From an uncultured Candidatus Saccharibacteria bacterium (lineage in GTDB: Bacteria > Patescibacteriota > SOKK01): a DNA stretch of 64,000 nt. Below the pieces are notes generated by a model, which saw only the letters and a program-made list of their open reading frames with translations, was not told the origin of the DNA and did not search any database. This document shows positions 1 through 64,000 of the stretch, piece after piece. The stretch covers positions 30,787-94,786 of the forward strand of contig CAZFJP010000010.1 in the NCBI GenBank assembly GCA_964518965.1, in the 5' to 3' direction. The position numbers and the translations under genes were made by a program. Position 1 is the stretch's first letter. Each line of letters opens with the position of its first letter.

Positions 1-1939
1 TTTTGTTGGCAAAATACCATTGGAGAATTTCTCTTGCAATTGGCACAGCGGTTTTATGACCTTCCCCACCACCCTCTACAAGAACAACAAGAGCAATCTC
101 CGGGTTTTCGTAGGGAGCAAAAGCAGTGAACCAAGCGTGTTCTCTTTGGTTATTTGCGTATTGAGCGGTGCCGGTTTTGCCGGCAATGTCAACGCCGATA
201 CTGCCGATGTTGCGTGCGGAGCCACTAAGAACTGTTTGATGCATACCTTCACGGACGATTTGCAAATTTTCCTTGCTAATAAAGTTTTGATTAAGTATTT
301 GTTTCTTGAAATCTTTTATCACTCGGTCGTGGTTATCGCGAATTTGATAAACTAGTTGTGGTTTATAGAGTGTTCCGCCATTGGCGATCGCTGCAGTTGC
401 GTTGATTAACTGAAGGGGAGTGACTAGCAAGTCACCTTGACCAATTGCCATGTGGTAAATGTCTCCAATATACCAAGGTTCGCTTTTTACTTCGCGCTTC
501 CAATTCTCATCGGGGACTATTCCTTCTGATTCGTTGGGAAGGTCAATGGTTGTTTTTTGTCCCAAACCGAACTCTTCAAAAAAGTGACGTAGTTTTTCTA
601 ATCCTAACCCTTTAAAGTTTTTAAAACCACCAGATACAGTGTAGAAAAAAACGTCGCAGGATTGAGCAATTGCTTTTTTGACATCTACGATTCCGTGACC
701 ACTGTGAAGCCAGCAGAGAAAACGGTAGACAATGTTTTTATTGTATTGGTTTTCCACATCAATTTTTCCCTTGCAGTTTACTGTTGTCCACTCATTAATG
801 ACGTTACCCTCTAGGGCGGCAGCGGCAGTTAGAGGTTTGATGGTAGATCCCGGGGGGTAAGTGCCATTTATCGCACGGTTAAAGAGGGGTTTTCTCGGAT
901 CGTTACTTAAGTCAGTATATTCTTTCTTACTAATTCCTTTAGCAAAGAGATTGTTGTCAAAGTTCGGCCAGGAAACCATGCCCATTACTTCGCCATTTTG
1001 AGGGTTGAGAGCAATTGCAACGCCACTCTGGGAACCGGCACGAGCGATTCCTGCCGCAAGTGCCTTAGTCATTTTCTCTTCAAAGTCGGTGCGAATAGTA
1101 AGAATCAAGTTATGACCAGCAACTGCTTCTACTTCGGAGATTACTTTGGCGATTTTACCTACAGAATCAACTTCTACCTGTCGTTTTCCGTGTTTTCCTT
1201 TAAGGATATTTTCATACGACTTTTCTAGCCCGGTTTTACCGATGTAATCGTTAGGAGTATATTCATCCTTATTTTGTTCGTACTCCTGTTCGTTGATTTT
1301 ACCGGTGTGGCCAATAAGATGACTGTATAAATCACTATTGAGATAGCGGCGAATGGGATTTTTCTCAACTCTGATGCCAGGGAGTTGAGCGAATTTCGTT
1401 TCGAGAATCAATGCTTCCTTGCGGCTGATATTTTCTTGCAGTAAAACTGGATCTTTATAGCCGTTTCCTTTTTTAGCTATGATTTGATTCATTTTTTTTA
1501 CCGGAACAGAAGTGCTGTGTCTTACTTTTTTAAAAATTTGGTTACGTTCAGTTTCGTTGCGAGGAAGATCAGCAGGAATCATGACTAAGTCAAAACTGGG
1601 TAAATTATCAATCAATGGTTTTTTATCCCGGTCATAGATAATTCCCCGTGCTGCGCGGGTAGTTTCAATGCGAATGCGGTTTTCATCTGCAAGCGAAAGA
1701 TTGTAATTACCATGGATAATTTGCAGCTGAAAGAGACGTAAAGCAATTCCTAAGATGACAACGGGAATTCCCAGAGCAAGGATAATTAGCCGACGAGAAG
1801 GAATTGGATCTTCAATTTTTCCCTGTACATTGTTGTTTTTAAGTATGTTGTCTAAATCAAAAACCAGAGCATCTTTTTTGCTGCTAACTTTATAGCTTCT
1901 ACTTTTGATTTGTCCTGGTTCTTTGAAGAGGTTTTTCAT
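1..1939 (-). CDS. mrdA: Penicillin-binding protein 2 (class B transpeptidase); gene runs off the left window edge (C-terminus missing)
   Basis: Minus-strand frame is open from position 1 to ATG at 1939 (MKNLFKEPGQIKSR...). STxK motif (PPGSTIKP) and KTG box (AGKTGTAQ) are present. It lies directly downstream of mreC-mreD. Not in the ORF track because it is truncated. Confidence 0.8.
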   Translation of the reverse strand, partial: MKNLFKEPGQIKSRSYKVSSKKDALVFDLDNILKNNNVQGKIEDPIPSRRLIILALGIPVVILGIALRLFQLQIIHGNYNLSLADENRIRIETTRAARGIIYDRDKKPLIDNLPSFDLVMIPADLPRNETERNQIFKKVRHSTSVPVKKMNQIIAKKGNGYKDPVLLQENISRKEALILETKFAQLPGIRVEKNPIRRYLNSDLYSHLIGHTGKINEQEYEQNKDEYTPNDYIGKTGLEKSYENILKGKHGKRQVEVDSVGKIAKVISEVEAVAGHNLILTIRTDFEEKMTKALAAGIARAGSQSGVAIALNPQNGEVMGMVSWPNFDNNLFAKGISKKEYTDLSNDPRKPLFNRAINGTYPPGSTIKPLTAAAALEGNVINEWTTVNCKGKIDVENQYNKNIVYRFLCWLHSGHGIVDVKKAIAQSCDVFFYTVSGGFKNFKGLGLEKLRHFFEEFGLGQKTTIDLPNESEGIVPDENWKREVKSEPWYIGDIYHMAIGQGDLLVTPLQLINATAAIANGGTLYKPQLVYQIRDNHDRVIKDFKKQILNQNFISKENLQIVREGMHQTVLSGSARNIGSIGVDIAGKTGTAQYANNQREHAWFTAFAPYENPEIALVVLVEGGGEGHKTAVPIAREILQWYFANK

Positions 1940-1940
1940 T

Positions 1941-2480
1941 TTATTTGGAGGTAGGAATTTTTACTGTTTGTTCGTGGCGTGAAACCCATTCATTGAACCA
2001 CTCTAGTGGTTTTAGAATAACGATAAAAGCTATAAGTTCGTAGAGTATTTCTCGGGGTGTCAATTTGAAGAGATAATCAATTGGAACAAGAATAGTTGAC
2101 TCAATGTGGATTAGGTTAAGGAATTGTTGGAGAAGGAAGTAGAAAGTATTAAAAAGAAGAAAGGCAGTAAGGGCAGTCAAAACTTTAAAAGGGAAATTGA
2201 TGTCACTGACAAAATTTTGTTTGACAAAGCTAATCAGGAAAGTGATTAAAACGAAGAGTAAAGTGTAAATACCAAAGGTGCCGGAGGAAAAAAGATCTAA
2301 AGTTATTCCAGCAGTAATTGCCCAGACGATACATTCTTCTGGCGGCCGTAAAAATGCCCAGATTACTAAAATAACCAAAGCAATATTGGGAATTAGATTG
2401 AAGGCGGTAAAATGGGGGAGTAAGGTTATTTGCAGTAATCCGGTGAAGATGATAAGGGGGATGCCTATTAAGTTTCGCAT
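1941..2480 (-). CDS. mreD: Rod shape-determining protein MreD-like polytopic membrane protein
   Basis: 179-aa very hydrophobic protein located between mreC and the PBP2 gene. Assignment is mainly by synteny. Confidence 0.55.
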   Translation of the reverse strand: MRNLIGIPLIIFTGLLQITLLPHFTAFNLIPNIALVILVIWAFLRPPEECIVWAITAGITLDLFSSGTFGIYTLLFVLITFLISFVKQNFVSDINFPFKVLTALTAFLLFNTFYFLLQQFLNLIHIESTILVPIDYLFKLTPREILYELIAFIVILKPLEWFNEWVSRHEQTVKIPTSK

Positions 2481-3289
2481 TAGTGCCCTAAGATTATAAA
2501 GACGCTTTCTAAATCTTTGAAATTAACTGTTGGTTTGATCATCGCAGTTTGGAAAATCTCGTTGTCGGCTTTATCAACGCTGTCTACAGTTCCAATAATG
2601 ATTCCTTTGGGAAGTAGTCCACCTAATCCTGAAGTAATGACTGTGTCTCCTTCTTTGACGACAATATTTTGGGGAATTAATTCCATCTTCATGCTGTAAC
2701 CGAGTTGTCCTTTGATTACTCCAGAGGCACGAGATTCCTGAATATAAGCGTTAACAATACTAGTTTGATCAGTGATTAGCAAAACTTTAGAAGTGTAGTA
2801 GTCAGTTTCTTTAATGATGCCAATTAAGGCGCCATTAAAGGTTACCGCTAATCCGGGTTTTACTCCTGTTTTCTCTCCTTGATCTAGAGTGAGGAATTGC
2901 AGGGCACTTTGAGGGTTGCGGTTGATAACATCTGCTTGGAGGAGACGGAAGTTGCTTTGTTGTTTGAATCCTAATTGTTGTTTGAGTAGATTGTTTTCTT
3001 TTTTTGTTTCTTTTAGTTTGGTATTTTCAGAGACCAGTTGGGCATTACGATTTTTTAGTTCCTGATTCTCCCGTGAAAGATTATTAATTGAGCTAAGGAT
3101 ATCAAAGAAGTTGCTGATTCCCTGACCAGCACGAAAGAGGGCAATTTGAAAAGGAGAAGTCATTTTTACGGTGATGTCTTTAACCGGTCCAAGTAAGCCA
3201 GTTTTATCTAAAAGTACCCCCGAGAAAATAACCAGGAGGGTGATAAAAAGGAGGAGAATTGTTTTTGGTTTGAGGTTAACTTGAGCCAT
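2480..3289 (-). CDS. mreC: Rod shape-determining protein MreC
   Basis: N-terminal TM, a coiled-coil (ENQELKNRNAQLVSENTKLKETKKEN) and a beta-rich C-terminal domain typical of MreC. The track ORF extends to 3403 from a TTG, but that extension overlaps the upstream gene's 3' end and terminator, so ATG at 3289 (MAQVNLKPK) is preferred. Confidence 0.8.
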   Translation of the reverse strand: MAQVNLKPKTILLLFITLLVIFSGVLLDKTGLLGPVKDITVKMTSPFQIALFRAGQGISNFFDILSSINNLSRENQELKNRNAQLVSENTKLKETKKENNLLKQQLGFKQQSNFRLLQADVINRNPQSALQFLTLDQGEKTGVKPGLAVTFNGALIGIIKETDYYTSKVLLITDQTSIVNAYIQESRASGVIKGQLGYSMKMELIPQNIVVKEGDTVITSGLGGLLPKGIIIGTVDSVDKADNEIFQTAMIKPTVNFKDLESVFIILGH

Positions 3290-3335
3290 ATTTCTTGATT
3301 GTAATAGTATTTTAGCATAAAACAGCGTTAAAAAA

Positions 3336-3366
3336 AACGGGCTTTTGGACCCGTCGCTTTTTAGTT
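3336..3366. terminator. Bidirectional Rho-independent terminator (hairpin acggg/cccgt with A-tract on one side and T-tract on the other)
   Basis: aaaaaaaacgggcttttggacccgtcgcttttt lies immediately after the stop of the 3375-4121 minus-strand gene. Confidence 0.5.
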
Positions 3367-3374
3367 TAATTATC

Positions 3375-4121
3375 TTACTGAACTGAAGCGGTTTGGCGTT
3401 CAAAGAAAATTTCGCTTAAAGTTTTCAGAAAAACAGTACGTTGACCTTTTATTTGCTTAATTAATTTTTTAATGATGGTAGTGCTTTTGTTGAGGGAAAA
3501 AATCATAGGTGTTGCAGGAGAGTTCCATTGAGGTAATGAATAGTTAGTCTGAGTTTGAGTGGGAAGAATGTTTCTGGATGTTGATGGTTCGGTAATTACT
3601 CTCGTTGGAACACCAAGAAATTGAACAGTTAGAGCGGTAGTTTGTCCCTGGAAATTTCCCGTTTTGGTTGCAATGCCAATTTCCTGAAAGCGCGAATTTA
3701 AAATGTTAGCACGGTGGGTGGGGCTTGCCATCCACGCGTTGAACAAAACTTGATTGGTGATAAAGCCATTTGCCAAGTTTTCTCCAGCGCTTACATAGGA
3801 ATAGCCAACTGTTTTCATAAAGTACCAACCGGTTAGTCCTTGCGGGCTTATGTGGGCAAAGTATTGTTTTGCAAACATGTCATCTACTTTGCGGGAAGCG
3901 GCTTGAACTAAGAAGGGATTTACTCTTAAGGTATTAAGCCCGTGTTGAGTGCGAACTTGGTTGGTAAGGGAAGTTAAAACTGAGGCGTTAATTTGCGGGG
4001 GAATGGCGTAAGAGGCTTTAGCGCTATCGGCGAAGCGGGGGGTAAAAATAGTTACTAGAAGCAAAGTACTGATGATCAAAACACCCCATTTTTTTAATTT
4101 GGTTTGGTTTTGGTTTTTCAT
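3375..4121 (-). CDS. Secreted CAP/SCP/PR-1-like (YkwD-type) domain protein
   Basis: N-terminal signal/TM segment. C-terminal GENLANGFITNQVLFNAWMASPTHRANIL matches the CAP-domain core. Confidence 0.65.
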   Translation of the reverse strand: MKNQNQTKLKKWGVLIISTLLLVTIFTPRFADSAKASYAIPPQINASVLTSLTNQVRTQHGLNTLRVNPFLVQAASRKVDDMFAKQYFAHISPQGLTGWYFMKTVGYSYVSAGENLANGFITNQVLFNAWMASPTHRANILNSRFQEIGIATKTGNFQGQTTALTVQFLGVPTRVITEPSTSRNILPTQTQTNYSLPQWNSPATPMIFSLNKSTTIIKKLIKQIKGQRTVFLKTLSEIFFERQTASVQ

Positions 4122-4394
4122 TTTTATTCTTGTATGTAGCCTGTTTTATACGAGCCTGCTTGACGAACTTTGAGTGGAGTGGAGAAGTGAGTGTAGGGTA
4201 AGTAGTCAGATTACTTAATTATAACATAAAATCCGACTTCTGTAAATCCTGTGCCGTTCGGTACGGGGACAGGGAGTATAAACAGAAAGACAAAGAATCT
4301 TGCTAAATGGCAAGGGCGTTACTTTGAGAAATTTTGGTTAATGAAAAGCCGCCCTACGAAGAGGATTCGTATTAGTGGGCGGCTTATCGGGGGT

Positions 4395-5345
4395 TTATTT
4401 CCGCCGTTTTAACATCTCCTCTTGGGAGATGTATCTCCAGCCCCCCTTTTCGGGAGATCTGGAGGTGATGCGGGTTTTTTTCGGCGGAGCCGGTTCTTCC
4501 TCCACCGTGGTGGGAGTGGGGAGATAGACGTAGACGGGAGCGGGCGGTGACTGCTTCAGGAAGACAAAGTACTTGCCCTCCTTTGTCAGCCCCACTCCCG
4601 CGAGTTTGTCTCCTTTTCTGGGCTCGGCTACGGCGTAGAACCTGTCGAAGTTGGGAACCGTATAGACTTTATCTTCGGTCTCGATCCGACAAGTGTGGCC
4701 TTCGTAGGTCACCCTTGCGATCGTTCCCGTCAGGGCGACGGGAGAAGCGGCCGTTGCTGTTTCATCCGGCGCGAATGGCCCGGTCTCGTAGTAATAATTG
4801 ACTCCAAGCCAAGCACAAACGCCGGTCACGGCGAGGGCAATTACCGCGACTGCCCAGCCAGCGAGAGCCCACCGGAAGTTTCGTTTCCTTTTCCGGTTGG
4901 CTTCCCCGAGCTTTGCGCCGAGTTCTTTGGATTCGGCTTGCGCCTCATCCATTTTTTTCTCGGCAAAAGTAGCGGTCCCCTCGGCGGCTGCCTTTTGGGT
5001 GAGGAGGTCTTCCAACCGCTCGTTAAGAGCAGCGTTTTCCTCCCGAAGCTTGGCAAGAGTTTCCTTGTCAAGTTCTACTTCCTTGGAAACCCTTACCAAG
5101 TTGTTATTAGCGACTTCAAGGTCTTGCTCTAGCGCGGCGACTTTCTTGCCGGAGGTCTCGATCTCGGCGCGAGCCTCTCTGAGATGCACCGAGATGTCGT
5201 CGCGCTCGGCCTCGATGCGGCCGATTTTTTCGGTCGCGGCGACAAGTGCCGCTTTTTTTTCCTCCAGCTCTTGTTGGAGGCGGCGCAGTTCTTCTGCTGC
5301 CTTCTCAAGCTGCTGGAGGAGCAGCTCTTCCTTGTTATTTTCCAT
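4395..5345 (-). CDS. Hypothetical coiled-coil / single-TM protein encoded in a GC-rich island with foreign codon usage
   Basis: GC is about 60% against about 36% in the flanks, with GCC/GAG/CTC/CGC-rich codons. N-terminal 150 aa are predicted coiled coil, then a TM helix (WALAGWAVAVIALAVTGVCAWLGV), then a 140-aa C-terminal domain. ATG at 5345 is preceded by GGAGGT; the track's TTG start 12 nt upstream is less likely. Confidence 0.55.
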   Translation of the reverse strand: MENNKEELLLQQLEKAAEELRRLQQELEEKKAALVAATEKIGRIEAERDDISVHLREARAEIETSGKKVAALEQDLEVANNNLVRVSKEVELDKETLAKLREENAALNERLEDLLTQKAAAEGTATFAEKKMDEAQAESKELGAKLGEANRKRKRNFRWALAGWAVAVIALAVTGVCAWLGVNYYYETGPFAPDETATAASPVALTGTIARVTYEGHTCRIETEDKVYTVPNFDRFYAVAEPRKGDKLAGVGLTKEGKYFVFLKQSPPAPVYVYLPTPTTVEEEPAPPKKTRITSRSPEKGGWRYISQEEMLKRRK

Positions 5346-5447
5346 CTTGACCTCCAAAAATGAAAAATGAAAAAACTGTTAAAGTTCAGATTTCCTCTCT
5401 AATCTTTGGGTCTTTTTTATAAGATTTTCTTATCTAAAACGCCTTAT

Positions 5448-5476
5448 CATACACTAAAAAATACTTGGAGTCAAGT
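5448..5476 (-). promoter_or_regulatory. Sigma-70-type promoter (TTGACT-17 nt-TATGAT) reading toward the GC-rich gene
   Basis: On the minus strand: ttgactccaagtattttttagtgtatgat. It sits in AT-rich, host-like sequence. Confidence 0.4.
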
Positions 5477-5483
5477 GTCGTAT

Positions 5484-5512
5484 CTAAAAAATCCCTTTTG
5501 GAAGGGATTAAT
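5484..5512 (-). terminator. Rho-independent terminator downstream of tRNA-Met (stem atccctt/aagggat plus T-tract on the minus strand)
   Basis: Plus-strand sequence is ctaaaaaatcccttttggaagggatt. Confidence 0.45.
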
Positions 5513-5520
5513 ATAACAGC

Positions 5521-5640
5521 TAAAGGCAGAAGTCAAAAGGCAAAAAGCAAAAGTAGAGGTAAAAAGGTAAAAGCTTAGGCAGTTTCTTTTTACCTTTACT
5601 TTCGCTTTTATCTTTTGCTTTTTGATTTTTGCCTTTCGTC
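5521..5640. repeat. Copy A of an A-tract/T-tract palindromic repeat family (direct core CAAAAG[G/A]CAAAAAGCAAAAGTA plus its inverted partner), 3' of tRNA-Met
   Basis: Left arm 5522-5574 is A-rich and right arm 5585-5637 is its approximate reverse complement, giving a long imperfect hairpin. The 22-nt core at 5535-5556 recurs at 5754-5775 and 19332-19353. Confidence 0.5.
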
Positions 5641-5657
5641 CCGCGTAGCGGGACGAG

Positions 5658-5733
5658 TGGTGGGCTCGGTAGGAATTGAACCTACGACCAATCCCTTATG
5701 AGGGGACTGCTCTAACCGCTGAGCTACGAGCCC
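5658..5733 (-). tRNA. tRNA-Met (anticodon CAU), CCA encoded
   Basis: Cloverleaf drawn by hand: GGGCTCGTAGCTCAGCGGTTAGAGCAGTCCCCTCATAAGGGATTGGTCGTAGGTTCAATTCCTACCGAGCCCACCA. G1-C72 suggests an elongator (or lysidine tRNA-Ile) rather than the initiator. Confidence 0.85.
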
Positions 5734-5740
5734 AATAATA

Positions 5741-5870
5741 AAAGGCAAAAGTCAAAAGACAAAAAGCAAAAGTAAAGGTAAAAGTTAAAAATGGACAGGG
5801 TGGAAGTATCTATTTTTAGCTTTTTAATTTAATTTACTTTTGCCTTTTATCCTTTACCCTTTACCTTTTT
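5741..5870. repeat. Copy B of the palindromic repeat family, 5' of tRNA-Met
   Basis: Arm 5741-5787 is about 90% identical to arm 5522-5570 of copy A. Inverted partner cttttgccttttatcctttaccctttacc lies at 5838-5868. Confidence 0.45.
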
Positions 5871-6566
5871 TTATTTCGCAGTTGCTAAATTGTAATCTCC
5901 GTTATAGTGTTTTACAATTCCAGCATGATTCAATGGCCATGCACGCAGCCAAACTTTTCCGATAATATTGCAGCGGGCTAGCTCACCCCATTCACGAGAA
6001 TCAGACGATGCGTTCGGTTGACGGTTATCGCCAATGACAAAATAGTCATCAGCGTCTAATTCTTCTATTACTTCTCCTAGTGTTTCCCAATCGGCGGGGA
6101 TATATGGTTCTTTTAATTGTACACCTTTGGGATTTTCTTTATTGTAGATAATTATACGACCGTCGGAAACTTCTACTTTTTCACCTGGTAATCCGATAAT
6201 TCTTTTAATATAATTTTTGGAAGGATCTTTGGGGTAATTAAAAACGATTACGTCACCACGTTTAGGGGAGGTAAAACGATAACTGATTTCGTCAACAATT
6301 AAATATTCGCCATCTTTAAAGTTTGGTTCCATACTTTGACCCATTACGTAAAACGGCTGGATTAAGAAATAACGAATTAGGAAAACAATTACCAAAACAC
6401 TGATAACCGTTTCGGCAACTTCCATTACAAAATTGCCAACTGATTTTAAGAAATCGCCAAAGCCACCTTCTTCTTTTTTATCTAAATTAACAGTTTTCTT
6501 TTCTTCATAGAAAAAGCTTGGTTTTTTCTTTTCCTTATTTTTTTCAGATAACTTATTGTTTTTCAT
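5871..6566 (-). CDS. lepB: Signal peptidase I
   Basis: N-terminal TM, Ser box GQSMEP, Lys box KRIIGLPGE, and GDNR...SSDSR box. Confidence 0.85.
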   Translation of the reverse strand: MKNNKLSEKNKEKKKPSFFYEEKKTVNLDKKEEGGFGDFLKSVGNFVMEVAETVISVLVIVFLIRYFLIQPFYVMGQSMEPNFKDGEYLIVDEISYRFTSPKRGDVIVFNYPKDPSKNYIKRIIGLPGEKVEVSDGRIIIYNKENPKGVQLKEPYIPADWETLGEVIEELDADDYFVIGDNRQPNASSDSREWGELARCNIIGKVWLRAWPLNHAGIVKHYNGDYNLATAK

Positions 6567-6593
6567 TAACCATTATCATTAGCTATTTAGTTC

Positions 6594-6670
6594 TGGTGGT
6601 CGCACCTGGATTTGAACCAGGGAGCTCTGCAATGTGAATGCAGCGTTCTAACCAACTGAACTATGCGACC
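6594..6670 (-). tRNA. tRNA-Val (anticodon CAC), CCA encoded
   Basis: GGTCGCATAGTTCAGTTGGTTAGAACGCTGCATTCACATTGCAGAGCTCCCTGGTTCAAATCCAGGTGCGACCACCA folds as a standard cloverleaf. Confidence 0.85.
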
Positions 6671-6694
6671 TTAATAAATTGCAACGCTCCCTTG

Positions 6695-6800
6695 CTTACC
6701 GGCAGGCAGGTAACCTCCGCCAAAGACGGACCTTCGTCAGAGGGCAAATGTGCTTCAGGAGCACGCCTCTGGCGGGAACTGAGCTATGAATCTCCCCAAG
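6695..6800. ncRNA. Candidate structured RNA of unknown identity (GC-rich multi-stem segment in an AT-rich spacer)
   Basis: Nested stems ttacc/ggtaa, ccgcc/ggcgg, cagagg/cctctg and gtgct/agcac. Strand and identity are undetermined; no tRNA, SRP-RNA or tmRNA motif was recognised. Confidence 0.2.
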
Positions 6801-6882
6801 ACAAAACCCACATTTCTATTGCTATTCTACAACATTTTTCATAAAAAAGCAAATTAATTTTAGATTGCTTGATAATTGAAAC

Positions 6883-6912
6883 TTGCTACTTGATATTTAT
6901 TTTTGCTATAAT
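6883..6912 (+). promoter_or_regulatory. Putative promoter TTGCTA-18 nt-TGcTATAAT upstream of the LCP gene
   Basis: ttgctacttgatatttatttttgctataat. The extended -10 TGnTATAAT recurs before many genes in this window. Confidence 0.3.
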
Positions 6913-6943
6913 ACAGCCACATTGATCAATATATTAAGAGAAG

Positions 6944-8338
6944 ATGGTAAATAGACATCTTGATTTTAATCATAAGTTTGAGGGAAGTTCCGCAACAGCA
7001 ATGATAGCAAAAAAGCCGTGGCCTTGGCGTCTTGGTAAAAAGAAACTAGTTCTTTTAGTAGCCACCCTTTTTTTGGTAGTCGGAGTTGGATTTTTAGTGG
7101 GAAAAGCAGTAATTACTGCGCGACGGGTAATTACCGAAAATACTTCCGGGTCTCCTTTCTTACGGGGGATATTGGGTGATGTTGATTTTCGTCAGCTGAA
7201 AGGGGAAGGTGATGGTAGAATTAATATTTTGCTTTTAGGAATGGGAGGTGATAATCATCCCGCTGGTAATTTAAGCGACACGATTATTGTTTTAAGCATT
7301 GATCCGAAAAATAAAAATGCGGCAATGCTTTCCATTCCTCGTGATCTTTATGTGAATACCGGTTATGGTTACGGCAAAGTGAACACCGTTTATGCCTATG
7401 GCGAGATGAATAAATATTCCAGCGGCGGCGGAGCATTAGCAAAAAAACAAATTGGAGAGATTTTAGATTTACCGATTCATTATTATGCTCGGCTTGATTT
7501 TGAAGGCTTCCGCAAAATGGTGGATGAGGTGGGGGGAGTGACAATTAACGTCGAAAAAAGTATTGCGGATTACACTTACCCGGATGAAAATATGCAAGGG
7601 TATGAACCGTTTTTCATTAGCAAAGGTGTTCATCACATGAATGGTATTCTGGCTTTAAAATATGCTCGCTCTCGTCATACGACTAGTGATTTCGATCGTG
7701 CCAGACGTCAGCAGCAAGTTTTATCCGCCGTGCGTGAGAAGGCCCTAAAAATTGGTTTTATTTCCAATCCCAAAAAGATTTCAGACGTCTTAGACATTTT
7801 AGGAGATCATCTGCGCACCGATATTCAGCTTTGGGAAATGGAGCGTTTATATGAAATTGTTAAAGAGTTGAATACTGATACCATTGTTAATAAAGTAATT
7901 GATAACAGTAAGACCGGTTTACTTGTTGCGAAGCATGATTCTAAAGCGGGCTATATTTTAGTACCGCGCACTGGTGATTTTAGCGAGATTCGTAATTTTG
8001 CACATTCTATTTTTACCGATAGTTATATCAAAGGAGAAAAAGCGCGTTTGGTTGTGATGAATGGTACAACACGTTATGGTTTGGCTCACACTGTTTCCAA
8101 TATGTTAAAATCTTATGGTTATAATGTAGTAAAAACAAAAAACGCGAAAAGTAGAAATTATACGAATTGTGTGATTTATGATTATACTAATGGAGCAAAA
8201 CCCTATACCGTTCAGTATTTACGCAATCGTTTCAGTGCAGAGGTGAAAACTTTTAGTCAGTTGCCCTCCGACCAATCAGAAATTGTTTTGGTATTGGGTA
8301 GTTATTATCAAGTGACCAATAATTATTATCAGTATTAA
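6944..8338 (+). CDS. LytR-CpsA-Psr (LCP) family cell-envelope phosphotransferase with C-terminal LytR_C-like domain
   Basis: N-terminal TM. NILLLGMGGD...DTIIVLSIDPKNKNAAMLSIPRDLYV...ARLDFEGFRKMVDEVGGVTINV...ALKYARSRHTTSDFDRARRQQQVL matches the LCP core. Confidence 0.85.
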   Translation: MVNRHLDFNHKFEGSSATAMIAKKPWPWRLGKKKLVLLVATLFLVVGVGFLVGKAVITARRVITENTSGSPFLRGILGDVDFRQLKGEGDGRINILLLGMGGDNHPAGNLSDTIIVLSIDPKNKNAAMLSIPRDLYVNTGYGYGKVNTVYAYGEMNKYSSGGGALAKKQIGEILDLPIHYYARLDFEGFRKMVDEVGGVTINVEKSIADYTYPDENMQGYEPFFISKGVHHMNGILALKYARSRHTTSDFDRARRQQQVLSAVREKALKIGFISNPKKISDVLDILGDHLRTDIQLWEMERLYEIVKELNTDTIVNKVIDNSKTGLLVAKHDSKAGYILVPRTGDFSEIRNFAHSIFTDSYIKGEKARLVVMNGTTRYGLAHTVSNMLKSYGYNVVKTKNAKSRNYTNCVIYDYTNGAKPYTVQYLRNRFSAEVKTFSQLPSDQSEIVLVLGSYYQVTNNYYQY

Positions 8339-8354
8339 AAATTAAAGACAAACT

Positions 8355-9137
8355 ATGGATCGTGGTCATCTTAAAGCGATTATCCTAGCGACTGTAATTA
8401 CCGCAGGAATGGAGTCTTTGTTGTTCTATGAGCATTTTTGGCAGGAGATACTGGCAGTTTTGGGGTTTGTTGTCTTGTTGGGAAGTTTATGGGTTTTGCA
8501 TTTTGATCTACGCCAAAAAGTTACCCGATCGTCTTATACTTATTTTTTAATTCGGACGCTGTTACTCTTGGGGAGTGGCGTAGTGTTTGTTACTTTTCTA
8601 CAGGGTTTTGCTTTTCGTCAGGGATTAATAGTTATTCTTGCCATTTCCTTTTTTATTCTTTTTCGTGCTTTCAATGCTTTTATTCGCAAAGGTTTTCGTT
8701 TTGCTCCGGTTTCGCGGAATAATTTAAGTTTAATTACTTTCTTCACAGCATTTTTGAGTTATGCGATTATTTTTGGCGGTTATCTTTATTTTTCTTGGCC
8801 TGGTTACTTACTAATGATTTTAGTTGCCTTTGTTTCCTTTTTAATTTTCAATCAATCTTTTTGGCAGCATGATTTATTTCAGCCTCGGCGTTGGGTTTAT
8901 ATTTTAGGAGCATCATTTTTATTGGGTGAGGTAGCATGGGTGATGAGTTACACACCGATCAATTATTTAGCTGGAGGTTTGGTATTTTTGGTAGTTTATT
9001 ATGTATTGTGGGGTTTGACGCAACATTACTTTGAGGAAGTTTTGACAAGGCGTTTAGTTTTGGAACATGTGATTATTGCATTTATTGCCCTAGCGCTAGT
9101 GTTGAGTACCGCAAGGTGGTTGCCAATTTCCTCTTAA
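8355..9137 (+). CDS. Polytopic membrane protein, function unknown
   Basis: 260 aa with at least 7 hydrophobic segments. No motif recognised. Confidence 0.45.
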   Translation: MDRGHLKAIILATVITAGMESLLFYEHFWQEILAVLGFVVLLGSLWVLHFDLRQKVTRSSYTYFLIRTLLLLGSGVVFVTFLQGFAFRQGLIVILAISFFILFRAFNAFIRKGFRFAPVSRNNLSLITFFTAFLSYAIIFGGYLYFSWPGYLLMILVAFVSFLIFNQSFWQHDLFQPRRWVYILGASFLLGEVAWVMSYTPINYLAGGLVFLVVYYVLWGLTQHYFEEVLTRRLVLEHVIIAFIALALVLSTARWLPISS

Positions 9138-9317
9138 AAAAGCCAACTGTGGATTATTTGACTTGATATCCCTTGCATTTAAGGTTTTTTTTGTTATAAT
9201 AAAGCCGTGTTAGAGATGAGTTTGAAAACCCTTGGTACAAAAAGATAAATTGTTCTGTATTGGTAGCAAAAATCGTTAGTTAATCATAATTTTCCCACGG
9301 GAAGGGGGTGAAAATTA

Positions 9318-9590
9318 ATGACAAAAAGCGACTTAATCGAGAGCATTGCCAAAGAGGTTGGTGTTCCCAAAGCAAAAGCGGAGAAAATGGTCAATGTTTT
9401 TATTGAGCACATTCGCTCTACGCTTTCCTCTGGTGGCAAAGTTACCGTTACTGGTTTCGGTACTTTTACTGTTAGCCATCGTGCTGCTCGCAGCGGGAGA
9501 AATCCGCAGACTGGTGAAACGATTCAGATTCCTGCGGTTAATGTTCCGCACTTCAAGGCGGGTAAAGCTTTCAAGGAAGCGGTCCGCTAA
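9318..9590 (+). CDS. hup: DNA-binding protein HU
   Basis: 90 aa (MTKSDLIESIAKEVGVPKAKAEK...GFGTFTVSHRAARSGRNPQTGETIQIPA). RBS gggaaggggg upstream and a TGtTATAAT promoter at about 9185. Confidence 0.9.
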   Translation: MTKSDLIESIAKEVGVPKAKAEKMVNVFIEHIRSTLSSGGKVTVTGFGTFTVSHRAARSGRNPQTGETIQIPAVNVPHFKAGKAFKEAVR

Positions 9591-9886
9591 TTTTTTCTTT
9601 TTCTTAAGGAAAGAGAAGAAACCAATAACAAGACTCCTTTTTTCGGGTTTCCGGAGGGAGTTTTGTTTACCTGCCAAACTTTCATAAATGGTATTAATCA
9701 AAAATTAATTCAAATTGATATTTTCTGATATCTATTAACTCTTGATTCAAATTGTTGATGAAAGTTAGGTGGGTAGCTCTTGATTTCTTTTCCGGAATAT
9801 GCTATAAGTATAATTGGTCGTGCAACTGTGCGTTCTTTTTTATTTTATTAATTTTTAGATGTTTTCCAATCCAAGGAGGAGGATGG

Positions 9887-10315
9887 ATGACATTATTCAT
9901 CCGCAATTTTGTAAACAGGAAATGGATTCAGCGGCTTCGCCGTCGCAATCTTTCCTGTTACCGGGCTTTCAGGATGGGCCAACGCTCAATTATTTTAGCG
10001 TTAAGGTCCCATCTGCTAACCTATTGTACAGTTGAAGTTGAAAACCTTCCTGAACCGGAAGAGTTAAGGAGAATTCTTTTGGCGGAGGCAGATTTCCTAC
10101 TGCCTTTGCCGACCGGTGCTGATTCTATTAAGAAGGCATATCGGGATGGTCAAGAAGATGCGCTGGCTCAAGTGTTAATTTTGAGCATGGCGTATTATTT
10201 CTATCCCGATCGACTCGGTCAAGGATTGTCCTTGCCCTCTATAAGGGAAGGCTTTCGGGAACGAGCTTGTGCTCGTTTTCATCTTCCTTTTCGTCAACTT
10301 GTGATAGAGAAGTAG
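9887..10315 (+). CDS. Hypothetical Arg-rich protein with GC elevated to about 47%
   Basis: ATG at 9887 has a strong RBS (aaggaggagg). TTGATT-17-TATAAG promoter at about 9790-9825. No family recognised. Confidence 0.45.
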   Translation: MTLFIRNFVNRKWIQRLRRRNLSCYRAFRMGQRSIILALRSHLLTYCTVEVENLPEPEELRRILLAEADFLLPLPTGADSIKKAYRDGQEDALAQVLILSMAYYFYPDRLGQGLSLPSIREGFRERACARFHLPFRQLVIEK

Positions 10316-10332
10316 TCGTGTCGTTTTTAATT

Positions 10333-10370
10333 ATCCCCTGTGGGTAGTTTTTTAACAGGGGATTTTTTTA
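10333..10370 (+). terminator. Rho-independent terminator (9-bp perfect stem atcccctgt/acaggggat plus T7)
   Basis: atcccctgtgggtagttttttaacaggggattttttt. Confidence 0.6.
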
Positions 10371-10545
10371 TTTATTCCAAAAACAGAGTATAATAAAGAT
10401 GGTTTTGAAGTATAGCCCATTTTTTCAAATATGACTTTTTACCAAAAAAGATGGATTGTCTCCAGTACAAGTTCCCGGCAAGAGTCTAAGATATAGGGAT
10501 CTAAGAAAGGTAATTCGTTCTATCTACCTTTACCAAGTTGTTTCT

Positions 10546-10622
10546 CGGGGATTGGCCTAGTGGACTATGGCGCGCGCTTTGGGAGCGCGAGGTCGTGAGT
10601 TCGAATCTCACATCCCCGACCA
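10546..10622 (+). tRNA. tRNA-Pro (anticodon UGG), CCA encoded
   Basis: CGGGGATTGGCCTAGTGGACTATGGCGCGCGCTTTGGGAGCGCGAGGTCGTGAGTTCGAATCTCACATCCCCGACCA folds as a cloverleaf. Confidence 0.9.
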
Positions 10623-10681
10623 ATTAAATGCCTCTCAATTTTCACAATATCTTAATTCCGGCCAATTTTTATTCCTCTTCA

Positions 10682-10960
10682 ATGAAAAAACAATCGCGCT
10701 CCTGGTCTGATTACGTTACTAAGCATAGTAGGGCTTTAAGTTTGGAAAAGGGAATTTTTACTTGGAGAAACCCGCATCGCATTGCGCTTTCTTTGAAAAG
10801 ATCAGCGGGACGAAGTTTATGCCGCAAAGGAACACCGTTTCAGTCAGCAATGTCAATGTTGAATTTTTATATCAACCGTGCGGGCAGGAAACTAAATACT
10901 CAGCAGAGAAGTATTTTAGAGAAAGCAAAGAAAGAGTTGCAGGGGGTGTTCCGAAAGTAA
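10682..10960 (+). CDS. Small basic protein, probably DUF3175 family
   Basis: SWSDYVTKHSRALSLEKGIFTWRNPHRIALSLKRSAGRS...PFQSAMSMLNFYINRAGRKL resembles DUF3175 as I recall it. Start was taken at ATG 10682 (MKKQSRSW). GC about 45%. Confidence 0.45.
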   Translation: MKKQSRSWSDYVTKHSRALSLEKGIFTWRNPHRIALSLKRSAGRSLCRKGTPFQSAMSMLNFYINRAGRKLNTQQRSILEKAKKELQGVFRK

Positions 10961-11114
10961 TCTCTAACTTTTCAAAGAATTATGGTATAATAACAACGGT
11001 TGAGGGTAGGGGGAATTTTATCCAGTTTTCTTGTTTGTTTAGGTTTAAATCACTATGGTTATTCCCTTTATCCCAGAGGATTTTAAAATCTTCTAGATTA
11101 GAAGGAGGATTATT

Positions 11115-11840
11115 ATGGAGCCAACAAAACTAAAACTTCCTGCTAAAAGTGGGTCTACCTCTGGTGGGAAGGCAATTGAAAAGAAGGAACGTAAGCCGGT
11201 GGGATTGATGATTTTAGTCATCATTCTTACTTTAATCATCGGCGGTGGAGTATTAGGTTACGGTGCTTACTATTATGCTTACAAAAAGGAAAGTAAAGAT
11301 AAATTAGAGTTGCAAAGACAAGTAGACAGTTTAAAAAGTCGGTTGACAAAATTAAAAAAAGATTTGAAAACTTGGCAAGAGAGAGAAAAAGAAATCTGTC
11401 CGATAGCTTTGACGGATGAAGAGAAAGCGACGATTGAAGGTTGGAAAACTTATACCAACAATCATTACCGATTTACTTTCCGCTACCCGGTTAGTTTTCG
11501 TCTTACTACCAACGAGGATGATCGACTCTCAATGGTGAGCAATGAAGATGGGGCAACATTTGAGTTCTTAAGTCGTGATTCTTCGGTCAGGGGTTATGAG
11601 GGCTATAAAACGATTTCTGAGAAGAGTATTCAAATTGATTGTGTAAGAAGCACTCGAGTTTATATTAAAGGCGATCGGAATTGGGGAGGAGATGTAAATT
11701 CTCGTATTATTTACGCTCAATTTACCAAGAGCAATATTCCCCATCTTATTGTTTTATCCTTTGTGACTCGCGGTGCTTCCTTTGATTCTGACATGGTTGA
11801 GTTATTTGAATTGATTGCAAAAACTATTGATTTTAAATAA
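11115..11840 (+). CDS. Membrane-anchored surface protein, paralog family member 1 (N-terminal TM, coiled coil, C-terminal WKTYTN-motif domain)
   Basis: TM LMILVIILTLIIGGGVLGYGAYYY. Coiled coil KDKLELQRQVDSLKSRLTKLKKDL. C-terminal domain begins EGWKTYTNNHYRFTFRYPVSF. Confidence 0.55.
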   Translation: MEPTKLKLPAKSGSTSGGKAIEKKERKPVGLMILVIILTLIIGGGVLGYGAYYYAYKKESKDKLELQRQVDSLKSRLTKLKKDLKTWQEREKEICPIALTDEEKATIEGWKTYTNNHYRFTFRYPVSFRLTTNEDDRLSMVSNEDGATFEFLSRDSSVRGYEGYKTISEKSIQIDCVRSTRVYIKGDRNWGGDVNSRIIYAQFTKSNIPHLIVLSFVTRGASFDSDMVELFELIAKTIDFK

Positions 11841-11858
11841 TAATAAAAAGGAGAACTT

Positions 11859-12587
11859 ATGAAAAAAATTTGGTTAATTATTTTAGTCGCAGCGGTTACT
11901 CTTGTTATCGGAGGGGGGGGAATAGCAGGATCATCGTACTTTTATTTTAATCACAAAGCTGCGCAAAAAAATGCTGATTTAAGTAAACAAGTTGATGATT
12001 TAACTTCTCAAGTAAAAGAGCTGAAGAAACAAATTGCTGCGGCAAAGAAGGATGTCGAAGAGGCAGAAAAAGAGACAACGAAGGTAGCGACATTAGATCC
12101 TACCGCTGGTTGGAAAACCTATACTAATAAAAAGTACAGCTATATCTTTAAATATCCACCGGAATATATTCTTGCTAAAAACAACAGCAAGAAAAATTCC
12201 TTAGCAGAGGATGCAAGCGGCAATGTTTCTCTTCAAGGAGATCTTTCTAAGAAAGGTTGGCCTTTAATTGATATTGTTCATTATAATAGTGACTTGTTTA
12301 GTATTCCTACTGGTGCCGATCTTTTAACTTGGTTGAAAAATCATACTGATACTTCTTTAAAAAATACTCTTCCAAATAGTTACAATTACACAATTAAAAC
12401 AACTAGCGGTAAAACTATTAAAGCGGTAAAGGCCTATAGTTCCCAAAGTCCGCAGGCCTATTCTCGACATGAGATTTATTTTGTCCACAGAGGGAAAATG
12501 CTGCGGATTACCATGTTAGATGTGACCCCATCTGGTGCAAAGAATTTTTATAATAATTTTCTATCTACTTTTAGAGCGATTGATTAG
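11859..12587 (+). CDS. Membrane-anchored surface protein, paralog family member 2
   Basis: Same architecture as the previous gene. C-terminal domain begins AGWKTYTNKKYSYIFKYPPEY. The two genes are in tandem. Confidence 0.55.
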   Translation: MKKIWLIILVAAVTLVIGGGGIAGSSYFYFNHKAAQKNADLSKQVDDLTSQVKELKKQIAAAKKDVEEAEKETTKVATLDPTAGWKTYTNKKYSYIFKYPPEYILAKNNSKKNSLAEDASGNVSLQGDLSKKGWPLIDIVHYNSDLFSIPTGADLLTWLKNHTDTSLKNTLPNSYNYTIKTTSGKTIKAVKAYSSQSPQAYSRHEIYFVHRGKMLRITMLDVTPSGAKNFYNNFLSTFRAID

Positions 12588-13519
12588 TGACTAAATTATT
12601 TAAAATCTTTTTACTTGTTGGTGGTGCTGTTGTTCTTACTTTCGGGATTGCTTTTGGTAGTTACGCTGTCGTGAAACACTTTCAAAAGAAGAATGGAGAG
12701 AAGCAAGAACAAAAACAAACGGCGCAAAAAAGTAATCGTCAGGAAAAATCAAAGACAGTAGCGAGAAAAAAACCTGCCTACACATTAGTTTCTTATGCTG
12801 GCATTGTTTTTGGTGCGAAGGTCCCAAGAGGTTGGCAGATTACTGATAATGAAAGTGGCATTGATATCATGAATCCTTCCGATAAGCAAATGGGTGCTAG
12901 TGGGGCAGTTGCAGTTGGTTGGTTTGGAACAGCGACTCCGGACAGTTTTATTGACTTTATGATTAAAGCAATCGGTGGTCATAATGTAAAATATCTGAAT
13001 GTTTCTGTTAAGGAAACAGTTAAAGATCCCTACACTGGGCTTAGGTGGGTAATGCGTACGAAAACTTTTCTTTTTACCAATAAAGAGGGAAAAAGAATTA
13101 AAGCGAAGGCATCGGCGGGAGTTTTGAACGGCTATGGACAGTTTAGCGGAATGATTGTTGCATTTCAATCAACACCGGATAAGTGGAGTAAGTGGGCGCC
13201 GACATTGGAACGTGTCGCCCAATCAATTACGATTATCAACCCGAGTAAAGCCGGAGGGATTGATAAGGTTCGTTTGCCAACGGCAGCGGATTTGGCTAAT
13301 GATTCCTCGCCACTGATGGAAGCATGGGAATATCGCAATCAGGTACAGGAAAAAACTTCTCATGAATTTTCCGATGCCATTATGGGACAAGAATCAGGCT
13401 TATATTCTCCTTCAACGGGAAGATCCTATATACTTCCTTTGACTGCCTACGATCCTACTATTGGCGGCTATCGTAATCCTGATAAACCGTCAGAAATTTT
13501 AAGGGATCGCTATCGGTAA
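12587..13519 (+). CDS. Membrane-anchored hypothetical protein (N-terminal TM, Lys-rich linker, 240-aa extracytoplasmic domain)
   Basis: GTG start overlaps the upstream stop codon by 1 nt, suggesting translational coupling. No motif recognised. Confidence 0.5.
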   Translation: MTKLFKIFLLVGGAVVLTFGIAFGSYAVVKHFQKKNGEKQEQKQTAQKSNRQEKSKTVARKKPAYTLVSYAGIVFGAKVPRGWQITDNESGIDIMNPSDKQMGASGAVAVGWFGTATPDSFIDFMIKAIGGHNVKYLNVSVKETVKDPYTGLRWVMRTKTFLFTNKEGKRIKAKASAGVLNGYGQFSGMIVAFQSTPDKWSKWAPTLERVAQSITIINPSKAGGIDKVRLPTAADLANDSSPLMEAWEYRNQVQEKTSHEFSDAIMGQESGLYSPSTGRSYILPLTAYDPTIGGYRNPDKPSEILRDRYR

Positions 13520-13534
13520 TTTTATTATTTTTTA

Positions 13535-14344
13535 ATGTCACAAACTATGAGAAAAATTTTTGTTATCTTACTTGTTGGATTTTTAATTGTTCTTCTTGGA
13601 GGTGGAACAGTAGCTGGTTATGGTTTTTATCGTGCTTCATTGGTTAAAAGCTATGCTCGTGAAGCGAAGAGAATTATGGAAGAGAGTAATCAAGTTTGGA
13701 GTCAAAAGAAATTAGAGAATACTAATTACACGGAGGAAGAAATTAAAGAGCAGGTGAGATTGATTAGATCGGATAGTGAGAAGCGCTTGAATGAACTAGC
13801 TCAATTGCGGGCTGTTAGAGACGTTAGTGATTTAAAAAGATGGAGTGAAGATTATTTTACTACTGCGAGGGAAATAGCAATTCAATTTGAGAAAGTTTTT
13901 GATTATCTTGATGCTTTGAAAAATGTTGAAGATAGCTTGCGTTCTTTGAGTGGATCAACAAGTGGTTTTGATGAGTTTGCGAGTAAATTCGGTGCTTTTC
14001 ACAAGCGGCTCAATAGTTCATTGACTAAGTTGAAAGAAACTGCTGCGCCAGTTGGTTTTGAGAATTTTCATCAGAGTTTTGTAAAGTACTTGGATAATTT
14101 GGATCAACTAATTGTTGATGCAGTGGACGCGGCCAAAAAACATGATGCTAATAAGCTGAATACTTTTGGGCCGGAGTTTGACAAGTTAATTAAAACAGGC
14201 GAATCAATTAAACCGCCTGCCGAAGACCAAACTTTTGAGAAAATTGCGACTAGAGAAAATAAAGATATATTAAGAGAGTATCCTGACAAGGTGAAGAGAG
14301 AAGCTGATCTTTTACTTAAAACTAGATTCAGTTTTAATTTCTAA
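13535..14344 (+). CDS. Membrane-anchored, mostly helical hypothetical protein
   Basis: N-terminal TM ILLVGFLIVLLGGGTVAGYGFY. The rest is rich in predicted helices. Confidence 0.5.
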   Translation: MSQTMRKIFVILLVGFLIVLLGGGTVAGYGFYRASLVKSYAREAKRIMEESNQVWSQKKLENTNYTEEEIKEQVRLIRSDSEKRLNELAQLRAVRDVSDLKRWSEDYFTTAREIAIQFEKVFDYLDALKNVEDSLRSLSGSTSGFDEFASKFGAFHKRLNSSLTKLKETAAPVGFENFHQSFVKYLDNLDQLIVDAVDAAKKHDANKLNTFGPEFDKLIKTGESIKPPAEDQTFEKIATRENKDILREYPDKVKREADLLLKTRFSFNF

Positions 14345-14346
14345 AT

Positions 14347-15522
14347 ATGAATAAAATTCTCAAATGGCTTGTTATTCCACTTATTGTTGTAATCATTGCT
14401 TTTGCAGGTTACTTTCTTTATCAGAAGTTTATCAAGGCAAAACAGACTCCAGCAGGAATTACTAAAACTCAAAGCAAAATTCAATTGACTATTCCGGAGA
14501 AGATCCTTAATAACAAGTTTGGTTTTCTTTCTGGTGGAGTAAAAGATATTAAAACAATTAAAGAGTATGGTGCTGCTTGGGTAAGACCACACCCGGGACC
14601 GTTTCTTTGGGATGCGATGCAGGATAATAAAGATAGTCAAATTGATTTCGTCAATAGTGATGAAGTAGTAACCCGTTACTCGGAAAATGAGCTGGGAATT
14701 GTAGCAACAATCTGGCCGTTTGCGGAATGGGATCAAAAGAATCATCCTAACTATGCGGCTTGCCGAGTAAGTGATAACGATGAGTTTTTACCCAAGAACG
14801 ATAAGAAGGGTCGTGGTGATTATTTGCCTTATCATCGCGGGAATCCTTATGACTGGGCGAGTTATCAAAACTGGGTGATGGAAGTAGTAGAACGTTATGA
14901 TGGAGATGGTAACGAAGATATGCCAAATTTAAAGATCCCAATTAAGTATTGGGAGGTAATGAATGAACCAGATCTGGAGAGTCCTGAGGGAGATCAAGGT
15001 AGCCGTTTGGATTTTTATAAGGGTGATGCCAGTGATTATGCACAATTGTTGATTAAGACCAGCGAAGCAATTCGTAAGGCTGACTCTGAAGCAGAGATTT
15101 TAATTGCTGGCGCTGCGGGAGGTAATAATACTTTCTTGGATTTTTATCGTTCCGTTTTTAAAAATAAGAAAGCTATTGCGGCATTTGATATTGGTAATGT
15201 CCATTGTATTTCAAATGATAGTTATGATTCGTTTAATGTTGAACCTTATAAGAAAATGTTGGCGGAGTTTGGAGTCAAGAAACCGATTTGGGTGACAGAA
15301 GCGGAGGCGTTTATTTATCAGGATGCCGGTTCTAATGCAACACAAACATTTAATAGTGTAAGGAAAGCACTTTCGTTGGGTGCGCAACGAATTTTCTTCA
15401 CCCGCTATGAGTTTAAGCAAAAAGGGGAAGGTGTAAAACCGCCGCTTTATTCCGCACCGATTAAGATAACCATAAAAGGGGAAGACCCCAGAGCGGCTTA
15501 TCAGAAAATCATTGGTCAATAG
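14347..15522 (+). CDS. Membrane-anchored glycoside hydrolase, clan GH-A (GH5-like TIM barrel)
   Basis: YWEVMNEPD (candidate acid/base NEP motif) and IWVTEAEAF (candidate nucleophile Glu) are spaced as in GH5/GH39-type enzymes. N-terminal TM. Confidence 0.5.
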   Translation: MNKILKWLVIPLIVVIIAFAGYFLYQKFIKAKQTPAGITKTQSKIQLTIPEKILNNKFGFLSGGVKDIKTIKEYGAAWVRPHPGPFLWDAMQDNKDSQIDFVNSDEVVTRYSENELGIVATIWPFAEWDQKNHPNYAACRVSDNDEFLPKNDKKGRGDYLPYHRGNPYDWASYQNWVMEVVERYDGDGNEDMPNLKIPIKYWEVMNEPDLESPEGDQGSRLDFYKGDASDYAQLLIKTSEAIRKADSEAEILIAGAAGGNNTFLDFYRSVFKNKKAIAAFDIGNVHCISNDSYDSFNVEPYKKMLAEFGVKKPIWVTEAEAFIYQDAGSNATQTFNSVRKALSLGAQRIFFTRYEFKQKGEGVKPPLYSAPIKITIKGEDPRAAYQKIIGQ

Positions 15523-15567
15523 TACTTAATTTGCTATAACTAGTTTACTTTTTAATTAAAAGAGAAG

Positions 15568-16311
15568 ATGAAGCTCAAGTTATTTCTCCATAGTTTTCTA
15601 ACAGTAATGATTGCCGCAGGGTTAGTGATGATTTTTCTACCTCAAAAAGTACTTGCCGATGATGATGACTTGCATGTAAAAGTGGAGGCTTCAACTGATG
15701 GTGGCAATACTTGGCACACTTATGATGGCACTGAATTTAAAGATGGTGAGAGTGTTGCATTGAAACCAGGTGGTTGGTTCAAGTTTCGGGTTAAGCTGTG
15801 GAATACTTACACTAAAGACATGACTGACATTAGGGGTTATTTAGTGTTTTATTTGAATCAAAGCAAGTGGGTTTTTGAACCCTTGAGTATGTCACAAATT
15901 GATTTGGACACCGATGGTAATGGTCGTTCTTATTATGGAATACTTGCGGAGATTTCTAATTTGGCTACTCCGGTAGGGGGAATGATTAGTCAGTTGGATG
16001 CCAATGGGACTGAAGAAACAGCAGAAATTTGTGAGTTTAGTATGCAAGTTAAGCCAGAGGATGAGCTACCTCCAGGAGAGATAGTGGTCCGAGGAGTTGC
16101 AAAAGTGTTATCTTACGAACAATCAAGAGCCGGCGAGATTTCAGTGAAAACTGCAATTGATGTTAACCTCTACTCGAGTTTTAGAGGTGTCTTAAATGTT
16201 ACTACTAGTGAAGAATTGGTTGCATCAGGAATAAATTTTCCCCTCTTGTTTCTAATTCCGTTTTTTCTCAGTATTTTAGGTTGGTTTGCTTTTCGTAAAT
16301 TTACTGCTTAA
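15568..16311 (+). CDS. Secreted protein with signal peptide and C-terminal TM anchor with basic tail
   Basis: Signal peptide MKLKLFLHSFLTVMIAAGLVMIFLPQKVLA. C-terminal INFPLLFLIPFFLSILGWFAFRKFTA. Confidence 0.5.
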   Translation: MKLKLFLHSFLTVMIAAGLVMIFLPQKVLADDDDLHVKVEASTDGGNTWHTYDGTEFKDGESVALKPGGWFKFRVKLWNTYTKDMTDIRGYLVFYLNQSKWVFEPLSMSQIDLDTDGNGRSYYGILAEISNLATPVGGMISQLDANGTEETAEICEFSMQVKPEDELPPGEIVVRGVAKVLSYEQSRAGEISVKTAIDVNLYSSFRGVLNVTTSEELVASGINFPLLFLIPFFLSILGWFAFRKFTA

Positions 16312-16340
16312 AAAATATTAGAAATGTTAACAGGGGAAAA

Positions 16341-16368
16341 AGCTTTCTATTTAGAAAGTAACTTTTTG
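16341..16368 (+). terminator. Rho-independent terminator (ctttct/agaaag plus T-tract)
   Basis: agctttctatttagaaagtaactttttgg. Confidence 0.4.
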
Positions 16369-16410
16369 GTTACACTCAATGCTTTATGAGAGTTTCTAGG
16401 AAATTTATCT

Positions 16411-16424
16411 TCCGAGATCTCGGA
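16411..16424. promoter_or_regulatory. 14-bp perfect palindrome TCCGAGATCTCGGA, 15 nt upstream of tRNA-Gly
   Basis: Seen directly in sequence. A GC-rich perfect palindrome is unusual in this AT-rich spacer. Confidence 0.25.
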
Positions 16425-16438
16425 CAAGCAAGATGCAG

Positions 16439-16513
16439 GCGGGATTAGTATAATGGCTAGTATGTCAGCTTTCCAAGCTGAAGATGCCGGTTCGATTCCG
16501 GTATCCCGCTCCA
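16439..16513 (+). tRNA. tRNA-Gly (anticodon UCC), CCA encoded
   Basis: GCGGGATTAGTATAATGGCTAGTATGTCAGCTTTCCAAGCTGAAGATGCCGGTTCGATTCCGGTATCCCGCTCCA folds as a cloverleaf. Confidence 0.9.
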
Positions 16514-16636
16514 TCCGCCCAAACTTCATCATGAAGCTAAATCAAGACTTACTAGAACTGATAATTTTTTGAGTTTAGAATGTCTTGATTGGTATTGAAG
16601 CACCTGTTGTGATTTTTAAAATTAAAAGGAGGGACT

Positions 16637-16900
16637 ATGTACTTTGTTTACATCCTAGGAAGTTTTAAGGATAGTAAACTGTATATCGGTTTTACTTCAA
16701 GAGGTTTGAATCGTCTTGAAGAACATTTAAATTGAGAGGTAGAATCGACGAAATTCAGAAGGCCATTGAGATTAATTTGTTATGAAGCTTACCTGAAGCT
16801 TACCTATTGATGATTGGTGCACAAAATCGGGAGAAGTTTTTTAGATCGGGATGGGGAAGAGCTTATATTAATAAAAATCTGAAGCACACTTTAAGACTAC
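16637..16900 (+). pseudogene. Degraded GIY-YIG (COG2827-like, about 90-aa) nuclease gene beside tRNA-Gly
   Basis: MYFVYILGSFKDSKLYIGFTSRGLNRLEEHLN, then an in-frame TGA, then EVESTKFRRPLRLICYEAY (GIY-YIG core continues in the same frame), then a frameshift into KFFRSGWGRAYINKNLK. Confidence 0.45.
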
Positions 16901-16924
16901 TCGCTAAGCTTAGAGAGAATAATC

Positions 16925-18226
16925 GTGATCGTTAACTTTTTCCGCAAATTAAAATCCTCTTTTTCAGCCTCGGAAAATAGAGCTCTTTTTCTGATTGGTC
17001 TTTTAATTCTCATCTTCTTTACTAGTCTAAACTGGAATGCTTGGGCAAAGGATGTTTGGAGGGGAAGAGCAAAAGATGAGATTGTTCCTTCGTGGGAAGG
17101 GGAAATTGTCAAGCAGGAGATTAATAGGATTGTGCGGTTGCCGGAAATTAGGTCTAGAAAAGTAACTATCGTAAAGAAAGAAACTTCTGTGCAAAATGCT
17201 ACTACTGGTCTCACCGGTCCCGCGGTTTACATTAGTGCTTATGATTATCATACGCAGGCTGATCTACAAAGGGTTTTTGAGGAAGTAAGTAGTGCCGGAA
17301 TTAAGACCGTTTTTTTTCAAGTGAGAAATGTCGCTGATGCTTACTATCGCTCTTCTTATGAACCATGGGCGGAAAGTTTGACTGGAGTGTTAGGGCGTGA
17401 TCCTCATTGGGATCCTTTGAGTTTTGCGATTAGGCAGGCACAAAAGCGAAAAATGCATTTGTATGCTTGGATTAACATCTATACACTCTGGCGTGGAGAG
17501 ATCGCTCCTAATTCTAAAGATCATTTGTATTGGAAACACCGTGACTGGATTGTTTATGAGAAGGATAAAGGAAGGATGCAGTTGAACCCCGGCTATCTCT
17601 ATGTTTCACCGGGAAATCCGGCAGTTAATCAGTATCTCAAGAAGATTTGTTTAGATATTGTCTCACGCTATCGTATTGATGGATTACTCTTAGATCAATT
17701 GATTTATCCTAATCGCTATTATTCTTATGATTCTGTTTCGCTGAATAATTTTCGGGCACAGAAGGATTTAAATTGGAATGAATGGCGGGTGATACAAATT
17801 AGCAATTTTGTTAGAGACCTTCGGACGGAATTGAAAGCGCAAGTGCCCGCCAAAAGCGGGTCCGTCTCTGGCGGAAAAGTAAAAGTGGGTGCTTCGGTTT
17901 GCGGTCGTTATTCGGAAGGGAAAACTGAGTACGGTCAAGATTCAGTTTATTGGGTAAAACATAGTTGGGTGGATTTTATTGTACCACTGATTGAATGGAG
18001 TTTAAATGAGAGCCCGCGCTTTGATTTGCAGGTAAGGGATTTTAAGAATCGGGTTGGGACAAAGAAATTGTGGGTAGGAATTAGTGCTTACCGATTTGGC
18101 AGTAGTTTTTCGGAATTAAGTAATCAGGTTAAAGCAGCAAAAAAGGAAAATTTGGGAAACTTTGCTTTTTATGCTTATCGTCATCTTAAAGGTAAATGGG
18201 CAATTCTCAATAATTTAATTAAGTAA
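16925..18226 (+). CDS. GHL10/DUF187 (YddW/DigH-like) glycoside hydrolase-like protein, membrane-anchored
   Basis: IKTVFFQVRNVADAYYRSSYEPWAESLTG...DPLSFAIRQAQKRKMHLYAWINI matches the DUF187 TIM-barrel core. GTG start and N-terminal TM. Confidence 0.6.
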   Translation: MIVNFFRKLKSSFSASENRALFLIGLLILIFFTSLNWNAWAKDVWRGRAKDEIVPSWEGEIVKQEINRIVRLPEIRSRKVTIVKKETSVQNATTGLTGPAVYISAYDYHTQADLQRVFEEVSSAGIKTVFFQVRNVADAYYRSSYEPWAESLTGVLGRDPHWDPLSFAIRQAQKRKMHLYAWINIYTLWRGEIAPNSKDHLYWKHRDWIVYEKDKGRMQLNPGYLYVSPGNPAVNQYLKKICLDIVSRYRIDGLLLDQLIYPNRYYSYDSVSLNNFRAQKDLNWNEWRVIQISNFVRDLRTELKAQVPAKSGSVSGGKVKVGASVCGRYSEGKTEYGQDSVYWVKHSWVDFIVPLIEWSLNESPRFDLQVRDFKNRVGTKKLWVGISAYRFGSSFSELSNQVKAAKKENLGNFAFYAYRHLKGKWAILNNLIK

Positions 18227-18242
18227 TTCTAAGGAGTGAATT

Positions 18243-18818
18243 ATGTCTAAGTTTTTCGTTGTACTTTTGATCATTGTTATTCTTGCTTTGATTAGTGGAG
18301 GAGTGTATGGATATTGGTACTTTAATCAGAGGTTAAATGATCAATCAAAGACCATTGATGATTTAAAGAGTAAGTTAGCAGAAGAAGCTATTACTAAGGA
18401 AACTACAGAAGATAGTACCAAGCTTACTCAGACATATCGCAGTCAAAGTTCTGGTTTTGAAATTAGTTATTTAACAGGTTGGACAGCTAGTGAAGCACCG
18501 TTACAGCAAAGTGAAGAAGGAACCGTTGAGACCGTTTATTTTAAGGATAGCAGTGGTAAGACAATTGTGACAGTTTCTGTTCAACCGACGAGTATGGAAG
18601 GGATGCTAAAGGAGAGTTTTGAAATTAAGCAGACGACCACAGTTACGATTGATAGCGTCAATTTTCAAAAATTAAGTGTTCTGGATAATCAGAGTGGTAA
18701 GGAAATGATTTATTATCTCGCTAAGAAAGGCGGCAAGCTCTATACTTTCAGTGCAAAAGAGGCGGATGCTACCACTTTAGAGAAAATGGTTAATTCTTTT
18801 AAATTTCCGACGAGCTGA
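18243..18818 (+). CDS. Membrane-anchored surface protein, paralog family member 3 (TM, coiled coil, TQTYRSQSSGFEISYLTGW domain)
   Basis: Architecture and C-terminal-domain start motif parallel the proteins at 11115 and 11859. Confidence 0.5.
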   Translation: MSKFFVVLLIIVILALISGGVYGYWYFNQRLNDQSKTIDDLKSKLAEEAITKETTEDSTKLTQTYRSQSSGFEISYLTGWTASEAPLQQSEEGTVETVYFKDSSGKTIVTVSVQPTSMEGMLKESFEIKQTTTVTIDSVNFQKLSVLDNQSGKEMIYYLAKKGGKLYTFSAKEADATTLEKMVNSFKFPTS

Positions 18819-19117
18819 TGATTGCAAAGCAAGAAAAGGTTTATCGTCTTTTAAGCCGAATTCCGAAAAATCGTCTCACTACCTACAAAAGTTTGGCGAG
18901 AAAACTAGGTAATTCTCGTTTAAGCAGAGCAGTAGGTAGGTGGATGCATGTAAATCCTTATCCAACGAGAAGGGTTCCTTGCTTTCGGGTGATTAAAAGT
19001 AGTGGAGAAGTAGGTGGTTATGCTGGTGGTATAAGATTAAAAATCAGCAAACTAAAACAAGCGGGATTCAGTGTCAAAAATAATAAAGTAGTTAATTATC
19101 AAAAATTAATTTGGTAA
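18818..19117 (+). CDS. Single-domain O6-alkylguanine-DNA alkyltransferase DNA-binding domain protein (MGMT/Ogt C-terminal domain alone, active-site Cys present)
   Basis: VYRLLSRIPKNRLTTYKSLARKLG...NPYPTRRVPCFRVIKSSGEVGGYAGG carries the PCHR-type motif as PCFR. Confidence 0.7.
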   Translation: MIAKQEKVYRLLSRIPKNRLTTYKSLARKLGNSRLSRAVGRWMHVNPYPTRRVPCFRVIKSSGEVGGYAGGIRLKISKLKQAGFSVKNNKVVNYQKLIW

Positions 19118-19122
19118 GTAAA

Positions 19123-19320
19123 ATGGAAATCAATCCTAAGATGAAAATTGAAGAAGTTTTGAAACTTCGTCCCAACGCACCAGCAATCATGATGGAATAT
19201 GGTTTTCCTTGTGTCGGTTGTCCTTTGGCGCAACTTGAGACGTTAGAGGATGGAGCGAAGAAACATGGAATTAGTGGCGAAAAATTTAGTCAGTTTTTAG
19301 AGGAGATTAACAATTGTTAA
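19123..19320 (+). CDS. DUF1858-like small redox protein (CxGC)
   Basis: MEINPKMKIEEVLKLRPNAPAIMMEYGFPCVGCPLAQLETLEDGAKKHGI. The alternative ATG at 19111 overlaps the upstream stop. Confidence 0.45.
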   Translation: MEINPKMKIEEVLKLRPNAPAIMMEYGFPCVGCPLAQLETLEDGAKKHGISGEKFSQFLEEINNC

Positions 19321-19465
19321 AGGCAAAATACAAAAGGCAAAAAGCAAAAGTAAAATCAGGAGGTAAAAGTAAACTATTATTTAGTTCAGGAAATAGATAA
19401 CCTAAACTTTTACTTTTTGCCTTCATTTTTGTCTTTTGATTTTTGCTTTTTGACTTTTAAGATTG
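19321..19465. repeat. Copy C of the palindromic repeat family
   Basis: Core caaaaggcaaaaagcaaaagta at 19332-19353. Inverted partner cttttactttttgccttcatttttgtcttttgatttttgctttttgactttt at 19406-19457. Confidence 0.45.
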
Positions 19466-19521
19466 TTTGTGTATAATAAAGCCGTAATGAGGCTTTGAGC
19501 CTTGTTTTTAAAAGAATTTAT

Positions 19522-19728
19522 ATGAGTTTTGCTGAAAACAATAGGATTATTCGCTTCTTCAAAGAAGCAGTTGCTGAGCTTCGGAAAGTTGTTTGGCCAA
19601 CGAAAAAACAAGCAATTCGCCTTACTTTAATTGTTATTGGAGTCGTGATTGTGACCGCGCTCTTTTTGGGTGGCTTTGATTTAATTTTCAGTAGAATTAT
19701 TCGTTTCATTATTTTAAAGAGTTCTTAA
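19522..19728 (+). CDS. secE: Preprotein translocase subunit SecE
   Basis: MSFAENNRIIRFFKEAVAELRKVVWPTKKQ followed by one TM. Lies immediately upstream of nusG. TGtATAAT promoter at about 19463. Confidence 0.7.
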   Translation: MSFAENNRIIRFFKEAVAELRKVVWPTKKQAIRLTLIVIGVVIVTALFLGGFDLIFSRIIRFIILKSS

Positions 19729-19729
19729 G

Positions 19730-20275
19730 ATGGTGCGACAAATTCGGACAACTGAACCAAAATGGTATGTTTTGCATACTTACTCTGGTTATGAAGATAA
19801 TGTTGCAAGTAATCTAAGACAACGTATTGAATCTTTAGATATGGAGGATAAGATTTTTGAAGTATTAGTTCCCAAAGAAAAACAAATTGAAATTAAAGGT
19901 GGTAAGCGTCAGATTGTGGAAAGGAAGATTTTTCCTGGTTATGTTCTGGTGAAGATGTTAGTTGCAGAGGATTCTTGGTATGTTGTCCGTAATACTCCCA
20001 ATGTTACTGGTTTCATTGGATCAGGAACAATTCCAGTACCGATTGCTGACGAAGAAATGCGCAAGATTCAAAAGCGTATGGGCGTAGAAGAGCCAAAATA
20101 TAAAATTGATGTAGTTATTGGCGATCACGTGAAAATTATCGATGGACCGTTTAAAGATTTTGATGGTATTGTTAATGAAATTGATGAAGAAAAGGGAAAA
20201 GTTAAGGTATTGGTAAATATCTTTGGTAGAGAAACACCGGTGGAATTAGATTTCTTACAAGTCAAAAAGTCATAA
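19730..20275 (+). CDS. nusG: Transcription termination/antitermination factor NusG
   Basis: KWYVLHTYSGYEDNV NGN domain and KOW (GDHVKIIDGPFKDFDGIV). Confidence 0.9.
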   Translation: MVRQIRTTEPKWYVLHTYSGYEDNVASNLRQRIESLDMEDKIFEVLVPKEKQIEIKGGKRQIVERKIFPGYVLVKMLVAEDSWYVVRNTPNVTGFIGSGTIPVPIADEEMRKIQKRMGVEEPKYKIDVVIGDHVKIIDGPFKDFDGIVNEIDEEKGKVKVLVNIFGRETPVELDFLQVKKS

Positions 20276-20370
20276 ATGGTAGCAGATAGCAAATAGCAGA
20301 TATTTTTTGGTTGTCTGATATCTGTTATTTACTATTACTATTGTCCCGTCACTTTTTATTTATTACTACT

Positions 20371-20796
20371 ATGGCTAAACCAGTTAAAACTGTAGTTAAA
20401 CTGCAGATTGAAGCAGGTAAAGCTAATCCGGCACCACCAGTTGGTCCTGCTTTAGGTCAGCATGGGTTAAATATTCAAGAGTTTTGTACTGCTTTCAATG
20501 AAAAGACGAAAGATAAAATGGGTGATGTCATCCCGGTGGAGATTACGATTTATGAAGATCGCACTTTTGATTTTATTTTAAAAAACCCACCTGTTGCGAT
20601 ACTCTTGAAGAAAGCGGCTAAGATTGAAAAAGGTTCTGGAGAACCGCATGTTAATAAAGTTGGCAAAGTAACTGAAAAACAGGTAGAAGAAATTGCCAAA
20701 GTAAAAATGACCGATTTGAATACCACTGACTTGGAACAAGCAAAGAAAATTGTGAAGGGAACTGCCAGAAGTATGGGTATTGATATCAAAGGATAA
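20371..20796 (+). CDS. rplK: 50S ribosomal protein L11
   Basis: [35 protein letters not shown]. Confidence 0.95.
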
Positions 20797-20800
20797 AACT

Positions 20801-21484
20801 ATGAAGCGAGGAAAGAATTATAAGGCGTTTAGAGAAAAACTAACACAATCCAAATACTCTTTGGATGAGGCTTTAGGTTTGGTCAAAGAAAATAACAAAA
20901 CAAAGTTTGATGCCTCGATTGAGCTTCATATTCATCTTAATTTGAGTAAAAAAGGTGATCAATCAGTCAGGGGTACTGTTGATCTTCCAAACCCGACGGG
21001 AAAAAAAGTACGCATTGCTGTCTTTGCCGAAGCAGAGAAACAAAAAGAAGCAAAAGATGCAGGTGCAAAAATTGTCGGAGCAGATGATTTAGTAGAGAAA
21101 GTAAGTAGAGGATTTACTGATTTTGATGTTGTGATTGCTACACCACAAATGATGCCAAGAATTGGGAAGTTAGGGAAAGTTCTTGGTGTGTTAGGTTTGA
21201 TGCCAAATCCTAAGGCGGGAACGATTACTCCGGAACCGGGGAAACTGGTAGAACAATTTCAAAAAGGTCGCATTGAGTTCCGTAATGATAAATTAAACAA
21301 TATTCATCAGGTTGTTGGAAAAGTTTCAATGAAGCCGGAGAAAGTAAAAGAAAATGTTTTAGCGATTTATCATGCTGTTTCTCAGGCAAAACCAGAAGGA
21401 GTAAAGGGATCTTTCATTCAAAATATGACTTTAGCTAGTACAATGGGACCAGGGATTAGGATAGATTTGACGAGTTTGAAATAA
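20801..21484 (+). CDS. rplA: 50S ribosomal protein L1
   Basis: MKRGKNYKAFREKLTQSKYSLDEALGLVKE...FDASIELHIHL. Confidence 0.95.
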   Translation: MKRGKNYKAFREKLTQSKYSLDEALGLVKENNKTKFDASIELHIHLNLSKKGDQSVRGTVDLPNPTGKKVRIAVFAEAEKQKEAKDAGAKIVGADDLVEKVSRGFTDFDVVIATPQMMPRIGKLGKVLGVLGLMPNPKAGTITPEPGKLVEQFQKGRIEFRNDKLNNIHQVVGKVSMKPEKVKENVLAIYHAVSQAKPEGVKGSFIQNMTLASTMGPGIRIDLTSLK

Positions 21485-21485
21485 A

Positions 21486-21641
21486 CTTGCAAAAAATTTT
21501 GTAGTTGCTATAATCAATTTGTTCCCGAAATAATTTCGGGGTAAACCTAAGACAGTAGGCAAAAACTAAGTCCTACCGAGGAAAATCATGAGAGGTTGCT
21601 CTCTGTCTTAGGTTAAAGGCAGAGTTTTTTAAAGATCTATT
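21486..21641 (+). promoter_or_regulatory. Promoter (TTGCAA-16-TGcTATAAT) plus structured L10 (rplJ) leader
   Basis: cccgaaataatttcgggg hairpin. Long-range pairing cctaagacag...ctgtcttagg encloses an inner stem (gtagg/cctac). This is typical of the L10(L12)4 autoregulatory leader. Confidence 0.5.
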
Positions 21642-22160
21642 ATGCCGAAAACACGTGCCCAAAAAGAAGAAATCATCAAAGATTTTAATGACCGCTTGAA
21701 GAAAATGAAAGCAGCGGTGTTTGTGGATTATACTGGTGTAAAGGTAAAACAAATTTGGGATTTGAAAAAGAAACTTTCAGAGGAGAAGGCAGATTTTAGA
21801 GTGATGCAGAATAAATTATTAGCAATTGCTTTGAGGGAAAACAAGCTAGAAGTTCCTGATGAAATTTTGAATAAGCCACTGGCAATTTCTTTTGGCTATC
21901 AGGATGAGATTGCGCCCTCTCGCATTGTAAAGAAATTCTCCCAAGAGAATAAAGTGTTAAAAATCCTCGGTGGGTTTTTTGAGGGAAAGTTTGTCGGTGA
22001 AGATGTAATTAATCAATTAGCCAGTTTGCCTAGTCGTAATGAATTGTTAACGAAATTTGTTTATACGATTAACGCTCCTGTTTCTGGATTTGTAAATGTC
22101 TTACGTGGAAATATCACCGGGTTAGTAAATGTTTTGAATCAGATTAAAGATCGTAAATAA
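21642..22160 (+). CDS. rplJ: 50S ribosomal protein L10
   Basis: MPKTRAQKEEIIKDFNDRLKKMKAAVFVDYTGVKVKQ. Confidence 0.9.
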   Translation: MPKTRAQKEEIIKDFNDRLKKMKAAVFVDYTGVKVKQIWDLKKKLSEEKADFRVMQNKLLAIALRENKLEVPDEILNKPLAISFGYQDEIAPSRIVKKFSQENKVLKILGGFFEGKFVGEDVINQLASLPSRNELLTKFVYTINAPVSGFVNVLRGNITGLVNVLNQIKDRK

Positions 22161-22204
22161 TTACTAATTATTAATATTAATAATTGTTAATTAAGGAGAT
22201 TACT

Positions 22205-22768
22205 ATGGCAGACGAAGTAAAGAAACCAGAAGAAGCAAAAAAACCTGAAGTAGAGGCTAAACCAGTTGAAGCTCCTAAACCGGAAGCAAAACCGGCGGAG
22301 GCTCCTAAAACTGAAGCTCTGAAGCCGGAAGCTGAACCAGCCGAGGCTCCGAAATCAGAAGCACCGAAAGAAGAACCGAAAAAAGAAGTTCCTGAGAAAT
22401 TCAAGAAACTTGTTGAAGAAGTGGAAAAAATGAGTGTCTTGGAACTTTCGGAGTTAGTTAAAGCATTAGAAGATCGTTTTGGGGTTTCGGCAGCTGCTCC
22501 TGTAGCGATGGTTGCCGGTGGTGCAGCAGGTGGTAGTGCAGGTGGTGAAGAAGAAAAAACAGAGTTTGATGTGGAGTTGACCGAAACTGGTGCACAAAAA
22601 ATTGCTGTTATCAAAGTTGTTCGCGAGATTACCGGTAAGGGTCTAAAAGAAGCAAAAGACATGGTTGATGGCGCACCAAAGGTGATTAAAGAAAAAGTGA
22701 AGAAAGAGGAAGCAGAAGAGATTAAGAAAAAGATTGAAGCTGCTGGCGGTAAAGTTACTTTGAAATAA
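22205..22768 (+). CDS. rplL: 50S ribosomal protein L7/L12 with a roughly 60-aa N-terminal Pro/Glu/Ala/Lys-rich extension
   Basis: The canonical N-terminal domain ([31 protein letters not shown]), hinge and C-terminal domain ([32 protein letters not shown]) are preceded by [29 protein letters not shown]... Confidence 0.9.
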
Positions 22769-22793
22769 TTTTTCCTTCTTTCTAGGATAAAAT

Positions 22794-22834
22794 AATCCCC
22801 CAAGGGTATTTGAGTGCCCAAGGGGGTTGTTTTA
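22794..22834 (+). terminator. Candidate terminator after rplL
   Basis: atcccccaagggtatttgagtgcccaagggggttgtttta. Confidence 0.4.
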
Positions 22835-22851
22835 TCTGAGAAATTTGCAGA

Positions 22852-24435
<1,584 letters not shown>

Positions 24436-24669
24436 TGCTATAATACTTACACAAATGTCCCTCAAAGGTTGATCTCTACTTGTTGTAAGATTCATTTTTA
24501 TTGCTGTGAGGCGAACAGGGCAAGTGCCTCGGACAGAAAATATAAAATAAAACTCGCCATGCTTTCATCAGTGATTTTAATCAAGACTTGCTAAATCTTA
24601 GGATATATTGGTTTAATTGGGTCTTGGTTAATGCCAATTGAAAGTTAGGCGGGAAAGGAGAAAAAAGAA

Positions 24670-25224
24670 ATGGCAAAAGCAAATGAAATACCAAAAATAG
24701 CGCTTCTCAAAGAAACCTTGAAAAGTGCGGAAGCAAGTTTAAAAACCGCTCAAGATTTAGTGGGAGAACTTGCGGGTGACAAGGATTTTGTCAAGCAAGT
24801 GAAGGAGCGTCTCAAAAAACTACCTAAAACCGAAACCAAAGCGGAAGTTGGTCAAAGAGTGGTTGAAGGTGTTTTTGATGGCGAAAATATGGTTGGTGAC
24901 GATGGCAAAAAGTATCCGGTTCCCGCTAATTATGCCAGTAAGTCAAAACTCGTTGAAGGTGATCTCTTAAAATTGACGATTGCCGAAAATGGGTCTTTTA
25001 TTTACAAACAAATTGGTCCAGTGGCACGGAGGATGGTTCGGGGTGTTCTTATTGAGGAAAATGGTGAGTACCGTGTAATGGCAGAAGGTAAGGATTATAA
25101 GGTAATTCTGGCTAGTGTTACTTACTACCGTGCCAAGCCAGGGGATGAGGTAACAATTGTTATTCCTGAGACTGGCGACAGTGTTTGGGCAGCAATTGAA
25201 AATGTGATTTATAAATCAGAGTAA
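24670..25224 (+). CDS. Hypothetical two-domain protein (helical N-terminus, beta-rich C-terminus) with a roughly 210-nt structured 5' leader
   Basis: 184 aa. No family recognised. Confidence 0.5.
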   Translation: MAKANEIPKIALLKETLKSAEASLKTAQDLVGELAGDKDFVKQVKERLKKLPKTETKAEVGQRVVEGVFDGENMVGDDGKKYPVPANYASKSKLVEGDLLKLTIAENGSFIYKQIGPVARRMVRGVLIEENGEYRVMAEGKDYKVILASVTYYRAKPGDEVTIVIPETGDSVWAAIENVIYKSE

Positions 25225-25225
25225 T

Positions 25226-25669
25226 GTGATGAGGAAATTTAAGCAGTTTTTGAGTAATGAACATGTACGACAGTTTTTCAAATTCTGTGTTGTGGGATCA
25301 ATTGGAACTGCGGTTGATTTTGGGCTACTTTATTTGCTGGTAGAATTTGGCCATCTTTTTTATTTACTTGCGGCAACCATTTCCTTTATTGCTGCAGTAG
25401 TAAATAACTATATTCTCAATAAAATTTGGACCTTTCGTGATCATAGCAAGCAACTTTTTCGGCAGTTCGGGCGGTTTTTAATTATAAGTTTAGTTGGTTT
25501 AGGTCTGAATGTCTTGCTTTTATATTTATTAGTAGAGTTTGGACATTTATGGTATATTTTAGCGAAGGTGTTAGCAACTGGGGTAGTGCTGATCTGGAAC
25601 TTTTTTGCTAACAAGTTTTGGACGTTCAGAAAAAATGGGGAATGGCGAATGGAAAATGGAGAATGTTAA
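25226..25669 (+). CDS. GtrA-family membrane protein (polyprenol-linked sugar translocation)
   Basis: FFKFCVVGSIGTAVDFGLLYLL...NNYILNKIWTFRD, repeated in the second half (WNFFANKFWTFRK). Confidence 0.75.
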   Translation: MMRKFKQFLSNEHVRQFFKFCVVGSIGTAVDFGLLYLLVEFGHLFYLLAATISFIAAVVNNYILNKIWTFRDHSKQLFRQFGRFLIISLVGLGLNVLLLYLLVEFGHLWYILAKVLATGVVLIWNFFANKFWTFRKNGEWRMENGEC

Positions 25670-25704
25670 ACACATACCGTGTTTCCCATAAGTAGCAAAT
25701 CTCT

Positions 25705-25732
25705 TGCATAGAAGCGATTTTTGTGCTATAAT
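25705..25732 (+). promoter_or_regulatory. Promoter TTGCAT-16-TGcTATAAT
   Basis: ttgcatagaagcgatttttgtgctataat, 25 nt upstream of the sortase gene. Confidence 0.4.
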
Positions 25733-25758
25733 AAGATAATAGAGTAACTGGGAGTTTT

Positions 25759-26895
25759 ATGGCTAATCAAACTCCAATGAAGCCCTGGGATCCCTGGGAG
25801 GAAGTGGAGAGAAAGGCTTCCAACCCTGAACCAGAGCCAATGAAAGAGGCCCCTCCGCGGGAGGGTGGTTTTGTGCAAAGCGAAGAATTGAGGGACATCC
25901 CCAGAGAGGAAGCACAACCGCTTCAAAGCAAACCCGCAGCCGATTTGGGTAAGTCCTACTTTCCGCCTCAACCTTCTGAGGTGTTGGAAAAAGAGCCTTC
26001 TCCTTTTATTGCTCCGAGTATAGAGAACGAGAGGGACTATTTTGCTCCTCCAAAGGAAGCTCCTAAAACTTCTTGGATGGAAAAATTACCCCCTGTCTCT
26101 CCCCGTCATGAAGGTGAAATACCACCTCTTCATGGTACAGCAGGCGCTTCTCCCAAAGCTCCTTTTGAACCTGTTACAGGCACGGCTTTGGGTGTAAAAA
26201 TGAAAGGGAAGGGGCTAAAGCTGTCGCGCAAGTCCTCGATTATCAAAGAAATTCTTAAATTTTTTGGTATTTTTGTTGCCGTCTTTGCGATTATTTTTGT
26301 CATTTTAAACTGGCCTTCCATTGCGGTTAATCTTAAATATTGGTGGGAACAGAATCGCAGTGGGGATCAGTCTACTGCCGAAGATATTGACTTAGGTGTG
26401 GAATCTCCCGAAAATATTCCCCAAGACGACCGTATTGTGATTAAAAAAATTAAAGTAGACGCGCCCATCATGTTTCCGAAAGATCCTAGTGATAAGGTTT
26501 TGTTAGAGGAGCTCAAGAGAGGTGTTGTTCATTATCCGGGTACTGCCTTGCCAGGTGAAACAGGAAACTGTTTTATTACCGGTCATAGTTCTAATTATTG
26601 GTGGATTAAGAGTAAATATAACACAGTTTTCACTTTATTGCCAAAATTGGTGGTTGGTGATAAAGTAATTGTCTACTACAAACAAAAGAAGTATATTTAT
26701 GAGGTAAGAGAAGTTAAGGAGGTTAGTCCTAGCCAAACTGAGGTTCTAAATCCAACGGAAAAGCCGACACTTACGTTGATGACGTGCGTTCCGATTGGTA
26801 CAAACTTAAGACGTTTAATCGTGAGATGTGATCAAATCAGTCCTGCTTCTGGTGAGAATGTTGATTTAAATCAACCACGACTACCCGCTGATTAA
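25759..26895 (+). CDS. Sortase-family transpeptidase with Pro/Glu-rich N-terminal low-complexity region and one TM
   Basis: Catalytic-region motifs ITGHSS (His) and TLTLMTCVP (TLxTC Cys) followed by RRLIVR (Arg). TM ILKFFGIFVAVFAIIFVILNWP. Confidence 0.7.
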   Translation: MANQTPMKPWDPWEEVERKASNPEPEPMKEAPPREGGFVQSEELRDIPREEAQPLQSKPAADLGKSYFPPQPSEVLEKEPSPFIAPSIENERDYFAPPKEAPKTSWMEKLPPVSPRHEGEIPPLHGTAGASPKAPFEPVTGTALGVKMKGKGLKLSRKSSIIKEILKFFGIFVAVFAIIFVILNWPSIAVNLKYWWEQNRSGDQSTAEDIDLGVESPENIPQDDRIVIKKIKVDAPIMFPKDPSDKVLLEELKRGVVHYPGTALPGETGNCFITGHSSNYWWIKSKYNTVFTLLPKLVVGDKVIVYYKQKKYIYEVREVKEVSPSQTEVLNPTEKPTLTLMTCVPIGTNLRRLIVRCDQISPASGENVDLNQPRLPAD

Positions 26896-26920
26896 TCTGG
26901 TGTTGATTAAAGTGATTTTT

Positions 26921-26947
26921 AAAACCCCGTGATGCGGGGTTTTCTTT
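26921..26947. terminator. Bidirectional Rho-independent terminator
   Basis: aaaaccccgtgatgcggggttttc lies between convergent genes. Confidence 0.6.
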
Positions 26948-26999
26948 AGTTCATCGCTATTAGATCTACAACTCTGGACTCTGCCCTCTGGGCTTTGGG

Positions 27000-28436
27000 C
27001 TATTTCTGTCCCTGCGGATAAAACTCAAAGATATCACTCCAATTTTGGTTCTTACGGCTAAGAATGAGAAAGTAATTTTGTTCATTGATTAAATTTAGAC
27101 GAGGTATGGTTGTTTCGTTAAAATCATAAATTGTTTGCAAAATAATTCCTCGCTGTTCAATTGCCTTGATTTGTTTTTTGGTTTTGAGGTAGAGATAGTT
27201 TTGGTTAGTAGGGTGAAGGAAAAATTGCTGGATTTTTTCTTGGAGACGAGTGATTAAAGTGGTTTTGTTTTCCTTAAAGTCATAAAGTGATAGTTCATTA
27301 TTTTTATTGAAGATACATTTTTGATTGTCGGAAGTGACAAGAAAGTCGTTGACATTTTGGTCGATTTTGGAAACTGTCGCGGTACTAGAAAAAGCTTTCG
27401 GTTTAATTAGAAATAACTCATTTTGCTTATTGTCTGTTTCAATCAGAATAAGTAATTGTCTTTCTTGGGGGAGCAGTTTATGTTCATTACGGATTAAAAT
27501 CTTTTTAATTGTACCTACAGGTAGATTGTCTGTAATGAGATCTTGCTTCTCGCCATTACTTCCGAGCTTATAGAGTGCTCCCTTTGGAGCTTGACTTGCG
27601 AGGGGTAGTATGCTATCCTTTATGTTGTAAAGTAGACCGAAGAGATCGTTTTTTTCTCGAATTAATCCCGAAATACCGCTTAAAGCCAACTTTCTTGACC
27701 CGTTAGGGTCATCCAGATTGAAGAGATAGAGTTCTTCTCTCGCGAGTACAAAAAGTCGTTTCTCGTCGCGGGGGTGCCACTCTACTTTTTTAATTCCTTG
27801 GGGAAGATGGTCTAATTTGACAAGGGTTTTTTTGCTAAGATTTCCTAAGTAATAATTTGCTGAACCAAGGTTAAGAATAAATTGTTTATTGCTGGGAGAC
27901 CAGGTTATGATGGTGAGATCGGTAAAAGTGGTTTGCGGAAGAGGAATTTCACTTAATTTATTTTTAGAAAGATCAAGAAACCAAAGTTGATTCTGATTAT
28001 TGCTCTCACTGGTGTAAATGACTTTTGACTGATCAGGAGAGATAAAAAAATCAAGAATATTACGAGAAGTGATTTGATTGAGGGAGGGCTCCTTCAAGAA
28101 AAGCTCTAAGTTTTCTAGGTTATAATTGACTTTCTCGGCGTCAATGGTAAGATGTTGCTCGATATCCAAGTATCCTTCTTTCTTAATGACAATAGTGTAA
28201 TCACCAGGAACTAGGTTTCTTAAAGTAGCAGGGGTTTTAACATCTTGCTTATGACCATTGATGTAAATTTCAGCACCTTCAGGATTAGAACTAATTACTG
28301 CAATACCGGCACGATAGATTTTTCTGGCACCAAAGTCAATCTGATAACCTTGGGCAAAGAGAATTAAGCCGATTGCTACTATTGCAAAAATAAAAAAACT
28401 CGCAAGATAAATTTTTCTTCGTCCTTTGTGTTCCAT
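27000..28436 (-). CDS. Membrane-anchored PEGA-domain protein with TolB-like beta-propeller repeats
   Basis: PEGAEIYINGHKQDVKTPATLRNLVPGDYTIVIKKEGY (PEGA domain). The rest is rich in short beta-strand repeats. Confidence 0.6.
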   Translation of the reverse strand: MEHKGRRKIYLASFFIFAIVAIGLILFAQGYQIDFGARKIYRAGIAVISSNPEGAEIYINGHKQDVKTPATLRNLVPGDYTIVIKKEGYLDIEQHLTIDAEKVNYNLENLELFLKEPSLNQITSRNILDFFISPDQSKVIYTSESNNQNQLWFLDLSKNKLSEIPLPQTTFTDLTIITWSPSNKQFILNLGSANYYLGNLSKKTLVKLDHLPQGIKKVEWHPRDEKRLFVLAREELYLFNLDDPNGSRKLALSGISGLIREKNDLFGLLYNIKDSILPLASQAPKGALYKLGSNGEKQDLITDNLPVGTIKKILIRNEHKLLPQERQLLILIETDNKQNELFLIKPKAFSSTATVSKIDQNVNDFLVTSDNQKCIFNKNNELSLYDFKENKTTLITRLQEKIQQFFLHPTNQNYLYLKTKKQIKAIEQRGIILQTIYDFNETTIPRLNLINEQNYFLILSRKNQNWSDIFEFYPQGQK

Positions 28437-28496
28437 TTAATCTTGTTTATTCCTTATTCATTATAGCGATTTTAGTTAATTAATTCAATCAAAAAT

Positions 28497-28964
28497 ATGC
28501 AGAAGAAACAGTACTATACAAAATCTGCGCTTGAGAAAATCAAAACAGAATTAGCGGAACTCAAGAGTGTTAAACGTAAAGAAATTGCCGAACGGATTCG
28601 TGAGGCAAAGGCCTTTGGCGATCTTTCCGAAAATGCCGAATACGCTGATGCCAAGGAAGCGCAAGCTTTTGTAGAGGGGAGAATTGAGGAGCTGGAGGAA
28701 ATCTTGGAAAATGCGGAGATAGTAGATGATAAATGTAAGCAAAGTGGTTCAGTGGGAGTAAATTGTAAAGTAACTGTTTCTGATAGCAAAGGAGGGCAAA
28801 GAGAATATACTTTGGTTAGTGCAAACGAAGTAGATCCACTGACGGGAAAAATTTCTTCTAATTCACCGATTGGGAAAGCATTGCTAGGGAAGAAAGTAGG
28901 GGACCGCGTGGTAGTAGAAGTACCTTCCGGAAAACTGAATTTGCAGATTCAAAAAATTGAGTAA
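28497..28964 (+). CDS. greA: Transcription elongation factor GreA
   Basis: N-terminal coiled coil with DLSENAEYADAKE, and C-terminal FKBP-like domain. Confidence 0.9.
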   Translation: MQKKQYYTKSALEKIKTELAELKSVKRKEIAERIREAKAFGDLSENAEYADAKEAQAFVEGRIEELEEILENAEIVDDKCKQSGSVGVNCKVTVSDSKGGQREYTLVSANEVDPLTGKISSNSPIGKALLGKKVGDRVVVEVPSGKLNLQIQKIE

Positions 28965-29026
28965 TTATTTTTTAGATATCCTTGTCCTTTAAAAATCAAG
29001 TAGTCCTTCTAAAGGAGGTGATTAAA

Positions 29027-29272
29027 GTGTCGGAAGGATTATGGAAGATTTTTGTAATTTTTAGCTTATTATTTTTTAGTATTTTAGTTCTCGCTTATGG
29101 GAGAAGAGCTCCCAAGGCGCTTCCCGAGAGGGGGATTACCGAGGAATTGAGTGAGGCCTTGCATTTTGAAATTCCTCACTGGGATTCCTCGTGTGCTACT
29201 GGTTCAGTGATGGAATCGTCGATTAATCAAACCGACGACAGTTACAAACTAGCGTCTTTCTATTTTCACTAA
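29027..29272 (+). CDS. Small membrane protein
   Basis: GTG start 5 nt after AAGGAGGTG. One TM (IFVIFSLLFFSILVLAY). Confidence 0.35.
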   Translation: MSEGLWKIFVIFSLLFFSILVLAYGRRAPKALPERGITEELSEALHFEIPHWDSSCATGSVMESSINQTDDSYKLASFYFH

Positions 29273-29296
29273 CCCCCGCTGGGGGGTTTCTTTACT
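29272..29296 (+). terminator. Rho-independent terminator
   Basis: aacccccgctggggggtttcttt. Confidence 0.5.
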
Positions 29297-29365
29297 CTTG
29301 ATTTTGAGATACAGTTATGTGCTATACTTTGAGGTAATTTGAAAACTACCAAGGAGGTTTTTCTG

Positions 29366-29623
29366 ATGAATCGGATTACTGGATCAACCTATGAGTTTCT
29401 CAGGATCAAGGGAAGTTGCCCTTTCGATTTACCTTTTAAAAAACTTGGAACAGGGCATCTACGGGCGATGTTTTGTGTTGCTAAGGATAGGGAAGAGGTT
29501 TGTCTTGAAGTTACCGAAGAAGAAGGTAACTTTCTCTGGCTCTATCCCCAGGATGAAATTTCAGATCTTGATCAACGCGGTATTCAATATCGCGTTATTA
29601 CCAAAAAAGAAGCAGGTTTCTAG
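29366..29623 (+). CDS. Small hypothetical Cys-containing protein
   Basis: ATG 29366 is preceded by AAGGAGG. 85 aa. A hairpin (agcaggtt/aacctgct) plus T-tract follows. Confidence 0.4.
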   Translation: MNRITGSTYEFLRIKGSCPFDLPFKKLGTGHLRAMFCVAKDREEVCLEVTEEEGNFLWLYPQDEISDLDQRGIQYRVITKKEAGF

Positions 29624-29692
29624 TCAACCTGCTTTTAATTTTGCCCGATTTTATGCTAAAATAATCTTAGTTGACCAGGTTAAATTATCAAG

Positions 29693-31732
29693 ATGACAAG
29701 TTTTGATGAATATTACAAAGCGCGTTTAAAGAAACTTGAAACAATTAGAAAAGCAGGTATTAATCCCTATCCTGCTCAATCAAAGCGGAATTATAATTGT
29801 TTTCAAGCACGTCATGATTTTAACAAACTTAAAAAAGCGATTACTTTGGCAGGTAGATTGATGAGTTTGCGTGAGCATGGCAAGTTGACTTTTGCTAATC
29901 TCCAGGATGAAACAGGCAAGTTTCAGTTAGCATTTAAGGAAGATTTACTGAAGAAAGATTATGATTTTCTGAAGAAGCTCGATTTGGGTGACTTTATTGA
30001 AGTTACTGGTAAGTGTTTTAAAACGAAACTTGGGGAAAAGACCCTTGCTGTTGAAAAGTTGGTTTTATTAGCAAAATCATTGCGACCATTGCCAGAGAAA
30101 TGGCATGGATTAAAAGATGTGGAATTAAGATACCGCAAACGTTATTTGGATTTGATTATGAATGAAAAAACGCGGCGGGTTTTTTATCTGCGCTCGCAGA
30201 TGATTGACGCAATCCGCGATTTTTTGACTGATCGAAATTTTCTAGAGGTAGAAACTCCCATTTTGCAAGCAACTCCTGGTGGTGCGGTAGCAAAGCCATT
30301 TGTGACACATCATAATGCTTTGAATACTGACTTTTATCTCCGCATTGCTCCGGAACTTTATCTTAAGCGTCTTATTGTGGGCGGTTTTGAGAAGGTCTTT
30401 GAGATAAGTCGTAACTTTCGGAATGAGGGGATTAGCACTGTTCACAATCCGGATTTTACGATGTTGGAGTTTTATTGGGCCTATAAAGATTATAATGCCC
30501 TGATGGAATTAACGGAAGAATTGTTTACTTATCTTTTACAACGTTTGAAATTGGAAACCAAGATTAAATATCAGGGTAAACAAGTTGATTTTAAAACCCC
30601 CTGGAAAAAGATTACTTTTACTGATTTATTGAGAGAGAAAGCAGGATTAGATATTACTAAATTTAATACTCGTGAAGAATTACTACCCTTCGCGGAAAAA
30701 TTGGAAGTTAATATTACTCCTGAGATGGGAGCAGATAAGATTATTGATGAAATTTTTAAAAAGAAAATTCGTCCCCAGATTATTAATCCTTTGTTTGTTA
30801 TTAACCAACCATTATTTCTTTCGCCTTTAGCGAAAAAACGAATGAAAAATGAAAAAGAGGTTGAGCGTTATCAGTTAATTATTGGGGGACTGGAAATTGT
30901 TAATGCCTATTCTGAATTAAATGATCCCATTGACCAACGGGGACGTTTTGAGGAACAACAAAAGTTACGTAAGATGGGCGATGAAGAAGCTCATCCACTG
31001 GATGAAGACTATATTGAGGCATTGGAATACGGCATGCCACCTACAGCGGGGTTCGGTTTAGGAATTGACCGCTTGGTGATGATTTTGGCTAATTGTTCCA
31101 ATATCCGAGATGTTATTTTGTTCCCTGTTTTGAAACCAAAAGGTGCTGTTCTTACTGATAAGGGAGGAAAAGGCAGGGTAATGCTACGTGAGGAAGCGCT
31201 CATTTTACTTAAACGAAATCTCAAGAATGCTAATTTATTTAAACATACTCTTGCTGTTGAGGCCTGTATGAAAGAAATCGCAAAGGACAAAGGTGTTAAT
31301 AAAGAGGTTTATGGCCTAGCGGGAATTCTTCATGATCTTGATTATGAACAAACCAAGAAAACACCTTGTAAACATACTCTTGAAACTGCTGCGATTCTGG
31401 AAAAAGAGGGGGTTCGGGATGATATTATTCAGGCAATTAAAGCGCATAACGAAGCTTGTGGTGGCGTTTGTGAGTCACAAATGGACTATGCATTACGAGC
31501 AGTTGATCCAACAACGGGGTTAATAGTAGCGGCTACTCTCGTTTTGCCTGATAAAAAACTTAAATCTCTTACTGTAGAGTTCATTTTGAAGAAGTTTAAA
31601 TCTAAGTCTTTTGCTGTCGGTTGTGACCGCAATCAAATCAAGTCGTGTGAGAAATTAGGATATACCATAGAGGATTTTTTCGCGCTTTGTTTAAAGGCGA
31701 TGCAGAGGATTGATAAGGAGCTGGGGTTATGA
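29693..31732 (+). CDS. lysS: Lysyl-tRNA synthetase (class II) fused in-frame to a C-terminal YqeK-like HD-domain phosphohydrolase
   Basis: Residues 1 to about 495 form the LysRS core, ending IRDVILFPVLKP. Residues about 497-679 are an HD domain (LFKHTLAVEACMKEIAKDKGV...LAGILHDLD). An internal GGGAGGAAAAGG precedes an in-frame ATG at 31181. Confidence 0.85.
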   Translation: MTSFDEYYKARLKKLETIRKAGINPYPAQSKRNYNCFQARHDFNKLKKAITLAGRLMSLREHGKLTFANLQDETGKFQLAFKEDLLKKDYDFLKKLDLGDFIEVTGKCFKTKLGEKTLAVEKLVLLAKSLRPLPEKWHGLKDVELRYRKRYLDLIMNEKTRRVFYLRSQMIDAIRDFLTDRNFLEVETPILQATPGGAVAKPFVTHHNALNTDFYLRIAPELYLKRLIVGGFEKVFEISRNFRNEGISTVHNPDFTMLEFYWAYKDYNALMELTEELFTYLLQRLKLETKIKYQGKQVDFKTPWKKITFTDLLREKAGLDITKFNTREELLPFAEKLEVNITPEMGADKIIDEIFKKKIRPQIINPLFVINQPLFLSPLAKKRMKNEKEVERYQLIIGGLEIVNAYSELNDPIDQRGRFEEQQKLRKMGDEEAHPLDEDYIEALEYGMPPTAGFGLGIDRLVMILANCSNIRDVILFPVLKPKGAVLTDKGGKGRVMLREEALILLKRNLKNANLFKHTLAVEACMKEIAKDKGVNKEVYGLAGILHDLDYEQTKKTPCKHTLETAAILEKEGVRDDIIQAIKAHNEACGGVCESQMDYALRAVDPTTGLIVAATLVLPDKKLKSLTVEFILKKFKSKSFAVGCDRNQIKSCEKLGYTIEDFFALCLKAMQRIDKELGL

Positions 31733-31796
31733 TTTCCATTGCCGTGTTTATCTCACAGTTTCTTGTAAGGAATAGGCGACATTAATTATCCAAATT

Positions 31797-33056
31797 ATGC
31801 TAGATCTCAAATTCATTCGTGAAAATAAAGAAATTGTCAAAAAGGAACTCCGAAATCGTAATTTGAAAGTTGATTTGGATTTCTTCTTAGAGTTAGATGA
31901 GAAGCGTCGGAAATTAGTTGCGGAGAATGACCAATTGCGAGCAGAGCAAAATAAAGCTAGTAAGATAATTGTGAGAGAAAAAGATGCGAGAAAAAAACAA
32001 GCATTGATTGAGAAGATGAAAGAAGTTTCTAAGAAAGTGGATCAAATTAAAACAAAATTAGTTCCGCTAACTATTGAGTTTTTAGAAATCTATTTTCAGT
32101 TTCCTAATATCAGTCATAAAGATACTCCAGTTGGTAAGGATGAGAATGATAATATTGAAGATCACAAGTGGGGCAAAATCCCGAGGTTTACTTTTAAACC
32201 TAAACCACACTATGAAATAGAGTCCCTGAAAGATTTATTTGATATTGAGAAAGGATCTGAAATATCGGGTGCTAGATTTTGGTATCTCAAAGGGAAAATT
32301 GCCCAACTGCAGTTTGCTTTAATTAACTACACCATTGATTTCTTTGCAAAAGAAGGTTTCGAGTTAGTTATTCCGCCAGTTTTAGTGAAAAAGCCAGCAA
32401 TGATTGGCTCAGGATTTTTTCCCGCGGATTGCAGCGAGGTTTATGAAATCCGTGAGAAAGAAGATAGTCTTTATCTGATTGGAACTGCTGAAGTTCCTTT
32501 AGCGAGTTATCATGCTAATGAGATTATTGATTTGAAAAAGCCCAAGAAGTATTTAGGCTATTCTACTTGCTTTCGTAGAGAAGCCGGCTCCTATGGAAAA
32601 GATTTGAAAGGAATTATGCGTGGGCATCAGTTTGATAAATTAGAATTATTTGTTTTCGCAAGCCAGAAGAATTCTTGGAAGATTTACGAAGAGCTTTTGA
32701 GAACCTCCGAGAGGTTTTGGCAGAGTTTAAAAATTCCTTATCGGGTGATGTCTATGTGTAGCGGTGAGTTGGCTTCTCCCAACAGTCGCAAGTTTGATAT
32801 TGAGGGATGGTTACCAGGAGAGGGAAAGTACCGTGAACTTGGTTCTTGTTCTCATGATACTGACTTTCAAGCACGTCGCTTAAACATTCGCTATCGTGAT
32901 GAGAAGAATAAAGTAGTACTAGCGCACACAATGAATCATACTGCCTGTGCTATTGGCAGGACAATTGTTGCAATTGTAGAGAATAACCAGACCAAGAAAG
33001 GAAATGTCAAAATTCCTAAAGTTTTACACAAATACCTCAATTTCACAGAGATATAG
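31797..33056 (+). CDS. serS: Seryl-tRNA synthetase
   Basis: N-terminal coiled-coil arm and class II core (FRREAGSYGKD, GHQF). Confidence 0.9.
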   Translation: MLDLKFIRENKEIVKKELRNRNLKVDLDFFLELDEKRRKLVAENDQLRAEQNKASKIIVREKDARKKQALIEKMKEVSKKVDQIKTKLVPLTIEFLEIYFQFPNISHKDTPVGKDENDNIEDHKWGKIPRFTFKPKPHYEIESLKDLFDIEKGSEISGARFWYLKGKIAQLQFALINYTIDFFAKEGFELVIPPVLVKKPAMIGSGFFPADCSEVYEIREKEDSLYLIGTAEVPLASYHANEIIDLKKPKKYLGYSTCFRREAGSYGKDLKGIMRGHQFDKLELFVFASQKNSWKIYEELLRTSERFWQSLKIPYRVMSMCSGELASPNSRKFDIEGWLPGEGKYRELGSCSHDTDFQARRLNIRYRDEKNKVVLAHTMNHTACAIGRTIVAIVENNQTKKGNVKIPKVLHKYLNFTEI

Positions 33057-33101
33057 ATGAAATAAATATTTACTCATTTTTTGGCTTTGAATTAAACCGA
33101 G

Positions 33102-33989
33102 ATGTTATTTGGTAAGAGTAAAAAAAGAGGGATAAGGTGGAGACGCGGTTTCTATCAGGGACGGCGTTCTTTTTTCAAGAGGAGACAATCTTTTCGTAAT
33201 CCGGGAATCTATACTCCTACACCTAAACAAGAGACTTTTTTGACTTTGCCAGTCCGAAGTCTTGTGGGAGTAACTTTTTTAATCTTAATAGTTGGTTTAG
33301 TTGTGGTAATTTTCTTTTCGCCACTGTTTGTGATTCGCGACATTGTTGTGGTGGGGAATTATCATCTTTTAGGATCAGATATTCGCAGTGTCACAAACAA
33401 AGCGCTCAAAGAACACAGCAGTTTTATTTTTCCAATCGGACATATTTTCTTTCTAGACAAAAAGGAGATGGCTTTGGATTTGGAAAAAGAACTGCCTTTG
33501 ATTCAAGAGGTAAAGTTTGAACGGAATTTTCCCGATATTCTTAAGGTGCGTATCAAGGAACGCAATCCTGTTTTTGTCTGGGAGTCGCGTAAGCATTACT
33601 ATTATATTGACCGGAACGGTTATGCTTACTTGGAAATTACTGCTCAAGAGAAGCAGGCAAGTCGTTTACTATCATTGAGAGACGAAGCCAATATTAAGAT
33701 AGAATTAGGAAGTAAGGTGGTGACGAGTAGTTTTGTGGATTTTGTGAATACGCTAATCTTGAATTTTAAGCCGCGCATTGGTGTAGGAATTAAAGAGATT
33801 ATTTTGCCACTGACAACTTTAGAGGTGCGAGTTGTTACTGAAGAAGGATGGAAAGCTTATTTTGATACTACCCGTTCTGCTAGAATTCAACTGCGTTACT
33901 TAGCTTCGGTTTTGAAACAAATTAACAAACCACGCAATCAATTAGAGTATATAGATCTCCGTTTGAAAGACAGAATCTTTTATAAGTAA
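33102..33989 (+). CDS. FtsQ/DivIB-like cell-division protein (POTRA domain)
   Basis: Basic N-terminus, TM, then VIRDIVVVGNYHL...LKVRIKERNPVFVWE...YYIDRNGYAY. Confidence 0.6.
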   Translation: MLFGKSKKRGIRWRRGFYQGRRSFFKRRQSFRNPGIYTPTPKQETFLTLPVRSLVGVTFLILIVGLVVVIFFSPLFVIRDIVVVGNYHLLGSDIRSVTNKALKEHSSFIFPIGHIFFLDKKEMALDLEKELPLIQEVKFERNFPDILKVRIKERNPVFVWESRKHYYYIDRNGYAYLEITAQEKQASRLLSLRDEANIKIELGSKVVTSSFVDFVNTLILNFKPRIGVGIKEIILPLTTLEVRVVTEEGWKAYFDTTRSARIQLRYLASVLKQINKPRNQLEYIDLRLKDRIFYK

Positions 33990-33998
33990 TTTTCTTTC

Positions 33999-34598
33999 AT
34001 GAAAGGTTCGGCATGGATTCGTAATTTAATTTTTTTACCGTTTCTACCAATTATTGGATTGATTGGTTTTGAGTTACTTTGTCCTTATGATATTTTAAGT
34101 CGCCGTGTTGCTTTGATGACTACGGCAATAGTTTCCTCAGTTTTATATCTGGGAGTTTATTTTTACCTTGAGAAAAGATTTAAACTTTCTTTGCCGACTT
34201 TTACTGCCTGGGCAATCTTTGTTGCGATCTTTTTAGACGCTGCGGGTAATTTCGGGCATCTTTATGGCAATGTGGATTATTGGGATAAAGTTACCCATGC
34301 GGTTGGTAGTGCCTCAACGGGAGTGGTGATTTTCACCATTTTGGTCCTTTTAAACCAGAAAAAAGCGATTAGAATTGGTCATTTTGCACTATTTTTATGG
34401 ACGACAGGGGTAGCAACACTGCTTGCGGTTTTGTATGAGTTAACCGAGTATTGGGGTGATTTAGGACTAGATACCAGGCGGATTGGGGATCGGTTTGATA
34501 CAGTATCGGATTTGCAGTGGAATGTTATTGGGGTGCTAATTGTCACTTTGATTGGATTGTTGATTATAAGAAGAAAAAACATTCTTGAAGTGAAGTAA
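33999..34598 (+). CDS. Polytopic membrane protein, unknown function
   Basis: 199 aa with 5-6 hydrophobic segments. Confidence 0.4.
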   Translation: MKGSAWIRNLIFLPFLPIIGLIGFELLCPYDILSRRVALMTTAIVSSVLYLGVYFYLEKRFKLSLPTFTAWAIFVAIFLDAAGNFGHLYGNVDYWDKVTHAVGSASTGVVIFTILVLLNQKKAIRIGHFALFLWTTGVATLLAVLYELTEYWGDLGLDTRRIGDRFDTVSDLQWNVIGVLIVTLIGLLIIRRKNILEVK

Positions 34599-34763
34599 TG
34601 TCACATTGTTTGTGTCGTATAAGATACATTGTACGACTAGATTAAACAATCAAACAGATAGGTTAGATAGGTTTTGGGAAAGCACTTCTTTATTCTCTAT
34701 TTTTCCCTATTCTATTTATTTAGGATAGAACAAATTATTTAGGTTATTTTTAGGATAGAACAA

Positions 34764-34800
34764 ACAAAAAACACCCCTTTATTAGGGTGTCTTTATTATT
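34764..34800. terminator. Bidirectional terminator (acaccc/gggtgt stem with A-tract and T-tract)
   Basis: aaaaaacacccctttattagggtgtctttattattt between convergent genes. Confidence 0.5.
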
Positions 34801-34818
34801 TCGGAATCATAAGTATAA

Positions 34819-35619
34819 CTAGCGAATTGGATTCTGCCAAGCAAAATCTTTTTGGAGATAAGGATTACTACTTCCCCGGTAGAAACGGTTAGCATCGCAT
34901 TGAGGAATAATGGCACTTCTTAAACTGATAAATCGAAGAGGGTTGATGCCATAACAGCGGTTACCGCGCCATTGGTCAATTTCAAAGTGTAAATGAGGGT
35001 TTAAGGCACCGCTTTGGCCTACTCTGCCGATTAGCTGTCCTTTTATTACTCGCTGACCCTTTTTAACGTAAATTGTGGACAAATGACCATAAGTAGTACG
35101 ATATCCTAAACTATGTTTTAGAACGATTGTATTACCAGCTAGAAAACCACGATAGCAAACAATGCCTGATTCTGCTGCATAAACCGGTAGACCGTAACGA
35201 GCAGCGAAATCAATACCATTATGACGATTGTTCCAGATGGGATATTTAACATTAGCGGGCTTTAAAATCGCCTTCACGTAGCCAAAAAGACCGTAAACAA
35301 ACCAAGTATCTCCTCCTTGAGCGATAAACTGGCCGTTTTTAACTAAAAAGCCGTGATAACTGTTCCCTACTTTATAGCGAATGACGTTACGACTAGTAGT
35401 ATTGTGCCAGTGGGAACTTACCTTGAAGGGAAGTTGGGGATGAAAAGAGCCGCTAATTTTTGTCACGGATGTGGAAGTAGATTTAGCAGTGGTTTGTTTT
35501 ACCACTTCTCTACCCGGTTTTTTCTCTCCAACCAGAGAAAGAGTGGGGAAAGTAGCTCCCAAAACTGTTTGAAGGCCAAGAACCAAACTTAGAACTAAGC
35601 TTAAAGGTTGGGAAAGCAC
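34819..35619 (-). CDS. M23-family metallo-endopeptidase (peptidoglycan hydrolase)
   Basis: HNGIDFAA...GNTIVLKHSLGYRTTYGHLS...PHLHFEI. Signal peptide. Confidence 0.85.
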   Translation of the reverse strand: MLSQPLSLVLSLVLGLQTVLGATFPTLSLVGEKKPGREVVKQTTAKSTSTSVTKISGSFHPQLPFKVSSHWHNTTSRNVIRYKVGNSYHGFLVKNGQFIAQGGDTWFVYGLFGYVKAILKPANVKYPIWNNRHNGIDFAARYGLPVYAAESGIVCYRGFLAGNTIVLKHSLGYRTTYGHLSTIYVKKGQRVIKGQLIGRVGQSGALNPHLHFEIDQWRGNRCYGINPLRFISLRSAIIPQCDANRFYRGSSNPYLQKDFAWQNPIR

Positions 35620-35714
35620 CGAAATTTCCTTTTACTCCCCTCCTTTGCTTAAAGAGTAACCTCCAATGATAGCAGAAAAAACATTGTTTGTCAATTCTAG
35701 GAGATTTTGTTAAA

Positions 35715-35769
35715 GATCAAAAAATCAAGATTTGACAAACCCATTTATTTGGATTAACTAAATCTTGAT
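35715..35769 (-). terminator. Hairpin terminator downstream of the ATPase gene
   Basis: 10-bp perfect inverted repeat atcaagattt/aaatcttgat with a T-tract on the minus strand. Confidence 0.45.
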
Positions 35770-35797
35770 TTATCTCAGAACGACGAAATTGCAGGGA

Positions 35798-38623
35798 TTA
35801 TTTTTTTTCTTCTTCTGGAACCTCCGGAATATTAGTGCTTTCCCCTGAAAGAATGTTATCAATATTTTTAGTATCTAAAACTTTGTAAGATTTTCCTTCT
35901 ACTTTGATACTGTCTTCACGAGGAGGAAAGGTTAAAGAAGTTTTTGGTCGTGGACGAGATGGTGAATAACGGTCGGGACGATGATGATAAAAGTTTTGAC
36001 TACTTCTGGAATGACTGCGACGTTTGTGGTTCTTTTCCCGGCGTGCCCGTTCTTCTTTGACACTTTCAATTGTGGCTTCACTCCAACGTCCGATTTTTTC
36101 TTCAATTACTTCTCTTCTGCGTCCATAACGTTCTCGAGATACTCGGACGGCTTTATCGTGATTATTAGTAATATCAGTATAAGGTTCAAGTGTAGTAGCA
36201 CTAAATGCTCTACTGGTTATGCCGTCAATAGCAAGTTTAACGTAAATGTCATATTTATCAAGATCAACCAAATCCATTGCAGTGATTGTTGGCATCGTTT
36301 CCTGTTCAATAAATTCAGCATCAACAGCACCTATTCTAAAAATAATCATCGTGCCAACATTGCCAAATACTGCATCACGTACTTCTTCCTCCATTTGAGT
36401 AATGTACTGATGGGCAATTGTTAAACTTAGACGATATTTGCGGGCTTCAGAAAGAATTGTAGCAAAAGACTCGGTTGCAAAGTTTTGAAATTCATCAACG
36501 AAAAGGTAGAAATCTTTACGTTTATGTTCTGGTATATAAGCGCGACGCATTGCTCCTAATTGCATTTTGGTGATTAACATTGCTCCGAGCAAAGCACTAT
36601 TATCTTCACCAATGCGACCCTTACTGAGATTAACCAAAAGAATTTTTCCTTGATCCATAATCTCTTCGATGTCAATAGTACTTTTGGTCTGACCCAGAAT
36701 ATTGCGCATTATTGGATTGCTAACGAATTGTCCAACTTTATTTTGAATTGGAGCAACAGCTTCGGCGCGCAAGCGATCATTATAATTAGCAAATTCATTT
36801 ATCCAAAAGGCTTTTACAACTGGATCTTTGATTGTTTTAATAACCTTCTTGCGGTATTCGCTGTCAGAAAGCATGCGCAGAATACCGAGAATTGTTGAGC
36901 TGGGATATTCAAGTAGGGCTAAGATTGTATAACGTAAAATGTATTCCAAACGCGGTCCCCAAGATTCGGCCCAAATCTTTTTAAAGATACCAATTAAACC
37001 AGAGGCAACCAATCCTCTAAATTCCGGGTCAACGTTTTCCAAGACATTGAAACCAATGGGAAAATCTTGGTCGGAGGGATTGAAGTAAACGACGTCATTA
37101 ATACGGTTATTGGGAATAAAGTCTAATACTCTCTCGGCAAGATCGCCGTGAGGGTCAACTAATGCTACTCCTTTATTGCGACGGATATCAGAAATGATCA
37201 TATTGCCTAACATTGCGGTTTTACCCATACCAGTTTTACCAATGACGTAGATATGACGGGTACGATCTTCGTCTTTAATACCAAAAGGAACTTTGTTCTC
37301 GCGGAAGTTGGTTTGAGCAAAAATCGTTAAGTCCTCAGTTGAACCCTCAATTGGCAGGTTAACTGGTGCAGCAGCACGTTTAGAAGTAATTTTGTGAATG
37401 GTAGGAACTTTGACGTGGATCTCTGGCAAGTGATAAATAGTTGCTAATTCTTCGGTATTTAAGACAATACCACGGTCCCAGTAGCTAAATTCTCGTTGTT
37501 GAAATTGCTTTAGAAATTTGCGCTTTTTCCAATTGGTCCAGAATTTTAGTTCAAACCAGCCTATTTTTCCTTTGGTAAACTCAGCAAATTTGAAAGCGTT
37601 TAAATTATTAGTTTTAAATTGTTGAAATGCACCAACAATTTGAGGGATTCTTGTTTTAAGTGAGAAAACGTCTTTATCAGCCATGTAAAGGATGCGGATT
37701 TTGCACTCATAGCCCGGTTTAGAAATTTTTTGGCCAACACGCATAACAATCTCACGTTCAGTATCAATAAGAAGTGGCAGACGTTCAAATTCATTCTTTT
37801 GAGTGGACGGAGTTTCCGATTCTACGCCCATGGTGCTCGAAACAGTTCTACTGATTGTTTCTTGAGTAAGCGCTAACGCGTTACTTAAAGCACCTGCTTT
37901 TACTTCTGGTTTCTCGCCTTTAATCTCATTAATAATATTCTCCCCCTCTTTGATCCAATAATCATCGACAGTCGGACGAGTAAGGATCTGGATCCAGTAC
38001 TGTTCTTTTTCGCCAATCCGATTCATGATGGAGGTTAATCCTTCCATTGCATCAATACGTGCTTCTTCAGTTTTCACCTGACGCTCGATTTCTGGATAGG
38101 AGCGAATTGGATAGGCGTTTTCTTTGAAGAAGCGGAACTCAAAACCGGCCATATCATGTTTGTTCCAGTCAAAAGTGTTAGTATAATCTTTCACTTCTTC
38201 AATTTCGGCATCGGGGTAAGCCGCGTGGATTTGGCTAATAATAATATCTTTGAAGTTATCTGGAACACCGACGAGATAATAAATTTGCCCGCCAATAGAG
38301 ACAATTTCCCAGCTAACATGTTCCAAAACCTGTCCCTTCCAATACAAATCAAATCCCTCAATAGGCTGCCACATTCCTTGGATATTGGCGAACATTTGTT
38401 CTGCAGTAAGAGGGGTTTTTTCATTCTCGCGCGGCACTTGAATTTTAAGTATGGTGTGCTTTTGTTTACTTATCCAGATGCGGCGACGAGTATCGAGATA
38501 TAGCGGGAAAAGGACGAAATAAACCAAGATACCAAAAAGTCCCCACCAACCATAGTGGAAGGTGAGGGTTGCAGTGGCGATAATTCCATTGAGGAAACTT
38601 TTGAGAATTTCGTTAATTTCCAT
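35798..38623 (-). CDS. Membrane-anchored FtsK/HerA-superfamily ATPase of the VirD4/TraG/TrwB (type IV coupling protein) type, with a roughly 430-aa N-terminal domain of unknown function
   Basis: Two N-terminal TMs. Walker A block HIYVIGKTGMGKTAMLGN...VALVDPHGDLAE resembles TrwB. Walker B YLFVDEFQNF. RKYRLSLTIAHQYITQM resembles the TraG/VirD4 C-terminal motif. Basic low-complexity tail. Confidence 0.6.
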   Translation of the reverse strand: MEINEILKSFLNGIIATATLTFHYGWWGLFGILVYFVLFPLYLDTRRRIWISKQKHTILKIQVPRENEKTPLTAEQMFANIQGMWQPIEGFDLYWKGQVLEHVSWEIVSIGGQIYYLVGVPDNFKDIIISQIHAAYPDAEIEEVKDYTNTFDWNKHDMAGFEFRFFKENAYPIRSYPEIERQVKTEEARIDAMEGLTSIMNRIGEKEQYWIQILTRPTVDDYWIKEGENIINEIKGEKPEVKAGALSNALALTQETISRTVSSTMGVESETPSTQKNEFERLPLLIDTEREIVMRVGQKISKPGYECKIRILYMADKDVFSLKTRIPQIVGAFQQFKTNNLNAFKFAEFTKGKIGWFELKFWTNWKKRKFLKQFQQREFSYWDRGIVLNTEELATIYHLPEIHVKVPTIHKITSKRAAAPVNLPIEGSTEDLTIFAQTNFRENKVPFGIKDEDRTRHIYVIGKTGMGKTAMLGNMIISDIRRNKGVALVDPHGDLAERVLDFIPNNRINDVVYFNPSDQDFPIGFNVLENVDPEFRGLVASGLIGIFKKIWAESWGPRLEYILRYTILALLEYPSSTILGILRMLSDSEYRKKVIKTIKDPVVKAFWINEFANYNDRLRAEAVAPIQNKVGQFVSNPIMRNILGQTKSTIDIEEIMDQGKILLVNLSKGRIGEDNSALLGAMLITKMQLGAMRRAYIPEHKRKDFYLFVDEFQNFATESFATILSEARKYRLSLTIAHQYITQMEEEVRDAVFGNVGTMIIFRIGAVDAEFIEQETMPTITAMDLVDLDKYDIYVKLAIDGITSRAFSATTLEPYTDITNNHDKAVRVSRERYGRRREVIEEKIGRWSEATIESVKEERARREKNHKRRSHSRSSQNFYHHRPDRYSPSRPRPKTSLTFPPREDSIKVEGKSYKVLDTKNIDNILSGESTNIPEVPEEEKK

Positions 38624-38642
38624 TAATTTAATTTAGGGGTTC

Positions 38643-39767
38643 TCAGCATTTGAGCTGGTACTTGCCGTTACTGTTTTTCTGGAAAGCGGGATTATTTCTG
38701 AGGTTGAAGGTGACGGTGTTCTTTTTAACTTGGCGTTTTTCCAAAACTTTTTCGATGATTTCTTTCTCCCTCATTGGACCGTTTTCTTTGAGAAGACGCT
38801 TGATGATGTCGGAAACAGTTCCTTCTTCATAGCCCCATTCCTTCAGGGCATAGATTCCTCTTCCGATTAAGACAATGTTAGGATCACGAATTAATTCGTT
38901 ATGAACTGTCTTGACAGTCGCCTTGCGGGCAAATTTAGATTCGTTGACTTTCTTAGCAATTTCTACAAAATGCATTGGTTTACCATAAGCACGCATTTCT
39001 AGGAGAATAACATCGCGAACACTTCTGGGTTGTACTTCACGCCAAGTTTTTAATCCCCATTTGTTCTCTTCTACTTCAATTATTTTATGTCCTGTTTCCA
39101 TACAGGCACGAATGAAATCGGGGTTCAGAACAGATTTATTTTTTTCGTAGAAAGGATGATTTTTCAATGAGGCGACTACTTGATTATGATCAGTTAATTG
39201 GTGTTCTTTTTCCAAAATTTCTTTTAAAACATCAATAGTGGGGAGAACTAATTCTTTAGGTGTACCTTTCAGACTCCAGGAAGGTAAAAGCTCAGGGTGT
39301 TTTTCCATTACTTCTAATTCTTCCTCTATCTCAAGCAATAAGCGAACGATATTTTTGTTAGCTTCATTCTCCTCTGAGGCAGAAAGAACAATACTGATTA
39401 GTTTATCCTCAGTAATTAAACCAGCGTTGTTTTTGATACTTTCAATAATTAACTGGCGGGTTGCTCTAAAGTTCTCGGTTTTAGCTTTTTGGGACATTTT
39501 TTTGAGAGCATTGTTGACAATTTGGCGAACTCTTTCTCTGGTTACTCCTTCTTCTCTGCCGATTTTTTGGAGAGTTTTTGGTTTACCATCTAAAAGTCCG
39601 AAGCGTTTTAGGATAATCTTCTTTTCTCTCTCACGCAAGGTACCCAAGAGAAAATCTAAAGCTTCCTTAGGGCTAAAATTTTGGATTAAAGACTCGGTTT
39701 CAGAGACAAGAATATTATCCAATATGGAACTAGGAGTTCCAGTTGAAGTGGTGGTTTTCTTTTGCAT
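38643..39767 (-). CDS. DNA-binding protein with sigma-70 region-4 HTH followed by two HARE-HTH-like domains
   Basis: TLQKIGREEGVTRERVRQIVNNALKKM matches the sigma region-4 signature. Two downstream modules end in ...NKWGLKTW and ...GIYALKEWG (HARE-HTH-like). A TTGGCA-15-TATAAT promoter and a hairpin-containing 5' UTR are upstream. It is 20 nt upstream of the ATPase gene. Confidence 0.55.
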   Translation of the reverse strand: MQKKTTTSTGTPSSILDNILVSETESLIQNFSPKEALDFLLGTLREREKKIILKRFGLLDGKPKTLQKIGREEGVTRERVRQIVNNALKKMSQKAKTENFRATRQLIIESIKNNAGLITEDKLISIVLSASEENEANKNIVRLLLEIEEELEVMEKHPELLPSWSLKGTPKELVLPTIDVLKEILEKEHQLTDHNQVVASLKNHPFYEKNKSVLNPDFIRACMETGHKIIEVEENKWGLKTWREVQPRSVRDVILLEMRAYGKPMHFVEIAKKVNESKFARKATVKTVHNELIRDPNIVLIGRGIYALKEWGYEEGTVSDIIKRLLKENGPMREKEIIEKVLEKRQVKKNTVTFNLRNNPAFQKNSNGKYQLKC

Positions 39768-40053
39768 AAAAATTCTCCTTGACTCCCGCCCAGAGGCGGA
39801 AATTAATTTAATTATAGATAAGTGATTAAGATGCCAAAAATAAAAAATGAGAGGATTTTTCCTTCCCTATCGTATCATAACGGCTTTGATTATACACTAT
39901 CTATAATTACTTGTCAAGAGTTTCAATTTTGAAGGTTCTGTTCTGTAATGTTGCGGCCGCAAATAGTATTAGTAGCACAACTAGTACACAATGTTACTTA
40001 ATTATATCAAAAAAACCGCTAATTGTCAATGAAATTAGGCGGTTAAACATGAA

Positions 40054-40095
40054 TTAAGGGAGTATGTCTAGATAATATTCCAGCTACTCCCTTAA
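40054..40095. promoter_or_regulatory. 11-bp perfect inverted repeat TTAAGGGAGTA (20 nt) TACTCCCTTAA
   Basis: Seen directly. Lies in the 437-nt intergenic region upstream of the sigma4/HARE gene. Confidence 0.3.
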
Positions 40096-40204
40096 TCCGT
40101 TTGTCCAAACCACACTCCGGTCTATCTGGCCTATGTGGGGTTTTGTCGGGCTAACCTTGTAATTTGTCACAGATGAAACTCTGCGCTTAAGAACTTAGTT
40201 TAAT

Positions 40205-40420
40205 TTACCATTCGCCTAAGGTATTACCTTGTTTGTCTTTAAAGGATCCAGTTAAAATCATAATCACGTCCACTAACCAACCAATACCAAAGACTCCACC
40301 CGTGAGTAACCAAACGATACCAGTACCAATTTTACCCACATAGAAACGATGCACTCCTAGGCCTCCTAAAAAGAAGCATAAGAGAAAGACAATTAATCTC
40401 TTTTTTTCTTGTTCTGCCAT
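40205..40420 (-). CDS. TM2-domain small membrane protein
   Basis: [36 protein letters not shown]. Confidence 0.75.
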
Positions 40421-40440
40421 TTAGTTTTCACCTCCTTATA

Positions 40441-40538
40441 AACAAATTAAAAATTAAAAAGAGTAAAAATTAAAAAATAAGTCCGGATCTTCTAGGATTT
40501 AGTTTTTAAATTTTGATTTTTTAACTTTTAAGTTTTTT
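40441..40538. repeat. Copy E (diverged) of the A-tract/T-tract palindromic repeat family, 3' of tRNA-Gln
   Basis: aaattaaaaattaaaaagagtaaaaattaaaaaataag, centre agtccggatcttctaggattt, then ttagtttttaaattttgattttttaacttttaag. Confidence 0.3.
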
Positions 40539-40539
40539 A

Positions 40540-40613
40540 TGGCTCGGGGACTAGGATTCGAACCTAGATTAACAGGACCAAAACCTGTCGTCCTACCATT
40601 AGACGATCCCCGA
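40540..40613 (-). tRNA. tRNA-Gln (anticodon UUG), CCA encoded, U1-A72
   Basis: TCGGGGATCGTCTAATGGTAGGACGACAGGTTTTGGTCCTGTTAATCTAGGTTCGAATCCTAGTCCCCGAGCCA. Confidence 0.85.
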
Positions 40614-40617
40614 ATAT

Positions 40618-42015
40618 TTACTTTTTCCTTATTCTGTATCCTCTTTCAGTATCCTCTATTTCAAACCCTTTGCTTTCAATTTCTTTTCTTAACTTATCGG
40701 CCTTAGCAAAATCCTTATCTTTGCGAGCTTTTTCGCGTTTACTGGCAAGGTTTTTAATTGGGTCAGGAATATCAATTGATATTGGTTCAGCAAAGTTAGT
40801 ACCAAGAATTTTGTCAGCGGCATCGAGAAGTTTTTTACTTGTAGTATGAGTAACAATTGCAATTGCTTCTGGGGTATTTAAATCATCTTCAATTGCTTTT
40901 TCTAAATTAACGATATCTTTTGAAACATCTTTATTCTCAATTTGTTTATTTCTAGCTAAATTCCAAACTCTTTCCAAGGTTGTCCTTGCTTGTTTTAAAC
41001 TTCCTTTACTAAAATTAATTTTGGAATTATATTTTCCGCTGAGAATTGAGATTTTAAATTCATTTTGGCTATATCCCATTTTCTCAATATCATCTAAGGT
41101 ATAGATGTTTCCACGTGATTTAGCCATCTTTTCGTTGTTGATAAGCATATGGCGACGGTGGATCCAATATCTAACAAATGGTGACTTGCCAGTAGTGGCT
41201 TCCGATTGGGCAATTTCGTCTTCATGGTGTGGGAAAATGTTGTCTTCTCCACCAGTATGAATATCTATTTGAGGACCTAAATATTTGATACTCATTGCGG
41301 AACACTCAATATGCCAACCAGGATATCCTCTGCCCCAGGGGCTACCCCATTGCATTAAATGTTCTTTTGGTGCTTTAATCCAAAGAGCAAAGTCATAAGG
41401 AGTTTTCTTTTCCGGGTCTATCTTAATTCTTTTACCTTTCTCTAATTTTGCTAAAGTATTTCCTGATAGCTTACCGTAGTTTTTAAATTTGCTGACGTTG
41501 TAATAAATACCTTTTGAGGTTTCATAGGCATAACCTTTCTTGAGAAGTTTTTTAATCATTTCGATCATTTCTGGGATATGTTCAGTGGCACGGGCAATTA
41601 TGGTACGGTTATTATTTTTAATCGTGCCTTTTTCGATATCGTAAGCATCAGCGATCTTTAGGTTTAGTTTTTTAGCTGCTTTAAAAAATTCTTTTTCATA
41701 CGCACGAGCGATTTCTTGTGGTCCCTTTCCTTCTTTTTTTGCCTGGGCGATAATTTTGTCTTCGCCTTCATCAGATGTTGATAGATCATCTTTGGTTAGA
41801 TGGCCAACATCAGTAATGTTCATTACTCGTTTTACTTTATAACCTTTGTATTCTAGATAACGAACAAGAATATCGGACATAATATAACGCGCTAGATTAC
41901 CTAAATGGGGCTTACCGTAGACAGTAGGTCCACAATCGTACATTAAGACAACCTTGTCTTTTATTGGTTTAAAAGGTTCTTTTCGCTTAGTTAGAGTATT
42001 ATATAGTTCTAACAT
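40618..42015 (-). CDS. cysS: Cysteinyl-tRNA synthetase
   Basis: HLGN and KMAKSRGN (HIGH/KMSKS class I motifs). Confidence 0.9.
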   Translation of the reverse strand: MLELYNTLTKRKEPFKPIKDKVVLMYDCGPTVYGKPHLGNLARYIMSDILVRYLEYKGYKVKRVMNITDVGHLTKDDLSTSDEGEDKIIAQAKKEGKGPQEIARAYEKEFFKAAKKLNLKIADAYDIEKGTIKNNNRTIIARATEHIPEMIEMIKKLLKKGYAYETSKGIYYNVSKFKNYGKLSGNTLAKLEKGKRIKIDPEKKTPYDFALWIKAPKEHLMQWGSPWGRGYPGWHIECSAMSIKYLGPQIDIHTGGEDNIFPHHEDEIAQSEATTGKSPFVRYWIHRRHMLINNEKMAKSRGNIYTLDDIEKMGYSQNEFKISILSGKYNSKINFSKGSLKQARTTLERVWNLARNKQIENKDVSKDIVNLEKAIEDDLNTPEAIAIVTHTTSKKLLDAADKILGTNFAEPISIDIPDPIKNLASKREKARKDKDFAKADKLRKEIESKGFEIEDTERGYRIRKK

Positions 42016-42086
42016 TTGAAATTAAGTCAGAGGTCAGAGATATAAGGGTTGAAGTCTGAAGTTTTAAGTTTCAGTCTTCTACCTTT

Positions 42087-42692
42087 TTAATAATTTCTTC
42101 TCTCTTCCAATGATCTCGTTAAGGTTACTTCATCTGCATATTCCAAATCTCCTCCCATCGGTAGTCCCCTTGCAATGCGAGTCACTTTTAATCCTAACGG
42201 TTTAATTAATTTTGCAATATACATTGCGGTTGCTTCACCTTCTAAACTGGGATTAGTGGCGATAATTACTTCTTTGATTTCACCATTGTGTTTTTTGAGA
42301 GTTGTGAGAAGTTCTTTAATTTTTAATTCTTGTGGTCCGATTCCTTCCAATGGGGAAATTACTCCACCAAGAACATGATAGAGTCCTTTGTAATGATCGG
42401 TTTTCTCCAATGCAACAACGTCCATTGGTTCTTCAACGACACAAATCTTTGATTGATCGCGAGAAATATCACTACAAATCTGACAAGGATCACATTCAGC
42501 AATGTTAAAACAGCGAGAGCAAAAGACAAGGTTTTCTTGTAGGTCACAAACAGCTTTACTAAAGCTTTTTAAGTCGTCTTTTTTTGCTTTCAGTAAGTAA
42601 AAAGTCAACCGCTGAGCAGAACGAGGACCTATGCCTGGCAGTTTAGAAAACTCTTCTATTAGATTACGGACTGATTTAGGGATGAAGTTCAT
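42087..42692 (-). CDS. recR: Recombination protein RecR
   Basis: [17 protein letters not shown] HhH, C4 zinc finger ([16 protein letters not shown]), and Toprim domain. Confidence 0.9.
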
Positions 42693-42711
42693 GCGATAAA
42701 ACCAAAAATTA

Positions 42712-42823
42712 AAATGCAAAAAACAAAAGTAGAAGCAAAATTCAAAAATAAATTACCACTTAGCTTATAAATATATTTTTCTTTTTGCTTTCACTTTTGA
42801 TTTCTGATTTTTGCTTTTTGTAT
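42712..42823. repeat. Copy D of the palindromic repeat family (between ybaB and recR)
   Basis: gcaaaaaacaaaagtagaagcaaaattcaaaaataaa with inverted partner ttttgctttcacttttgatttctgatttttgctttttg. Confidence 0.4.
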
Positions 42824-43105
42824 TTATAATCCAAAATTCCCTATCATTCCCCTCATCTTCTTCGCGATTACTTTTTGGGATTCTTTGGTAGCTTTATTAA
42901 GGACGCTTTTTAACTTCTCACCTGTTTTTTCTTTATCCGAAAAATCAAAGTCATCATCAAAGCTGATGGATTGAATTTCCTGCGCGCCGTTCATTATGAC
43001 TTTAATACCATCATTTTGATATTCAATGATTTCCTCTTCCATTTGCTTTTTTAAAATCTGGGCTTGTTTTTGCATCTCGCGTATTTGTTGAAGTTTCTCA
43101 AACAT
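42824..43105 (-). CDS. ybaB: Nucleoid-associated protein YbaB/EbfC
   Basis: MFEKLQQIREMQKQAQILKKQMEEEI... Usual ybaB-recR pairing. Confidence 0.85.
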   Translation of the reverse strand: MFEKLQQIREMQKQAQILKKQMEEEIIEYQNDGIKVIMNGAQEIQSISFDDDFDFSDKEKTGEKLKSVLNKATKESQKVIAKKMRGMIGNFGL

Positions 43106-43214
43106 AGCAATCTCCTTTAATTTATAATAGTTTATCACTCCGTTGCATGACGGTGTCTCTCTGAGATTTTGAGGGACACTTAAGTATAACTTGGACGACA
43201 GGGTAAAAAATAAG

Positions 43215-44735
43215 TTAATTTACTTTACTCTTTTTTACTCTTTCATAATAAATTAAACTTTCTTTACCAAACTGATAAGTATTTTTAATTTGATATTGGT
43301 TTAGTTTTGGCAGTTTTAGTCCATACTCATTGAAATCAGAAGTACGAATTTCCCAGAAGTTTTTGGTGTTTTTGAGATATTTACTGATGTCGGTAATAAG
43401 CTCATTGTTACTCAAAAGAGCGCTGCCGCCGTAGTGTGGTAGCTCTCCAGAGGGAGTGTATACTGCCGATTTTTGCTCATTTTTATTATAGTATTGAAAG
43501 ACAATGAAAGTAAAGGAAGCAGAGTGGATAATTTTCTCACCTGGGCGATAATACTGCTGAAGTGTTTGATTTAGTTCTCTCATACCAATTTGTTTTGGAT
43601 CCAGACCAAAAACATTAGTACAGGCAGTCGCGATAACTATTCCAGTGGTTACAAATAGTATCGGCATTAGGATTTTGTTTTTTAATTTAGCAACAAAGTA
43701 AGCAAAAAGAATAAATTCAAAGGTGCCAGCAAAGATGAAATAACGGTCTAAGAAAACCGAGCGAGAAATTGAAACTAGTGCCCCAAGAATAAAGGGAATA
43801 AAAAGACAGTTTAGGACTAGTATTAGAGCAATTTTTTGTTGTGGTTTTTGTGACTTTAAACTACGAGTTGCTAAGAAACTAACTAGAAGAATAAGAATAA
43901 AAGGTAAAACAAGAATAGCGAGGGTTTTAATTTCAATACTGCCAATAGTAATCACCAAAAAAGTGCGAAAAAAGCTAATGACCGACAGTGCTGGAATCCA
44001 GTAATCTTTTTTTACTTGCTGAAGTTGTTTTAAAAAAACCATCAGCCATGGTAAGTAGAAAACAATGGTGAGAAATAAACTGAGAAAGAAATAGCCAATT
44101 TTTTGAGACAGGAATTGTCGTGTTTTTTTGTCAACGATAAGAATGCCGAGAAGAATTCCGATAATTTGGGCAACTGTGGTAAAAGCTAAAAAGTAGTGAG
44201 TGTAGATACCAGTAACGGTAAAGATTAAGTAGCCCCCCAAATAAAAAAGCGTTTTGATTTTTTTCTTAGTCCAAAATGCTTGCCAGAGAAAGAAGGTAGA
44301 AGCGACTGCTAGGAATGCTCCTAACATATACATGCGACTCTCACGGCTGTATTGAATAAAGAATGGTGCAATTGTAATTAGAAAGCTTGCGATAAGAGCT
44401 ACTCTACTATTGAAAAGTTTTTTAACGAGTAGATAAACACTGATGATTAGTAAAATCCCAAAGATAACTGAGAAGCCGCGTAATGCCGTCTCGCTATCTC
44501 CTGCTATAAGAGTCCACCATCTTAGTAAAAAATAATAAAACGGTGGATGAACATCGAATTTTCCCAGTTCTATGATTTGAGTTAAGGAATGTTTTACCAT
44601 CTCGGCACTAAATGCTTCATCATACCAGAGGGCGTTTTTGGTGATCTGAAACAAACGTAAAAATCCTCCGAGGATAATAATAGCGGTGAGGATTAAGAAG
44701 TTAGAGCCTTTGAGTTTTGAGAGAGGCTTTATCAT
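43215..44735 (-). CDS. GT-C fold membrane glycosyltransferase (GT39/ArnT/PMT-like)
   Basis: At least 11 TMs with a first-loop motif ALWYDEAFSAEM (DE motif). Confidence 0.65.
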   Translation of the reverse strand: MIKPLSKLKGSNFLILTAIIILGGFLRLFQITKNALWYDEAFSAEMVKHSLTQIIELGKFDVHPPFYYFLLRWWTLIAGDSETALRGFSVIFGILLIISVYLLVKKLFNSRVALIASFLITIAPFFIQYSRESRMYMLGAFLAVASTFFLWQAFWTKKKIKTLFYLGGYLIFTVTGIYTHYFLAFTTVAQIIGILLGILIVDKKTRQFLSQKIGYFFLSLFLTIVFYLPWLMVFLKQLQQVKKDYWIPALSVISFFRTFLVITIGSIEIKTLAILVLPFILILLVSFLATRSLKSQKPQQKIALILVLNCLFIPFILGALVSISRSVFLDRYFIFAGTFEFILFAYFVAKLKNKILMPILFVTTGIVIATACTNVFGLDPKQIGMRELNQTLQQYYRPGEKIIHSASFTFIVFQYYNKNEQKSAVYTPSGELPHYGGSALLSNNELITDISKYLKNTKNFWEIRTSDFNEYGLKLPKLNQYQIKNTYQFGKESLIYYERVKKSKVN

Positions 44736-45481
44736 TTCTTATATTTTCCGGTAATCACATTCCATTTTACCTTTATTACATCTCCTATTGCTTTCAAATA
44801 CACTTTAGTAAAGGAAAGTTTTGTTTTGGAAATATCAGTCCAGGTGATTCCTACTTCTTTAATTCTAAACCCTAATTGTTTTCCGATTGCCAACGTTTCC
44901 ATATCAAACACCCATCCTTTTATTTTCTGCTTTGGAAAAATTGATTTAGCAGCTTCCTTTGTAAAACATTTAAAACCGCACTGGGTATCCTTGATACCCC
45001 AGAGAACAAGAGATTGGATTAAGATGTTTCCCATTTTACCGAGAATACGACGAATCCAGGGTTGCGGTACTCTAATAATACTTTCCGGCATAGCGCGGGA
45101 GCCGATGACAATATGATAACCTTGCCTGAAATAGGGCAATAATTTGGCAATTTCATCAATTCTAGTTGCATTATCAGCATCCATGAAAAGCACATACTTC
45201 CCTCTCGCTTCCATTGCGCCATGAGCAACACTATAGCCTTTTCCTTGGTTAGATTCATTTTCTACCAGCCGTAGGTTTTCCATCACCTGCTTTTTTTGTT
45301 TTACAATTTCTCTTGTACTATCGGTACTTCCATCATCAACGATGATAATTTCCGAGGTAAAAGGTTGTTTTAAGAGAAACTGATAAACATCAACAAGAGT
45401 ATCGCCTAAAACATTTTCCTCATTGTAAGCAGGGATAATCACTGATAAGTCAATTTGTTTATCGGGATTTGAGTTGATCAT
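44732..45481 (-). CDS. GT2 polyprenyl-phosphate glycosyltransferase (ArnC/DPM1-like)
   Basis: LSVIIPAYNEE...IIIVDDGSTDST...YVLFMDADN. C-terminal amphipathic/TM segment. Confidence 0.8.
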   Translation of the reverse strand: MINSNPDKQIDLSVIIPAYNEENVLGDTLVDVYQFLLKQPFTSEIIIVDDGSTDSTREIVKQKKQVMENLRLVENESNQGKGYSVAHGAMEARGKYVLFMDADNATRIDEIAKLLPYFRQGYHIVIGSRAMPESIIRVPQPWIRRILGKMGNILIQSLVLWGIKDTQCGFKCFTKEAAKSIFPKQKIKGWVFDMETLAIGKQLGFRIKEVGITWTDISKTKLSFTKVYLKAIGDVIKVKWNVITGKYKK

Positions 45482-47072
45482 GCGAAATAAAATAAACTTT
45501 AAAAATCTTTTGGTTGAAACGATTTTGTCCCTGATCGATTAAAAAATATCGTTTCAGCAACCTTGATTCATTTGCTACTTTGAAGAAATCTCTTGTGAAC
45601 AGTAAGTAAAATGTTGTTTTTTGTGATTTAAGTAATTCATCTAATGCTTTACTATCGCGGTCAAATAATGTATAGCTAGATTTCTGATAAGTAATAAACT
45701 CTAAACTTTGATTAGAATAATGGTCAAGAGCAACTTTGAGTGGTCGGGAAAACTGCTTGCGGTTAAGGTATTCTCCGACATCTCGCAAGTCGCCACGAAA
45801 CTCTGAGTAAACCTGTTCTTTTTCGGCATAAGTGATGAAATAGTGCTTATAGCTATCGTAACTAATAGAACTGGCAAAACCAATTCCAAGGATGATAATA
45901 ATTGCTTTCAGAACCATTTTTCTACTTTGTATTGCATGAAAGAAATATTTAAAGGGTAGCGCAACTAAAAGATAGATAAAAGGTATTGTTCCGATAGCAC
46001 GCAAGGCATGTGGTACTCCTTCGGCAGTAAGCATTGCTGGAATCATCATGACAAAGAAGCCGACAAGGATTAAAAAGTATTTAGTTTTTTTGAAATTAAT
46101 AATCGTGATTAGAAGTCCCCATAGCATTAGTAGGCCCACCCAAAAATTCAGCATCGGTGCTCCACTTAAATTATGGCGCCAGTTATTGTCACCAGCAAAA
46201 TTAAACATTCCAAGGGTCTTTACAACACTACTTAAAGTAGTTTTGATAAATCCTCCCTGCCAGAGTGCGGGATTAAAAATAGAAACGCTACTGGCCCGAC
46301 CAAAGAAATCAAACGGGTGAAAAATAGAGTAGATCAGGAAAGGAGTAGCAGTTAGAAGCATAGCAATAAGGAAGATAGCAACCCCCCTTTTTACGAATTT
46401 TATCTTGAAAACAGCACTTTTTTGAATAAAATATTTATACGCCAGTACTAGGAGAATGATTAGTGGGACGAAACGAAAAGCGATATAAGTATAAGCGCCT
46501 AATCCAAGAGCAATACCTGAAAAGATCCAGAAAACAGTTTTCCCTGTTAGAGATGTCTGCCTTGCCGGTAGACAGGAGTCTACTTTTGATGTAGTACTTT
46601 GCCATGCTTTGATGAGAAAGTAAAGAAAAATGCAGATTAAGAATGGTACTAGAATAGCGCGAAATCCGTTGCGGGAGAAAGTAAGATGCCAAGTAGAGAT
46701 AGTAAAGAAAAATAGTCCCACTATTCCGAGTTTGCGTCCGAGTAATTCCTTAGCGAGAAAATAAAAAAAGATTAATGTCAATACTCCGATTAAAGCCGAT
46801 ACTAGTCGGATGGAAAAAATCGAGCTGCCAAGTAATTTAAATGACAGTGAAATTAAATAAATAAACAGTCCTTCTCTGCCACCATTGTTTTCAAAGAAAA
46901 CTTTTACGGCAGGATTTGCAATGATTTGGTTAGCATCATTGCCGTTCGCGGCTTCATCGGGATAAACCCCGAAGGGTAGCTGATTTAAATTAGTAAGTCT
47001 TAAAAAGGCCCCCAAGGTGATAATCAGAGTAACGACAATTACCTCAATAGCTAGTTTCAAACGTTTGTTCAT
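45459..47072 (-). CDS. GT-C fold membrane glycosyltransferase (GT39/ArnT/PMT-like), second copy
   Basis: FGVYPDEAANGNDANQI first-loop motif and at least 11 TMs. Confidence 0.65.
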   Translation of the reverse strand: MNKRLKLAIEVIVVTLIITLGAFLRLTNLNQLPFGVYPDEAANGNDANQIIANPAVKVFFENNGGREGLFIYLISLSFKLLGSSIFSIRLVSALIGVLTLIFFYFLAKELLGRKLGIVGLFFFTISTWHLTFSRNGFRAILVPFLICIFLYFLIKAWQSTTSKVDSCLPARQTSLTGKTVFWIFSGIALGLGAYTYIAFRFVPLIILLVLAYKYFIQKSAVFKIKFVKRGVAIFLIAMLLTATPFLIYSIFHPFDFFGRASSVSIFNPALWQGGFIKTTLSSVVKTLGMFNFAGDNNWRHNLSGAPMLNFWVGLLMLWGLLITIINFKKTKYFLILVGFFVMMIPAMLTAEGVPHALRAIGTIPFIYLLVALPFKYFFHAIQSRKMVLKAIIIILGIGFASSISYDSYKHYFITYAEKEQVYSEFRGDLRDVGEYLNRKQFSRPLKVALDHYSNQSLEFITYQKSSYTLFDRDSKALDELLKSQKTTFYLLFTRDFFKVANESRLLKRYFLIDQGQNRFNQKIFKVYFISHDQLKSR

Positions 47073-48670
47073 TGATTAACTTTAAAGATTCTAATCGTCG
47101 GGTTCTCAAAAACTTTGGTAAGTCCCAAAAGTGATTCTGGCGGATTAAATTTTTCGTCTGGGCCACTATAGATTAAATCAATCTTGTTTTTTGAAAGAAA
47201 ATCTAACATCTTCTTGCGGTCCATTTGTCCATCCATAAATTGATTGACCTTATCTATTTTACCATCAAAAAAGCTGATTGTCTCAGTCCAGTGGCCCAAA
47301 TAGACTTTCATTCCAGTCATCCAGACCAAGTAGCCGCCGCGAAAATCCTTAGACAAAACCAAAGGGTGTTTTCTGCCATAATTTTGTTTCAGCCAGTCAA
47401 AAGCTTGTTTCTCATAGCGATCAAGATAAATTTCTCTACTTTGAGTAGTTATTGCTCTTGCATAATCTTTCTCAATTGGAATAATCGATAAAGAACTTAA
47501 AACAATCACAAGCGCAACAATGATAATTTTCCAACGACGCTTTTTTATTTTGGAAATAATCCAGATTAACCCAAAACCCCCAAGAATTGTAATAGGAATT
47601 TCTGCGCCTTCAATTAATTTACGCTGAAAACCAAGGGGCAAAAGAATTGCGAAAAAGTTGACTATTGCCCAAAGGGATAAAATTTGATATTTAGTTTCTG
47701 TTTTGATTCTAAACTTTTGAATGATACCGATGACTGCTAAGAATCCACTGATTCCAAATCCGAGAAAGTAAATTGGTAGTGGCCCAACTGGACAATTGTT
47801 TGCTTCAGTCCATTGCTTAAAAACCTGCTGATATTTAAAAACATAGAAGTTATAGAGAAAAAGTGGTAGAGGAATAATTCCCATAGTACCAATTTTTAAA
47901 ATTTCTCCAAAAGGAATCTTTTTTAATTTAATCGTAAGGAGGAACAAGAAAATCACCAGCGTAATTCCAATTACAATGACATTGTAAGGATGCATCAGAA
48001 TTACTCCGAGGATACTTAATCCTCCCAGAATTGACCACTTAAGCCACTTTTTAACATTTAGTGCTTTGATAGTGCAGTAAAAAGCAAGAATCATCAATGC
48101 GACTGCACCGGTAAAATGCGGGAAGAGAATCAAGCTTAAGAAGTTATTCCCCTCTCCCAAATAAACGTCGGGAAGATTGAAACTGAGGCGCAGCAGTCGT
48201 GGGATCCAGCCAAATCCCAAAGGTAGTAGACTGAGAGTAATAACAAAGAAGCGCCAGCGAGAGCTGGGGAAAAATAATCCACTCAAAAGGTAAATGGCAA
48301 AAAAGAGGATAATGGCGCAAAATATTCGGGCAGTATGAAAAATTGCTACACCTGTTAGATTGAAAATACGCGCAAGATGACCGAGGAAGACATAAAAATT
48401 GTTGATAAAAGCACCTTGGTGTTCTTCCGAAGTAAAGCGATCCTCGTAAAGCCACTTCCCTTCTTTTCCCTGCTCTATTTTAGCAAAGTAAGAATTAGCA
48501 TCTGGAAATCCTCCATTTATGCCGATAAAAGTGTAGTTTTCAGAGGTTTTGAGATAAGCAAAGAGATGAGGGATATTAGTGAGGGTCAAAAAAATGCCTA
48601 GAAGAAGAGCTAGGAGAAGGATTTTGGAAAATAGCTTATGGAGTACTTGGTTTATTCTTGACATTATCAT
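47069..48670 (-). CDS. Large polytopic membrane protein, probable GT-C-type glycosyltransferase or accessory
   Basis: 533 aa with 12 or more TMs. Its position overlapping the GT39/GT2 genes suggests it is co-transcribed with them. Confidence 0.4.
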   Translation of the reverse strand: MIMSRINQVLHKLFSKILLLALLLGIFLTLTNIPHLFAYLKTSENYTFIGINGGFPDANSYFAKIEQGKEGKWLYEDRFTSEEHQGAFINNFYVFLGHLARIFNLTGVAIFHTARIFCAIILFFAIYLLSGLFFPSSRWRFFVITLSLLPLGFGWIPRLLRLSFNLPDVYLGEGNNFLSLILFPHFTGAVALMILAFYCTIKALNVKKWLKWSILGGLSILGVILMHPYNVIVIGITLVIFLFLLTIKLKKIPFGEILKIGTMGIIPLPLFLYNFYVFKYQQVFKQWTEANNCPVGPLPIYFLGFGISGFLAVIGIIQKFRIKTETKYQILSLWAIVNFFAILLPLGFQRKLIEGAEIPITILGGFGLIWIISKIKKRRWKIIIVALVIVLSSLSIIPIEKDYARAITTQSREIYLDRYEKQAFDWLKQNYGRKHPLVLSKDFRGGYLVWMTGMKVYLGHWTETISFFDGKIDKVNQFMDGQMDRKKMLDFLSKNKIDLIYSGPDEKFNPPESLLGLTKVFENPTIRIFKVNQ

Positions 48671-48741
48671 CCCTGAAATATGCTACACTCACAAAGTTGC
48701 TCTTTAAAAAAATAAAATACCGCTAAACCAGAGGAGGCAGT

Positions 48742-49035
48742 ATGGCAACTCTAGAGTTTTGGCAGCTTTTTATCCGGCTAGCCTTCAATATCGCGAGGGA
48801 TTCGGATCCCCAGCGACGGCGGGAGTTGGCCTCGACTACTTTGGAGGGCTGCCAGCCCTTCTTAGCCGAGGTTCTCTGGAAGGAGAAACTGCCGCCGGGA
48901 ATTACGAGAAGGCAGATCGTGAGGGCTTACAATCTCCTCGCGGTCACCGCCGGCGATAACAGTCGCCTACTTCCCCCCTGTTCAATACGGCGGCTCTGCC
49001 CTGTACTGTCTAGTACAGGGCTTTTTATTGACTAA
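48742..49035 (+). CDS. Hypothetical small protein in GC-rich island 2 (GC about 58%)
   Basis: ATG is preceded by AGAGGAGG. The open frame runs through the terminator hairpin, so the exact C-terminus is uncertain. Confidence 0.4.
   Translation: MATLEFWQLFIRLAFNIARDSDPQRRRELASTTLEGCQPFLAEVLWKEKLPPGITRRQIVRAYNLLAVTAGDNSRLLPPCSIRRLCPVLSSTGLFID
48999..49029 (+). terminator. Strong Rho-independent terminator (9-bp stem ccctgtact/agtacaggg, loop gtct, T5)
   Basis: ccctgtactgtctagtacagggctttttatt. Confidence 0.65.
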
Positions 49036-49118
49036 ACCAGTTTTTTCTGCTAAGATGGTTTTTCTGAGGGGAGTGTTCTTTTAAAAACCTAAAAACCCAA
49101 AACAAAGAGGAGGTAATA

Positions 49119-49538
49119 GTGATGTGTGGCTGGAAGCTTGCATATGATATTCGTTTCTTTAAGGACATCTATCAAGCGGTTGAAGCGGTTTGTAACTATC
49201 TATCCCAATGGGAGTTTTGCTGGGACTGTGTCAGCCACTTCTGGCGGTATAGATTGGACCCAGCTGCTGGACCGTTTGTTCTCCTGGGGATAGTTGTCAC
49301 TTTCATTGTTGTTATTTTTGTTTGTCTCCGCCTGGAGTTGGAACAGCGAGAAAAGAAAAAGCCAAAAGTTTCCAAGTCTGCTGCAAAGTCTCGCTATCGT
49401 CCTAAACACCTCAAAAAAAAGAAACGTGGCAAGCATCTCTCTGGGAGTCTCCTAATAGAGCCTAAGAAAATTTCCGAGGAGGAGCTTGATATTGGAGATA
49501 TCAGTGAGCGCATCCGTAAACTTTGTCATCGCCCCTGA
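49119..49538 (+). CDS. Hypothetical small membrane protein with Cys/Trp-rich N-terminus and Lys-rich tail (GC about 48%)
   Basis: AGAGGAGG RBS. CGW...C..YLSQWEFCWDC..HFW N-terminal 45 aa, then TM PFVLLGIVVTFIVVIFVCL, then KKKPKVSKSAAKSRYRPKHLKKKKRGK. Confidence 0.4.
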   Translation: MMCGWKLAYDIRFFKDIYQAVEAVCNYLSQWEFCWDCVSHFWRYRLDPAAGPFVLLGIVVTFIVVIFVCLRLELEQREKKKPKVSKSAAKSRYRPKHLKKKKRGKHLSGSLLIEPKKISEEELDIGDISERIRKLCHRP

Positions 49539-49817
49539 CGATCAACTCAATTTAGCTTGATCAAAAGGGGCTTTTTTATTTCAAAGTACTTTTTTGTTAA
49601 GACATAATTTATTCCAGACATTCCTTAAAAATTTGTAGAGCAACCACCCTAACTAACTGAGATGGACCTGTTTCTGGTACTGGTAAACTAGCAAAACAGC
49701 AAGAAGGTTAAACGTTGTTTTTCGAGTTACGAATAACTGTTTCTGAGCTAAAGAAACACAATCATTCCATCCAAGCGGTCTCAAAGAGACAGTTTTTTTG
49801 CCTTCTTTATGACAAGA

Positions 49818-52367
49818 TTATTCTTTTAAATTAATATGCGATCCGTTTTCATCTTTTGTCACCTCAATATGTGTGGGAAACTCTTCTTTTACTTCTTGTA
49901 AATGGGAAATTACTAAGATTTTGTCAAAATCATTACGGATAGAATTAATTGCAGCGATTAAGTTTTCTCTACCTGATTTGTCTTGGGAACCAAAACCCTC
50001 ATCAATAACTAAAAATTGTAATTTTGCGTTTGCACGCTTGGATAATAATTTTGATAGTGCGATTCTAATTGCAAAATTGATACGGAATGCTTCCCCACCA
50101 CTGAATAACTCATATGGCCGCGATCCAAGTTTGTCAGTGATTTTAATCTCCAATGATTCTTTAATCCCACCTGTTTTCTTTTCTTTCTGTGTCTCTAATT
50201 CCACTTGCATTTCTCCGCCAGTCATGCGATCTAAAATTAAATTTGCCTCGTTTTCAATCTCGGGCAGAGTATTTTCAATAATCATTGCTTGGATTCCATT
50301 CTTGCCAAAAGCATGCTCTAGAACGGTGAGATTTTTGGTATTTTCTTCAATTTGTTTAACTGTTTTGAGATATTTTTGAATATATTGCCGTGCTTCATTG
50401 CACTGACTTAATTTTGCTTCAATGAAGGAAAGGTTTTGTTGTTCGGTCTGAATAAGTCGCTCAAACTTGATATTCTCCTGTTTAAGATCATCTACTAAGC
50501 TACTAATTTGACTTAAATCTTTAAGGTTAGTAGTTGCTTTTTTCTGCGCGGCTAATAAATCAGCTTCTTCTTTTTGCTGTTCCTTAATTCTTTTTTCAAG
50601 ATTTTCTCGTTCTTCTGTTTCGCGATCAAAGTTCTCTTGAGCATTATCTAGACGATGTTTTTGTTCTCCAAGTGGTTTTAGTTTTTCCAGTTCTGTCTGA
50701 ATTATTTTATGTCGTTCTGGATCATAATTTAATTTTTGGATTTCTTCTTCAGTCTTACTTAAAATTTCTTGATCCAGTGGTGAAAAAGTCTTTTGGCCAA
50801 TTTTCTCTATAATTGTTTGCAGCTTATGTTTTAAATCTTTGAGAGTAGTTTCCTTTTCTTTAATTTGTCTCAACCGTGATTCCAGTTCACCTAATTTTTG
50901 TTCAATCACAACTTCAGCTAAAAGGAAACGGTCTAGCTCGTTAATTCTAATCTCAAGAGTAGCAATTTTTTCTTTCTTGGTTTTAATTACCTTTTGATTA
51001 GCAAGCCATTTACTTCTTTCTTCTTCCAGTTCAGCCTCAATTTTTCTACTAATTTTCTTGCGATGTTGATCGGTTAATTTTTGCTGGCACAAGGGGCAAC
51101 TTGCTTCTGCCGCTCTGATTAAAGATAACTTTTCTTTATTTTCCTCACCACGTTGTCTCAAATGCTCGTTCCTTGTTTTGAGAGTAACGATTTGTTCCTT
51201 CAGTTCATAGACCTGTTTTTCTAGTTGTAATTTCTCTTCTTTTTGCTTGACGATTTTTTTTAACTCCAATTTCGTTTTTTCTCGTTTAGCTTCCAGTTGT
51301 GATCTTTCTCCTTGTTCTTTCTCGATTTGGTTAATTTGGGTTTCTAGTTGTGCCTGCTCTACATCCAGTCGGCGTTTCTCGGTATTGAGACGTTCTTCAA
51401 TCTCACTACGTTTATTTTCTAATTGTCTCTGCTTTTCCAGTTTTTGAGTAAGTAACTGGTTTTCTTTTTCAACTTTTTTCCATTGTTTAAAGTTCGCTTC
51501 AATCGTCTCTTTTTCTTTAATGATAGTTTGATAGCGCGAGAGATTCTCCTGAATTTTTACTAAGCGGTTCTGGTTTTGATTGATTTCTTCTTTGAGTTTT
51601 TCTAGACGATTTCTTTTCTCTTTTAGCAATTCAAAATCAGCTAAAAGCTTGGATTGTTTTTGTTGAAATTTTTCCAAGTCAGAAGTAATTCGTTCCTTAT
51701 CTGATTTTAGTTTCGCTACTTTGTTTTTTAGCTCCGCTTCCTGTTTTTTGAGATTTTCCTCAGCGTCTAGTTCTCTTTCTTTCTCTTTGAGAATAGTTTT
51801 AAGTGATTCAATTTCAATTTTATTTTGGCGTAACTTGGCTCGAATCTTTTCTACTAACCTATCATAGTAGTCTAATCCTAAAATTTCACCCAAAATCTTT
51901 TTACGTTCCACCGGACTTTTAATAGTAAACTCATCCGCTCGGTCCTGTCTTAAAAATGCCGAGTTAATGAAAACGGAATACGGCATTTTTAAAATATCAC
52001 TTGTAAGTTTGTTTTGAGTTTCTTTGGAACTATTCTCGGTGATGTCATAAAACTCTCCTTTTTCAAAATGTTCCAGGTGAAGAACGGTTTTTTTAAAATC
52101 TTTTTTGCGGAAGACCCGGTAGTTTTCATCATTAACTGAAAACTCTAATTCTACTTCCATTTCTTTTGCACCAGAGTGAATCAAATCTGCTTCATCCTTC
52201 GCACGTGCCTCTCCCCACAAAGCCCAGGTAATTGCTTCAAGTAGTGATGACTTCCCTGCTCCATTGGGTCCGGTTAAGGAGGCAATTTGAAATTTATTAA
52301 AGTCTAGCGACTCTTCCTGTTCGCCGTAAGGCATGAAATTCTTGATTTTAAGTGTTTTGGGTAGCAT
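49818..52367 (-). CDS. sbcC: Exonuclease SbcC (Rad50-like ATPase)
   Basis: Walker A GPNGAGKSS, long coiled coil with zinc hook CPLCQQ, C-terminal signature/Walker B (LLVIDEGFGSQD). Confidence 0.85.
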   Translation of the reverse strand: MLPKTLKIKNFMPYGEQEESLDFNKFQIASLTGPNGAGKSSLLEAITWALWGEARAKDEADLIHSGAKEMEVELEFSVNDENYRVFRKKDFKKTVLHLEHFEKGEFYDITENSSKETQNKLTSDILKMPYSVFINSAFLRQDRADEFTIKSPVERKKILGEILGLDYYDRLVEKIRAKLRQNKIEIESLKTILKEKERELDAEENLKKQEAELKNKVAKLKSDKERITSDLEKFQQKQSKLLADFELLKEKRNRLEKLKEEINQNQNRLVKIQENLSRYQTIIKEKETIEANFKQWKKVEKENQLLTQKLEKQRQLENKRSEIEERLNTEKRRLDVEQAQLETQINQIEKEQGERSQLEAKREKTKLELKKIVKQKEEKLQLEKQVYELKEQIVTLKTRNEHLRQRGEENKEKLSLIRAAEASCPLCQQKLTDQHRKKISRKIEAELEEERSKWLANQKVIKTKKEKIATLEIRINELDRFLLAEVVIEQKLGELESRLRQIKEKETTLKDLKHKLQTIIEKIGQKTFSPLDQEILSKTEEEIQKLNYDPERHKIIQTELEKLKPLGEQKHRLDNAQENFDRETEERENLEKRIKEQQKEEADLLAAQKKATTNLKDLSQISSLVDDLKQENIKFERLIQTEQQNLSFIEAKLSQCNEARQYIQKYLKTVKQIEENTKNLTVLEHAFGKNGIQAMIIENTLPEIENEANLILDRMTGGEMQVELETQKEKKTGGIKESLEIKITDKLGSRPYELFSGGEAFRINFAIRIALSKLLSKRANAKLQFLVIDEGFGSQDKSGRENLIAAINSIRNDFDKILVISHLQEVKEEFPTHIEVTKDENGSHINLKE

Positions 52368-52492
52368 GGGTGAGGTGTCATTGCAAGAATTCCGATGAAT
52401 ATTGGGAGCCGAAGTAATCCTGTCAGGTTAATGATAATCGTTACAGGGTTGCTTTACTTCTCTTTGTTACGTTTAGGTCCTTGCAATGATAT

Positions 52493-53722
52493 TTACTCTT
52501 CTAGCTCCTTCATAATTACCTGTGCTTCTTTTTTGAGAATGTCTATTTTATTTTGTGGCATTTTAGTTAATTTGAGATACTTCTCTAAGGTGTCTAAGGG
52601 TAACATTTCAACCGTGAGATCGGAACGAGTTTTTGTTTGATCAGTAAAGATTCGTTTTAATTGATAATGCGCAGTATCTTTCAGGATGTCGCTAAGACGA
52701 TGATGATCGATTTGATTTAAATTGCTTTTACTTCCTTTGATGATTACTCTCACAATTGCACCATTAAGTTTTATTTTTTCATCGCTAATTCTATCTAGGA
52801 CTAACGTTGGGTCTTTAAAGGTATCTAAACTATATTCAATTTCTACGAATCTCCGTTGTGCTGTTTTATAGAACTCTGCGACAGTTTGGGAATGGACCTT
52901 CTTGTCTTTCTTTTGGGGAAGGTTGATCAAAACAAAACCTTTTTCTTCGTCTTTTTCGCCAAAATCAACTCGTTCTAAACTTCCAGAATAAATTGTTAGT
53001 GGGTTTTCGGAAAGTTTCTGGAATCGGTGCATATGACCTAATCCAACATAGTCAAAATGATTGTTAAGTACTACTTCTTTCTTTAAGAAGACATTTAGCT
53101 CCATTTCTAATTCTTGCTCGGAGCCAAAGTTATGACCAAGAGGCAAATGAGCTAGTAGAATGCTGGGGATCTTAGGATTTAATTTCTTGGCAAAATTATC
53201 AATTTTTGCTTTAATTTGTTCTTCTAGAAGCGCTTGAATCTTATCGGGTTTGTTTTTAGGATCTGCCTTCAATGCTAGGAAGAGGTTTGAAAAATAGTCC
53301 CAAGGAATTCCTACAACTTGTACAATACCTTTACGTGTCTTAACTTTGACAGTTTCGGCACTGTCAATTACTGTGATGTCGGGAATATTTAGAACTTTAT
53401 AAATCTCTAGGGTATTAGCGCGATTCTTCACTCGTGGCAAGTCGTGATTGCCGACGAGTAGAACGACGGGAATTTTATTTTGCACTATTTTACTGATGCG
53501 TTTGGCAAATTCCCGTTGGAGTGTTTGATTAGGATTGCGATCGCGGAAAGCGTCACCGGCAAAGATTACTAAGTCAACTTTTTCACTAATTCCTTTTTCT
53601 ACGAGTAAATCAAAAGCCGCGAGGAAATCCTCCACGCGCGTGTTTAAACCAGTTTTCGGATTTAATTTGCCGTAGTTTTCAATGCCTAAATGCAAATCGG
53701 CAAAGTGCATTGCCTTTAGCAC
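52493..53722 (-). CDS. sbcD: Exonuclease SbcD (Mre11-like phosphoesterase)
   Basis: ADLHLG, GDAFRD, LLVGNHD, GHMH motifs. Confidence 0.85.
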   Translation of the reverse strand: MLKAMHFADLHLGIENYGKLNPKTGLNTRVEDFLAAFDLLVEKGISEKVDLVIFAGDAFRDRNPNQTLQREFAKRISKIVQNKIPVVLLVGNHDLPRVKNRANTLEIYKVLNIPDITVIDSAETVKVKTRKGIVQVVGIPWDYFSNLFLALKADPKNKPDKIQALLEEQIKAKIDNFAKKLNPKIPSILLAHLPLGHNFGSEQELEMELNVFLKKEVVLNNHFDYVGLGHMHRFQKLSENPLTIYSGSLERVDFGEKDEEKGFVLINLPQKKDKKVHSQTVAEFYKTAQRRFVEIEYSLDTFKDPTLVLDRISDEKIKLNGAIVRVIIKGSKSNLNQIDHHRLSDILKDTAHYQLKRIFTDQTKTRSDLTVEMLPLDTLEKYLKLTKMPQNKIDILKKEAQVIMKELEE

Positions 53723-53792
53723 TTGACTTTATATTATATTTGTAGTATATTATGAGTTCTTGCTAGAACCTTAACCTTTTATAGGAAAGAAG

Positions 53793-54032
53793 GTGGTTTC
53801 AGTGACTCTCAAAATCTCGCCAAAAGCAAAAGCACGTTCTGTTATTGGTATCATCACGATGATTATAGGGTTAATCGTTGTCATCGCGACAATTGCCTTT
53901 TTCGGTTTGAATTGTTTAGATAAAACGTGGGGGAAACTTCTTTTTACTTCCGGTCTTCTTCTCCTCGATGGAGGGTTTGTACTCATCGTGACCGATCTCG
54001 TTAACTTTATCTTTCCTCCACATCCTCGCTAA
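53793..54032 (+). CDS. Small two-TM membrane protein
   Basis: GTG start. TTGACT-17-TATATT promoter at about 53730-53758. Confidence 0.3.
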   Translation: MVSVTLKISPKAKARSVIGIITMIIGLIVVIATIAFFGLNCLDKTWGKLLFTSGLLLLDGGFVLIVTDLVNFIFPPHPR

Positions 54033-54064
54033 ATTCCGCTTGTCTTCGGACAAGTGGGATTTTT

Positions 54065-57010
54065 TTATTCTTCTTTTCGGTCCGGACAAAACTTCTTGAA
54101 CGGGCAAAGCTTACAGGCGCCAAATTGTGGCTTTGCAGTGAAGTCCGCTTTTTTAATACCTTCGTGAGCTTGTTTAATAATCTCTTTTGCTTTCTCCAAA
54201 TCTTTTTCAGTAATCTTTTTAGTTCCTGTGAGATTAGAACCCAAGAAAATCAGATGAACTTGTTTTGGTAGCTCGCCGTAAATATTTTTGTAAGCCAGTG
54301 CATAAATTTTAAGCTGTAAATTACTACTCGCTTCACTCTTGGCGGTTTTTTCATCTTTGGCAGTGGATGTTTTATAATCAGCAATTTCAATCCCCTCTTT
54401 GGTTTTATCTACCCGATCCATTCTTCCTTTAACTAAAATGTCATCAATAGCGAATTTAAAAGGTTTTTCGATGTAGAGAGGATTATCTTTCTTATCTTTC
54501 TCTTGCTCATAGAACTGTTTTAATATCTTAACCCCCTCTTCTTTGCGCATTAATTCATGCTCTTTGGTCAGAAAACCTTCGTTCACCCAATGTTTTTCAT
54601 AAGCTTTTTTAACTTCATCAAAAGACATAATCGTGCCTTTTTGCTTGTCCTTGAGAAAATCCTGAATGGTATTGTGAATCGCGCTACCGAAAACAATCGC
54701 ATGGTTACGTAGTAGTGGAATTCTTAAAATATTGATGTAGAAATATTTCTTCGGGCAAGTAATATAATCATCAATTTGTTTATTTGATAAAACTAGTGGT
54801 TTTTTAATCTTCAATAAACATTTTTGCGTTTTGAGTTTTTTGTTTTGAGTTTTTTTGAAGTTTTTAATCCGTTTTAACTGCGGCAAGCTAATCTTTTTAA
54901 AATCAATTTTCTCTTCTCCACCGATTGCTTCGGTAATAAATTGGGATGGTTTTTTTGGTTTTTTGAGATTTTGAAAATTAGCAGCAGATGTTAGATAGAG
55001 TAGATTTCTTGCTCTCGTCATTCCGACATAAAAGAGTCGGCGTTCCTCCTCTAAATGAGCATCTTTTTGAGGAAGAATCTCTTTGATCAATTTATCCGGC
55101 AAACGAATACTTTCACTTCTTTTGCGTAATGGAAAACGATCTTGGACGAGATTTACTAAGAACACGGTCTTGAATTCCAGTCCTTTGGCACTATGAACAG
55201 TTAGAACATTCACTGCATCAACGTTTGGATCAGGTTCAAATTCTGCTTCACCCTCACCTACTTCAATTAATCCTTCCAAATATTTTACAAACTCTCCAAT
55301 GTTTTTGTCGTTGTTGGAAGTTAATTCAAAGGATTTGATTTTATCAAAGAAACGAGATAAATTCTTAGTGATTTGTGGTGTTTCTTCTGAATCCTCACGC
55401 GCAAGTTTTGCAAGATAACCCTTATCTTCAAGAAAAGAGTATAATACCTGACCAACAGTATTGGTTTTAGTTTCCTCTAAGTAGTATTCGATATCTTTTA
55501 CGATTGTTTCAATAATTTTCTTTGCTTTATCACAAATGTCAATTTTATTTTCTAAACTATTAATATCTCGAAAAACTTTAAAGAGATCCAGATTCTTACG
55601 CTGGGCATATTGGTTACACAAAACTAGATCTAGTTGGGGTAGATCATAAATCTCAGAAGTAGCTAAATGAAATAATGCTAAGCTATCGGTAGGATTAGTT
55701 AGTACTTTTAAGAATGAAGTGAGTAACAAAATTTCCGGTCTTTGATAGTAGCTTTTCTCTCCGGAAAAAACGTAAGGAATATTTAGGTGTTTGAGAGAAA
55801 GAATAAATTGATCTAGGTGATTATTGGCACGTGCTAGAATGGCAATATCTCGGTACTCTAGAGTTTTATCTCTTTTTCCTCTAAAGGTGGATCTGCCTCT
55901 GGTAGACATCAATTTCTTGATTTCTTCCGCAACAAAATCCGCTTCTTCATAATCTTTATCAAAATGAAGATATTTTACTTCGCCCTTATCCTTCACTTCC
56001 GCTTTTAATTTCTTATCAATATGATTTTTAATTTCTAGGCGATCAGGGTTATTAAACTGAATCAATTGATAAGCATGATCCAAGATATTTTGACCGGAGC
56101 GATAATTTTGTGTCAGGACAACTTTCTTAGTATTGGGAAAACTCTTTTCAAACTGGAGGATGTTACTGATCGCCGCTCCTCTAAATTTATAAATACTCTG
56201 ATCATCATCGCCGACAACGGTGATATTTTTATGACTGGAGGCTAACAGTTTTACTAGTTCATTTTGAGCATAATTAGTGTCTTGATATTCATCAACAAGG
56301 ATGTATTTAAATTGCTCTTGATATTGTTTTAAGATATCTTTGCGCTTGCGGAAAAGATTTAACAGTAAAATAATCTGGTCGCCAAAATCTAAATAATTAT
56401 TCTCTTGTAGTAGCTTCTGGTAAGTAGTGTAAAACTTAGCAATTTCTTTTTGCCGCACAAAGTCGATCTTCTCTGCTTCATCTTTTGGCTCTTTCAAGGA
56501 ATCGGCGTATTTTTGATAATCTTCAGCAGAAATCTCTTCATCTTTTGCTCTACTAATCACCTTTAAGAGATTATCGATGAATCTCTCGGGACTGCCTAAT
56601 GGTCGTAATTCTTTTAAATCAAATTCCATCAGATGTTCTTTAACGAAGAGAGTCTGCTCTACACCACTTAAAACACGGAAGTCCGCAGAGAATCCTAATT
56701 CCAAATGATTATCCCGGATCAATTGATCGCCAAAACTATGGAAAGTGCTGATTTGGGTATCTACAAAGCCATACGGAACAAGCTGGTCTACTCTTTCTTC
56801 CATTTCCTGCGCCGCTTTATCAGTGAAGGTCAACGCTAAAATCTCTTCTGGCTTGGCTAAACCTTCTTTAATTAACCAGGCGATTCGTCTGGTAATAACC
56901 ATCGTTTTCCCTGTTCCTGCTCCCGCAATAATCAAAAGCGGACCGCTTTTATGGGTAACGGCTTTGAGTTGAGCGGGATTGAGATCTTTTAGTAGATCAT
57001 TTCTTACCAT
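54065..57010 (-). CDS. UvrD/PcrA-family helicase fused to a C-terminal RecB-family (PD-(D/E)XK) nuclease with 4-Cys Fe-S cluster (AddA/Cas4-like nuclease module)
   Basis: LNPAQLKAVTHKSGPLLIIAGAGTGKT helicase motif I. C-terminal DRVDKTKEGIEIADYKTS plus C (YITCPKKY) ... CKLCPFKKFC (C-x2-C-x5-C). Confidence 0.8.
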   Translation of the reverse strand: MVRNDLLKDLNPAQLKAVTHKSGPLLIIAGAGTGKTMVITRRIAWLIKEGLAKPEEILALTFTDKAAQEMEERVDQLVPYGFVDTQISTFHSFGDQLIRDNHLELGFSADFRVLSGVEQTLFVKEHLMEFDLKELRPLGSPERFIDNLLKVISRAKDEEISAEDYQKYADSLKEPKDEAEKIDFVRQKEIAKFYTTYQKLLQENNYLDFGDQIILLLNLFRKRKDILKQYQEQFKYILVDEYQDTNYAQNELVKLLASSHKNITVVGDDDQSIYKFRGAAISNILQFEKSFPNTKKVVLTQNYRSGQNILDHAYQLIQFNNPDRLEIKNHIDKKLKAEVKDKGEVKYLHFDKDYEEADFVAEEIKKLMSTRGRSTFRGKRDKTLEYRDIAILARANNHLDQFILSLKHLNIPYVFSGEKSYYQRPEILLLTSFLKVLTNPTDSLALFHLATSEIYDLPQLDLVLCNQYAQRKNLDLFKVFRDINSLENKIDICDKAKKIIETIVKDIEYYLEETKTNTVGQVLYSFLEDKGYLAKLAREDSEETPQITKNLSRFFDKIKSFELTSNNDKNIGEFVKYLEGLIEVGEGEAEFEPDPNVDAVNVLTVHSAKGLEFKTVFLVNLVQDRFPLRKRSESIRLPDKLIKEILPQKDAHLEEERRLFYVGMTRARNLLYLTSAANFQNLKKPKKPSQFITEAIGGEEKIDFKKISLPQLKRIKNFKKTQNKKLKTQKCLLKIKKPLVLSNKQIDDYITCPKKYFYINILRIPLLRNHAIVFGSAIHNTIQDFLKDKQKGTIMSFDEVKKAYEKHWVNEGFLTKEHELMRKEEGVKILKQFYEQEKDKKDNPLYIEKPFKFAIDDILVKGRMDRVDKTKEGIEIADYKTSTAKDEKTAKSEASSNLQLKIYALAYKNIYGELPKQVHLIFLGSNLTGTKKITEKDLEKAKEIIKQAHEGIKKADFTAKPQFGACKLCPFKKFCPDRKEE

Positions 57011-57930
57011 TGATAATTCTTAAAAGCCCATTTAATTAACCTTGCTGTCTCGGTAAATCTGTCATTGCTATTGATAACGATAGCGATAACCTGGTTGGAG
57101 GTTCTCTCTCCGGAAGCAAGCGCAATTAAACACCCTCCTGCTTTTTTAGTATACCCTGTCTTAATTCCCAAGACATTTAAGTTACTGTTAAGCAATTGGT
57201 TAGTGTTTTCCAAAGGATGAACTAATTTACCATCTGTTGATTTAACAGTTGTGGATTTGGTTTTCACTACTTCCCGCAGAAAAGAATTTTGTAATACTAC
57301 CTTAGCTAATTCTCCTAACTCTCTGACTGTGGAATAGTTTTCAACATCATTCAGTCCAACCGGATCTCCAAAGTGAGTATTTTCTAGTCCTAGTTCTAGC
57401 GCTTTGGTATTCATTGCTTCCACAAAGAGCTTGAGGCTACCAGAGGTAGTTCTGGCTAGGGTTTGAGCAGCGTCTGCGGCTGAGCTAATCAATAAACCTT
57501 TTAGCAGGTTAGCAACTGTAATTTCTTCACCCGGATATAGCCACATTTTATTTCCTTCTGTGTGAGTATCAGATTTACTCACAATTACTTTTCCATTTAG
57601 CGATTTATGGTCTAATACTACCAAGGCAGTCATTAGCTTGGTTAAACTAGCAATTGGCCTTTTCTGATCGGCGTCTTTAGCAAAGATAACTTCAGAAGTA
57701 GAGTGGTCTAAAACAAGTACTGACTTGGCACTAGTTACCGGATTGCTAATTTTAACAGTTCGTTTGCAGGGAGTAGGAGCAATCGGTAGATTAAAATTAG
57801 CAATATCTCGATATTCTGTTACTTGCGGCTGATTTAATTGATGGTGTTTGGAAATATTCTCTTGAATCGTACCAAAGAGATTAAGATGCTGAAGAAGGAT
57901 TAGAATAGCAATACTGATTGTTTTAAACAT
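57004..57930 (-). CDS. D-alanyl-D-alanine carboxypeptidase (S11, PBP5/DacA-like)
   Basis: SxxK as IASLTKLMT, and KTG as GIKTGYT. Signal peptide. Confidence 0.8.
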   Translation of the reverse strand: MFKTISIAILILLQHLNLFGTIQENISKHHQLNQPQVTEYRDIANFNLPIAPTPCKRTVKISNPVTSAKSVLVLDHSTSEVIFAKDADQKRPIASLTKLMTALVVLDHKSLNGKVIVSKSDTHTEGNKMWLYPGEEITVANLLKGLLISSAADAAQTLARTTSGSLKLFVEAMNTKALELGLENTHFGDPVGLNDVENYSTVRELGELAKVVLQNSFLREVVKTKSTTVKSTDGKLVHPLENTNQLLNSNLNVLGIKTGYTKKAGGCLIALASGERTSNQVIAIVINSNDRFTETARLIKWAFKNYQW

Positions 57931-57936
57931 TTTGGA

Positions 57937-58644
57937 TTAGCTTCCTAATAATTTTGTGACTTCATTCGGACTCAATTTTCGATATTCCCCTTCTTTCAAA
58001 TTATCTAAAGTAAGATTTTTGATTCGCACACGCTTTAGTTTCAAAACATCATGGTGAAACTTATCAAACATTCTCCGGATTTGTCGTTTTTTACCTTCTT
58101 TGAGAATTACTCGGTATAAAGTAGTATTGGAAAATGATTTGATTAACTTAATTGTCGCAGGTTTGGTTTGATATTCACCTAACTTTGTTCCCTTTTGAAG
58201 GTACCTAATAGTTAATTCGCTTGGTTTGCCTGAAACTAAAACTTCGTATTCTTTTTCACATTCAAATGAAGGGTGAGCAATTTTTTGTGTCAGTGTGCCA
58301 TCATTTGTCAGTAATAAAAGCCCCTCGGAATTTTTATCGAGTCTCCCGACTGGATAAACTTTGGGGTCTTTTGGAACAAGTTCGGTTACTAATTTATCAG
58401 CATGAATGTCAGAAACAGTACAAGTATAACCTTTTGGTTTGTAGACGACGTAGTAGACTAATCTTCTTGGACTAATCGAGCTATCATTGACAATCACTCT
58501 ATCTTTATCTGGATCGATCTTTGTACCAAGCTTTTTAACTATTTTACCGTTTACTTTCACCAAACCAGCCAGAATTAATTTCTCGGATTGGCGACGAGAA
58601 GCAACACCGCAACGGGAGAGATATTTTTGTAATCTTTCTAACAT
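57937..58644 (-). CDS. rluB: rRNA pseudouridine synthase, RsuA/RluB family
   Basis: S4 domain (MLERLQKYLSRCGVASRRQSEKLILAGLVKVNGK) and catalytic VGRLDKNSEGLLLLTNDG. Confidence 0.85.
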   Translation of the reverse strand: MLERLQKYLSRCGVASRRQSEKLILAGLVKVNGKIVKKLGTKIDPDKDRVIVNDSSISPRRLVYYVVYKPKGYTCTVSDIHADKLVTELVPKDPKVYPVGRLDKNSEGLLLLTNDGTLTQKIAHPSFECEKEYEVLVSGKPSELTIRYLQKGTKLGEYQTKPATIKLIKSFSNTTLYRVILKEGKKRQIRRMFDKFHHDVLKLKRVRIKNLTLDNLKEGEYRKLSPNEVTKLLGS

Positions 58645-58764
58645 AAAAACTATGTTCTAATCTCCCCCTCTATTCTATTAAGACAGAAGATTGAAAGTGG
58701 AAAGTAGAAGGATGAAGAAAGTCGCTCTTCAATCTTCAAATTTTCAATCGTCGGATTTCAGATT

Positions 58765-59295
58765 TCATTCTTCAATTCCCTCACTGTTTTCTAATTCCTC
58801 AACCTTCGGCAACTCTTCAACACTACTTAATCCCAAATGCTTTAAAAAATTAATTGATGTTCCGTAAAGAATTGGTCTTCCCGGAGAATCTTTACGGCCT
58901 TTTTCTTCAATTAATCCTCTAATCATTAAATTGCGGATACTTTCGCCGGAGTGTACTCCTCTGATCTTATCAATTTCTACGCGGGTAATTGGTTGTTTAT
59001 AGGAAATAATTGCTAAAATCTCTAGTGCCGCTTGGCTTAAATCTCTTCTTAATTCCTCGTTGAAGAACTTAGCAATAATATCAGCGTTTTGGGGATTGGA
59101 AACTAATTGGTAATAATTATCTTTCGTTACGATATTAAAGCCATGTCCTTGAAATTCATTTTGAATCTCGCCCAATACTGTTTTTAGATCAGCTGTCGAT
59201 TCTTTGGTAATACTTTTGAGCTCGTTTAAACTAATTGGCTTTTCAGCAACAAATAAAATACTTTCAATGATTGATTTCAGGTTAGAATTACTCAT
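58765..59295 (-). CDS. scpB: Segregation and condensation protein B
   Basis: IIESILFVAEKPISLNELKSIT and tandem winged helices. Confidence 0.85.
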   Translation of the reverse strand: MSNSNLKSIIESILFVAEKPISLNELKSITKESTADLKTVLGEIQNEFQGHGFNIVTKDNYYQLVSNPQNADIIAKFFNEELRRDLSQAALEILAIISYKQPITRVEIDKIRGVHSGESIRNLMIRGLIEEKGRKDSPGRPILYGTSINFLKHLGLSSVEELPKVEELENSEGIEE

Positions 59296-59317
59296 TGATT
59301 TTAGTAGCTAATTTCTC

Positions 59318-60037
59318 TTATATTGAAGCTTCGGCGGGTAGAATTTTAATAGGTTCAAATAATTGATTCTGGACTACGTGAATAATCTTTTGTTTAATCA
59401 TTTCTAGAATTGCTAGGAAGGTTACTACTAATTCTAATCGAGAATGACTATCTTCTAAAACCTCATGAAGATAGATTTCTCTTCGCGATTTTATACTGCG
59501 ACTAATTTGTTCCATTTTCTCTTCTAAAGTAATAGTTTTTTCTAGTAATTCTTCACCAATCTGTTCTTCTTTTGGCATTCGTCTTAGTACTTCTTCAAAA
59601 ACTAACTTCAATTGATCAACGGAGACTTTCTGGGGTGGATAGAAAGAAGTAAATTGCTGAATTGTTTTTTCGGTCTGGCGTTCAAAAGAACGCTCGCGAC
59701 GTGAAGCAATCTCTTTTAGTTTGAGAGCAATGTCTTTGAAATGTTTATATTCTTGTAATCTCGCTTCCAGATCAATTACTTCTTCCTCTTCTTTCTCCGA
59801 CAATTGCATTTCCGGTAGTAGAACTTTTGATTTAATTAAAAGTAATTGAGTAGCGATGATTAAAAATTCTGCTGCTCTTTCGGTATCCTGTTTTGCTATC
59901 TCTTCAACATGTTTCAAATACTGGTCCGCAACATTTGCCAGACTTACTTGGGTAATATCAAGCTTCTCATTTTCGATTAGTTGCAGCAGAAGATCCAGCG
60001 GCCCAGTGAAGTTTTCAGTTTTAATTTGGAAGGACAT
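59318..60037 (-). CDS. scpA: Segregation and condensation protein A
   Basis: MSFQIKTENFTGPLDLLLQLIENEKLDITQVSLANVADQYL. Confidence 0.85.
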   Translation of the reverse strand: MSFQIKTENFTGPLDLLLQLIENEKLDITQVSLANVADQYLKHVEEIAKQDTERAAEFLIIATQLLLIKSKVLLPEMQLSEKEEEEVIDLEARLQEYKHFKDIALKLKEIASRRERSFERQTEKTIQQFTSFYPPQKVSVDQLKLVFEEVLRRMPKEEQIGEELLEKTITLEEKMEQISRSIKSRREIYLHEVLEDSHSRLELVVTFLAILEMIKQKIIHVVQNQLFEPIKILPAEASI

Positions 60038-60129
60038 ATGACTAAATGTAAAAAGTAAAAATCTTTCACAAACGGGATTCCGCTATGCGGGAAAATGAAA
60101 AGTGAAATCAAAATGCATTGGTTTTAAAC

Positions 60130-61887
60130 TCATTCCTTTTTAATCTCTATTCCTAATTCTCTCAACTGTTTCTCGTCTACAACGCTGGGTGCTCCCATCA
60201 TTGGGCACTCTGCTTTTTGATTTTTGGGAAACGCAATTACTTCACGGATACTTGGCTCTCCCGCCAAAATCATTACTAATCTGTCAATACCAGGTGCAAT
60301 TCCTCCGTGAGGAGGGGCACCGTACTCAAATGCTTTTAACATGTGGCCGAATTTACGTTGTGCTTCTTCTTTGCTTATTCCCAAAATCTCAAAAATTTTC
60401 ATTTGAATTTCCGGTTTATGGCAACGAATGCTACCAGATGCTAATTCAAAACCATTGCAGACAATATCATATAATCGTCCTTTGACTTTTAATGGTTCTT
60501 TGTCTAATAATGGCAAGTCCTTTTCCTGTGGCATTGTAAACATATGATGGGAAGGTTCAATTTTATTCTCTTTTTCGTTCCATTGAAACAAGGGGAAATC
60601 TGTAATCCAAGCAAACGCGATCGCATTGGGATCAGCTAATTTAAGTAGCCTACCGAAATAGTTACGCAATTCTCCCAGCACACTTGCAACAACTTTAGGT
60701 TTATCAGCAACAAAAATCATTAAGTCACCGTCTTTAGCTTCTAAAATCTTTGCGATTGCTTTCAGCTCATCTTCTTTGAAGAATTTTGCAATTGGTGAAT
60801 CAAATTTGTTCTTGTTAAACTTAATCCAAGCCAAACCTTGCGCTCCTAACTCTTTTGCCATTTCTGTTAACTTATCTAGTTCGGCTCGGCCGTACTTAGC
60901 TAATCCCGGAATAGCAATCCCCTTTACTTGAGAAGCGCCACTAAAAACTTTAAACTGACATTTTTGGGCAATATCAGAAATATCTTTTAGTTCCAGCCCG
61001 AAACGTAGGTCAGGTTTATCATTGCCAAAACGCTCCATTGCTTCAGTATAAGTTAATCTCGGCCAGGGATCTTTGAGTAGTTTTTTGCCCGGCACTAGTT
61101 TTACAATCTCTCTAAATAATTTTTCGATTACCTTTTGGACATCTTCCTCGTTCACGAAAGACATCTCTAAATCTAGTTGGGTGTGCTCTGGTTGCCTATC
61201 CTTACGACTATCTTCATCCCGCAAACAATGTGCAATCTGGAAATATTTGTCAAACCCGGCGATCATTAATAATTGCTTATACTGTTGCGGTGATTGAGGC
61301 AAGGCGTAAAACTTTCCGTGATGTAGCCGTGACGGCACAAGATAATCACGAGCACCTTCAGGAGAACTGACTGTTAGAATGGGAGTCTCAATTTCTAAGA
61401 ATCCTTCTTTGTTTAAAAAATCACGAATTGTCTTAACAACGTTATGACGGAGAATAAGATTTTTTTGTAATCTCTCATGACGAAGATCAAGATAACGATA
61501 TTCCAAACGCAGTTCCTCATCAACATCTTTCTTTTCTTGAGCAATCTCAAATGGAGGAGTTTTTGCTTCATTCAGAATATTAATCTTATCTGCCAAAACT
61601 TCAATTTCTCCTGTTTTAAGTTTAGGATTAATCATTGAGACAGGTCTCTTGCGCACTGTTCCCTCAATACGTACTACCCACTCCGGACGCAGTTTATCTG
61701 TCTCCTTATGAGTTTCTTCGTCATGTTTGGGATCAGAAACTACTTGGGTCAAGCCGTAACGATCGCGTAAGTCAATAAAAATCAAACTACCATGATCGCG
61801 ACGGCTCTGTACCCATCCGCTTAAAACCACTTTTTTCCCCGCTTCTTTAATACCCAAAATACCGCAGTTATGAGTACGATACTGCAT
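60130..61887 (-). CDS. aspS: Aspartyl-tRNA synthetase
   Basis: N-terminal OB fold, class II motifs ([35 protein letters not shown]), and GAD insertion domain. Confidence 0.95.
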
Positions 61888-61943
61888 ATGTTCACAATTA
61901 AAAATTGCTTTTTCTGGGCTAATTATACTATATTTCGCTTATT

Positions 61944-61976
61944 AAAAACAGGGTTTTTGGTTAAAAACCCTGTTTA
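61944..61976. terminator. Bidirectional terminator (13-bp perfect inverted repeat aaacagggttttt/aaaaaccctgttt)
   Basis: aaaaacagggtttttggttaaaaaccctgtttatc. Confidence 0.6.
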
Positions 61977-61989
61977 TCCTATTTGATCG

Positions 61990-64000
61990 TTAAAAAACAT
62001 TCACTGTGGCAGTACTAGAGTTTTTAGCGTTTCCTGCCCGATCGTAAGCGCGGGCATGTACCGTATAAACTCCTATTCCGGGATAGGGCCAGAAAACCGA
62101 GTAAGTACCTCCCGAACCAGAATAATCCTTGCCAATGGAAGCACCGTCCACAAAGAACTCCACATAACTAACTCCGCTTTCACCATCCGAAGCCGAGGCA
62201 GTAACTGCATAAGGAAATACTCCGGGAAGCAGATTAGCGCCGTTAGGTGGAGCCGTTAAGGTACAAGTGGGATCAGTAGAATCAACATTAACAGTAATAC
62301 TGACCGAGGCAGTATCCTCGTTATAGTAAATATCATAGGCCTTTGCCTTGATGGAGTGTCCCCCGGCGCTGGCATAGGAAGGGATAGCGATGCTGTACGA
62401 ATAAGGCGCGGATGAGTCGGAACCTATTAAAGTTTGGTCAAAGTAGAAATCCACTTTTTTTACTCCTTTTGGCGCTGATGCTGTTGCTGTTACTCCTACT
62501 ATTTCACCGTTATAGAAACTTTGCCCGGGTAGGGGGCTAGAAATTGAGACAGAAGGTTGGTTAGCTGGTAGATGAATGTCGCATTTTTCTGTTGGAGCAG
62601 TACCACCGAGATTCTTTCCTTTTGCCCAGCTACTCACTGCTGCCTCCCAGTTTTTAAACTGTGGGTCTGAAGCAGGATTAGTTGGTTTGGGGCCGAGAGG
62701 ATTGTCTTTATCGACATAATAAAGAATGCAATGATTTAAGCCAAAACTTTTTTCTTGTACGTATTGGTGAGGACAATACTCGGTCGCTAATTTTCCTGAA
62801 ATCTTGCAGACTTTGACTTTTTCAACTCCCTTATTAATTTGACCGTTAAGAATAGGTTTATTTCCTTTGATTGGCTTGGGCGCATCAAATTTTTCCCAGG
62901 GTTTTCCTTTTAAGGCATTTTCCATATATTCATGCCAGATTGGCGCAGCAACAAAAATACCATCCGCACCGGTATTCATCTTAGTGTTATTATTATTTCC
63001 GGTCCATACTCCTGTCACTAAACTGGGAGTGTATCCTACTGTCCACGCGTCACGAAACTCGTTGGTTGTTCCTGTTTTCGCTGCTACTGGTCTTCCGCCC
63101 AAAGTTAGAGCACTGTTACTACCAAAAACTGGTGCGCGTAAACTATCGGTGGAAAGAATTTTGTTCATTGTTTTAGCAATGTTCTGATCAAGAACTTGCG
63201 TTCCTCCTTCGTTTTTATATTCCTCCAAAGTCTTTCCTTGATTGTCTTCAATTTTTAAGAAAGGGGTTTTCTCATGGCGAATACCATTGGTAGCAAAAAC
63301 ACCAAATGCTGCTGTATGCTCTAAAAGTTTTACTTCTCCTCCTCCAAGAACGAGTGCTAAACCATAGCGGTCAGGATCATTTAAAGTATTAATCCCCATC
63401 GCATGGGCGGTATCAATGGTCTTATCAACACCAGCGAGGTAAAGAGTTTTTACTGCGGGAATATTCAAAGACATTGCCAAAGCATTTTGCATTTGGACGG
63501 GGCCTCGGGTACGATTGTCGTAATTATGAGGAATATACCCGCCACCAAAGTTAGTAGTTAAATCAAAAAGAACTGTAGTGGGAGGAAACCCTTTTTTAAA
63601 TGCAGTAGCATAAGCATAGGGTTTGAACGATGATCCGGGCTGGCGATTGCGCAGAGCAACGTTGACATTGCCGTCGTGTTCAACGTCAAAGTAGTCGTAT
63701 GATCCTACCATTGCAAGGATCTGACCAGTTCGAGGATCAATGGAAACCAGTGCAGCATTACTGGCGTTATATCGGCGATTACGCATAACACCGTGATTAA
63801 TTGCCTCTTCGGCAATTTTTTGCTTTTTGGGATCGAGGGTAGTTGTTACTTTCAGTCCTCCCTCCTCAACCATTTTTTCGCCATACTTTTCTACTAATAA
63901 CTCTCTCACATACATAACAAAGTGGGGTGCTTTAATTTGTTCATGGTATTTAGCAAACTTGATTTTTTGTTTTTTAGCTTTATTTGCTTGTTTTTGGGTG
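61990..64000 (-). CDS. Class A penicillin-binding protein (PBP1A-like) with two C-terminal Ig-like repeats; N-terminal glycosyltransferase part lies beyond the right edge
   Basis: The frame stays open upstream of the track's ATG (…KYHEQIKAPHFVMYVRELL, the GT-to-TP linker). Transpeptidase motifs RQPGSSFKP (SxxK) and KTGTT. C-terminal tandem repeats of about 90 aa. Confidence 0.8.
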   Translation of the reverse strand, partial: TQKQANKAKKQKIKFAKYHEQIKAPHFVMYVRELLVEKYGEKMVEEGGLKVTTTLDPKKQKIAEEAINHGVMRNRRYNASNAALVSIDPRTGQILAMVGSYDYFDVEHDGNVNVALRNRQPGSSFKPYAYATAFKKGFPPTTVLFDLTTNFGGGYIPHNYDNRTRGPVQMQNALAMSLNIPAVKTLYLAGVDKTIDTAHAMGINTLNDPDRYGLALVLGGGEVKLLEHTAAFGVFATNGIRHEKTPFLKIEDNQGKTLEEYKNEGGTQVLDQNIAKTMNKILSTDSLRAPVFGSNSALTLGGRPVAAKTGTTNEFRDAWTVGYTPSLVTGVWTGNNNNTKMNTGADGIFVAAPIWHEYMENALKGKPWEKFDAPKPIKGNKPILNGQINKGVEKVKVCKISGKLATEYCPHQYVQEKSFGLNHCILYYVDKDNPLGPKPTNPASDPQFKNWEAAVSSWAKGKNLGGTAPTEKCDIHLPANQPSVSISSPLPGQSFYNGEIVGVTATASAPKGVKKVDFYFDQTLIGSDSSAPYSYSIAIPSYASAGGHSIKAKAYDIYYNEDTASVSITVNVDSTDPTCTLTAPPNGANLLPGVFPYAVTASASDGESGVSYVEFFVDGASIGKDYSGSGGTYSVFWPYPGIGVYTVHARAYDRAGNAKNSSTATVNVF

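What the first reader, a model, noticed from the sequence alone, without database searches (positions are those of the whole stretch)
5521..5876. Dispersed family of A-tract/T-tract palindromic repeats, duplicated around tRNA-Met and recurring at four other loci
Seen in sequence. A roughly 45-nt A-rich unit with a 22-nt core CAAAAG(G/A)CAAAAAGCAAAAGTA occurs as direct copies at 5535-5556, 5754-5775 and 19332-19353. Each copy is followed within about 60 nt by an imperfect reverse-complement partner (5585-5637, 5838-5868, 19406-19457), so each locus forms a long hairpin of more than 100 nt. Diverged copies with the same arm/loop organisation lie at 42712-42823 (between ybaB and recR) and 40441-40538 (beside tRNA-Gln). 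Two copies bracket tRNA-Met in the pattern hairpin, tRNA, hairpin. All copies are intergenic, three of five touch a tRNA, and one abuts the GC-rich island. Inference: a miniature non-autonomous element (MITE or REP-like) or a family of structured bidirectional terminator/UP elements. A tRNA-targeting element would also explain the adjacent foreign island.
Basis: seen in the sequence. Interest (0 to 1): 0.55.

Follow-up and report, generated by a model that had tools for sequence, protein, structure and literature searches.

The report
Heptad-repeat hairpins filling intergenic spacers
The repeats are real: they are long A-rich/T-rich hairpin-forming palindromes built from 7-base units that fill the gaps between same-strand genes in a small Patescibacteria-like genome. 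They are best read as RNA-level punctuation (transcript-end hairpins), not as a tRNA-seeking jumping element.

Summary
The 22-nt core occurs three times and once more with 3 mismatches; shuffles give none. All five loci fold into long hairpins.

New here: each arm is a degenerate tandem array of 7-nt units (AAAAGGC, AAAAAGC, AAAAGTA, and their complement). Intergenic DNA of the window shows 7/14/21-nt periodicity even without these loci.

The A-rich arm is always 5' and the T-rich arm 3'. In 40 independent arrays from other phyla and viral contigs, the partner lay downstream in 19 and upstream in 1.

Each element fills the whole spacer between co-oriented genes, starting at a stop codon or just past a tRNA 3' end.

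In relatives the same spacers (lepB–tRNA-Met, ybaB–recR) again hold heptad palindromes, but with different unit number or sequence. One relative has an empty 5-nt spacer.

I found no target-site duplication, no fixed termini, no transposase, and no tRNA association outside this window. The "GC island" is a single coiled-coil/membrane ORF.

Best reading: a palindromic variant of the known but unexplained intergenic heptamer repeats of bacteria. They are probably transcribed and act as terminator/attenuator or 3'-end-protecting hairpins. Function is inferred, not shown. Moderate interest.

The parts
5522..5573 (.). Element A1, A-rich arm (heptad units AAAGGCA, GAAGTCA, AAAGGCA, AAAAGCA, AAAGTAG, AGGTAAA...). 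It contains the 22-nt core at 5534-5555.
5585..5636 (.). Element A1, T-rich arm, the imperfect complement of 5522-5573. The whole A1 hairpin spans 5514-5637.
   Evidence: (I12)
5637..5655 (-). Small GC hairpin CGTCCCGC-GTA-GCGGGACG between the tRNA-Met 3' end and A1.
5658..5733 (-). tRNA-Met (CAT), bracketed by A2 upstream and A1 downstream on its own strand.
5734..5873 (.). Element A2. A-arm 5734-5791 with the core at 5753-5774, loop about 5792-5811, T-arm 5812-5873. On the minus strand it starts at the lepB stop codon (5873-5871) and ends 1 nt before tRNA-Met.
   Evidence: (I6)
5484..5509 (-). Ordinary intrinsic terminator (AATCCCTTCCAAAAGGGATT plus TTTT) downstream of A1 on the minus strand. 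It is followed by promoter-like TTGACT-17-TATGAT at 5474-5446.
19318..19458 (.). Element B. It starts at the TAA of the DUF1858 gene. A-arm 19319-19375 with the core at 19331-19352; T-arm 19405-19458. Its last unit supplies the -35 TTGACT (19450-19455) of the secE-nusG promoter, whose -10 TATAAT is at 19472-19477.
40436..40539 (.). Element C, a diverged member with AAATTAA/TTTTAAN units. It lies between the tRNA-Gln 3' end and the Shine-Dalgarno sequence/ATG of the TM2-domain gene (minus strand).
42693..42826 (.). Element D. It fills the ybaB-recR spacer (minus strand), from the ybaB TAA to about 8 nt before the recR ATG at 42692.
20278..20330 (+). Short hairpin built from another heptad (TAGCAGA x3 plus partner) in the nusG-rplK spacer. 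Same construction with a different unit.
58682..58777 (.). Purine-rich heptads (GAAGATT, GAAAGTG...) followed by TCTTCAA heptads in the scpB-to-pseudouridine-synthase spacer. Same polarity, but the hairpin is not significant (z about -1).

Best explanation
The feature is two members (A1 and A2, either side of tRNA-Met) of a family of long imperfect palindromes. Their arms are degenerate tandem arrays of 7-nt units: A-rich in the 5' arm and the complementary T-rich units in the 3' arm. They are a palindromic variant of the intergenic heptameric repeats already recorded in cyanobacteria, Xanthomonas, Beggiatoaceae and Bacteroidetes.

Inferred mechanism: each element occupies a whole spacer between co-oriented genes and is transcribed with them. 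The RNA folds into a 40-55-bp, A·U-rich hairpin whose 3' arm is U-rich. This hairpin punctuates the transcript in three ways:
- It ends or attenuates transcription (B after the DUF1858 operon; the nusG-rplK hairpin).
- It leaves a protective 3'-terminal hairpin once the adjacent tRNA is excised. After RNase P cuts at tRNA-Met, A2 would be the 3' end of the lepB mRNA.
- It insulates neighbouring cistrons (D between ybaB and recR; C between tRNA-Gln and the TM2 gene).

At B the T-arm also supplies the -35 box and the T-rich upstream DNA of the next promoter.

The arrays are probably built and remodelled in place by slippage of 7-nt units, with exchange between arms and between loci. This would explain why A1, A2 and B share one unit order. 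They are not spread by tRNA-targeted transposition.

Shown: anatomy, periodicity, polarity, folding, and positional conservation with sequence turnover. Inferred: transcription through the elements, and any effect on termination, processing or stability. The confidence given covers the whole statement: the identity (heptad-array palindromes, not a MITE) is about 0.8, and the RNA-level function about 0.4.
For: - Period 7/14 in every arm. Intergenic DNA shows lag-7/14/21 autocorrelation even without the five loci, while coding DNA shows only lag 3.
- Hairpins are significant against dinucleotide shuffles and against unit-permuted arms.
- Polarity is strict. Every window element and every orthologue has the A-arm 5'. 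In 40 independent arrays from other genomes, metagenomes and viral contigs, the reverse-complement partner lay downstream in 19 and upstream in 1. A stricter pattern gave 12 versus 0. This is the geometry of a hairpin with a U-rich 3' side on either strand.
- The elements start at the stop codon (lepB, DUF1858, ybaB) or within a few nt to ~20 nt of the tRNA 3' end (C and A1). They end 1-25 nt before the next gene, leaving no room for a promoter at A2, C and D. They must therefore lie inside transcripts.
- The whole tRNA-Met region folds as A2 hairpin, cloverleaf, GC hairpin, A1 hairpin, canonical terminator.
- Structure is kept while sequence changes. The lepB-tRNA-Met spacer holds a heptad palindrome in all three species examined, with AAAAGGY units or GTTCAAA units. 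The ybaB-recR spacer holds one in four of five relatives.
- Where B is missing in relatives, another hairpin followed by a T-rich stretch sits in front of the conserved -35.
- The sense-strand RNA is the more stable strand in 8 of 10 hairpins. G·U-compatible mismatches favour the sense strand 21 to 10.
- Published background: heptameric repeats are over-represented in bacterial intergenic DNA and are kept between the same genes in close relatives, with variable length and sequence; slippage has been proposed; inverted arrays are noted in Xanthomonas (PMC4692102; also PMC4679880 and bioRxiv 10.1101/2022.06.06.494920).
Against: - There are no expression data, so transcription, termination and processing are all inferred.
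- The stems are A·U-rich with 11-40-nt loops, unlike efficient intrinsic terminators. The organism has ordinary GC-stem/U-tail terminators at convergent sites, and one sits right after A1. A1 therefore looks redundant as a terminator.
- The two elements that follow tRNAs (A1 and C) fold better on the antisense strand.
- The strand bias is weak statistically, and the orthologues are not independent.
- The element is dispensable at ybaB-recR: one relative has a 5-nt spacer.
- A1, B and C are not conserved in relatives.
- Gene contexts of the elements in other phyla look mixed, including some apparently divergent gene pairs. This rests on rough ORF and GC-phase calls only.
Confidence: 0.5

Rival explanations
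1. Non-autonomous mobile element (MITE-like), possibly with a preference for tRNA flanks.
For: - A1, A2 and B share an exact 22-mer and the same order of five units over about 42 nt.
- An empty site exists at ybaB-recR in one relative.
- Similar arrays occur in many phyla and in viral contigs.
Against: - Termini are not conserved, and arm length and unit number vary.
- No direct repeat flanks the elements beyond the palindrome itself.
- Orthologous spacers carry palindromes made of different units, rather than the same element or none.
- No transposase, RAYT or integrase appears in 30 window ORFs.
- No tRNA lies beside any of the 21 genome hits.
Confidence: 0.1
2. DNA-level element. The 7-bp units form arrays of binding sites for a double-strand DNA-binding protein, as the omega/ParR-type ribbon-helix-helix proteins bind 7-bp heptads in direct and inverted arrays. 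Alternatively the T-arrays act as upstream (UP-like) or -35-providing promoter DNA.
For: - The 7-bp register with direct and inverted arrangement matches heptad operators (own knowledge of pSM19035 omega).
- At B, and in relative L028, T-heptads run into and supply the -35 TTGACT of a strong promoter.
- A Nostoc study reports that heptamer arrays modulate promoter activity (bioRxiv 10.1101/2022.06.06.494920).
Against: - At A2, C and D there is no promoter downstream of the T-arm.
- The spacing between arms varies from 0 to about 200 nt.
- The same units occur in unrelated phyla, which would need a shared protein.
- Mirror-order complementarity of the arms is not required for protein arrays.
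- The strict A-to-T order has no obvious reason on double-stranded DNA.
Confidence: 0.15
3. No function. The arrays are a by-product of polymerase slippage on 7-nt units in dispensable spacers, and fold-back or template-switch repair makes them palindromic.
For: - Unit number and type turn over rapidly between close relatives.
- Some sites are empty or lost.
- Intergenic DNA has a general 7-nt periodicity.
- Slippage has been proposed in the literature (PMC4692102).
- Unpaired arrays also exist.
Against: - A neutral process does not predict the strict A-arm-first polarity.
- Hairpins persist at the same spacers while their sequence is replaced.
- These AT-rich arrays persist in genomes of 55-67% GC.
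- The A locus is identical in three assemblies, so it is not hypervariable on short time scales. The samples may not be independent.
Confidence: 0.2
4. Protein-controlled RNA switch. The U-rich heptads are tandem sites for a single-strand-binding protein that covers 6-7 nt per domain (cold-shock proteins, S1). Binding melts the hairpin, so termination or processing depends on the protein's concentration.
For: - The 7-nt register matches the footprint of cold-shock domains, which prefer T/U-rich heptamers (cited in PMC4679880).
- The T-arm contains GTCTTTT-like units.
- The hairpins are weak (A·U-rich) and so could be melted.
Against: - This is purely by analogy; no such protein was examined here.
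- By my recollection, cyanobacteria, which carry the same arrays, lack CspA-type proteins.
- Other heptad types in the same genome (TAGCAGA, GTTCAAA) are not U-rich.
Confidence: 0.05

Closest known systems
Intergenic heptameric tandem repeats of bacteria (STRR of Calothrix/Nostoc; GGGAATC of Xanthomonas; TAACTGA of Beggiatoaceae, cyanobacteria and Bacteroidetes; TTTTGAA arrays of Nostoc)
   Same: 7-nt unit. Strictly intergenic. Often abuts a start or stop codon. The position between the same genes is kept in relatives while length and sequence vary. Occasional inverted arrays occur. Function is unresolved (PMC4692102, PMC4679880, bioRxiv 10.1101/2022.06.06.494920).
   Different: Here the units are degenerate (72-82% matches) rather than near-perfect. 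The arrays are regularly paired as A-arm, loop, T-arm with fixed polarity. The host is a Patescibacteria-like genome, where I found no report of them.
REP / BIME / REPIN extragenic palindromes
   Same: Dispersed extragenic hairpin-forming repeats inside operons. Known REP roles (3'-end protection of the upstream mRNA, modulation of the neighbouring cistron) are what I infer here.
   Different: REPs are 20-40 nt, GC-rich, have a conserved sequence and are linked to RAYT transposases. These elements are 75-140 nt, AT-rich and built of heptads, and no RAYT was seen.
Transcribed MITE hairpins (Correia elements of Neisseria, ERIC, RUP/BOX)
   Same: 100-150-nt intergenic inverted-repeat units, co-transcribed with neighbours. 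They can carry promoter or terminator activity and RNase III sites (own knowledge).
   Different: Those have defined terminal inverted repeats, target-site duplications and near-identical copies. None of these was found here.
Bidirectional intrinsic terminators (A-tract, hairpin, U-tract)
   Same: The order A-rich 5' then T-rich 3' holds on both strands. B and the nusG-rplK hairpin lie where transcription units end.
   Different: The stems are A·U-rich with large loops. Several lie inside operons with no downstream promoter. The genome also has ordinary terminators.
Intercistronic RNase III processing hairpins (phage T7 early mRNA; rRNA operon stems)
   Same: Long imperfect hairpins between cistrons or beside stable RNAs, which leave a protective 3' hairpin after cleavage (own knowledge).
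   Different: No cleavage data exist and no sequence relation was found. This is an analogy only.
Heptad operator/centromere arrays bound by omega (pSM19035) and related ribbon-helix-helix proteins
   Same: 7-bp units in contiguous direct and inverted arrays.
   Different: Those are plasmid promoter/partition sites with a dedicated protein and a different unit (WATCACW). No such protein was identified here.

Membership tests
MITE | Terminal inverted repeats with conserved termini shared by the copies | tested here: not met
   The arms are heptad arrays of variable length. The outer ends of A1, A2, B and D differ, and only an internal 22-42 nt stretch is shared.
MITE | Target-site duplication flanking each copy | tested here: inconclusive
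   By inspection, no direct repeat is separable from the palindrome itself at A1, A2, B or D. The low-complexity flanks make a 2-4-nt duplication hard to exclude.
MITE | Presence/absence polymorphism at orthologous sites | tested here: met
   The ybaB-recR spacer is 5 nt in L062 against 73-137 nt in three relatives. B is absent in L027.
MITE | Cognate transposase in the genome | tested here: inconclusive
   None among 30 window ORFs scanned with Pfam. The rest of the genome is not available.
REP/REPIN | Short (20-40 nt) GC-rich imperfect palindrome with a conserved sequence | tested here: not met
   The elements are 75-140 nt, 72-82% A+T, and variable in sequence.
REP/REPIN | Associated RAYT (Y1 transposase) | tested here: inconclusive
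   Not seen in the window. Could not be tested genome-wide.
Intergenic heptameric repeat arrays (STRR-like) | Tandem units of 7 nt | tested here: met
   TRF finds period 7 (and 14) in every arm, 3.4-7.7 copies, 71-82% matches. Autocorrelation peaks at lags 7, 14 and 21.
Intergenic heptameric repeat arrays (STRR-like) | Confined to intergenic DNA, often abutting start or stop codons | tested here: met
   All loci are intergenic. They start at TAA stop codons or within ~20 nt of tRNA 3' ends and end 1-25 nt before the next gene.
Intergenic heptameric repeat arrays (STRR-like) | Same spacer occupied in close relatives, with different length and sequence | tested here: met
   lepB-tRNA-Met: window, L048, L049. 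ybaB-recR: window, L024, L025, L063.
Intrinsic (bidirectional) terminator | Hairpin with a U-rich 3' side on the transcribed strand(s) | tested here: met
   A-arm 5' and T-arm 3' in every case: 19 versus 1 in other genomes, 12 versus 0 with the strict pattern.
Intrinsic (bidirectional) terminator | Compact GC-rich stem with a 3-8-nt loop directly followed by a U-tract | tested here: not met
   Stems are A·U-rich with one G·C per heptad, and loops are 11-40 nt. The consensus scan does not call them, whereas it does call ordinary terminators nearby.
Intrinsic (bidirectional) terminator | Located at the end of a transcription unit, followed by a promoter or a convergent gene | tested here: inconclusive
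   True for B (promoter at 19450-19477), and A1 is followed by a promoter. False for A2, C and D, where the next gene starts 1-25 nt after the T-arm.
Intrinsic (bidirectional) terminator | Measured termination activity | not testable with these tools
   No transcriptome or in vitro data.
Any Rfam RNA family | Covariance-model score at or above the gathering threshold | tested here: not met
   Only tRNAs and the L10 leader pass. In E-value mode the loci give sub-threshold matches to generic long hairpins such as plant miRNA precursors.

The most novel reading that the evidence does not exclude
(AAAAGGC)n-loop-(GCCTTTT)n 'heptad palindromes' may be a distinct cis-element class with fixed polarity. 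They occur in Patescibacteria, Acidobacteriota, Cyanobacteria, Chloroflexota, Bacteroidota and phage contigs, including genomes of 55-67% GC. On this reading, a component common to all bacteria (RNA polymerase with NusA/NusG, or a 7-nt-footprint single-strand binder) reads them as a factor-tunable bidirectional terminator or insulator. That would give the long-unexplained excess of heptameric repeats in bacterial intergenic DNA a function.
Probability: 0.15. Interest if true: 0.75.

Novelty: new variant of a known kind. Interest (0 to 1): 0.42.

Why it matters
Heptameric repeats have been known since 1990 in cyanobacteria and since 2007 as a general excess in bacterial intergenic DNA. Their role remains open.

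This window adds three points:
- They are a regular building material of spacers in a minimal Patescibacteria-type genome, where little DNA is spare.
- They are organised as palindromes with a strict A-first, T-second polarity, which also holds across distant phyla and phages.
- Hairpins are retained at given spacers while their units are replaced.

Polarity together with structural retention argues for an RNA-level role and makes the question testable with Term-seq or reporters that swap the arm order.

If the elements have no role, the result still matters for annotation. They are not MITEs, not tRNA-targeted, and not markers of an integrated island.

Tried and rejected
- **tRNA targeting:** ARAGORN on 21 loci from other genomes found no tRNA next to the element. 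Three of five in this window is within chance.
- **Foreign island:** the GC-rich ORF has no Pfam hit. It is a coiled-coil/membrane protein with no integrase. In a relative, another unknown ORF sits in the same slot.
- **Known RNA family:** nothing in Rfam.
- **Stem enclosing tRNA-Met:** the A1 T-arm is 78% complementary to the A2 A-arm (I2). The full transcript nevertheless prefers the two local hairpins.
- **Promoter for tRNA-Met inside A2:** TTGTCT-16-TATTAT is also present in L049, but its -10 ends 1-2 nt before the mature 5' end, so initiation would fall inside the tRNA. Rejected.
- **Literature search for the sequence strings:** no paper contains them. Searches for Patescibacteria repeats found nothing specific.
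- **Copy count in the source genome:** the metagenome scan did not return the window's own contig. Only about 64 kb of this genome was available, so genome-wide copy number is unknown.
- **Gene orientation around elements in other phyla:** crude ORF and GC-phase calls gave mixed, unreliable contexts.
- **58682-58777 array pair:** same polarity, but the hairpin is not significant.
- **Strain-level unit-number variation:** three assemblies are identical over the A locus, but they may come from one population.
- **First unit-shuffle script:** it timed out and was rerun.
Full report
**What is there**

The window is a gene-dense, 38% GC stretch. Its best protein matches are Patescibacteria/CPR MAG proteins. 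It is the same sequence as JGI contig Ga0136652_1000062.

The reported 22-nt core is exact at 5534-5555, 5753-5774 and 19331-19352. A copy with 3 mismatches lies at 42710-42731. Shuffles give no match. The three good copies share about 58 nt at 79% identity, with the same order of units.

Each copy is followed by an imperfect reverse-complement arm, and every locus folds into a long hairpin. When the units are permuted inside each arm, the real order still folds better in all five window loci (z -2.3 to -4.4). The arms are therefore true mirror images.

Tandem Repeats Finder reports period 7 (and 14) for every arm: AAAAGGC x4.7-7.7, AAAGGCA x4.6, TTTTGAC x4.6, TTTTGCT x3.4-6.7, AAATTAA x5.

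Intergenic DNA of the window has autocorrelation peaks at lags 7, 14 and 21. These remain after the five loci are removed. Coding DNA shows only the lag-3 signal.

Other spacers hold other heptads:
- TAGCAGA x3 with a partner forms a significant hairpin between nusG and rplK.
- AATGGRG x4.6 occurs as a direct array.
- A GAAG.../TCTTCAA pair has only weak pairing.
- A-heptads surround a small GC hairpin at about 60048-60116 with no T-arm.

**Context**

All five elements lie between co-oriented genes and fill the spacer.

On the minus strand the order is: tRNA-Val, 27 nt, lepB, A2, tRNA-Met, a small GC hairpin, A1, an ordinary terminator (5509-5484), then a promoter (5474-5446) for the next ORF. 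A2 starts at the lepB stop codon and ends 1 nt before tRNA-Met.

D runs from the ybaB stop codon to about 8 nt before the recR ATG. C runs from the tRNA-Gln 3' end to the Shine-Dalgarno sequence of a TM2-domain gene. At these three sites there is no room for a promoter, so the elements must be inside transcripts.

B starts at the stop codon of a DUF1858 gene. Its last T-unit is the -35 TTGACT of a near-consensus promoter for secE-nusG-rplKAJL.

The organism also has ordinary GC-stem/U-tail terminators at convergent sites.

**Relatives**

- **ybaB-recR spacer.** In genomes whose RecR is 95% and 84% identical, this spacer again holds an A-heptad/T-heptad palindrome, but with different unit number and sequence (137 and 73 nt, against 131 nt here). 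One has a GC hairpin nested in the A-arm. A 66% relative has a 96-nt palindrome of AAGTTNN units. An 80% relative has an empty 5-nt spacer.
- **lepB-tRNA-Met spacer.** It holds a 115-nt AAAAGGT/AAAAGTN palindrome in an 82% relative. In a 92% relative it holds a short palindrome of a different unit (GTTCAAA/CTTTGRA).
- **A1** is absent in both of those relatives. There, NCAAGTN heptads flank a GC palindrome (CCTGCCGGCAGGCAGG) ahead of an ordinary terminator.
- **B** is absent in an 82% relative (other hairpins, promoter kept). In an 86% relative it is reduced to T-heptads running into the -35.
- **C** is absent where gene order differs.

Some spacers therefore always carry a hairpin, but its sequence turns over quickly. 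Other copies come and go.

**Beyond this lineage**

The exact 22-mer occurs in 21 loci of the species-representative genome set and 18 metagenome loci. These come from Nostoc/Aliinostoc/Crocosphaera, Blastocatellia and other Acidobacteriota (up to 67% GC), Chloroflexota, Bacteroidales/Flavobacteriia, 'Heliomicrobium' MAGs and Candidatus Buchananbacteria. (GCAAAAG)3 occurs in 12 viral contigs.

Many of these are again an A-array, a spacer of 0-200 nt (sometimes holding GC hairpins), then a T-array. In 40 independent arrays with sequence on both sides, the reverse-complement partner was downstream in 19 and upstream in 1. A stricter pattern gave 12 versus 0.

None sits next to a tRNA.

I could not decide whether the cross-phylum identity reflects convergence of slippage-prone units or transfer.

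**Interpretation**

The anatomy places the elements with the intergenic heptameric repeats already described in cyanobacteria, Xanthomonas, Beggiatoaceae and Bacteroidetes. Those repeats are kept between the same genes in close relatives with variable length and sequence, occasionally occur as inverted arrays, and have no established function. Polymerase slippage has been proposed as their origin (PMC4692102, PMC4679880, bioRxiv 10.1101/2022.06.06.494920).

Four features fit an RNA-level role as a hairpin with a U-rich 3' side:
- the regular palindromic pairing;
- the strict A-first polarity;
- a start at stop codons;
- retention of a hairpin despite unit replacement.

The role would differ by site. 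At B and at the nusG-rplK hairpin it would be a terminator or attenuator; E. coli has the nusG terminator at the corresponding place (own knowledge). At A2 it would be a 3'-terminal protective hairpin once RNase P releases tRNA-Met. At C and D it would be an insulator between cistrons.

There is a modest strand signal. The sense RNA is the more stable strand in 8 of 10 hairpins, and G·U-compatible mismatches favour the sense strand 21 to 10. A1 and C, both lying 3' of tRNAs, are the exceptions.

Against a simple terminator: the stems are A·U-rich with large loops, ordinary terminators exist in the same genome, and one sits directly after A1.

**Rivals**

- **MITE.** The shared 22-42-nt block and the empty site speak for it. 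Variable ends, no separable target-site duplication, different units at orthologous sites, no transposase in 30 ORFs scanned and no tRNA link speak against it.
- **DNA-level heptad operator or UP-like DNA.** It fits B but not A2, C or D.
- **Neutral slippage by-product.** It explains the turnover, but not the polarity or the retained hairpins.
- **Cold-shock/S1-controlled melting switch.** It rests on analogy only.

**The 'GC-rich island'**

It is one ORF (4395-5357, minus strand). It encodes a coiled-coil protein with a membrane segment, has its own promoter and has no integrase. In a close relative a different unknown ORF occupies the slot. It is not explained by the repeats.

**Verdict**

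The feature is real and more general than reported. It is best classed as a palindromic, degenerate variant of bacterial intergenic heptamer repeats, probably acting as transcribed hairpin punctuation. It is not a tRNA-targeting MITE. Identity is well supported; function is inferred.

Noticed in passing
window 6695-6714; L024 9885-9906; L048 about 4290-4312; L049 about 4088-4112: A second, GC-rich palindrome family (TACCTGCC-GGCA-GGCAGGTA and variants). It lies beside tRNA-Val in the window, is nested in the A-arm of the ybaB-recR element of a relative, and follows tRNA-Met in two relatives, where it is flanked by NCAAGTN heptads. It looks REP-like.
   Followed up: partly
window 4395-5357 (minus strand): A 51% GC ORF in a 38% GC genome. 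It is a coiled-coil protein with one membrane segment and a Pro-rich tail; it has no Pfam domain here and a weak CCDC39 hit in the precomputed table. A different 181-aa unknown ORF occupies the same slot in relative L048, so this is a variable gene slot and not an integrase island.
   Followed up: partly
window 6670-5658 (minus strand); L048 3261-4263; L049 3099-4067: The order tRNA-Val, lepB, tRNA-Met is conserved, with only 27 nt between tRNA-Val and lepB. The lepB mRNA is probably released by tRNA processing on both sides.
   Followed up: partly
window about 16637-16735; L025 12440-12880: A short GIY-YIG-like ORF remnant (MYFVYILGSFKDSKLYIGFTS...) lies just after tRNA-Gly. In a relative, a similar small ORF sits between a partial duplicate of tRNA-Gln and the intact tRNA-Gln, which suggests homing-endonuclease activity at tRNA genes.
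   Followed up: no
window 42692 (recR start, minus strand): recR has no recognisable Shine-Dalgarno sequence; the T-arm ends about 8 nt before the ATG (TTTTATCGCATG). The TM2 gene at 40420, by contrast, has a full AAGGAGGTGA. The mechanical ORF call (TTG at 42719) overextends recR by 9 codons compared with the 201-aa homologues.
   Followed up: partly
window 22267-22369: A 45-nt tandem repeat (2.3 copies, score 129) lies inside the ORF after rplJ. It encodes an Ala/Pro/Glu/Lys-rich stretch, probably an expanded hinge of ribosomal protein L7/L12.
   Followed up: no
L027 11847-14010: In a relative, a thymidylate synthase-like gene and a thymidylate kinase gene are inserted between rplA and rplJ. 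This splits the usual rplKAJL cluster, which is intact in the window.
   Followed up: no
window 9173-9208, 19450-19485, 25700-25735: Promoters in this genome look strongly sigma-70-like with an extended -10. Two of them (9173 and 19450) also share the sequence TATAATAAAGCCGT downstream of the -35.
   Followed up: no
L053 2930-3013; L061 12062-12103: Some viral contigs carry long perfect (AAAAGGC)n arrays of up to about 14 units with no partner arm. Perfect and degenerate/palindromic forms therefore coexist in nature.
   Followed up: no

What the first reader, a model, noticed from the sequence alone, without database searches (positions are those of the whole stretch)
35798..40204. Operon coupling a sigma-70 region-4 / tandem HARE-HTH DNA-binding protein to a membrane-anchored FtsK/VirD4-like ATPase with a novel 430-aa N-domain, behind a 437-nt inverted-repeat-rich intergenic region
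Seen in sequence. Two minus-strand genes lie 20 nt apart (38643-39767, then 35798-38623), with their own promoter (TTGGCA-15-TATAAT) and a terminator (10-bp IR at 35724-35769). The first protein opens with a textbook sigma region-4 HTH (TLQKIGREEGVTRERVRQIVNNALKKM) but lacks regions 2 and 3. It continues with two modules ending WGLKTW and YALKEWG, the signature of HARE-HTH domains. Established knowledge places HARE-HTH domains in RNAP delta and in restriction and DNA-transfer contexts. The second protein has two N-terminal TMs, an unrecognised 430-aa domain, and an ATPase whose Walker A neighbourhood (HIYVIGKTGMGKTA...VALVDPHGDL), Walker B (FYLFVDEFQNF) and RKYRLSLTIAHQYITQM block resemble TrwB/VirD4/TraG coupling proteins. 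No relaxase, VirB4 or other T4SS part is in the window. The upstream 437-nt spacer carries a 12-bp GC palindrome TTGCGGCCGCAA (39949-39960), an 11-bp perfect IR (40054-40095) and further imperfect hairpins, which resembles an oriT or operator region. Inference: a stand-alone DNA-binding plus DNA-translocating ATPase module, for example DNA uptake or transfer, or a defence or epibiont-interaction function. This pairing is not a described system as far as I know. An M23 peptidoglycan hydrolase (34819-35619) is encoded immediately downstream, which would fit envelope-spanning machinery.
Basis: partly seen in the sequence, partly recalled or inferred. Interest (0 to 1): 0.65.

Follow-up and report, generated by a model that had tools for sequence, protein, structure and literature searches.

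The report
Conserved CPR sigma-like protein/coupling-ATPase operon
This is a real two-gene operon, conserved across the ultra-small Patescibacteria (CPR), that pairs a DNA-binding protein built from a copy of sigma-factor region 4 plus several winged helices with a membrane ATPase of the conjugation "coupling protein" type; nobody knows what the pair does, but it can be tested in a cultivable species.

Summary
Genes 38643-39767(-) and 35798-38623(-) exist, lie 19 nt apart and end at a terminator. Gene 1 encodes primary-sigma region 4 (no regions 2/3) plus 3-4 tandem HARE-type winged helices. Gene 2 encodes a single-pass (not two-TM) membrane ATPase.

The pair is syntenic in 53 of 74 informative loci across many Patescibacteria classes. 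The setting is always chromosomal housekeeping, with no T4SS or relaxase genes. In 34 of 84 loci DUF8128 and the ATPase are separate ORFs.

The spacer is not oriT-like. Its conserved elements are two tandem perfect TTGACA-17-TATAAT promoters, the only two in the window. The palindrome and inverted repeat are lineage-specific. M23 is a separate, lineage-specific unit.

Published Tn-seq in Southlakia epibionticum scores the partner orthologue essential and the ATPase dispensable.

Best reading (confidence about 0.4): a relaxase-independent coupling-protein motor with a dedicated DNA-binding connector. This is a new variant of a known kind, and its function is unknown.

The parts
38643..39767 (-). 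Gene 1: 374-aa sigma-region-4 / tandem HARE-type winged-helix protein (orthologue of S. epibionticum SEML1_0294)
   Evidence: ORF. Pfam Sigma70_r4 and HARE-HTH. At least 4,667 homologues of uniform ~350-385 aa. The orthologue is scored essential by Tn-seq (PMC10633639 Table S1).
39468..39662 (-). Sigma region 4.1+4.2 copy (residues ~36-100), including the invariant TL..IG....TRER.RQI block
   Evidence: A PDB profile search matches B. subtilis SigA 298-368 at E 7.5e-22 and many RpoD/SigA region-4 chains. The invariant columns are T65 L66 I69 G70 T76 R77 E78 R79 R81 Q82 I83.
38646..39467 (-). Array of winged-helix modules: residues 101-174 (degenerate), WH1 175-247, WH2 248-314 (Pfam HARE-HTH), WH3 315-374
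   Evidence: Pfam PF05066 at 258-311. TIGR04567 at 177-246. hhalign between segments. DPAM calls three 'winged' domains in the S. epibionticum orthologue.
35798..38623 (-). Gene 2: 941-aa membrane-anchored DUF8128 + coupling-protein-type ATPase (orthologue of SEML1_0293)
   Evidence: ORF. Pfam and NCBIfam hits. At least 2,949 homologues. AF2 models.
38495..38551 (-). Single N-terminal transmembrane helix (residues ~25-43), followed by a positive cluster (DTRRRIWISKQK), which predicts that the rest of the protein is cytoplasmic
   Evidence: Kyte-Doolittle scan: one hydrophobic peak here and in 14 of the 15 aligned homologues; the 15th falls just under the cut-off.
37334..38476 (-). DUF8128 domain (residues ~50-430), with a VirB4-N-terminal-domain-like fold
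36074..37318 (-). P-loop ATPase domain (residues ~436-850) with Walker A GKTGMGKT, VDPHGD, Walker B FYLFVDEFQNF and RKY...QY..Q. An all-alpha insertion at residues ~533-657 corresponds to nt 36653-37027.
   Evidence: Pfam PF10412, PF01935, PF12696 and PF02534. Invariant motifs. Foldseek against TrwB: E ~2e-12, TM 0.61-0.66 normalised to TrwB; also Cagbeta, DotL and HerA. Secondary structure of the model.
35801..36073 (-). Low-confidence, Ser/Pro/Arg/Lys-rich C-terminal tail (residues 851-941)
   Evidence: Composition: 21 K+R against 15 D+E. Family tails are net basic, median +8. In relatives P0004/L088 and P0110 this tail carries an S1 domain.
40001..40029 (-). Promoter P1: TTGACA-17-TATAAT with a TG extension (12/12)
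   Evidence: It is one of only two 12/12 sites in the 64-kb window. The block is conserved in L001 and L088.
39889..39917 (-). Promoter P2: TTGACA-17-TATAAT (12/12), with conserved spacer and flanks (ATGAAACyCTTGACAAG...TTATAGATrGTGTATAATCA)
   Evidence: Across the phylum, 28 of 42 partner genes have a promoter matching at least 11/12 in their upstream intergenic region, against 18 of 224 for other genes (Fisher p 8e-16).
39775..39780 (-). Shine-Dalgarno AAGGAG of gene 1, preceded by the hairpin CCGCCtctgGGCGG (39786-39799)
   Evidence: Sequence; hairpin.
35724..35769 (-). Intrinsic terminator ending the two-gene unit
   Evidence: AAATCAAGATTT...AAATCTTGATTTTTT, dG -20.6 kcal/mol, z -3.1.

Best explanation
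This is an ancient chromosomal operon found throughout the Patescibacteria.

Gene 1 encodes a DNA-binding protein. It is a near-copy of primary-sigma region 4, followed by three or four HARE-type winged helices. It keeps every residue that sigma-70 uses to read the -35 hexamer.

Gene 2 lies 19 nt downstream with no ribosome-binding site of its own. It encodes a single-pass membrane ATPase of the coupling-protein (T4CP) lineage found on Firmicutes mobile elements. Its parts are a VirB4-NTD-like DUF8128 domain, a TrwB-like P-loop domain with an all-alpha insertion, and a basic tail that carries an S1 domain in some relatives.

Shown:
- the domain identities;
- the phylum-wide synteny;
- the housekeeping context without T4SS or relaxase genes;
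- the two conserved tandem consensus promoters;
- published Tn-seq scoring the partner orthologue essential and the ATPase orthologue dispensable in S. epibionticum.

Inferred:
- The ATPase is a coupling-protein motor that has been uncoupled from relaxase-based conjugation. It acts at the inner face of the membrane on a nucleic-acid or nucleoprotein substrate.
- The gene-1 protein is its DNA-recognition connector. This is the role TraM/Aux2-type relaxosome accessory proteins play for plasmid T4CPs, and the role the gamma winged helix plays for FtsK.
- Through its sigma-4 domain, the gene-1 protein probably also binds its own perfect -35 elements.

The channel that the motor serves is left open. 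It could be the Patescibacteria T4SS encoded elsewhere, or the ComEC DNA-uptake route.
For: - Domain calls.
- Link to a genuine coupling protein: an HMM built only from the CPR N-domain finds the 913-aa protein that sits next to the relaxase-family gene and the conjugation operon of B. subtilis plasmid NZ_OX419568.1 (E 1e-21; C-domain E 4e-47). It does not find that plasmid's VirB4-like ATPase.
- Synteny: 53 of 74 loci, with gaps of -1 to 502 nt. A residual same-strand linkage survives in Peregrinibacteria.
- No T4SS or relaxase gene in the window or in 84 loci.
- Nucleic-acid-binding hints: basic tails and S1 fusions.
- The sigma-4 DNA-reading residues are invariant.
- Consensus promoters are enriched upstream of the partner gene.
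- The literature gives the connector precedent (PMC8829557) and reports orphan T4CP homologues in 2,918 of 3,035 assemblies, only 148 of them near virB4 (PMC12102498).
Against: - No physical interaction between the two proteins has been shown. The one apparent fusion (L072) is an artefact of masked N bases.
- In S. epibionticum the partner is essential while the ATPase is not. The partner must therefore do something beyond serving this ATPase.
- The linkage is broken in Gracilibacteria, in the Uhr-/Magasanikbacteria-type group and in one Saccharibacteria subclade.
- The substrate is unknown. T4CPs can also move proteins.
- ATPase tail length does not track partner adjacency.
- HARE-HTH in RNA polymerase delta binds polymerase rather than DNA (my own knowledge), so the winged helices need not bind DNA.
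Confidence: 0.4

Rival explanations
1. The partner is mainly an essential transcription or nucleoid factor. As a sigma-region-4 mimic it would bind -35 hexamers and/or the RNA polymerase beta-flap, helped by delta-like HARE modules, and it would autoregulate at its own perfect promoters. The ATPase would be an independent coupling protein, for example for protein substrates of the T4SS. On this view the operon linkage is regulatory or historical, not physical.
For: - The partner is essential while the ATPase is not.
- Its region 4 is nearly identical to primary sigma in the -35-reading helix and keeps region 4.1.
- Promoters matching 11-12 of 12 consensus positions lie upstream of the partner gene far more often than upstream of neighbouring genes: 28/42 against 18/224.
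- The partner stands alone next to a HIT gene in Gracilibacteria, and Peregrinibacteria carry a second paralogue.
- Gene 1 has a strong ribosome-binding site and gene 2 has none, which suggests an abundant partner and a scarce ATPase.
Against: - Tight adjacency in 72% of loci across very deep lineages is unusual for functionally unrelated genes.
- No region 2 is present, so the protein cannot be a sigma factor.
- It has no acidic tail of the kind that defines delta.
- Consensus promoters may simply reflect high expression.
Confidence: 0.3
2. The ATPase is specifically the motor for natural-transformation DNA import, taking the place of ComFA behind ComEC. The partner would handle or recognise the incoming DNA.
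For: - In S. epibionticum the ATPase is dispensable in co-culture, as ComEC is. ComFC is annotated there, but no ComFA entry appears in the tables.
- Patescibacteria are naturally competent and scavenge DNA (PMC10633639; PMC6744442).
- DprA and TopA lie upstream in Saccharibacteria loci.
- The tails are basic or carry S1 domains.
- NCBIfam shows a weak hit to the archaeal DNA-importing ATPase CedD.
Against: - No coupling protein is known to work with ComEC.
- ATPase-mutant reads fall about 4-fold over passages while ComEC-mutant reads stay flat. That points to a growth role beyond competence.
- dprA-topA adjacency is common in bacteria generally (my own knowledge).
- The partner's essentiality is left unexplained.
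Confidence: 0.12
3. The ATPase is harmful when left unchecked, and the upstream protein is essential only because it represses or restrains it. This would be antitoxin-like conditional essentiality.
For: An essential upstream gene with a dispensable downstream gene is the classic signature of such pairs. An autoregulatory promoter architecture is plausible.
Against: - Both families are core, highly conserved and single-locus in reduced genomes. They evolve slowly, with many invariant columns at ~45% identity.
- The partner persists without the ATPase next to it.
- Neither protein matches a defence or toxin-antitoxin family beyond generic domains.
Confidence: 0.06
4. The pair is a remnant or cargo of an integrated conjugative or mobile element, with the spacer serving as oriT.
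For: The ATPase is homologous to plasmid and phage coupling-type ATPases. The window spacer contains inverted repeats.
Against: - No relaxase, integrase or Mpf gene is in the window or in 84 loci, and the neighbours are housekeeping genes.
- Synteny is vertical and phylum-wide.
- The palindrome and inverted repeat are absent from relatives.
- No compositional anomaly beyond a skew shift at the gene-strand switch.
Confidence: 0.02

Closest known systems
Type IV coupling proteins (TrwB/VirD4/TraD), in particular the DUF8128-bearing T4CP-position protein of B. subtilis plasmid NZ_OX419568.1 (WP_213380696.1)
   Same: - N-terminal membrane anchor.
- P-loop domain with the TrwB_AAD_bind and TraG-D_C signatures and an all-alpha insertion.
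- Foldseek TM 0.61-0.66 to TrwB.
- Full-length homology (N-domain E 1e-21, C-domain E 4e-47) to the plasmid protein encoded next to a relaxase-family gene.

   Different: - It is chromosomal and has no relaxase or Mpf genes nearby in any of 84 loci.
- It is near-universal in a whole phylum-level radiation.
- Its tail is basic or carries an S1 domain, whereas TraD's tail is acidic (the TraD tail is my own knowledge).
- It is paired with a sigma-4/HARE protein that accompanies no plasmid or phage copy.
VirB4 (TrwK of R388)
   Different: - No CagE_TrbE_VirB or AAA_10 sequence signature.
- The CPR N-domain HMM does not detect the VirB4-like ATPases of the Bacillus plasmid or of phage G.
- It is not encoded in a T4SS cluster.
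- By sequence, the ATPase half is nearer to T4CPs.
Orphan 'T4CP homologues' of Patescibacteria (Quinonero-Coronel et al. 2025, PMC12102498), and S. epibionticum SEML1_0293/SEML1_0294 (Wang et al. 2023, PMC10633639)
   Same: Same family and same gene pair. SEML1_0293 (TrwB_AAD_bind, non-essential) lies directly downstream of SEML1_0294 (Sigma70_r4 + HARE-HTH, essential). Both are flagged as core and as Patescibacteria-enriched.
   Different: In the text and tables I searched, those papers list the genes in tables or count the ATPase. I did not find the pairing, the VirB4-like N-domain, the split or fused forms, or the promoter architecture described there.
Relaxosome connector proteins (TraM of F, Aux2 of pLS20), and the FtsK/SpoIIIE gamma winged helix or Streptomyces TraB-clt
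   Same: These are the working analogy: a DNA-binding module that gives a hexameric membrane translocase its DNA address. TraM-type proteins bind the T4CP tail. The FtsK gamma and TraB cases are from my own knowledge.
   Different: - The folds differ (RHH plus helical bundle in the connectors, against sigma-4 plus HARE winged helices here).
- No oriT or relaxase is present.
- FtsK carries its winged helix in cis, and the organism has a separate canonical FtsK with a gamma domain (SEML1_0096).
Primary sigma factor region 4, and RNA polymerase delta subunit (HARE-HTH)
   Same: Region 4.1+4.2 aligns with B. subtilis SigA 298-368 at E 7.5e-22, with the -35-reading residues invariant. The HARE modules match PF05066 and, weakly, the delta model TIGR04567.
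   Different: - There is no region 2 or 3, so it cannot open promoters.
- There is no acidic C-terminal tail as in delta.
- It has three to four winged helices where delta has one.

Membership tests
Type IV coupling protein (VirD4/TrwB/TraD) | P-loop NTPase domain of the TrwB/VirD4 type, by sequence signature | tested here: met
   PF10412 scores 37.8 bits (cut-off 20.5), PF12696 27.5 (22) and PF02534 26.6 (20.1). A PDB profile search hits TrwB at E 2e-5 and DotL at 1.4e-4.
Type IV coupling protein (VirD4/TrwB/TraD) | TrwB-like fold with an all-alpha domain inserted in the nucleotide-binding domain | tested here: met
   Foldseek against TrwB chains: E ~2e-12, TM 0.61-0.66 normalised to TrwB. 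The model has a helical insertion at residues ~533-657. This rests on a model, not an experiment.
Type IV coupling protein (VirD4/TrwB/TraD) | N-terminal membrane anchor | tested here: met
   One hydrophobic helix at residues 25-43 followed by a basic cluster.
Type IV coupling protein (VirD4/TrwB/TraD) | Full-length homology to a protein in the T4CP position of a conjugative element | tested here: met
   HMMs built only from CPR sequences hit the 913-aa protein next to the replication-relaxation gene of plasmid NZ_OX419568.1 (N-domain 1e-21, C-domain 4e-47).
Type IV coupling protein (VirD4/TrwB/TraD) | Genetic linkage to a relaxase and/or mating-pair-formation genes | tested here: not met
   None in the window or in 84 loci. 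The literature finds only 148 of 5,713 Patescibacteria T4CP homologues near virB4.
Type IV coupling protein (VirD4/TrwB/TraD) | Delivers substrates to a T4SS channel | not testable with these tools
   This needs genetics or biochemistry. In S. epibionticum the T4SS is essential but this ATPase is not.
VirB4 | VirB4-type N-terminal domain | tested here: met
   [not shown]
VirB4 | VirB4 sequence signatures (CagE_TrbE_VirB / AAA_10) and a place inside a T4SS cluster | tested here: not met
   No such Pfam hit at E <= 0.1. No VirB4 among the PDB sequence hits. No T4SS genes nearby.
FtsK/SpoIIIE | FtsK_SpoIIIE motor signature, a gamma winged helix and a 4-TM N-domain | tested here: not met
   PF01580 reaches only E 0.065, 13.1 bits against a cut-off of 24, and there is no gamma domain. 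A canonical FtsK exists separately in S. epibionticum.
Sigma-70 family sigma factor | Region 2 (core binding, -10 recognition) together with region 4 | tested here: not met
   Only Sigma70_r4 is found. No r2 or r3 hit appears at E <= 0.1, and all NCBIfam sigma models score far below their cut-offs and match only their C-terminal ~70 residues.
HARE-HTH domain proteins | A match to PF05066 above the gathering score | tested here: met
   33.7 bits against a cut-off of 25.9 at residues 258-311. The other modules are related to it by hhalign.
RNA polymerase delta subunit (RpoE) | A single N-terminal HARE-HTH domain followed by a polyanionic C-terminal tail, scoring above the TIGR04567 cut-off | tested here: not met
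   TIGR04567 scores 31.4 bits against a cut-off of 42. The C-terminus is Lys-rich, not acidic.
Known anti-phage defence systems (PADLOC) | Protein matches to the system's components, with the co-located partners | tested here: not met
   Only generic domain hits: mad8 at 6.5e-16 on the ATPase core and MzaA on sigma region 4. No partner components are present.

The most novel reading that the evidence does not exclude
The sigma-region-4/HARE protein is not only a connector but the cargo. The adjacent coupling-protein ATPase would recognise it and hand it to the essential Patescibacteria T4SS. It would then be injected into the host bacterium, where a near-perfect copy of primary-sigma region 4 could dock on the universally conserved beta-flap or on -35 elements and take over host transcription. 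This would be a phage-style 'sigma appropriation' strategy used by an epibiotic bacterium.

A less extreme version is that the pair forms a relaxase-independent, sequence-addressed DNA pump that is specific to and universal in CPR.
Probability: 0.05. Interest if true: 0.9.

Novelty: new variant of a known kind. Interest (0 to 1): 0.6.

Why it matters
Patescibacteria make up a large share of bacterial diversity, have tiny genomes and live on other microbes. Genes that are both core to this group and enriched in it are the best clues to how that lifestyle works. This operon joins two such families. Published Tn-seq scores one of them essential in a cultivable species, and neither has an assigned function.

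Three results sharpen the picture:
- The phylum's "orphan" coupling-protein ATPase has a VirB4-like N-domain that it shares with coupling-type proteins of Firmicutes plasmids and phages.
- It is wedded to a sigma-4/winged-helix protein instead of a relaxase.
- The pair is driven by unusually perfect tandem promoters.

Together these turn a vague "T4CP homologue, possibly exapted" into concrete hypotheses: connector plus motor, -35 mimicry, DNA import or T4SS feeding. All of these can be tested in Southlakia epibionticum with SEML1_0293/0294. The ATPase also combines a VirB4-type N-domain with a VirD4-type motor, which bears on how VirB4 and VirD4 diverged.

Tried and rejected
1. A partner-ATPase fusion in L072 would have been a Rosetta-stone link. 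It is an artefact of a masked run of N bridging two genes.
2. The spacer as oriT or operator. The NotI palindrome and the 12-bp inverted repeat are missing from L001 and L088. The segment between the two promoters is a lineage-specific insertion.
4. M23 as part of the module. It has its own promoter after a terminator and is adjacent only in the window's close lineage.
5. A defence system. PADLOC gives only generic domain hits.
6. FtsK orthology is rejected.
7. A known RNA in the spacer. Rfam finds nothing meaningful, even at E <= 1.
8. The idea that no-partner loci are a separate paralogue. Clustering of the ATPase domains shows lineage-specific loss instead.
9. The idea that C-terminal tail length or charge tracks partner adjacency. 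It does not (p 0.34 and 0.45).
10. A replication terminus or dif site next to the module. GC skew drops from about +0.2 to about 0 where gene orientation flips, but does not turn negative. This is inconclusive.
11. A partner next to the non-CPR or viral-contig copies. There is none.
12. Things I could not do. The original HARE-HTH paper was not held under the id I tried. The exact-match look-up of the ATPase failed, although the identical protein P0001 is in the collection. No paper mentions DUF8128.

Full report
**1. Observation**

They are 19 nt apart, and the junction (gaacccctaaattaaatta) has no Shine-Dalgarno sequence. Gene 1 has AAGGAG seven nt before its ATG.

Protein 1 matches Sigma70_r4 at residues 40-91 (E 7.5e-14). 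It has no region 2 or 3. It also matches HARE-HTH at residues 258-311, above the Pfam cut-off. NCBIfam sigma models match only through their last ~70 residues, and the RNAP-delta model TIGR04567 matches residues 177-246 below threshold.

I cut an 18-sequence family alignment into segments and compared them profile to profile. The results were WH2~WH3 95% probability, WH1~WH2 89.5%, and WH1~residues 101-174 83%. The protein is therefore sigma region 4 plus three, perhaps four, tandem HARE-type winged helices.

Protein 2 matches TrwB_AAD_bind, DUF87, TraG-D_C and T4SS-DNA_transf above their cut-offs. FtsK_SpoIIIE reaches only E 0.065.

The downstream terminator looks real: a 12-bp stem plus T-run, dG -20.6 kcal/mol, z -3.1.

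Two details need correcting:
- There is one TM helix (residues ~25-43), not two. A basic cluster follows it and places the rest of the protein in the cytoplasm.
- The "unrecognised" N-domain already has a Pfam accession, PF26449/DUF8128. It is newer than the local Pfam copy but is precomputed in the protein database.

**2. The N-domain and the ATPase**

A model of residues 1-882 (pLDDT 78.3) aligns with TrwK end to end over ~920-940 columns at E ~1e-12. Its C-terminal half alone superposes on the coupling protein TrwB (TM 0.61-0.66 normalised to TrwB), and also on Cagbeta, DotL and HerA. The model shows an all-alpha insertion at residues ~533-657 inside the P-loop domain, as TrwB has.

By sequence, the ATPase half is nearer to coupling proteins. 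A PDB profile search finds TrwB (2e-5) and DotL (1.4e-4) but no VirB4.

The decisive link came from outside CPR. tblastn found two-domain relatives in Bacillus phage G (gp156), in Geobacillus phage TP-84, on a Priestia megaplasmid and on B. subtilis ~64-kb plasmids. An HMM built only from the CPR N-domain (residues 50-430) detects:
- the 913-aa plasmid protein at E 1e-21;
- phage G gp156 at E 9e-29;
- the TP-84 protein at E 3e-13;
- the Priestia copy at E 8e-49.

It does not detect the VirB4-like ATPase of the plasmid, nor phage G gp155, which is annotated "VirB-like". On the plasmid, the 913-aa protein sits immediately before a replication-relaxation-family gene and upstream of conjugal-transfer genes. 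That is the position of a coupling protein. DUF8128 plus this ATPase is therefore the architecture of a class of Firmicutes coupling proteins, and the CPR protein is a full-length homologue of them.

**3. Conservation and synteny**

Both proteins belong to very large families: at least 2,949 and at least 4,667 hits, with both searches capped by the candidate limit. The hits that carry a source name are almost all labelled Patescibacteria lineages; one MAG is labelled Nitrospirota.

A scan of species-representative genomes returned 80 loci. They come from Saccharibacteria, Gracili-, Peregrini-, Uhr-, Buchanan-, Magasanik-, Doudna-, Falkow-, Nomura-, Kerfeld-, Morani-, Lipton- and Harrisonbacteria. 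Together with four loci found by exact look-up, the counts are:
- 53 of the 74 loci with enough upstream sequence carry the partner directly upstream on the same strand. The gaps run from -1 to 502 nt, median ~45.
- In 34 of 84 loci, DUF8128 and the ATPase are two adjacent ORFs, split at the same profile position. This shows DUF8128 is an autonomous module.
- Three loci have tandem full-length duplicates.

Clustering of the ATPase domains shows that the no-partner loci are lineage-specific. They are the Uhr-/Magasanikbacteria-type group, Gracili-/Peregrinibacteria and one Saccharibacteria subclade, not a separate paralogue. In Peregrinibacteria the partner and the ATPase are still on one strand, separated by HIT, DnaE and AspRS. 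In Gracilibacteria the partner stands alone beside a HIT gene.

The other recurrent neighbours are housekeeping genes. TopA and DprA lie upstream, SecDF is nearby, and FtsQ, FtsW, MraY, MurG and a PBP are convergent downstream. There is no VirB4, VirB6, relaxase or integrase.

The window itself is ordinary chromosome. It encodes MreCD, ribosomal proteins, NusG, GreA, aminoacyl-tRNA synthetases, RecR, SbcCD, an AddA-like helicase-nuclease, ScpAB and PBPs.

M23 is adjacent only in the window's close lineage (window, L001, L002, L088). It follows the terminator and has its own 11/12 promoter.

The partner accompanies none of the phage, plasmid or viral-contig copies.

**4. The spacer**

The scan found two perfect TTGACA-17-TATAAT promoters on the coding strand (-35 elements starting at 40029 and 39917). 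They are the only two 12/12 sites on either strand of the 64-kb window.

Both promoter blocks are nearly invariant in L001 and L088, including much of the spacer and flanks. The proteins of those relatives are only 63-68% identical to the window's. In contrast, the ~54-nt stretch between the promoters, which holds the NotI palindrome, is absent from those relatives. So is the 12-bp inverted repeat upstream, and the 5' leader does not align there either.

Across the phylum, 28 of 42 partner genes have a promoter matching at least 11/12 in their upstream intergenic region. For other genes in the same loci the figure is 18 of 224 (Fisher p 8e-16). For perfect 12/12 matches it is 12/42 against 2/224 (p 4e-9).

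Rfam finds no known RNA in the spacer. The oriT reading is not supported. A pair of strong tandem promoters, possibly autoregulated, is the conserved feature.

**5. The partner's sigma-4 domain**

A profile of the family matches B. subtilis SigA residues 298-368 at E 7.5e-22. It also matches dozens of RpoD, SigA and RpoS region-4 structures, covering both 4.1 and 4.2.

The invariant family columns are T65 L66 I69 G70 T76 R77 E78 R79 R81 Q82 I83. By my own knowledge of the sigma-70 region-4/-35 structure, these correspond to the TL..(V/I)G and TRER.RQI residues that contact the -35 hexamer. The inference is that the protein can read TTGACA-like DNA and/or dock on the beta-flap. Without region 2 it is not a sigma factor, and without an acidic tail it is not delta.

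**6. Experimental data from the literature**

Quinonero-Coronel et al. 2025 (PMC12102498) report VirB4 in 2,417 of 3,035 Patescibacteria assemblies. They report 5,713 VirD4-type homologues in 2,918 assemblies, only 148 of them near virB4. They note that the S. epibionticum copy is non-essential and may have been exapted.

The tables of Wang et al. 2023 (PMC10633639) show the same pair in S. epibionticum ML1.
- SEML1_0293 is the ATPase. It carries TrwB_AAD_bind at residues 402-719 and is scored NE/NE/NE. Its normalised reads fall from 5817 to 2939 to 1372 over the passages.
- SEML1_0294 lies directly upstream of it. It has Sigma70_r4 plus HARE-HTH, and DPAM assigns it one tri-helical and three winged domains. 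It is scored ES/ES/ES, with 24 insertions in the input DNA and one at T0.
- Both genes are flagged as core and as Patescibacteria-enriched.

The same genome has:
- a canonical essential FtsK with a gamma domain (SEML1_0096);
- a second, essential T4CP-like paralogue (SEML1_0142);
- a dispensable ComEC;
- ComFC, but no ComFA entry.

Wang et al. state that the essential T4SS lacks a recognisable coupling protein and relaxase. Term searches of the text and tables of these two papers, the sections I read of the CPR protein-family paper and the paper searches I ran turned up no discussion of the pairing.

**7. How it most likely works**

The shown facts are listed in sections 1 to 6. The inference is as follows.

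The ATPase is a coupling-protein motor of the Firmicutes mobile-element lineage. It has become a chromosomal, relaxase-independent core gene of Patescibacteria. It is anchored by one TM helix, and its VirB4-like DUF8128 domain and P-loop ring face the cytoplasm. By analogy with TrwB the ring would be a hexamer, but this was not tested. Its tails are net basic across the family (median +8), and some relatives carry an S1 domain there. Both features hint at a nucleic-acid substrate.

The partner would be the connector that brings DNA to the motor. TraM/Aux2-type proteins do this for plasmid coupling proteins, and the gamma winged helix does it for FtsK. Through its sigma-4 domain the partner probably also occupies its own perfect -35 elements.

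The channel is open. It could be the T4SS encoded elsewhere, whose cluster lacks a coupling protein, or the ComEC uptake route.

I put this at about 0.4. The main weakness is that the partner is essential while the ATPase is not, so the partner must have a further role.

The strongest rival (about 0.3) is that the partner is mainly an essential -35/RNA-polymerase-binding factor and the linkage is only regulatory. The other rivals are:
- a ComFA-replacing DNA-import motor (about 0.12);
- an antitoxin-like restraint of a harmful ATPase (about 0.06);
- a mobile-element remnant (about 0.02, largely refuted).

**8. Comparison with known systems, and novelty**

The ATPase passes most sequence and fold tests for a coupling protein. 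It fails the genetic-context test, having no relaxase or Mpf linkage. It shares the VirB4 N-domain fold but not the VirB4 sequence signatures or context. It is not FtsK.

The partner is neither a sigma factor nor delta. I found no described system that pairs a sigma-4/HARE protein with a coupling protein.

I rate the finding a new variant of a known kind, with interest 0.6. Both families are core and specific to a huge, poorly understood radiation. One is essential. Function is unknown for both, and a genetically tractable organism carries the pair.

The most novel reading not excluded is that the sigma-4 protein is a T4SS-delivered effector that hijacks host RNA polymerase. I give it about 0.05.

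Noticed in passing
window 39889-40029 (-); also L001, L088 and 42 survey loci: The only two perfect TTGACA-17-TATAAT promoters in the 64-kb window sit in tandem upstream of the partner gene. Near-perfect promoters are strongly enriched upstream of partner genes across the phylum (28/42 against 18/224). Autoregulation by the protein's own sigma-4 domain is an untested idea.
   Followed up: yes
L005-L084 (34 of 84 loci), e.g. L005 5926-7392 and 7402-8982: In many classes DUF8128 and the ATPase are two adjacent ORFs, split at the same profile position (~388-392). They are fused in the window lineage, Saccharibacteria and Gracili-/Peregrinibacteria. This parallels the separate TrsD protein (remotely homologous to the N-terminal portion of VirB4) that PMC12102498 notes in pGO1-type systems.
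   Followed up: yes
L088 8001-11159 (P0004); P0110: Some close relatives carry an S1 (OB-fold, single-stranded nucleic-acid-binding) domain fused to the ATPase C-terminal tail.
   Followed up: partly
L102 (Bacillus phage G gp155-gp156), L101 (Geobacillus phage TP-84, 754-aa protein), SPO1 gp27.4: Large Bacillus/Geobacillus phages encode DUF8128 + ATPase proteins, or the ATPase only in SPO1-like phages. In phage G the gene follows one annotated 'VirB-like'. Their role in phage biology appears to be unannotated.
   Followed up: partly
[not shown]
   Followed up: no
L011, L024, L048: These loci carry tandem full-length duplicates of the DUF8128-ATPase gene. Where the upstream copy's surroundings are visible, only the downstream copy can be judged for partner adjacency.
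   Followed up: partly
L093-L100 (IMG/VR contigs): Contigs classed as viral encode stand-alone ATPase-domain proteins (416-488 aa), up to 61% identical to the window's ATPase half. No detectable DUF8128 and no partner is present.
   Followed up: partly
L089/L090 1-488 and 7001-8077: This Peregrinibacteria contig carries two paralogues of the sigma-4/HARE protein within 7 kb.
   Followed up: no
window ~34.6-35.0 kb: Gene orientation flips from + to - here, and GC skew drops from about +0.2 to about 0. The intergenic region holds a direct repeat, TTTAGGATAGAACAAA x2 (34722-34765), and a bidirectional terminator-like hairpin (34767-34794). This may be a replication-related switch, but it is not resolved.
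   Followed up: partly
window 39809-39820 and 39898-39909: A 12-nt perfect inverted repeat (TAATTATAGATA / TATCTATAATTA) links the spacer of promoter P2 to a site just upstream of the gene-1 ribosome-binding site. The downstream copy is not conserved in L001 or L088.
   Followed up: partly
window 11115-16311 (+): Six consecutive same-strand ORFs (241, 242, 310, 269, 391 and 247 aa) follow tRNA-Pro. They have no Pfam hits or only marginal ones, so this is an uncharacterised operon.
   Followed up: no
window 29693-31732 (+); also L088 15834-17915: A class II Lys/Asp/Asn-type aminoacyl-tRNA synthetase carries a C-terminal HD (phosphohydrolase) domain (E 7e-9). The fusion is conserved in a relative.
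   Followed up: no
window 40205-40420 (-) and 40540-40613 (-): A small TM2-domain membrane protein and tRNA-Gln lie upstream of the spacer. The TM2 gene keeps this position in L001 and L088, although extra genes are inserted between it and the partner there.
   Followed up: partly
window 38624-38642: There is no Shine-Dalgarno sequence in the 19-nt junction before the ATPase gene, whereas gene 1 has a strong AAGGAG. This suggests translational coupling or a low ATPase:partner ratio.
   Followed up: no

What the first reader, a model, noticed from the sequence alone, without database searches (positions are those of the whole stretch)
48680..49560. Second GC-shifted mini-island with two small genes wedged between the glycosylation cluster and sbcCD
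Seen in sequence. Between the start of the 533-aa membrane gene (48670) and sbcC, an 880-nt stretch rises to about 58% and then about 48% GC. It carries two plus-strand genes, both with strong AGAGGAGG ribosome-binding sites. The first is a 97-aa basic protein (48742-49035) that ends in a strong 9-bp-stem terminator at 48999-49029. The second is a 139-aa protein (49119-49538) with a Cys/Trp-rich 45-aa N-terminus (CGW..C..W.FCWDC..HFW), one TM and a Lys-rich tail. Both are encoded opposite to all flanking genes. Neither has a recognisable family. Inference: horizontally acquired cargo. A small two-gene module of this shape (soluble basic protein plus membrane protein) is reminiscent of toxin/immunity or abortive-infection pairs, but that is speculation.
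Basis: seen in the sequence. Interest (0 to 1): 0.5.

Follow-up and report, generated by a model that had tools for sequence, protein, structure and literature searches.

The report
Two orphan genes in variable slot
Two small genes with no known relatives, each apparently its own transcription unit, sit in a gene-swapping slot between DNA-repair and glycosylation genes of a Patescibacteria genome; they look real and the first looks foreign, but this is ordinary accessory cargo and nothing shows it is a toxin/immunity pair.

Summary
ORF1 (48742-49035) and ORF2 (49122-49538) lie on the plus strand between two minus-strand core genes. Each has AGAGGAGG, a promoter-like site and its own hairpin/U-run terminator. 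GC rises to 60% over ORF1 and about 47% over ORF2, against a 38% background.

ORF1 is a real coding gene. A roughly 85%-identical strain (L001) keeps it at the same position, with dN/dS 0.20, two in-frame indels and differences concentrated at third codon positions. Its GC3 (0.62-0.71) is twice the host's. Neither protein matches Pfam, NCBIfam, PHROGs, PADLOC, PDB, phage or plasmid records, or billions of metagenomic proteins.

In five related Patescibacteria lineages, sbcD-sbcC-[slot]-membrane gene-PMT-GT2 is collinear. DNA homology stops at the sbcC stop and at or just inside the 5' end of the membrane gene. Each lineage's slot holds different, unrelated small genes on the same strand. The closest genome has only a 323-nt spacer.

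So this is a gene-turnover hotspot holding two autonomous, moron-like cassettes. Foreign origin is supported for ORF1 and weaker for ORF2. Assembly chimerism is excluded by seven identical assemblies. The toxin/immunity or abortive-infection reading has no support. Function is unknown. Interest is low to moderate.

The parts
48671..49817 (.). Variable slot: the interval between the ORF start of the conserved membrane gene (48670; public gene calls start it at 48664) and the stop codon of sbcC.
   Evidence: blastn of five relatives' loci against the window. On the sbcC side every alignment ends at 49817/49818. On the membrane-gene side the main alignments end at 48626 to 48583, inside the gene's 5' end, and one short weak L009 match (21 nt, E 0.054) reaches 48666. 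No relative has a significant match inside the interval; only 11-34-nt matches with E from 0.005 to 0.8 fall there.
48658..48689 (+). Promoter-like site for ORF1: TTGACA (48658-48663), a 20-nt spacer, then TGcTACACT (extended -10, 48681-48689). It overlaps the start of the divergent membrane gene.
   Evidence: Read from the sequence. L001 has TTGACA-17 nt-TGcTAAACT at the same place. The same TTGACA...aTATGcTAnnnT motif precedes slot genes in L009, L010, L013 and L014, and is duplicated with the tandem paralogs in L013/L014. The consensus scanner did not call it in the window because of the 20-nt spacer, so it is inferred.
48730..48737 (+). Ribosome-binding site AGAGGAGG of ORF1.
   Evidence: one of only two plus-strand copies in the 64-kb window.
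48742..49035 (+). ORF1, 97 aa. The conserved core is codons 1-79 (48742-48978): a basic (pI 9.8) three-helix bundle. The tail (codons 80-97) is not conserved in frame.
   Evidence: ORF. Comparison with the L001 homolog gives dN/dS 0.20, codon-position differences of 7/6/17, two in-frame 3-nt indels and a 4-nt indel after codon 79. AF2 pLDDT is 79.6 with helices at 4-18, 23-46 and 56-70. GC3 is 0.62-0.68.
48998..49026 (+). Intrinsic terminator of ORF1: a 10-bp stem, a 4-nt loop and a T-run, lying inside the 3' end of the ORF.
   Evidence: dG -17.9, z -3.9. It is identical in L001.
49028..49056 (+). Promoter-like site for ORF2: TTGACT, 17 nt, then TAAGAT with an upstream TG. It starts directly after the ORF1 terminator.
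   Evidence: It is conserved in L001 up to the end of that contig.
49106..49113 (+). Ribosome-binding site AGAGGAGG of ORF2.
49122..49538 (+). ORF2, 138 aa. It has an acidic Cys/Trp-rich N-terminal domain of about 49 aa (includes CWDC), one transmembrane helix (about 52-73) and a polybasic tail (22 K/R in 65 aa). Predicted topology is N-out/C-in.
   Evidence: ORF. An ORF of this length arises in 1 of 2000 shuffles. Composition of the segments. AF2 places a helix at 52-79, but the model is of low confidence (pLDDT 58.8). The topology is inferred from the positive-inside rule.
49531..49580 (+). Intrinsic terminator of ORF2: a bipartite hairpin at 49531-49571 followed by UUUUUUAUU. It overlaps the stop codon.
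   Evidence: dG -19.1 kcal/mol, z -4.45.
49580..49797 (+). Remaining non-coding stretch of the slot: a promoter-like site (TTCAAA-17 nt-CATAAT, 49580-49608) and a weak terminator (49778-49797), with no ORF or ribosome-binding site between them. It may be a decayed third cassette.
   Evidence: sites; the stretch is unstructured (z +0.29); no Rfam hit.

Best explanation
The 1.15-kb interval between sbcC and the first gene of the glycosylation cluster is a gene-turnover hotspot. Its flanks are conserved core genes, and each Patescibacteria lineage has different contents.

In this strain the hotspot holds two autonomous, monocistronic cassettes transcribed against the flanking operons. Each has a sigma-70-like promoter, AGAGGAGG, an ORF and an intrinsic terminator. 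The layout resembles phage 'morons'.

Cassette 1 encodes a small, basic, cytoplasmic three-helix-bundle protein with a 79-aa functional core. It came from a much GC-richer, unsampled donor. It was already present in the common ancestor of the two sampled strains and has since been kept under purifying selection.

Cassette 2 encodes a single-pass membrane protein. Its short Cys/Trp-rich domain faces outward and its long polybasic tail faces the cytoplasm.

What is shown: the cassette anatomy, that ORF1 is coding and under selection, its foreign composition, the variability of the slot, and the absence of any known family.

What is inferred:
- The contents were swapped in by homologous recombination in the conserved flanks, with no integrase or transposase involved.
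- The two proteins act independently as strain-specific accessory factors. ORF2 most plausibly acts at the cell envelope, for example in exclusion or surface interaction. They do not form a toxin/antidote pair.
For: Anatomy:
- Searches show the two ribosome-binding sites, the two terminators, and a promoter-like site directly after the first terminator.

ORF1 is coding:
- L001 keeps ORF1 at the same position.
- Differences by codon position are 7/6/17 (binomial P = 0.007).
- dN = 0.078, dS = 0.39, omega = 0.20. Omega is at least 1 in four of the other five frames; the exception is the antisense frame whose third positions coincide with those of ORF1 (0.42). There are two in-frame indels.
- dS equals that of the adjacent membrane gene (0.405). 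This indicates co-divergence with the flank.

Foreign composition:
- ORF1 GC3 is 0.62-0.71 against 0.29-0.36 in host genes.

Hotspot:
- Five related lineages (L009, L010, L011/L012, L013, L014) keep sbcD-sbcC-[slot]-membrane gene-PMT_2-GT2.
- They carry unrelated small genes in the slot, all on the same strand.
- In four of them (L009, L010, L011, L013), homology ends at the sbcC stop (49817/49818) and just inside the 5' end of the membrane gene (48626 to 48583). L014 was not compared at DNA level.
- L009 is collinear with the window over 18 kb with only two breaks.

No mobile-element signature:
- There are no flanking direct or inverted repeats.
- The flanking genes are housekeeping genes.

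Orphan status:
- Searches found no family or relative.

Not an artefact:
- Seven assemblies are 100% identical to the window over their overlap with 46117-50754.

Concept:
- Hotspots without mobile elements, diversifying by recombination in flanking core genes, are described in PMC5635113.
- The moron definition (own promoter, own terminator, deviant GC) is given in PMC3594210.
Against: - There is no expression data. The promoters are consensus matches only, and the ORF1 promoter has a 20-nt spacer in this strain.
- ORF2 has no comparator at all, so its coding status rests on ORF length, the ribosome-binding site, GC by codon position and a plausible membrane architecture.
- All slot genes in all lineages share orientation, promoter motif and a small-membrane-protein flavour. 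This could instead reflect one ancestral gene set diverged beyond recognition.
- In this strain the ORF1 stop codon lies 12 nt beyond the terminator stem. Either termination is leaky, which would make ORF1-ORF2 partly co-transcribed, or many ORF1 messages lack a stop codon.
- The donor, the recombination route and the function are inferred, not shown.
Confidence: 0.6

Rival explanations
1. The slot genes are fast-evolving positional orthologs. One ancestral set of small envelope genes was inherited vertically and diverged beyond sequence recognition. There was no horizontal acquisition.
For: - All slot genes in all lineages are on the same strand. They share a TTGACA...TGnTAnnnT promoter motif, an AGGAGG ribosome-binding site and terminators.
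- Every lineage has at least one single-pass membrane protein with a basic juxtamembrane segment.
- Slot genes in L011, L013 and L014 also have moderately raised GC3.
Against: - L009 has a membrane protein 72% identical to the window's, and an sbcC 3' end 82% identical in DNA. Yet it has no trace of ORF1 or ORF2 in its 323-nt spacer.
- ORF1 evolves slowly (dN 0.078, below the 0.176 of the flanking gene's N-terminus), so an ortholog would still be easy to detect at that distance.
- A GC3 of 0.68 cannot be explained by divergence within a 38% GC genome.
- A profile of the L013/L014 family does not score ORF2 above shuffled controls (rank 758 of 2003).
Confidence: 0.15
2. One reading: a two-gene toxin/immunity or abortive-infection module, with a soluble basic protein paired with a membrane protein.
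For: - There are two adjacent small genes of unknown family in a variable region.
- Small membrane proteins can be toxic effectors. This is general knowledge.
- The ORF1 stop codon lies beyond its terminator, which would fit some read-through into ORF2.
Against: - No PADLOC, Pfam, NCBIfam or PHROG match exists for either protein.
- A strong terminator followed by a promoter-like site lies between the genes, and each has its own terminator.
- The two genes differ in composition (GC3 0.62-0.68 against 0.45), which suggests separate histories.
- Slot cargo in relatives shows no recurrent pairing, and L009 and L010 have a single gene.
- No homologs occur anywhere else, whereas such modules usually spread widely.
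Confidence: 0.07
3. The GC-rich 300 nt is a structured non-coding RNA ending in a terminator, and ORF1 is a by-product of high GC.
For: - GC-rich islands in AT-rich genomes are often RNA genes.
- The fold z-score is -3.9 with the terminator included and -2.3 without it.
- The terminator lies before the stop codon.
- A 97-codon ORF arises in 2.6% of shuffles.
- A 46-nt stretch is invariant between the two strains and contains an 11-bp hairpin.
Against: - There is no Rfam match, even at E up to 10.
- The reverse strand folds equally well (z -4.3).
- None of the 64 predicted pairs shows a compensatory change.
- Substitutions concentrate at third codon positions. Omega is 0.20-0.24 in the ORF1 frame, at least 1 in four of the other five frames and 0.42 in the antisense frame that shares its third positions. 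Both internal indels are multiples of three.
- The ribosome-binding site and ATG are conserved in L001.
Confidence: 0.05
4. Assembly chimera or contamination: foreign reads were joined into the contig.
For: Only the composition jump.
Against: - Seven contigs from ENA, JGI and Logan assemblies of different samples are 100% identical to the window over the part of 46117-50754 each covers, and several span both borders.
- A diverged strain (L001) has the same junction with the membrane gene.
Confidence: 0.01

Closest known systems
Horizontal-transfer hotspots without mobile elements (Oliveira et al. 2017, PMC5635113)
   Same: The interval is bounded by the same core genes in all relatives, and its contents differ by replacement (turnover) rather than nested loss. 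There is no integrase, transposase or repeat signature. The cargo is strain-specific genes of unknown function.
   Different: That concept was defined statistically within species that have many genomes. Here it rests on six lineages, mostly metagenome-assembled and at genus-like distances. Recombination in the flanks was not tested.
Phage 'morons' (Cumby et al. 2012, PMC3594210), for example the HK97 gene 15 element
   Same: Each is a single small gene with its own promoter and its own intrinsic terminator, and a GC content that differs from its neighbours. It is inserted between conserved genes and transcribed independently. Cargo is often a small membrane protein.
   Different: The flanks are chromosomal housekeeping genes (sbcCD, glycosyltransferases), not a prophage. 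Neither protein has a relative in phage collections.
Type II toxin-antitoxin and abortive-infection gene pairs
   Same: Two adjacent small genes on one strand in a variable region. One is basic and soluble, the other is membrane-bound.
   Different: The genes are not an operon: a terminator and a promoter-like site lie between them. They match no toxin, antitoxin or defence family, have no homologs elsewhere, and differ from each other in composition.
Integron gene-cassette arrays
   Same: A tandem series of small, unrelated, same-strand ORFs at one site, differing between relatives.
   Different: Each unit carries its own promoter-like site. The inter-gene hairpins are plain GC stems followed by T-runs, which is terminator anatomy. 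No integrase lies next to the slot. No attC model was run.

Membership tests
HGT hotspot (sensu Oliveira et al. 2017) | The interval is flanked by the same pair of core genes across genomes. | tested here: met
   sbcC and the membrane gene flank the slot in L009, L010, L011/L012, L013 and L014. The window is collinear with L009 over 18 kb.
HGT hotspot (sensu Oliveira et al. 2017) | Gene content differs by turnover between genomes. | tested here: met
   Slot proteins of the different lineages show no significant similarity to ORF1, ORF2 or one another. The exception is the L013/L014 paralogs. There is no significant DNA homology inside the slot.
HGT hotspot (sensu Oliveira et al. 2017) | A statistical excess of transferred genes relative to other intervals within a species pangenome, and raised recombination in the flanking core genes. 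| not testable with these tools
   Only one full genome context per lineage is available, plus a 545-bp fragment of the sister strain.
Phage moron | Own promoter and own terminator around a single gene. | tested here: met
   The terminators are strong for both genes. The ORF2 promoter-like site was called by the scanner. The ORF1 promoter was inferred from an extended -10 and from the L001 version. All of this is at consensus level, with no transcript data.
Phage moron | [quoted passage not shown] | tested here: met
   ORF1 is 55% GC with GC3 0.62-0.68. ORF2 is 45% GC with GC3 0.45. Neighbouring genes are 35-37% GC with GC3 0.29-0.36.
Phage moron | Located within a phage or prophage genome. 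| tested here: not met
   The flanks are sbcCD, a UvrD-type helicase, glycosyltransferases, ybaB and recR, and are collinear in relatives. There are no PHROG, phage-record or viral-contig matches.
Type II toxin-antitoxin pair | The two genes are co-transcribed as one operon. | tested here: not met
   A 10-bp GC-rich stem with a T-run ends ORF1, and a TTGACT-17 nt-TAAGAT site follows it directly. This is a sequence-level test only.
Type II toxin-antitoxin pair | A recognisable toxin or antitoxin domain. | tested here: not met
Anti-phage defence / abortive-infection system | A match to a known or candidate defence protein family. | tested here: not met
   PADLOC gives no family for ORF1 or ORF2. 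Among the relatives' slot proteins it gives only one marginal match (Csa3, E 0.028).
Known structured RNA (Rfam) | A covariance-model match at or near the gathering score. | tested here: not met
   There is no hit in 48500-49850, even at E up to 10, apart from three chance-level matches of 11-14 bits.
Zinc-binding anti-sigma factor (considered for the ORF2 N-terminus, which contains CWDC) | An HxxxCxxC motif in a cytoplasmic N-terminal domain, paired with a sigma-factor gene. | tested here: not met
   No His lies four residues before the CxxC (sequence). There is no Pfam zf-HC2 or sigma hit. The polybasic C-tail predicts that the N-terminus faces outward.

The most novel reading that the evidence does not exclude
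The slot may be a conserved 'expression site' rather than a passive hotspot. A promoter region shared with the divergently transcribed glycosylation operon would drive lineage-specific small envelope proteins. Patescibacteria would swap these proteins to vary their surface, for host attachment, glycosylation substrates or partners, or phage exclusion. ORF2 would be this strain's version and ORF1 a co-opted foreign regulator.
Probability: 0.12. Interest if true: 0.5.

Novelty: new member of a known kind. Interest (0 to 1): 0.25.

Why it matters
Mostly as a clean, small example. It shows that ultra-small Patescibacteria genomes have fixed sites where small accessory genes are exchanged without recognisable mobile elements. 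It also shows that a GC-rich orphan in such a genome can be shown to be a selected protein-coding gene, not an RNA or an artefact. The two proteins add two orphan families: a 79-aa three-helix bundle and a Cys/Trp-rich single-pass membrane protein. If the recurrent placement of variable small membrane proteins next to the glycosylation operon proves functional, it could point to strain-specific surface factors in these episymbiotic bacteria. Nothing here establishes that.

Tried and rejected
- **Rfam.** Gathering and E up to 10 thresholds, plus ARAGORN, found no RNA gene in the slot.
- **RNA structure of ORF1.** The z-score is modest, the reverse strand folds equally well, and there are no compensatory pairs. 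Rejected as the main explanation.
- **Profile libraries.** Pfam, NCBIfam, PHROGs and PADLOC gave nothing for ORF1 or ORF2. For the relatives' slot proteins, Pfam and PADLOC gave only sub-threshold matches with E from 0.024 to 0.087.
- **PDB by sequence.** Only chance-level hits.
- **Word-indexed search of 5.8 billion proteins.** ORF2 matched only itself. ORF1 matched itself plus one 83%-identical fragment.
- **Full HMMER search of 1.84 billion representatives with the ORF1 profile.** Only the same cluster was found.
- **Contig and record scans.** Viral and metagenome contig scans, and tblastn against phage and plasmid records, found no relatives of either protein.
- **Remote homology between ORF2 and the L013/L014 slot family.** The weak blastp hint (E 0.014 in a tiny database) did not survive a profile test against segment-shuffled controls.
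- **9-bp direct repeat CTAAACCAG flanking ORF1 (48724 and 49033).** The upstream copy is absent in L001, and the repeat search shows no insertion signature.
- **Paralogs in the window.** None.
- **Possible small RNA in 49610-49800.** Unstructured (z +0.29).
- **Phage origin of the first GC-rich island.** No viral match.
Full report
**1. The observation**

The window is about 38% GC. Between 48700 and 49400 the 200-nt GC profile climbs to 0.605, falls to 0.38, then rises again to 0.46-0.475. ORF1 (48742-49035, 55.4% GC) lies in the top 1% of same-length windows. ORF2 (45.1% GC) lies in the top 4%.

Both ORFs are on the plus strand, between minus-strand genes. The octamer AGAGGAGG occurs on the plus strand only twice in 64 kb, at 48730 and 49106, immediately upstream of the two ORFs.

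- ORF1 ends in a 10-bp GC-rich hairpin plus T-run (48998-49026).
- A TTGACT-17 nt-TAAGAT site with an upstream TG starts directly after the first terminator.
- ORF2 most likely starts at ATG 49122 (138 aa), as in public gene calls.

**2. Is it an artefact?**

No. Seven contigs from independent ENA, JGI and Logan assemblies are 100% identical to the window over the part of 46117-50754 that each covers. Several of them cross both borders of the island.

**3. Are the ORFs genes?**

ORF length alone is weak evidence for ORF1, because a 97-codon ORF appears in 2.6% of shuffles of that GC-rich stretch. It is stronger for ORF2, at 1 in 2000 shuffles.

The decisive evidence for ORF1 is comparative. 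A 545-bp contig from another sample (L001) is about 85% identical and has the same layout: the start of the membrane gene, then ORF1, the terminator and the next promoter. Over the 77 alignable codons of the core:

- Differences fall 7/6/17 by codon position (binomial P = 0.007).
- dN = 0.078, dS = 0.39, omega = 0.20.
- Omega is at least 1 in four of the other five frames; the exception is the antisense frame that shares ORF1's third positions (0.42). Both internal indels are 3 nt long.

A 4-nt indel after codon 79 changes the frame of the tail. The functional protein is therefore the 79-aa core. Single-sequence AlphaFold2 folds that core as a three-helix bundle (pLDDT 79.6).

The RNA-gene alternative has no support. 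There is no Rfam hit, even at E up to 10. The antisense strand folds equally well. None of the 64 predicted pairs shows a compensatory change.

ORF2 has no comparator. Its coding status rests on four things:
- its length;
- the optimally spaced ribosome-binding site;
- a coding-like GC pattern by codon position (0.53/0.37/0.45);
- a coherent architecture, with an acidic Cys/Trp-rich N-domain of about 49 aa, one hydrophobic helix, and a tail with 22 K/R in 65 residues.

**4. What are the proteins?**

They are orphans.

- Pfam, NCBIfam, PHROGs and PADLOC give nothing.
- PDB by sequence gives nothing.
- The 5.8-billion-protein word search returns only self, plus the L001 fragment for ORF1.
- A full HMMER scan of 1.84 billion representatives with an ORF1 profile returns only its own cluster.
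- Viral and metagenome contig scans, and phage and plasmid records, give nothing.

**5. Context in relatives**

The 533-aa membrane protein has homologs at 72%, 56%, 54% and 52% identity in the protein search, and another at 57% in a genome scan. Their contigs keep the order sbcD-sbcC-[slot]-membrane gene-PMT_2-GT2-...-ybaB-recR. The closest relative (L009) is collinear with the window over 18 kb at 74-82% nucleotide identity, with only two breaks, one of which is the slot.

In the four relatives compared at DNA level (L009, L010, L011, L013), homology stops at the sbcC stop codon (49817/49818). On the other side it stops at 48626 to 48583, just inside the 5' end of the membrane gene. Inside the slot there are only short, non-significant matches.

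The slot contents differ in every lineage:

| Lineage | Slot contents |
|---|---|
| L009 | 323-nt spacer with an uncalled 46-aa transmembrane ORF |
| L010 | one 142-aa gene |
| L011/L012 | genes of 163 aa and 77 aa |
| L013 | genes of 144 aa and 95 aa |
| L014 | genes of 144 aa and 175 aa |

The L013 and L014 genes are tandem paralogs with a duplicated promoter and 5' region.

All slot genes lie on the same strand as ORF1 and ORF2. All have AGGAGG-type ribosome-binding sites and hairpin/T-run terminators, and most have a TTGACA...TGnTAnnnT promoter-like motif. None is detectably related to ORF1 or ORF2, and none reaches the cut-off of any Pfam or PADLOC family. No direct or inverted repeats bound the slot.

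**6. Origin**

ORF1 has a GC3 of 0.62-0.68 in the window and 0.71 in L001, against 0.29-0.36 in the neighbouring host genes. This argues for a GC-richer donor.

Its dS against L001 (0.39) matches that of the adjacent membrane gene (0.405). So it was already in place when the two strains diverged, and it has been inherited vertically under purifying selection since.

ORF1 evolves more slowly than the flanking gene's N-terminus. An ortholog would therefore still be obvious in L009, yet none is there. This is true presence/absence, not a failure to detect homology.

ORF2's shift is modest (GC3 0.45) and similar to slot genes of other lineages (0.43-0.54). Its foreign origin is plausible but not shown.

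**7. Best explanation and rivals**

The best reading is a mobile-element-free gene-turnover hotspot, as described by Oliveira et al. 2017 (PMC5635113). It holds two autonomous cassettes whose anatomy matches the definition of phage 'morons': own promoter, own terminator and deviant GC (PMC3594210). They are not morons in the strict sense, because the surroundings are core chromosomal genes.

Replacement by homologous recombination in the conserved flanks is inferred by analogy and was not tested.

The toxin/immunity or abortive-infection reading is not supported, for three reasons:
- A terminator and a promoter-like site separate the two genes.
- They match no defence or toxin-antitoxin family.
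- The two genes differ in composition, and relatives show no recurrent pairing.

The strongest rival is 'one ancestral gene set diverged beyond recognition'. It is favoured by the uniform orientation and promoter motif. It is contradicted by L009 and by ORF1's composition and slow rate.

**8. Verdict**

- The kind of thing is known (hotspot cargo, moron-like orphan cassettes), so this is a new member of a known kind.
- Function remains inferred. ORF1 is a small basic cytoplasmic helical protein. ORF2 is an N-out/C-in envelope protein.
- Interest is low to moderate (0.25).
- The most novel reading not excluded is that the slot is a conserved expression site for swappable small surface proteins tied to the adjacent glycosylation operon (probability about 0.12).

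Noticed in passing
window 4395-5357 (minus strand) and 5520-5880: This is the 'first' GC island. It encodes a 320-aa coiled-coil protein with a transmembrane segment and is 56% GC. Its GC3 (0.645) is almost the same as ORF1's. It lies beside tRNA-Met (5658-5733). That tRNA is itself bracketed by A/G-rich 43-50-nt direct and inverted repeats (5522-5564, 5587-5636, 5741-5790). No viral relative was found. It may share a donor with ORF1.
   Followed up: partly
window 48979-49035, compared with L001 455-499: A 4-nt indel shifts the ORF1 tail. In L001 the stop codon (TAG) sits in the loop of the terminator hairpin. In the window strain the ORF reads through the hairpin, and its TAA lies 12 nt past the stem. 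Terminated transcripts may therefore lack a stop codon, or termination may be leaky into ORF2.
   Followed up: partly
window 48912-48957: A 46-nt stretch inside ORF1 is identical between the two strains, synonymous sites included. It contains an 11-bp hairpin (48915-48945). With only two sequences this may well be chance.
   Followed up: no
window 49580-49797: Directly after the ORF2 terminator there is another promoter-like site (TTCAAA-17 nt-CATAAT), followed about 170 nt later by a weak plus-strand terminator just before the sbcC stop. There is no ORF or ribosome-binding site between them, and the stretch is not structured (z +0.29). It may be a decayed third cassette.
   Followed up: partly
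L013 3849-4726 and L014 3129-4242: In these relatives the slot holds tandem paralogs. They are single-pass membrane proteins that start MEWFWNI... and contain a shared YEPFASWANYE motif. The promoter and 5' leader were duplicated along with the gene.
   Followed up: partly
window about 44719-44739, compared with L009 13926-14882: This is the only other break in 18 kb of collinearity with the closest genome. L009 has an extra 318-aa gene between GT2 and the downstream PMT_2 gene, and the window lacks it. Other relatives carry small opposite-strand ORFs at that junction.
   Followed up: no
window 48658-48700 and the equivalent region in L001, L009, L010, L013 and L014: The motif aTATGCTAnnnT next to the membrane gene start is conserved across lineages. 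Its reverse complement (TAGCATAT) lies only about 10 nt upstream of the membrane gene's ATG. This suggests a shared bidirectional promoter and possibly a near-leaderless membrane-gene mRNA.
   Followed up: no
window 35798-38623 (minus strand): A 941-aa ORF carries P-loop NTPase-like motifs (GKTGMGKT near residue 460). A gene at the edge of the L013 contig carries DUF8128 and TrwB_AAD_bind hits, which suggest a type IV coupling protein. That gene resembles the window ORF only in size, and the two were not compared.
   Followed up: no
window 21528-21640: Rfam finds a ribosomal protein L10 leader (48.9 bits, just above the gathering score). There are also five tRNA genes elsewhere in the window.
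   Followed up: no
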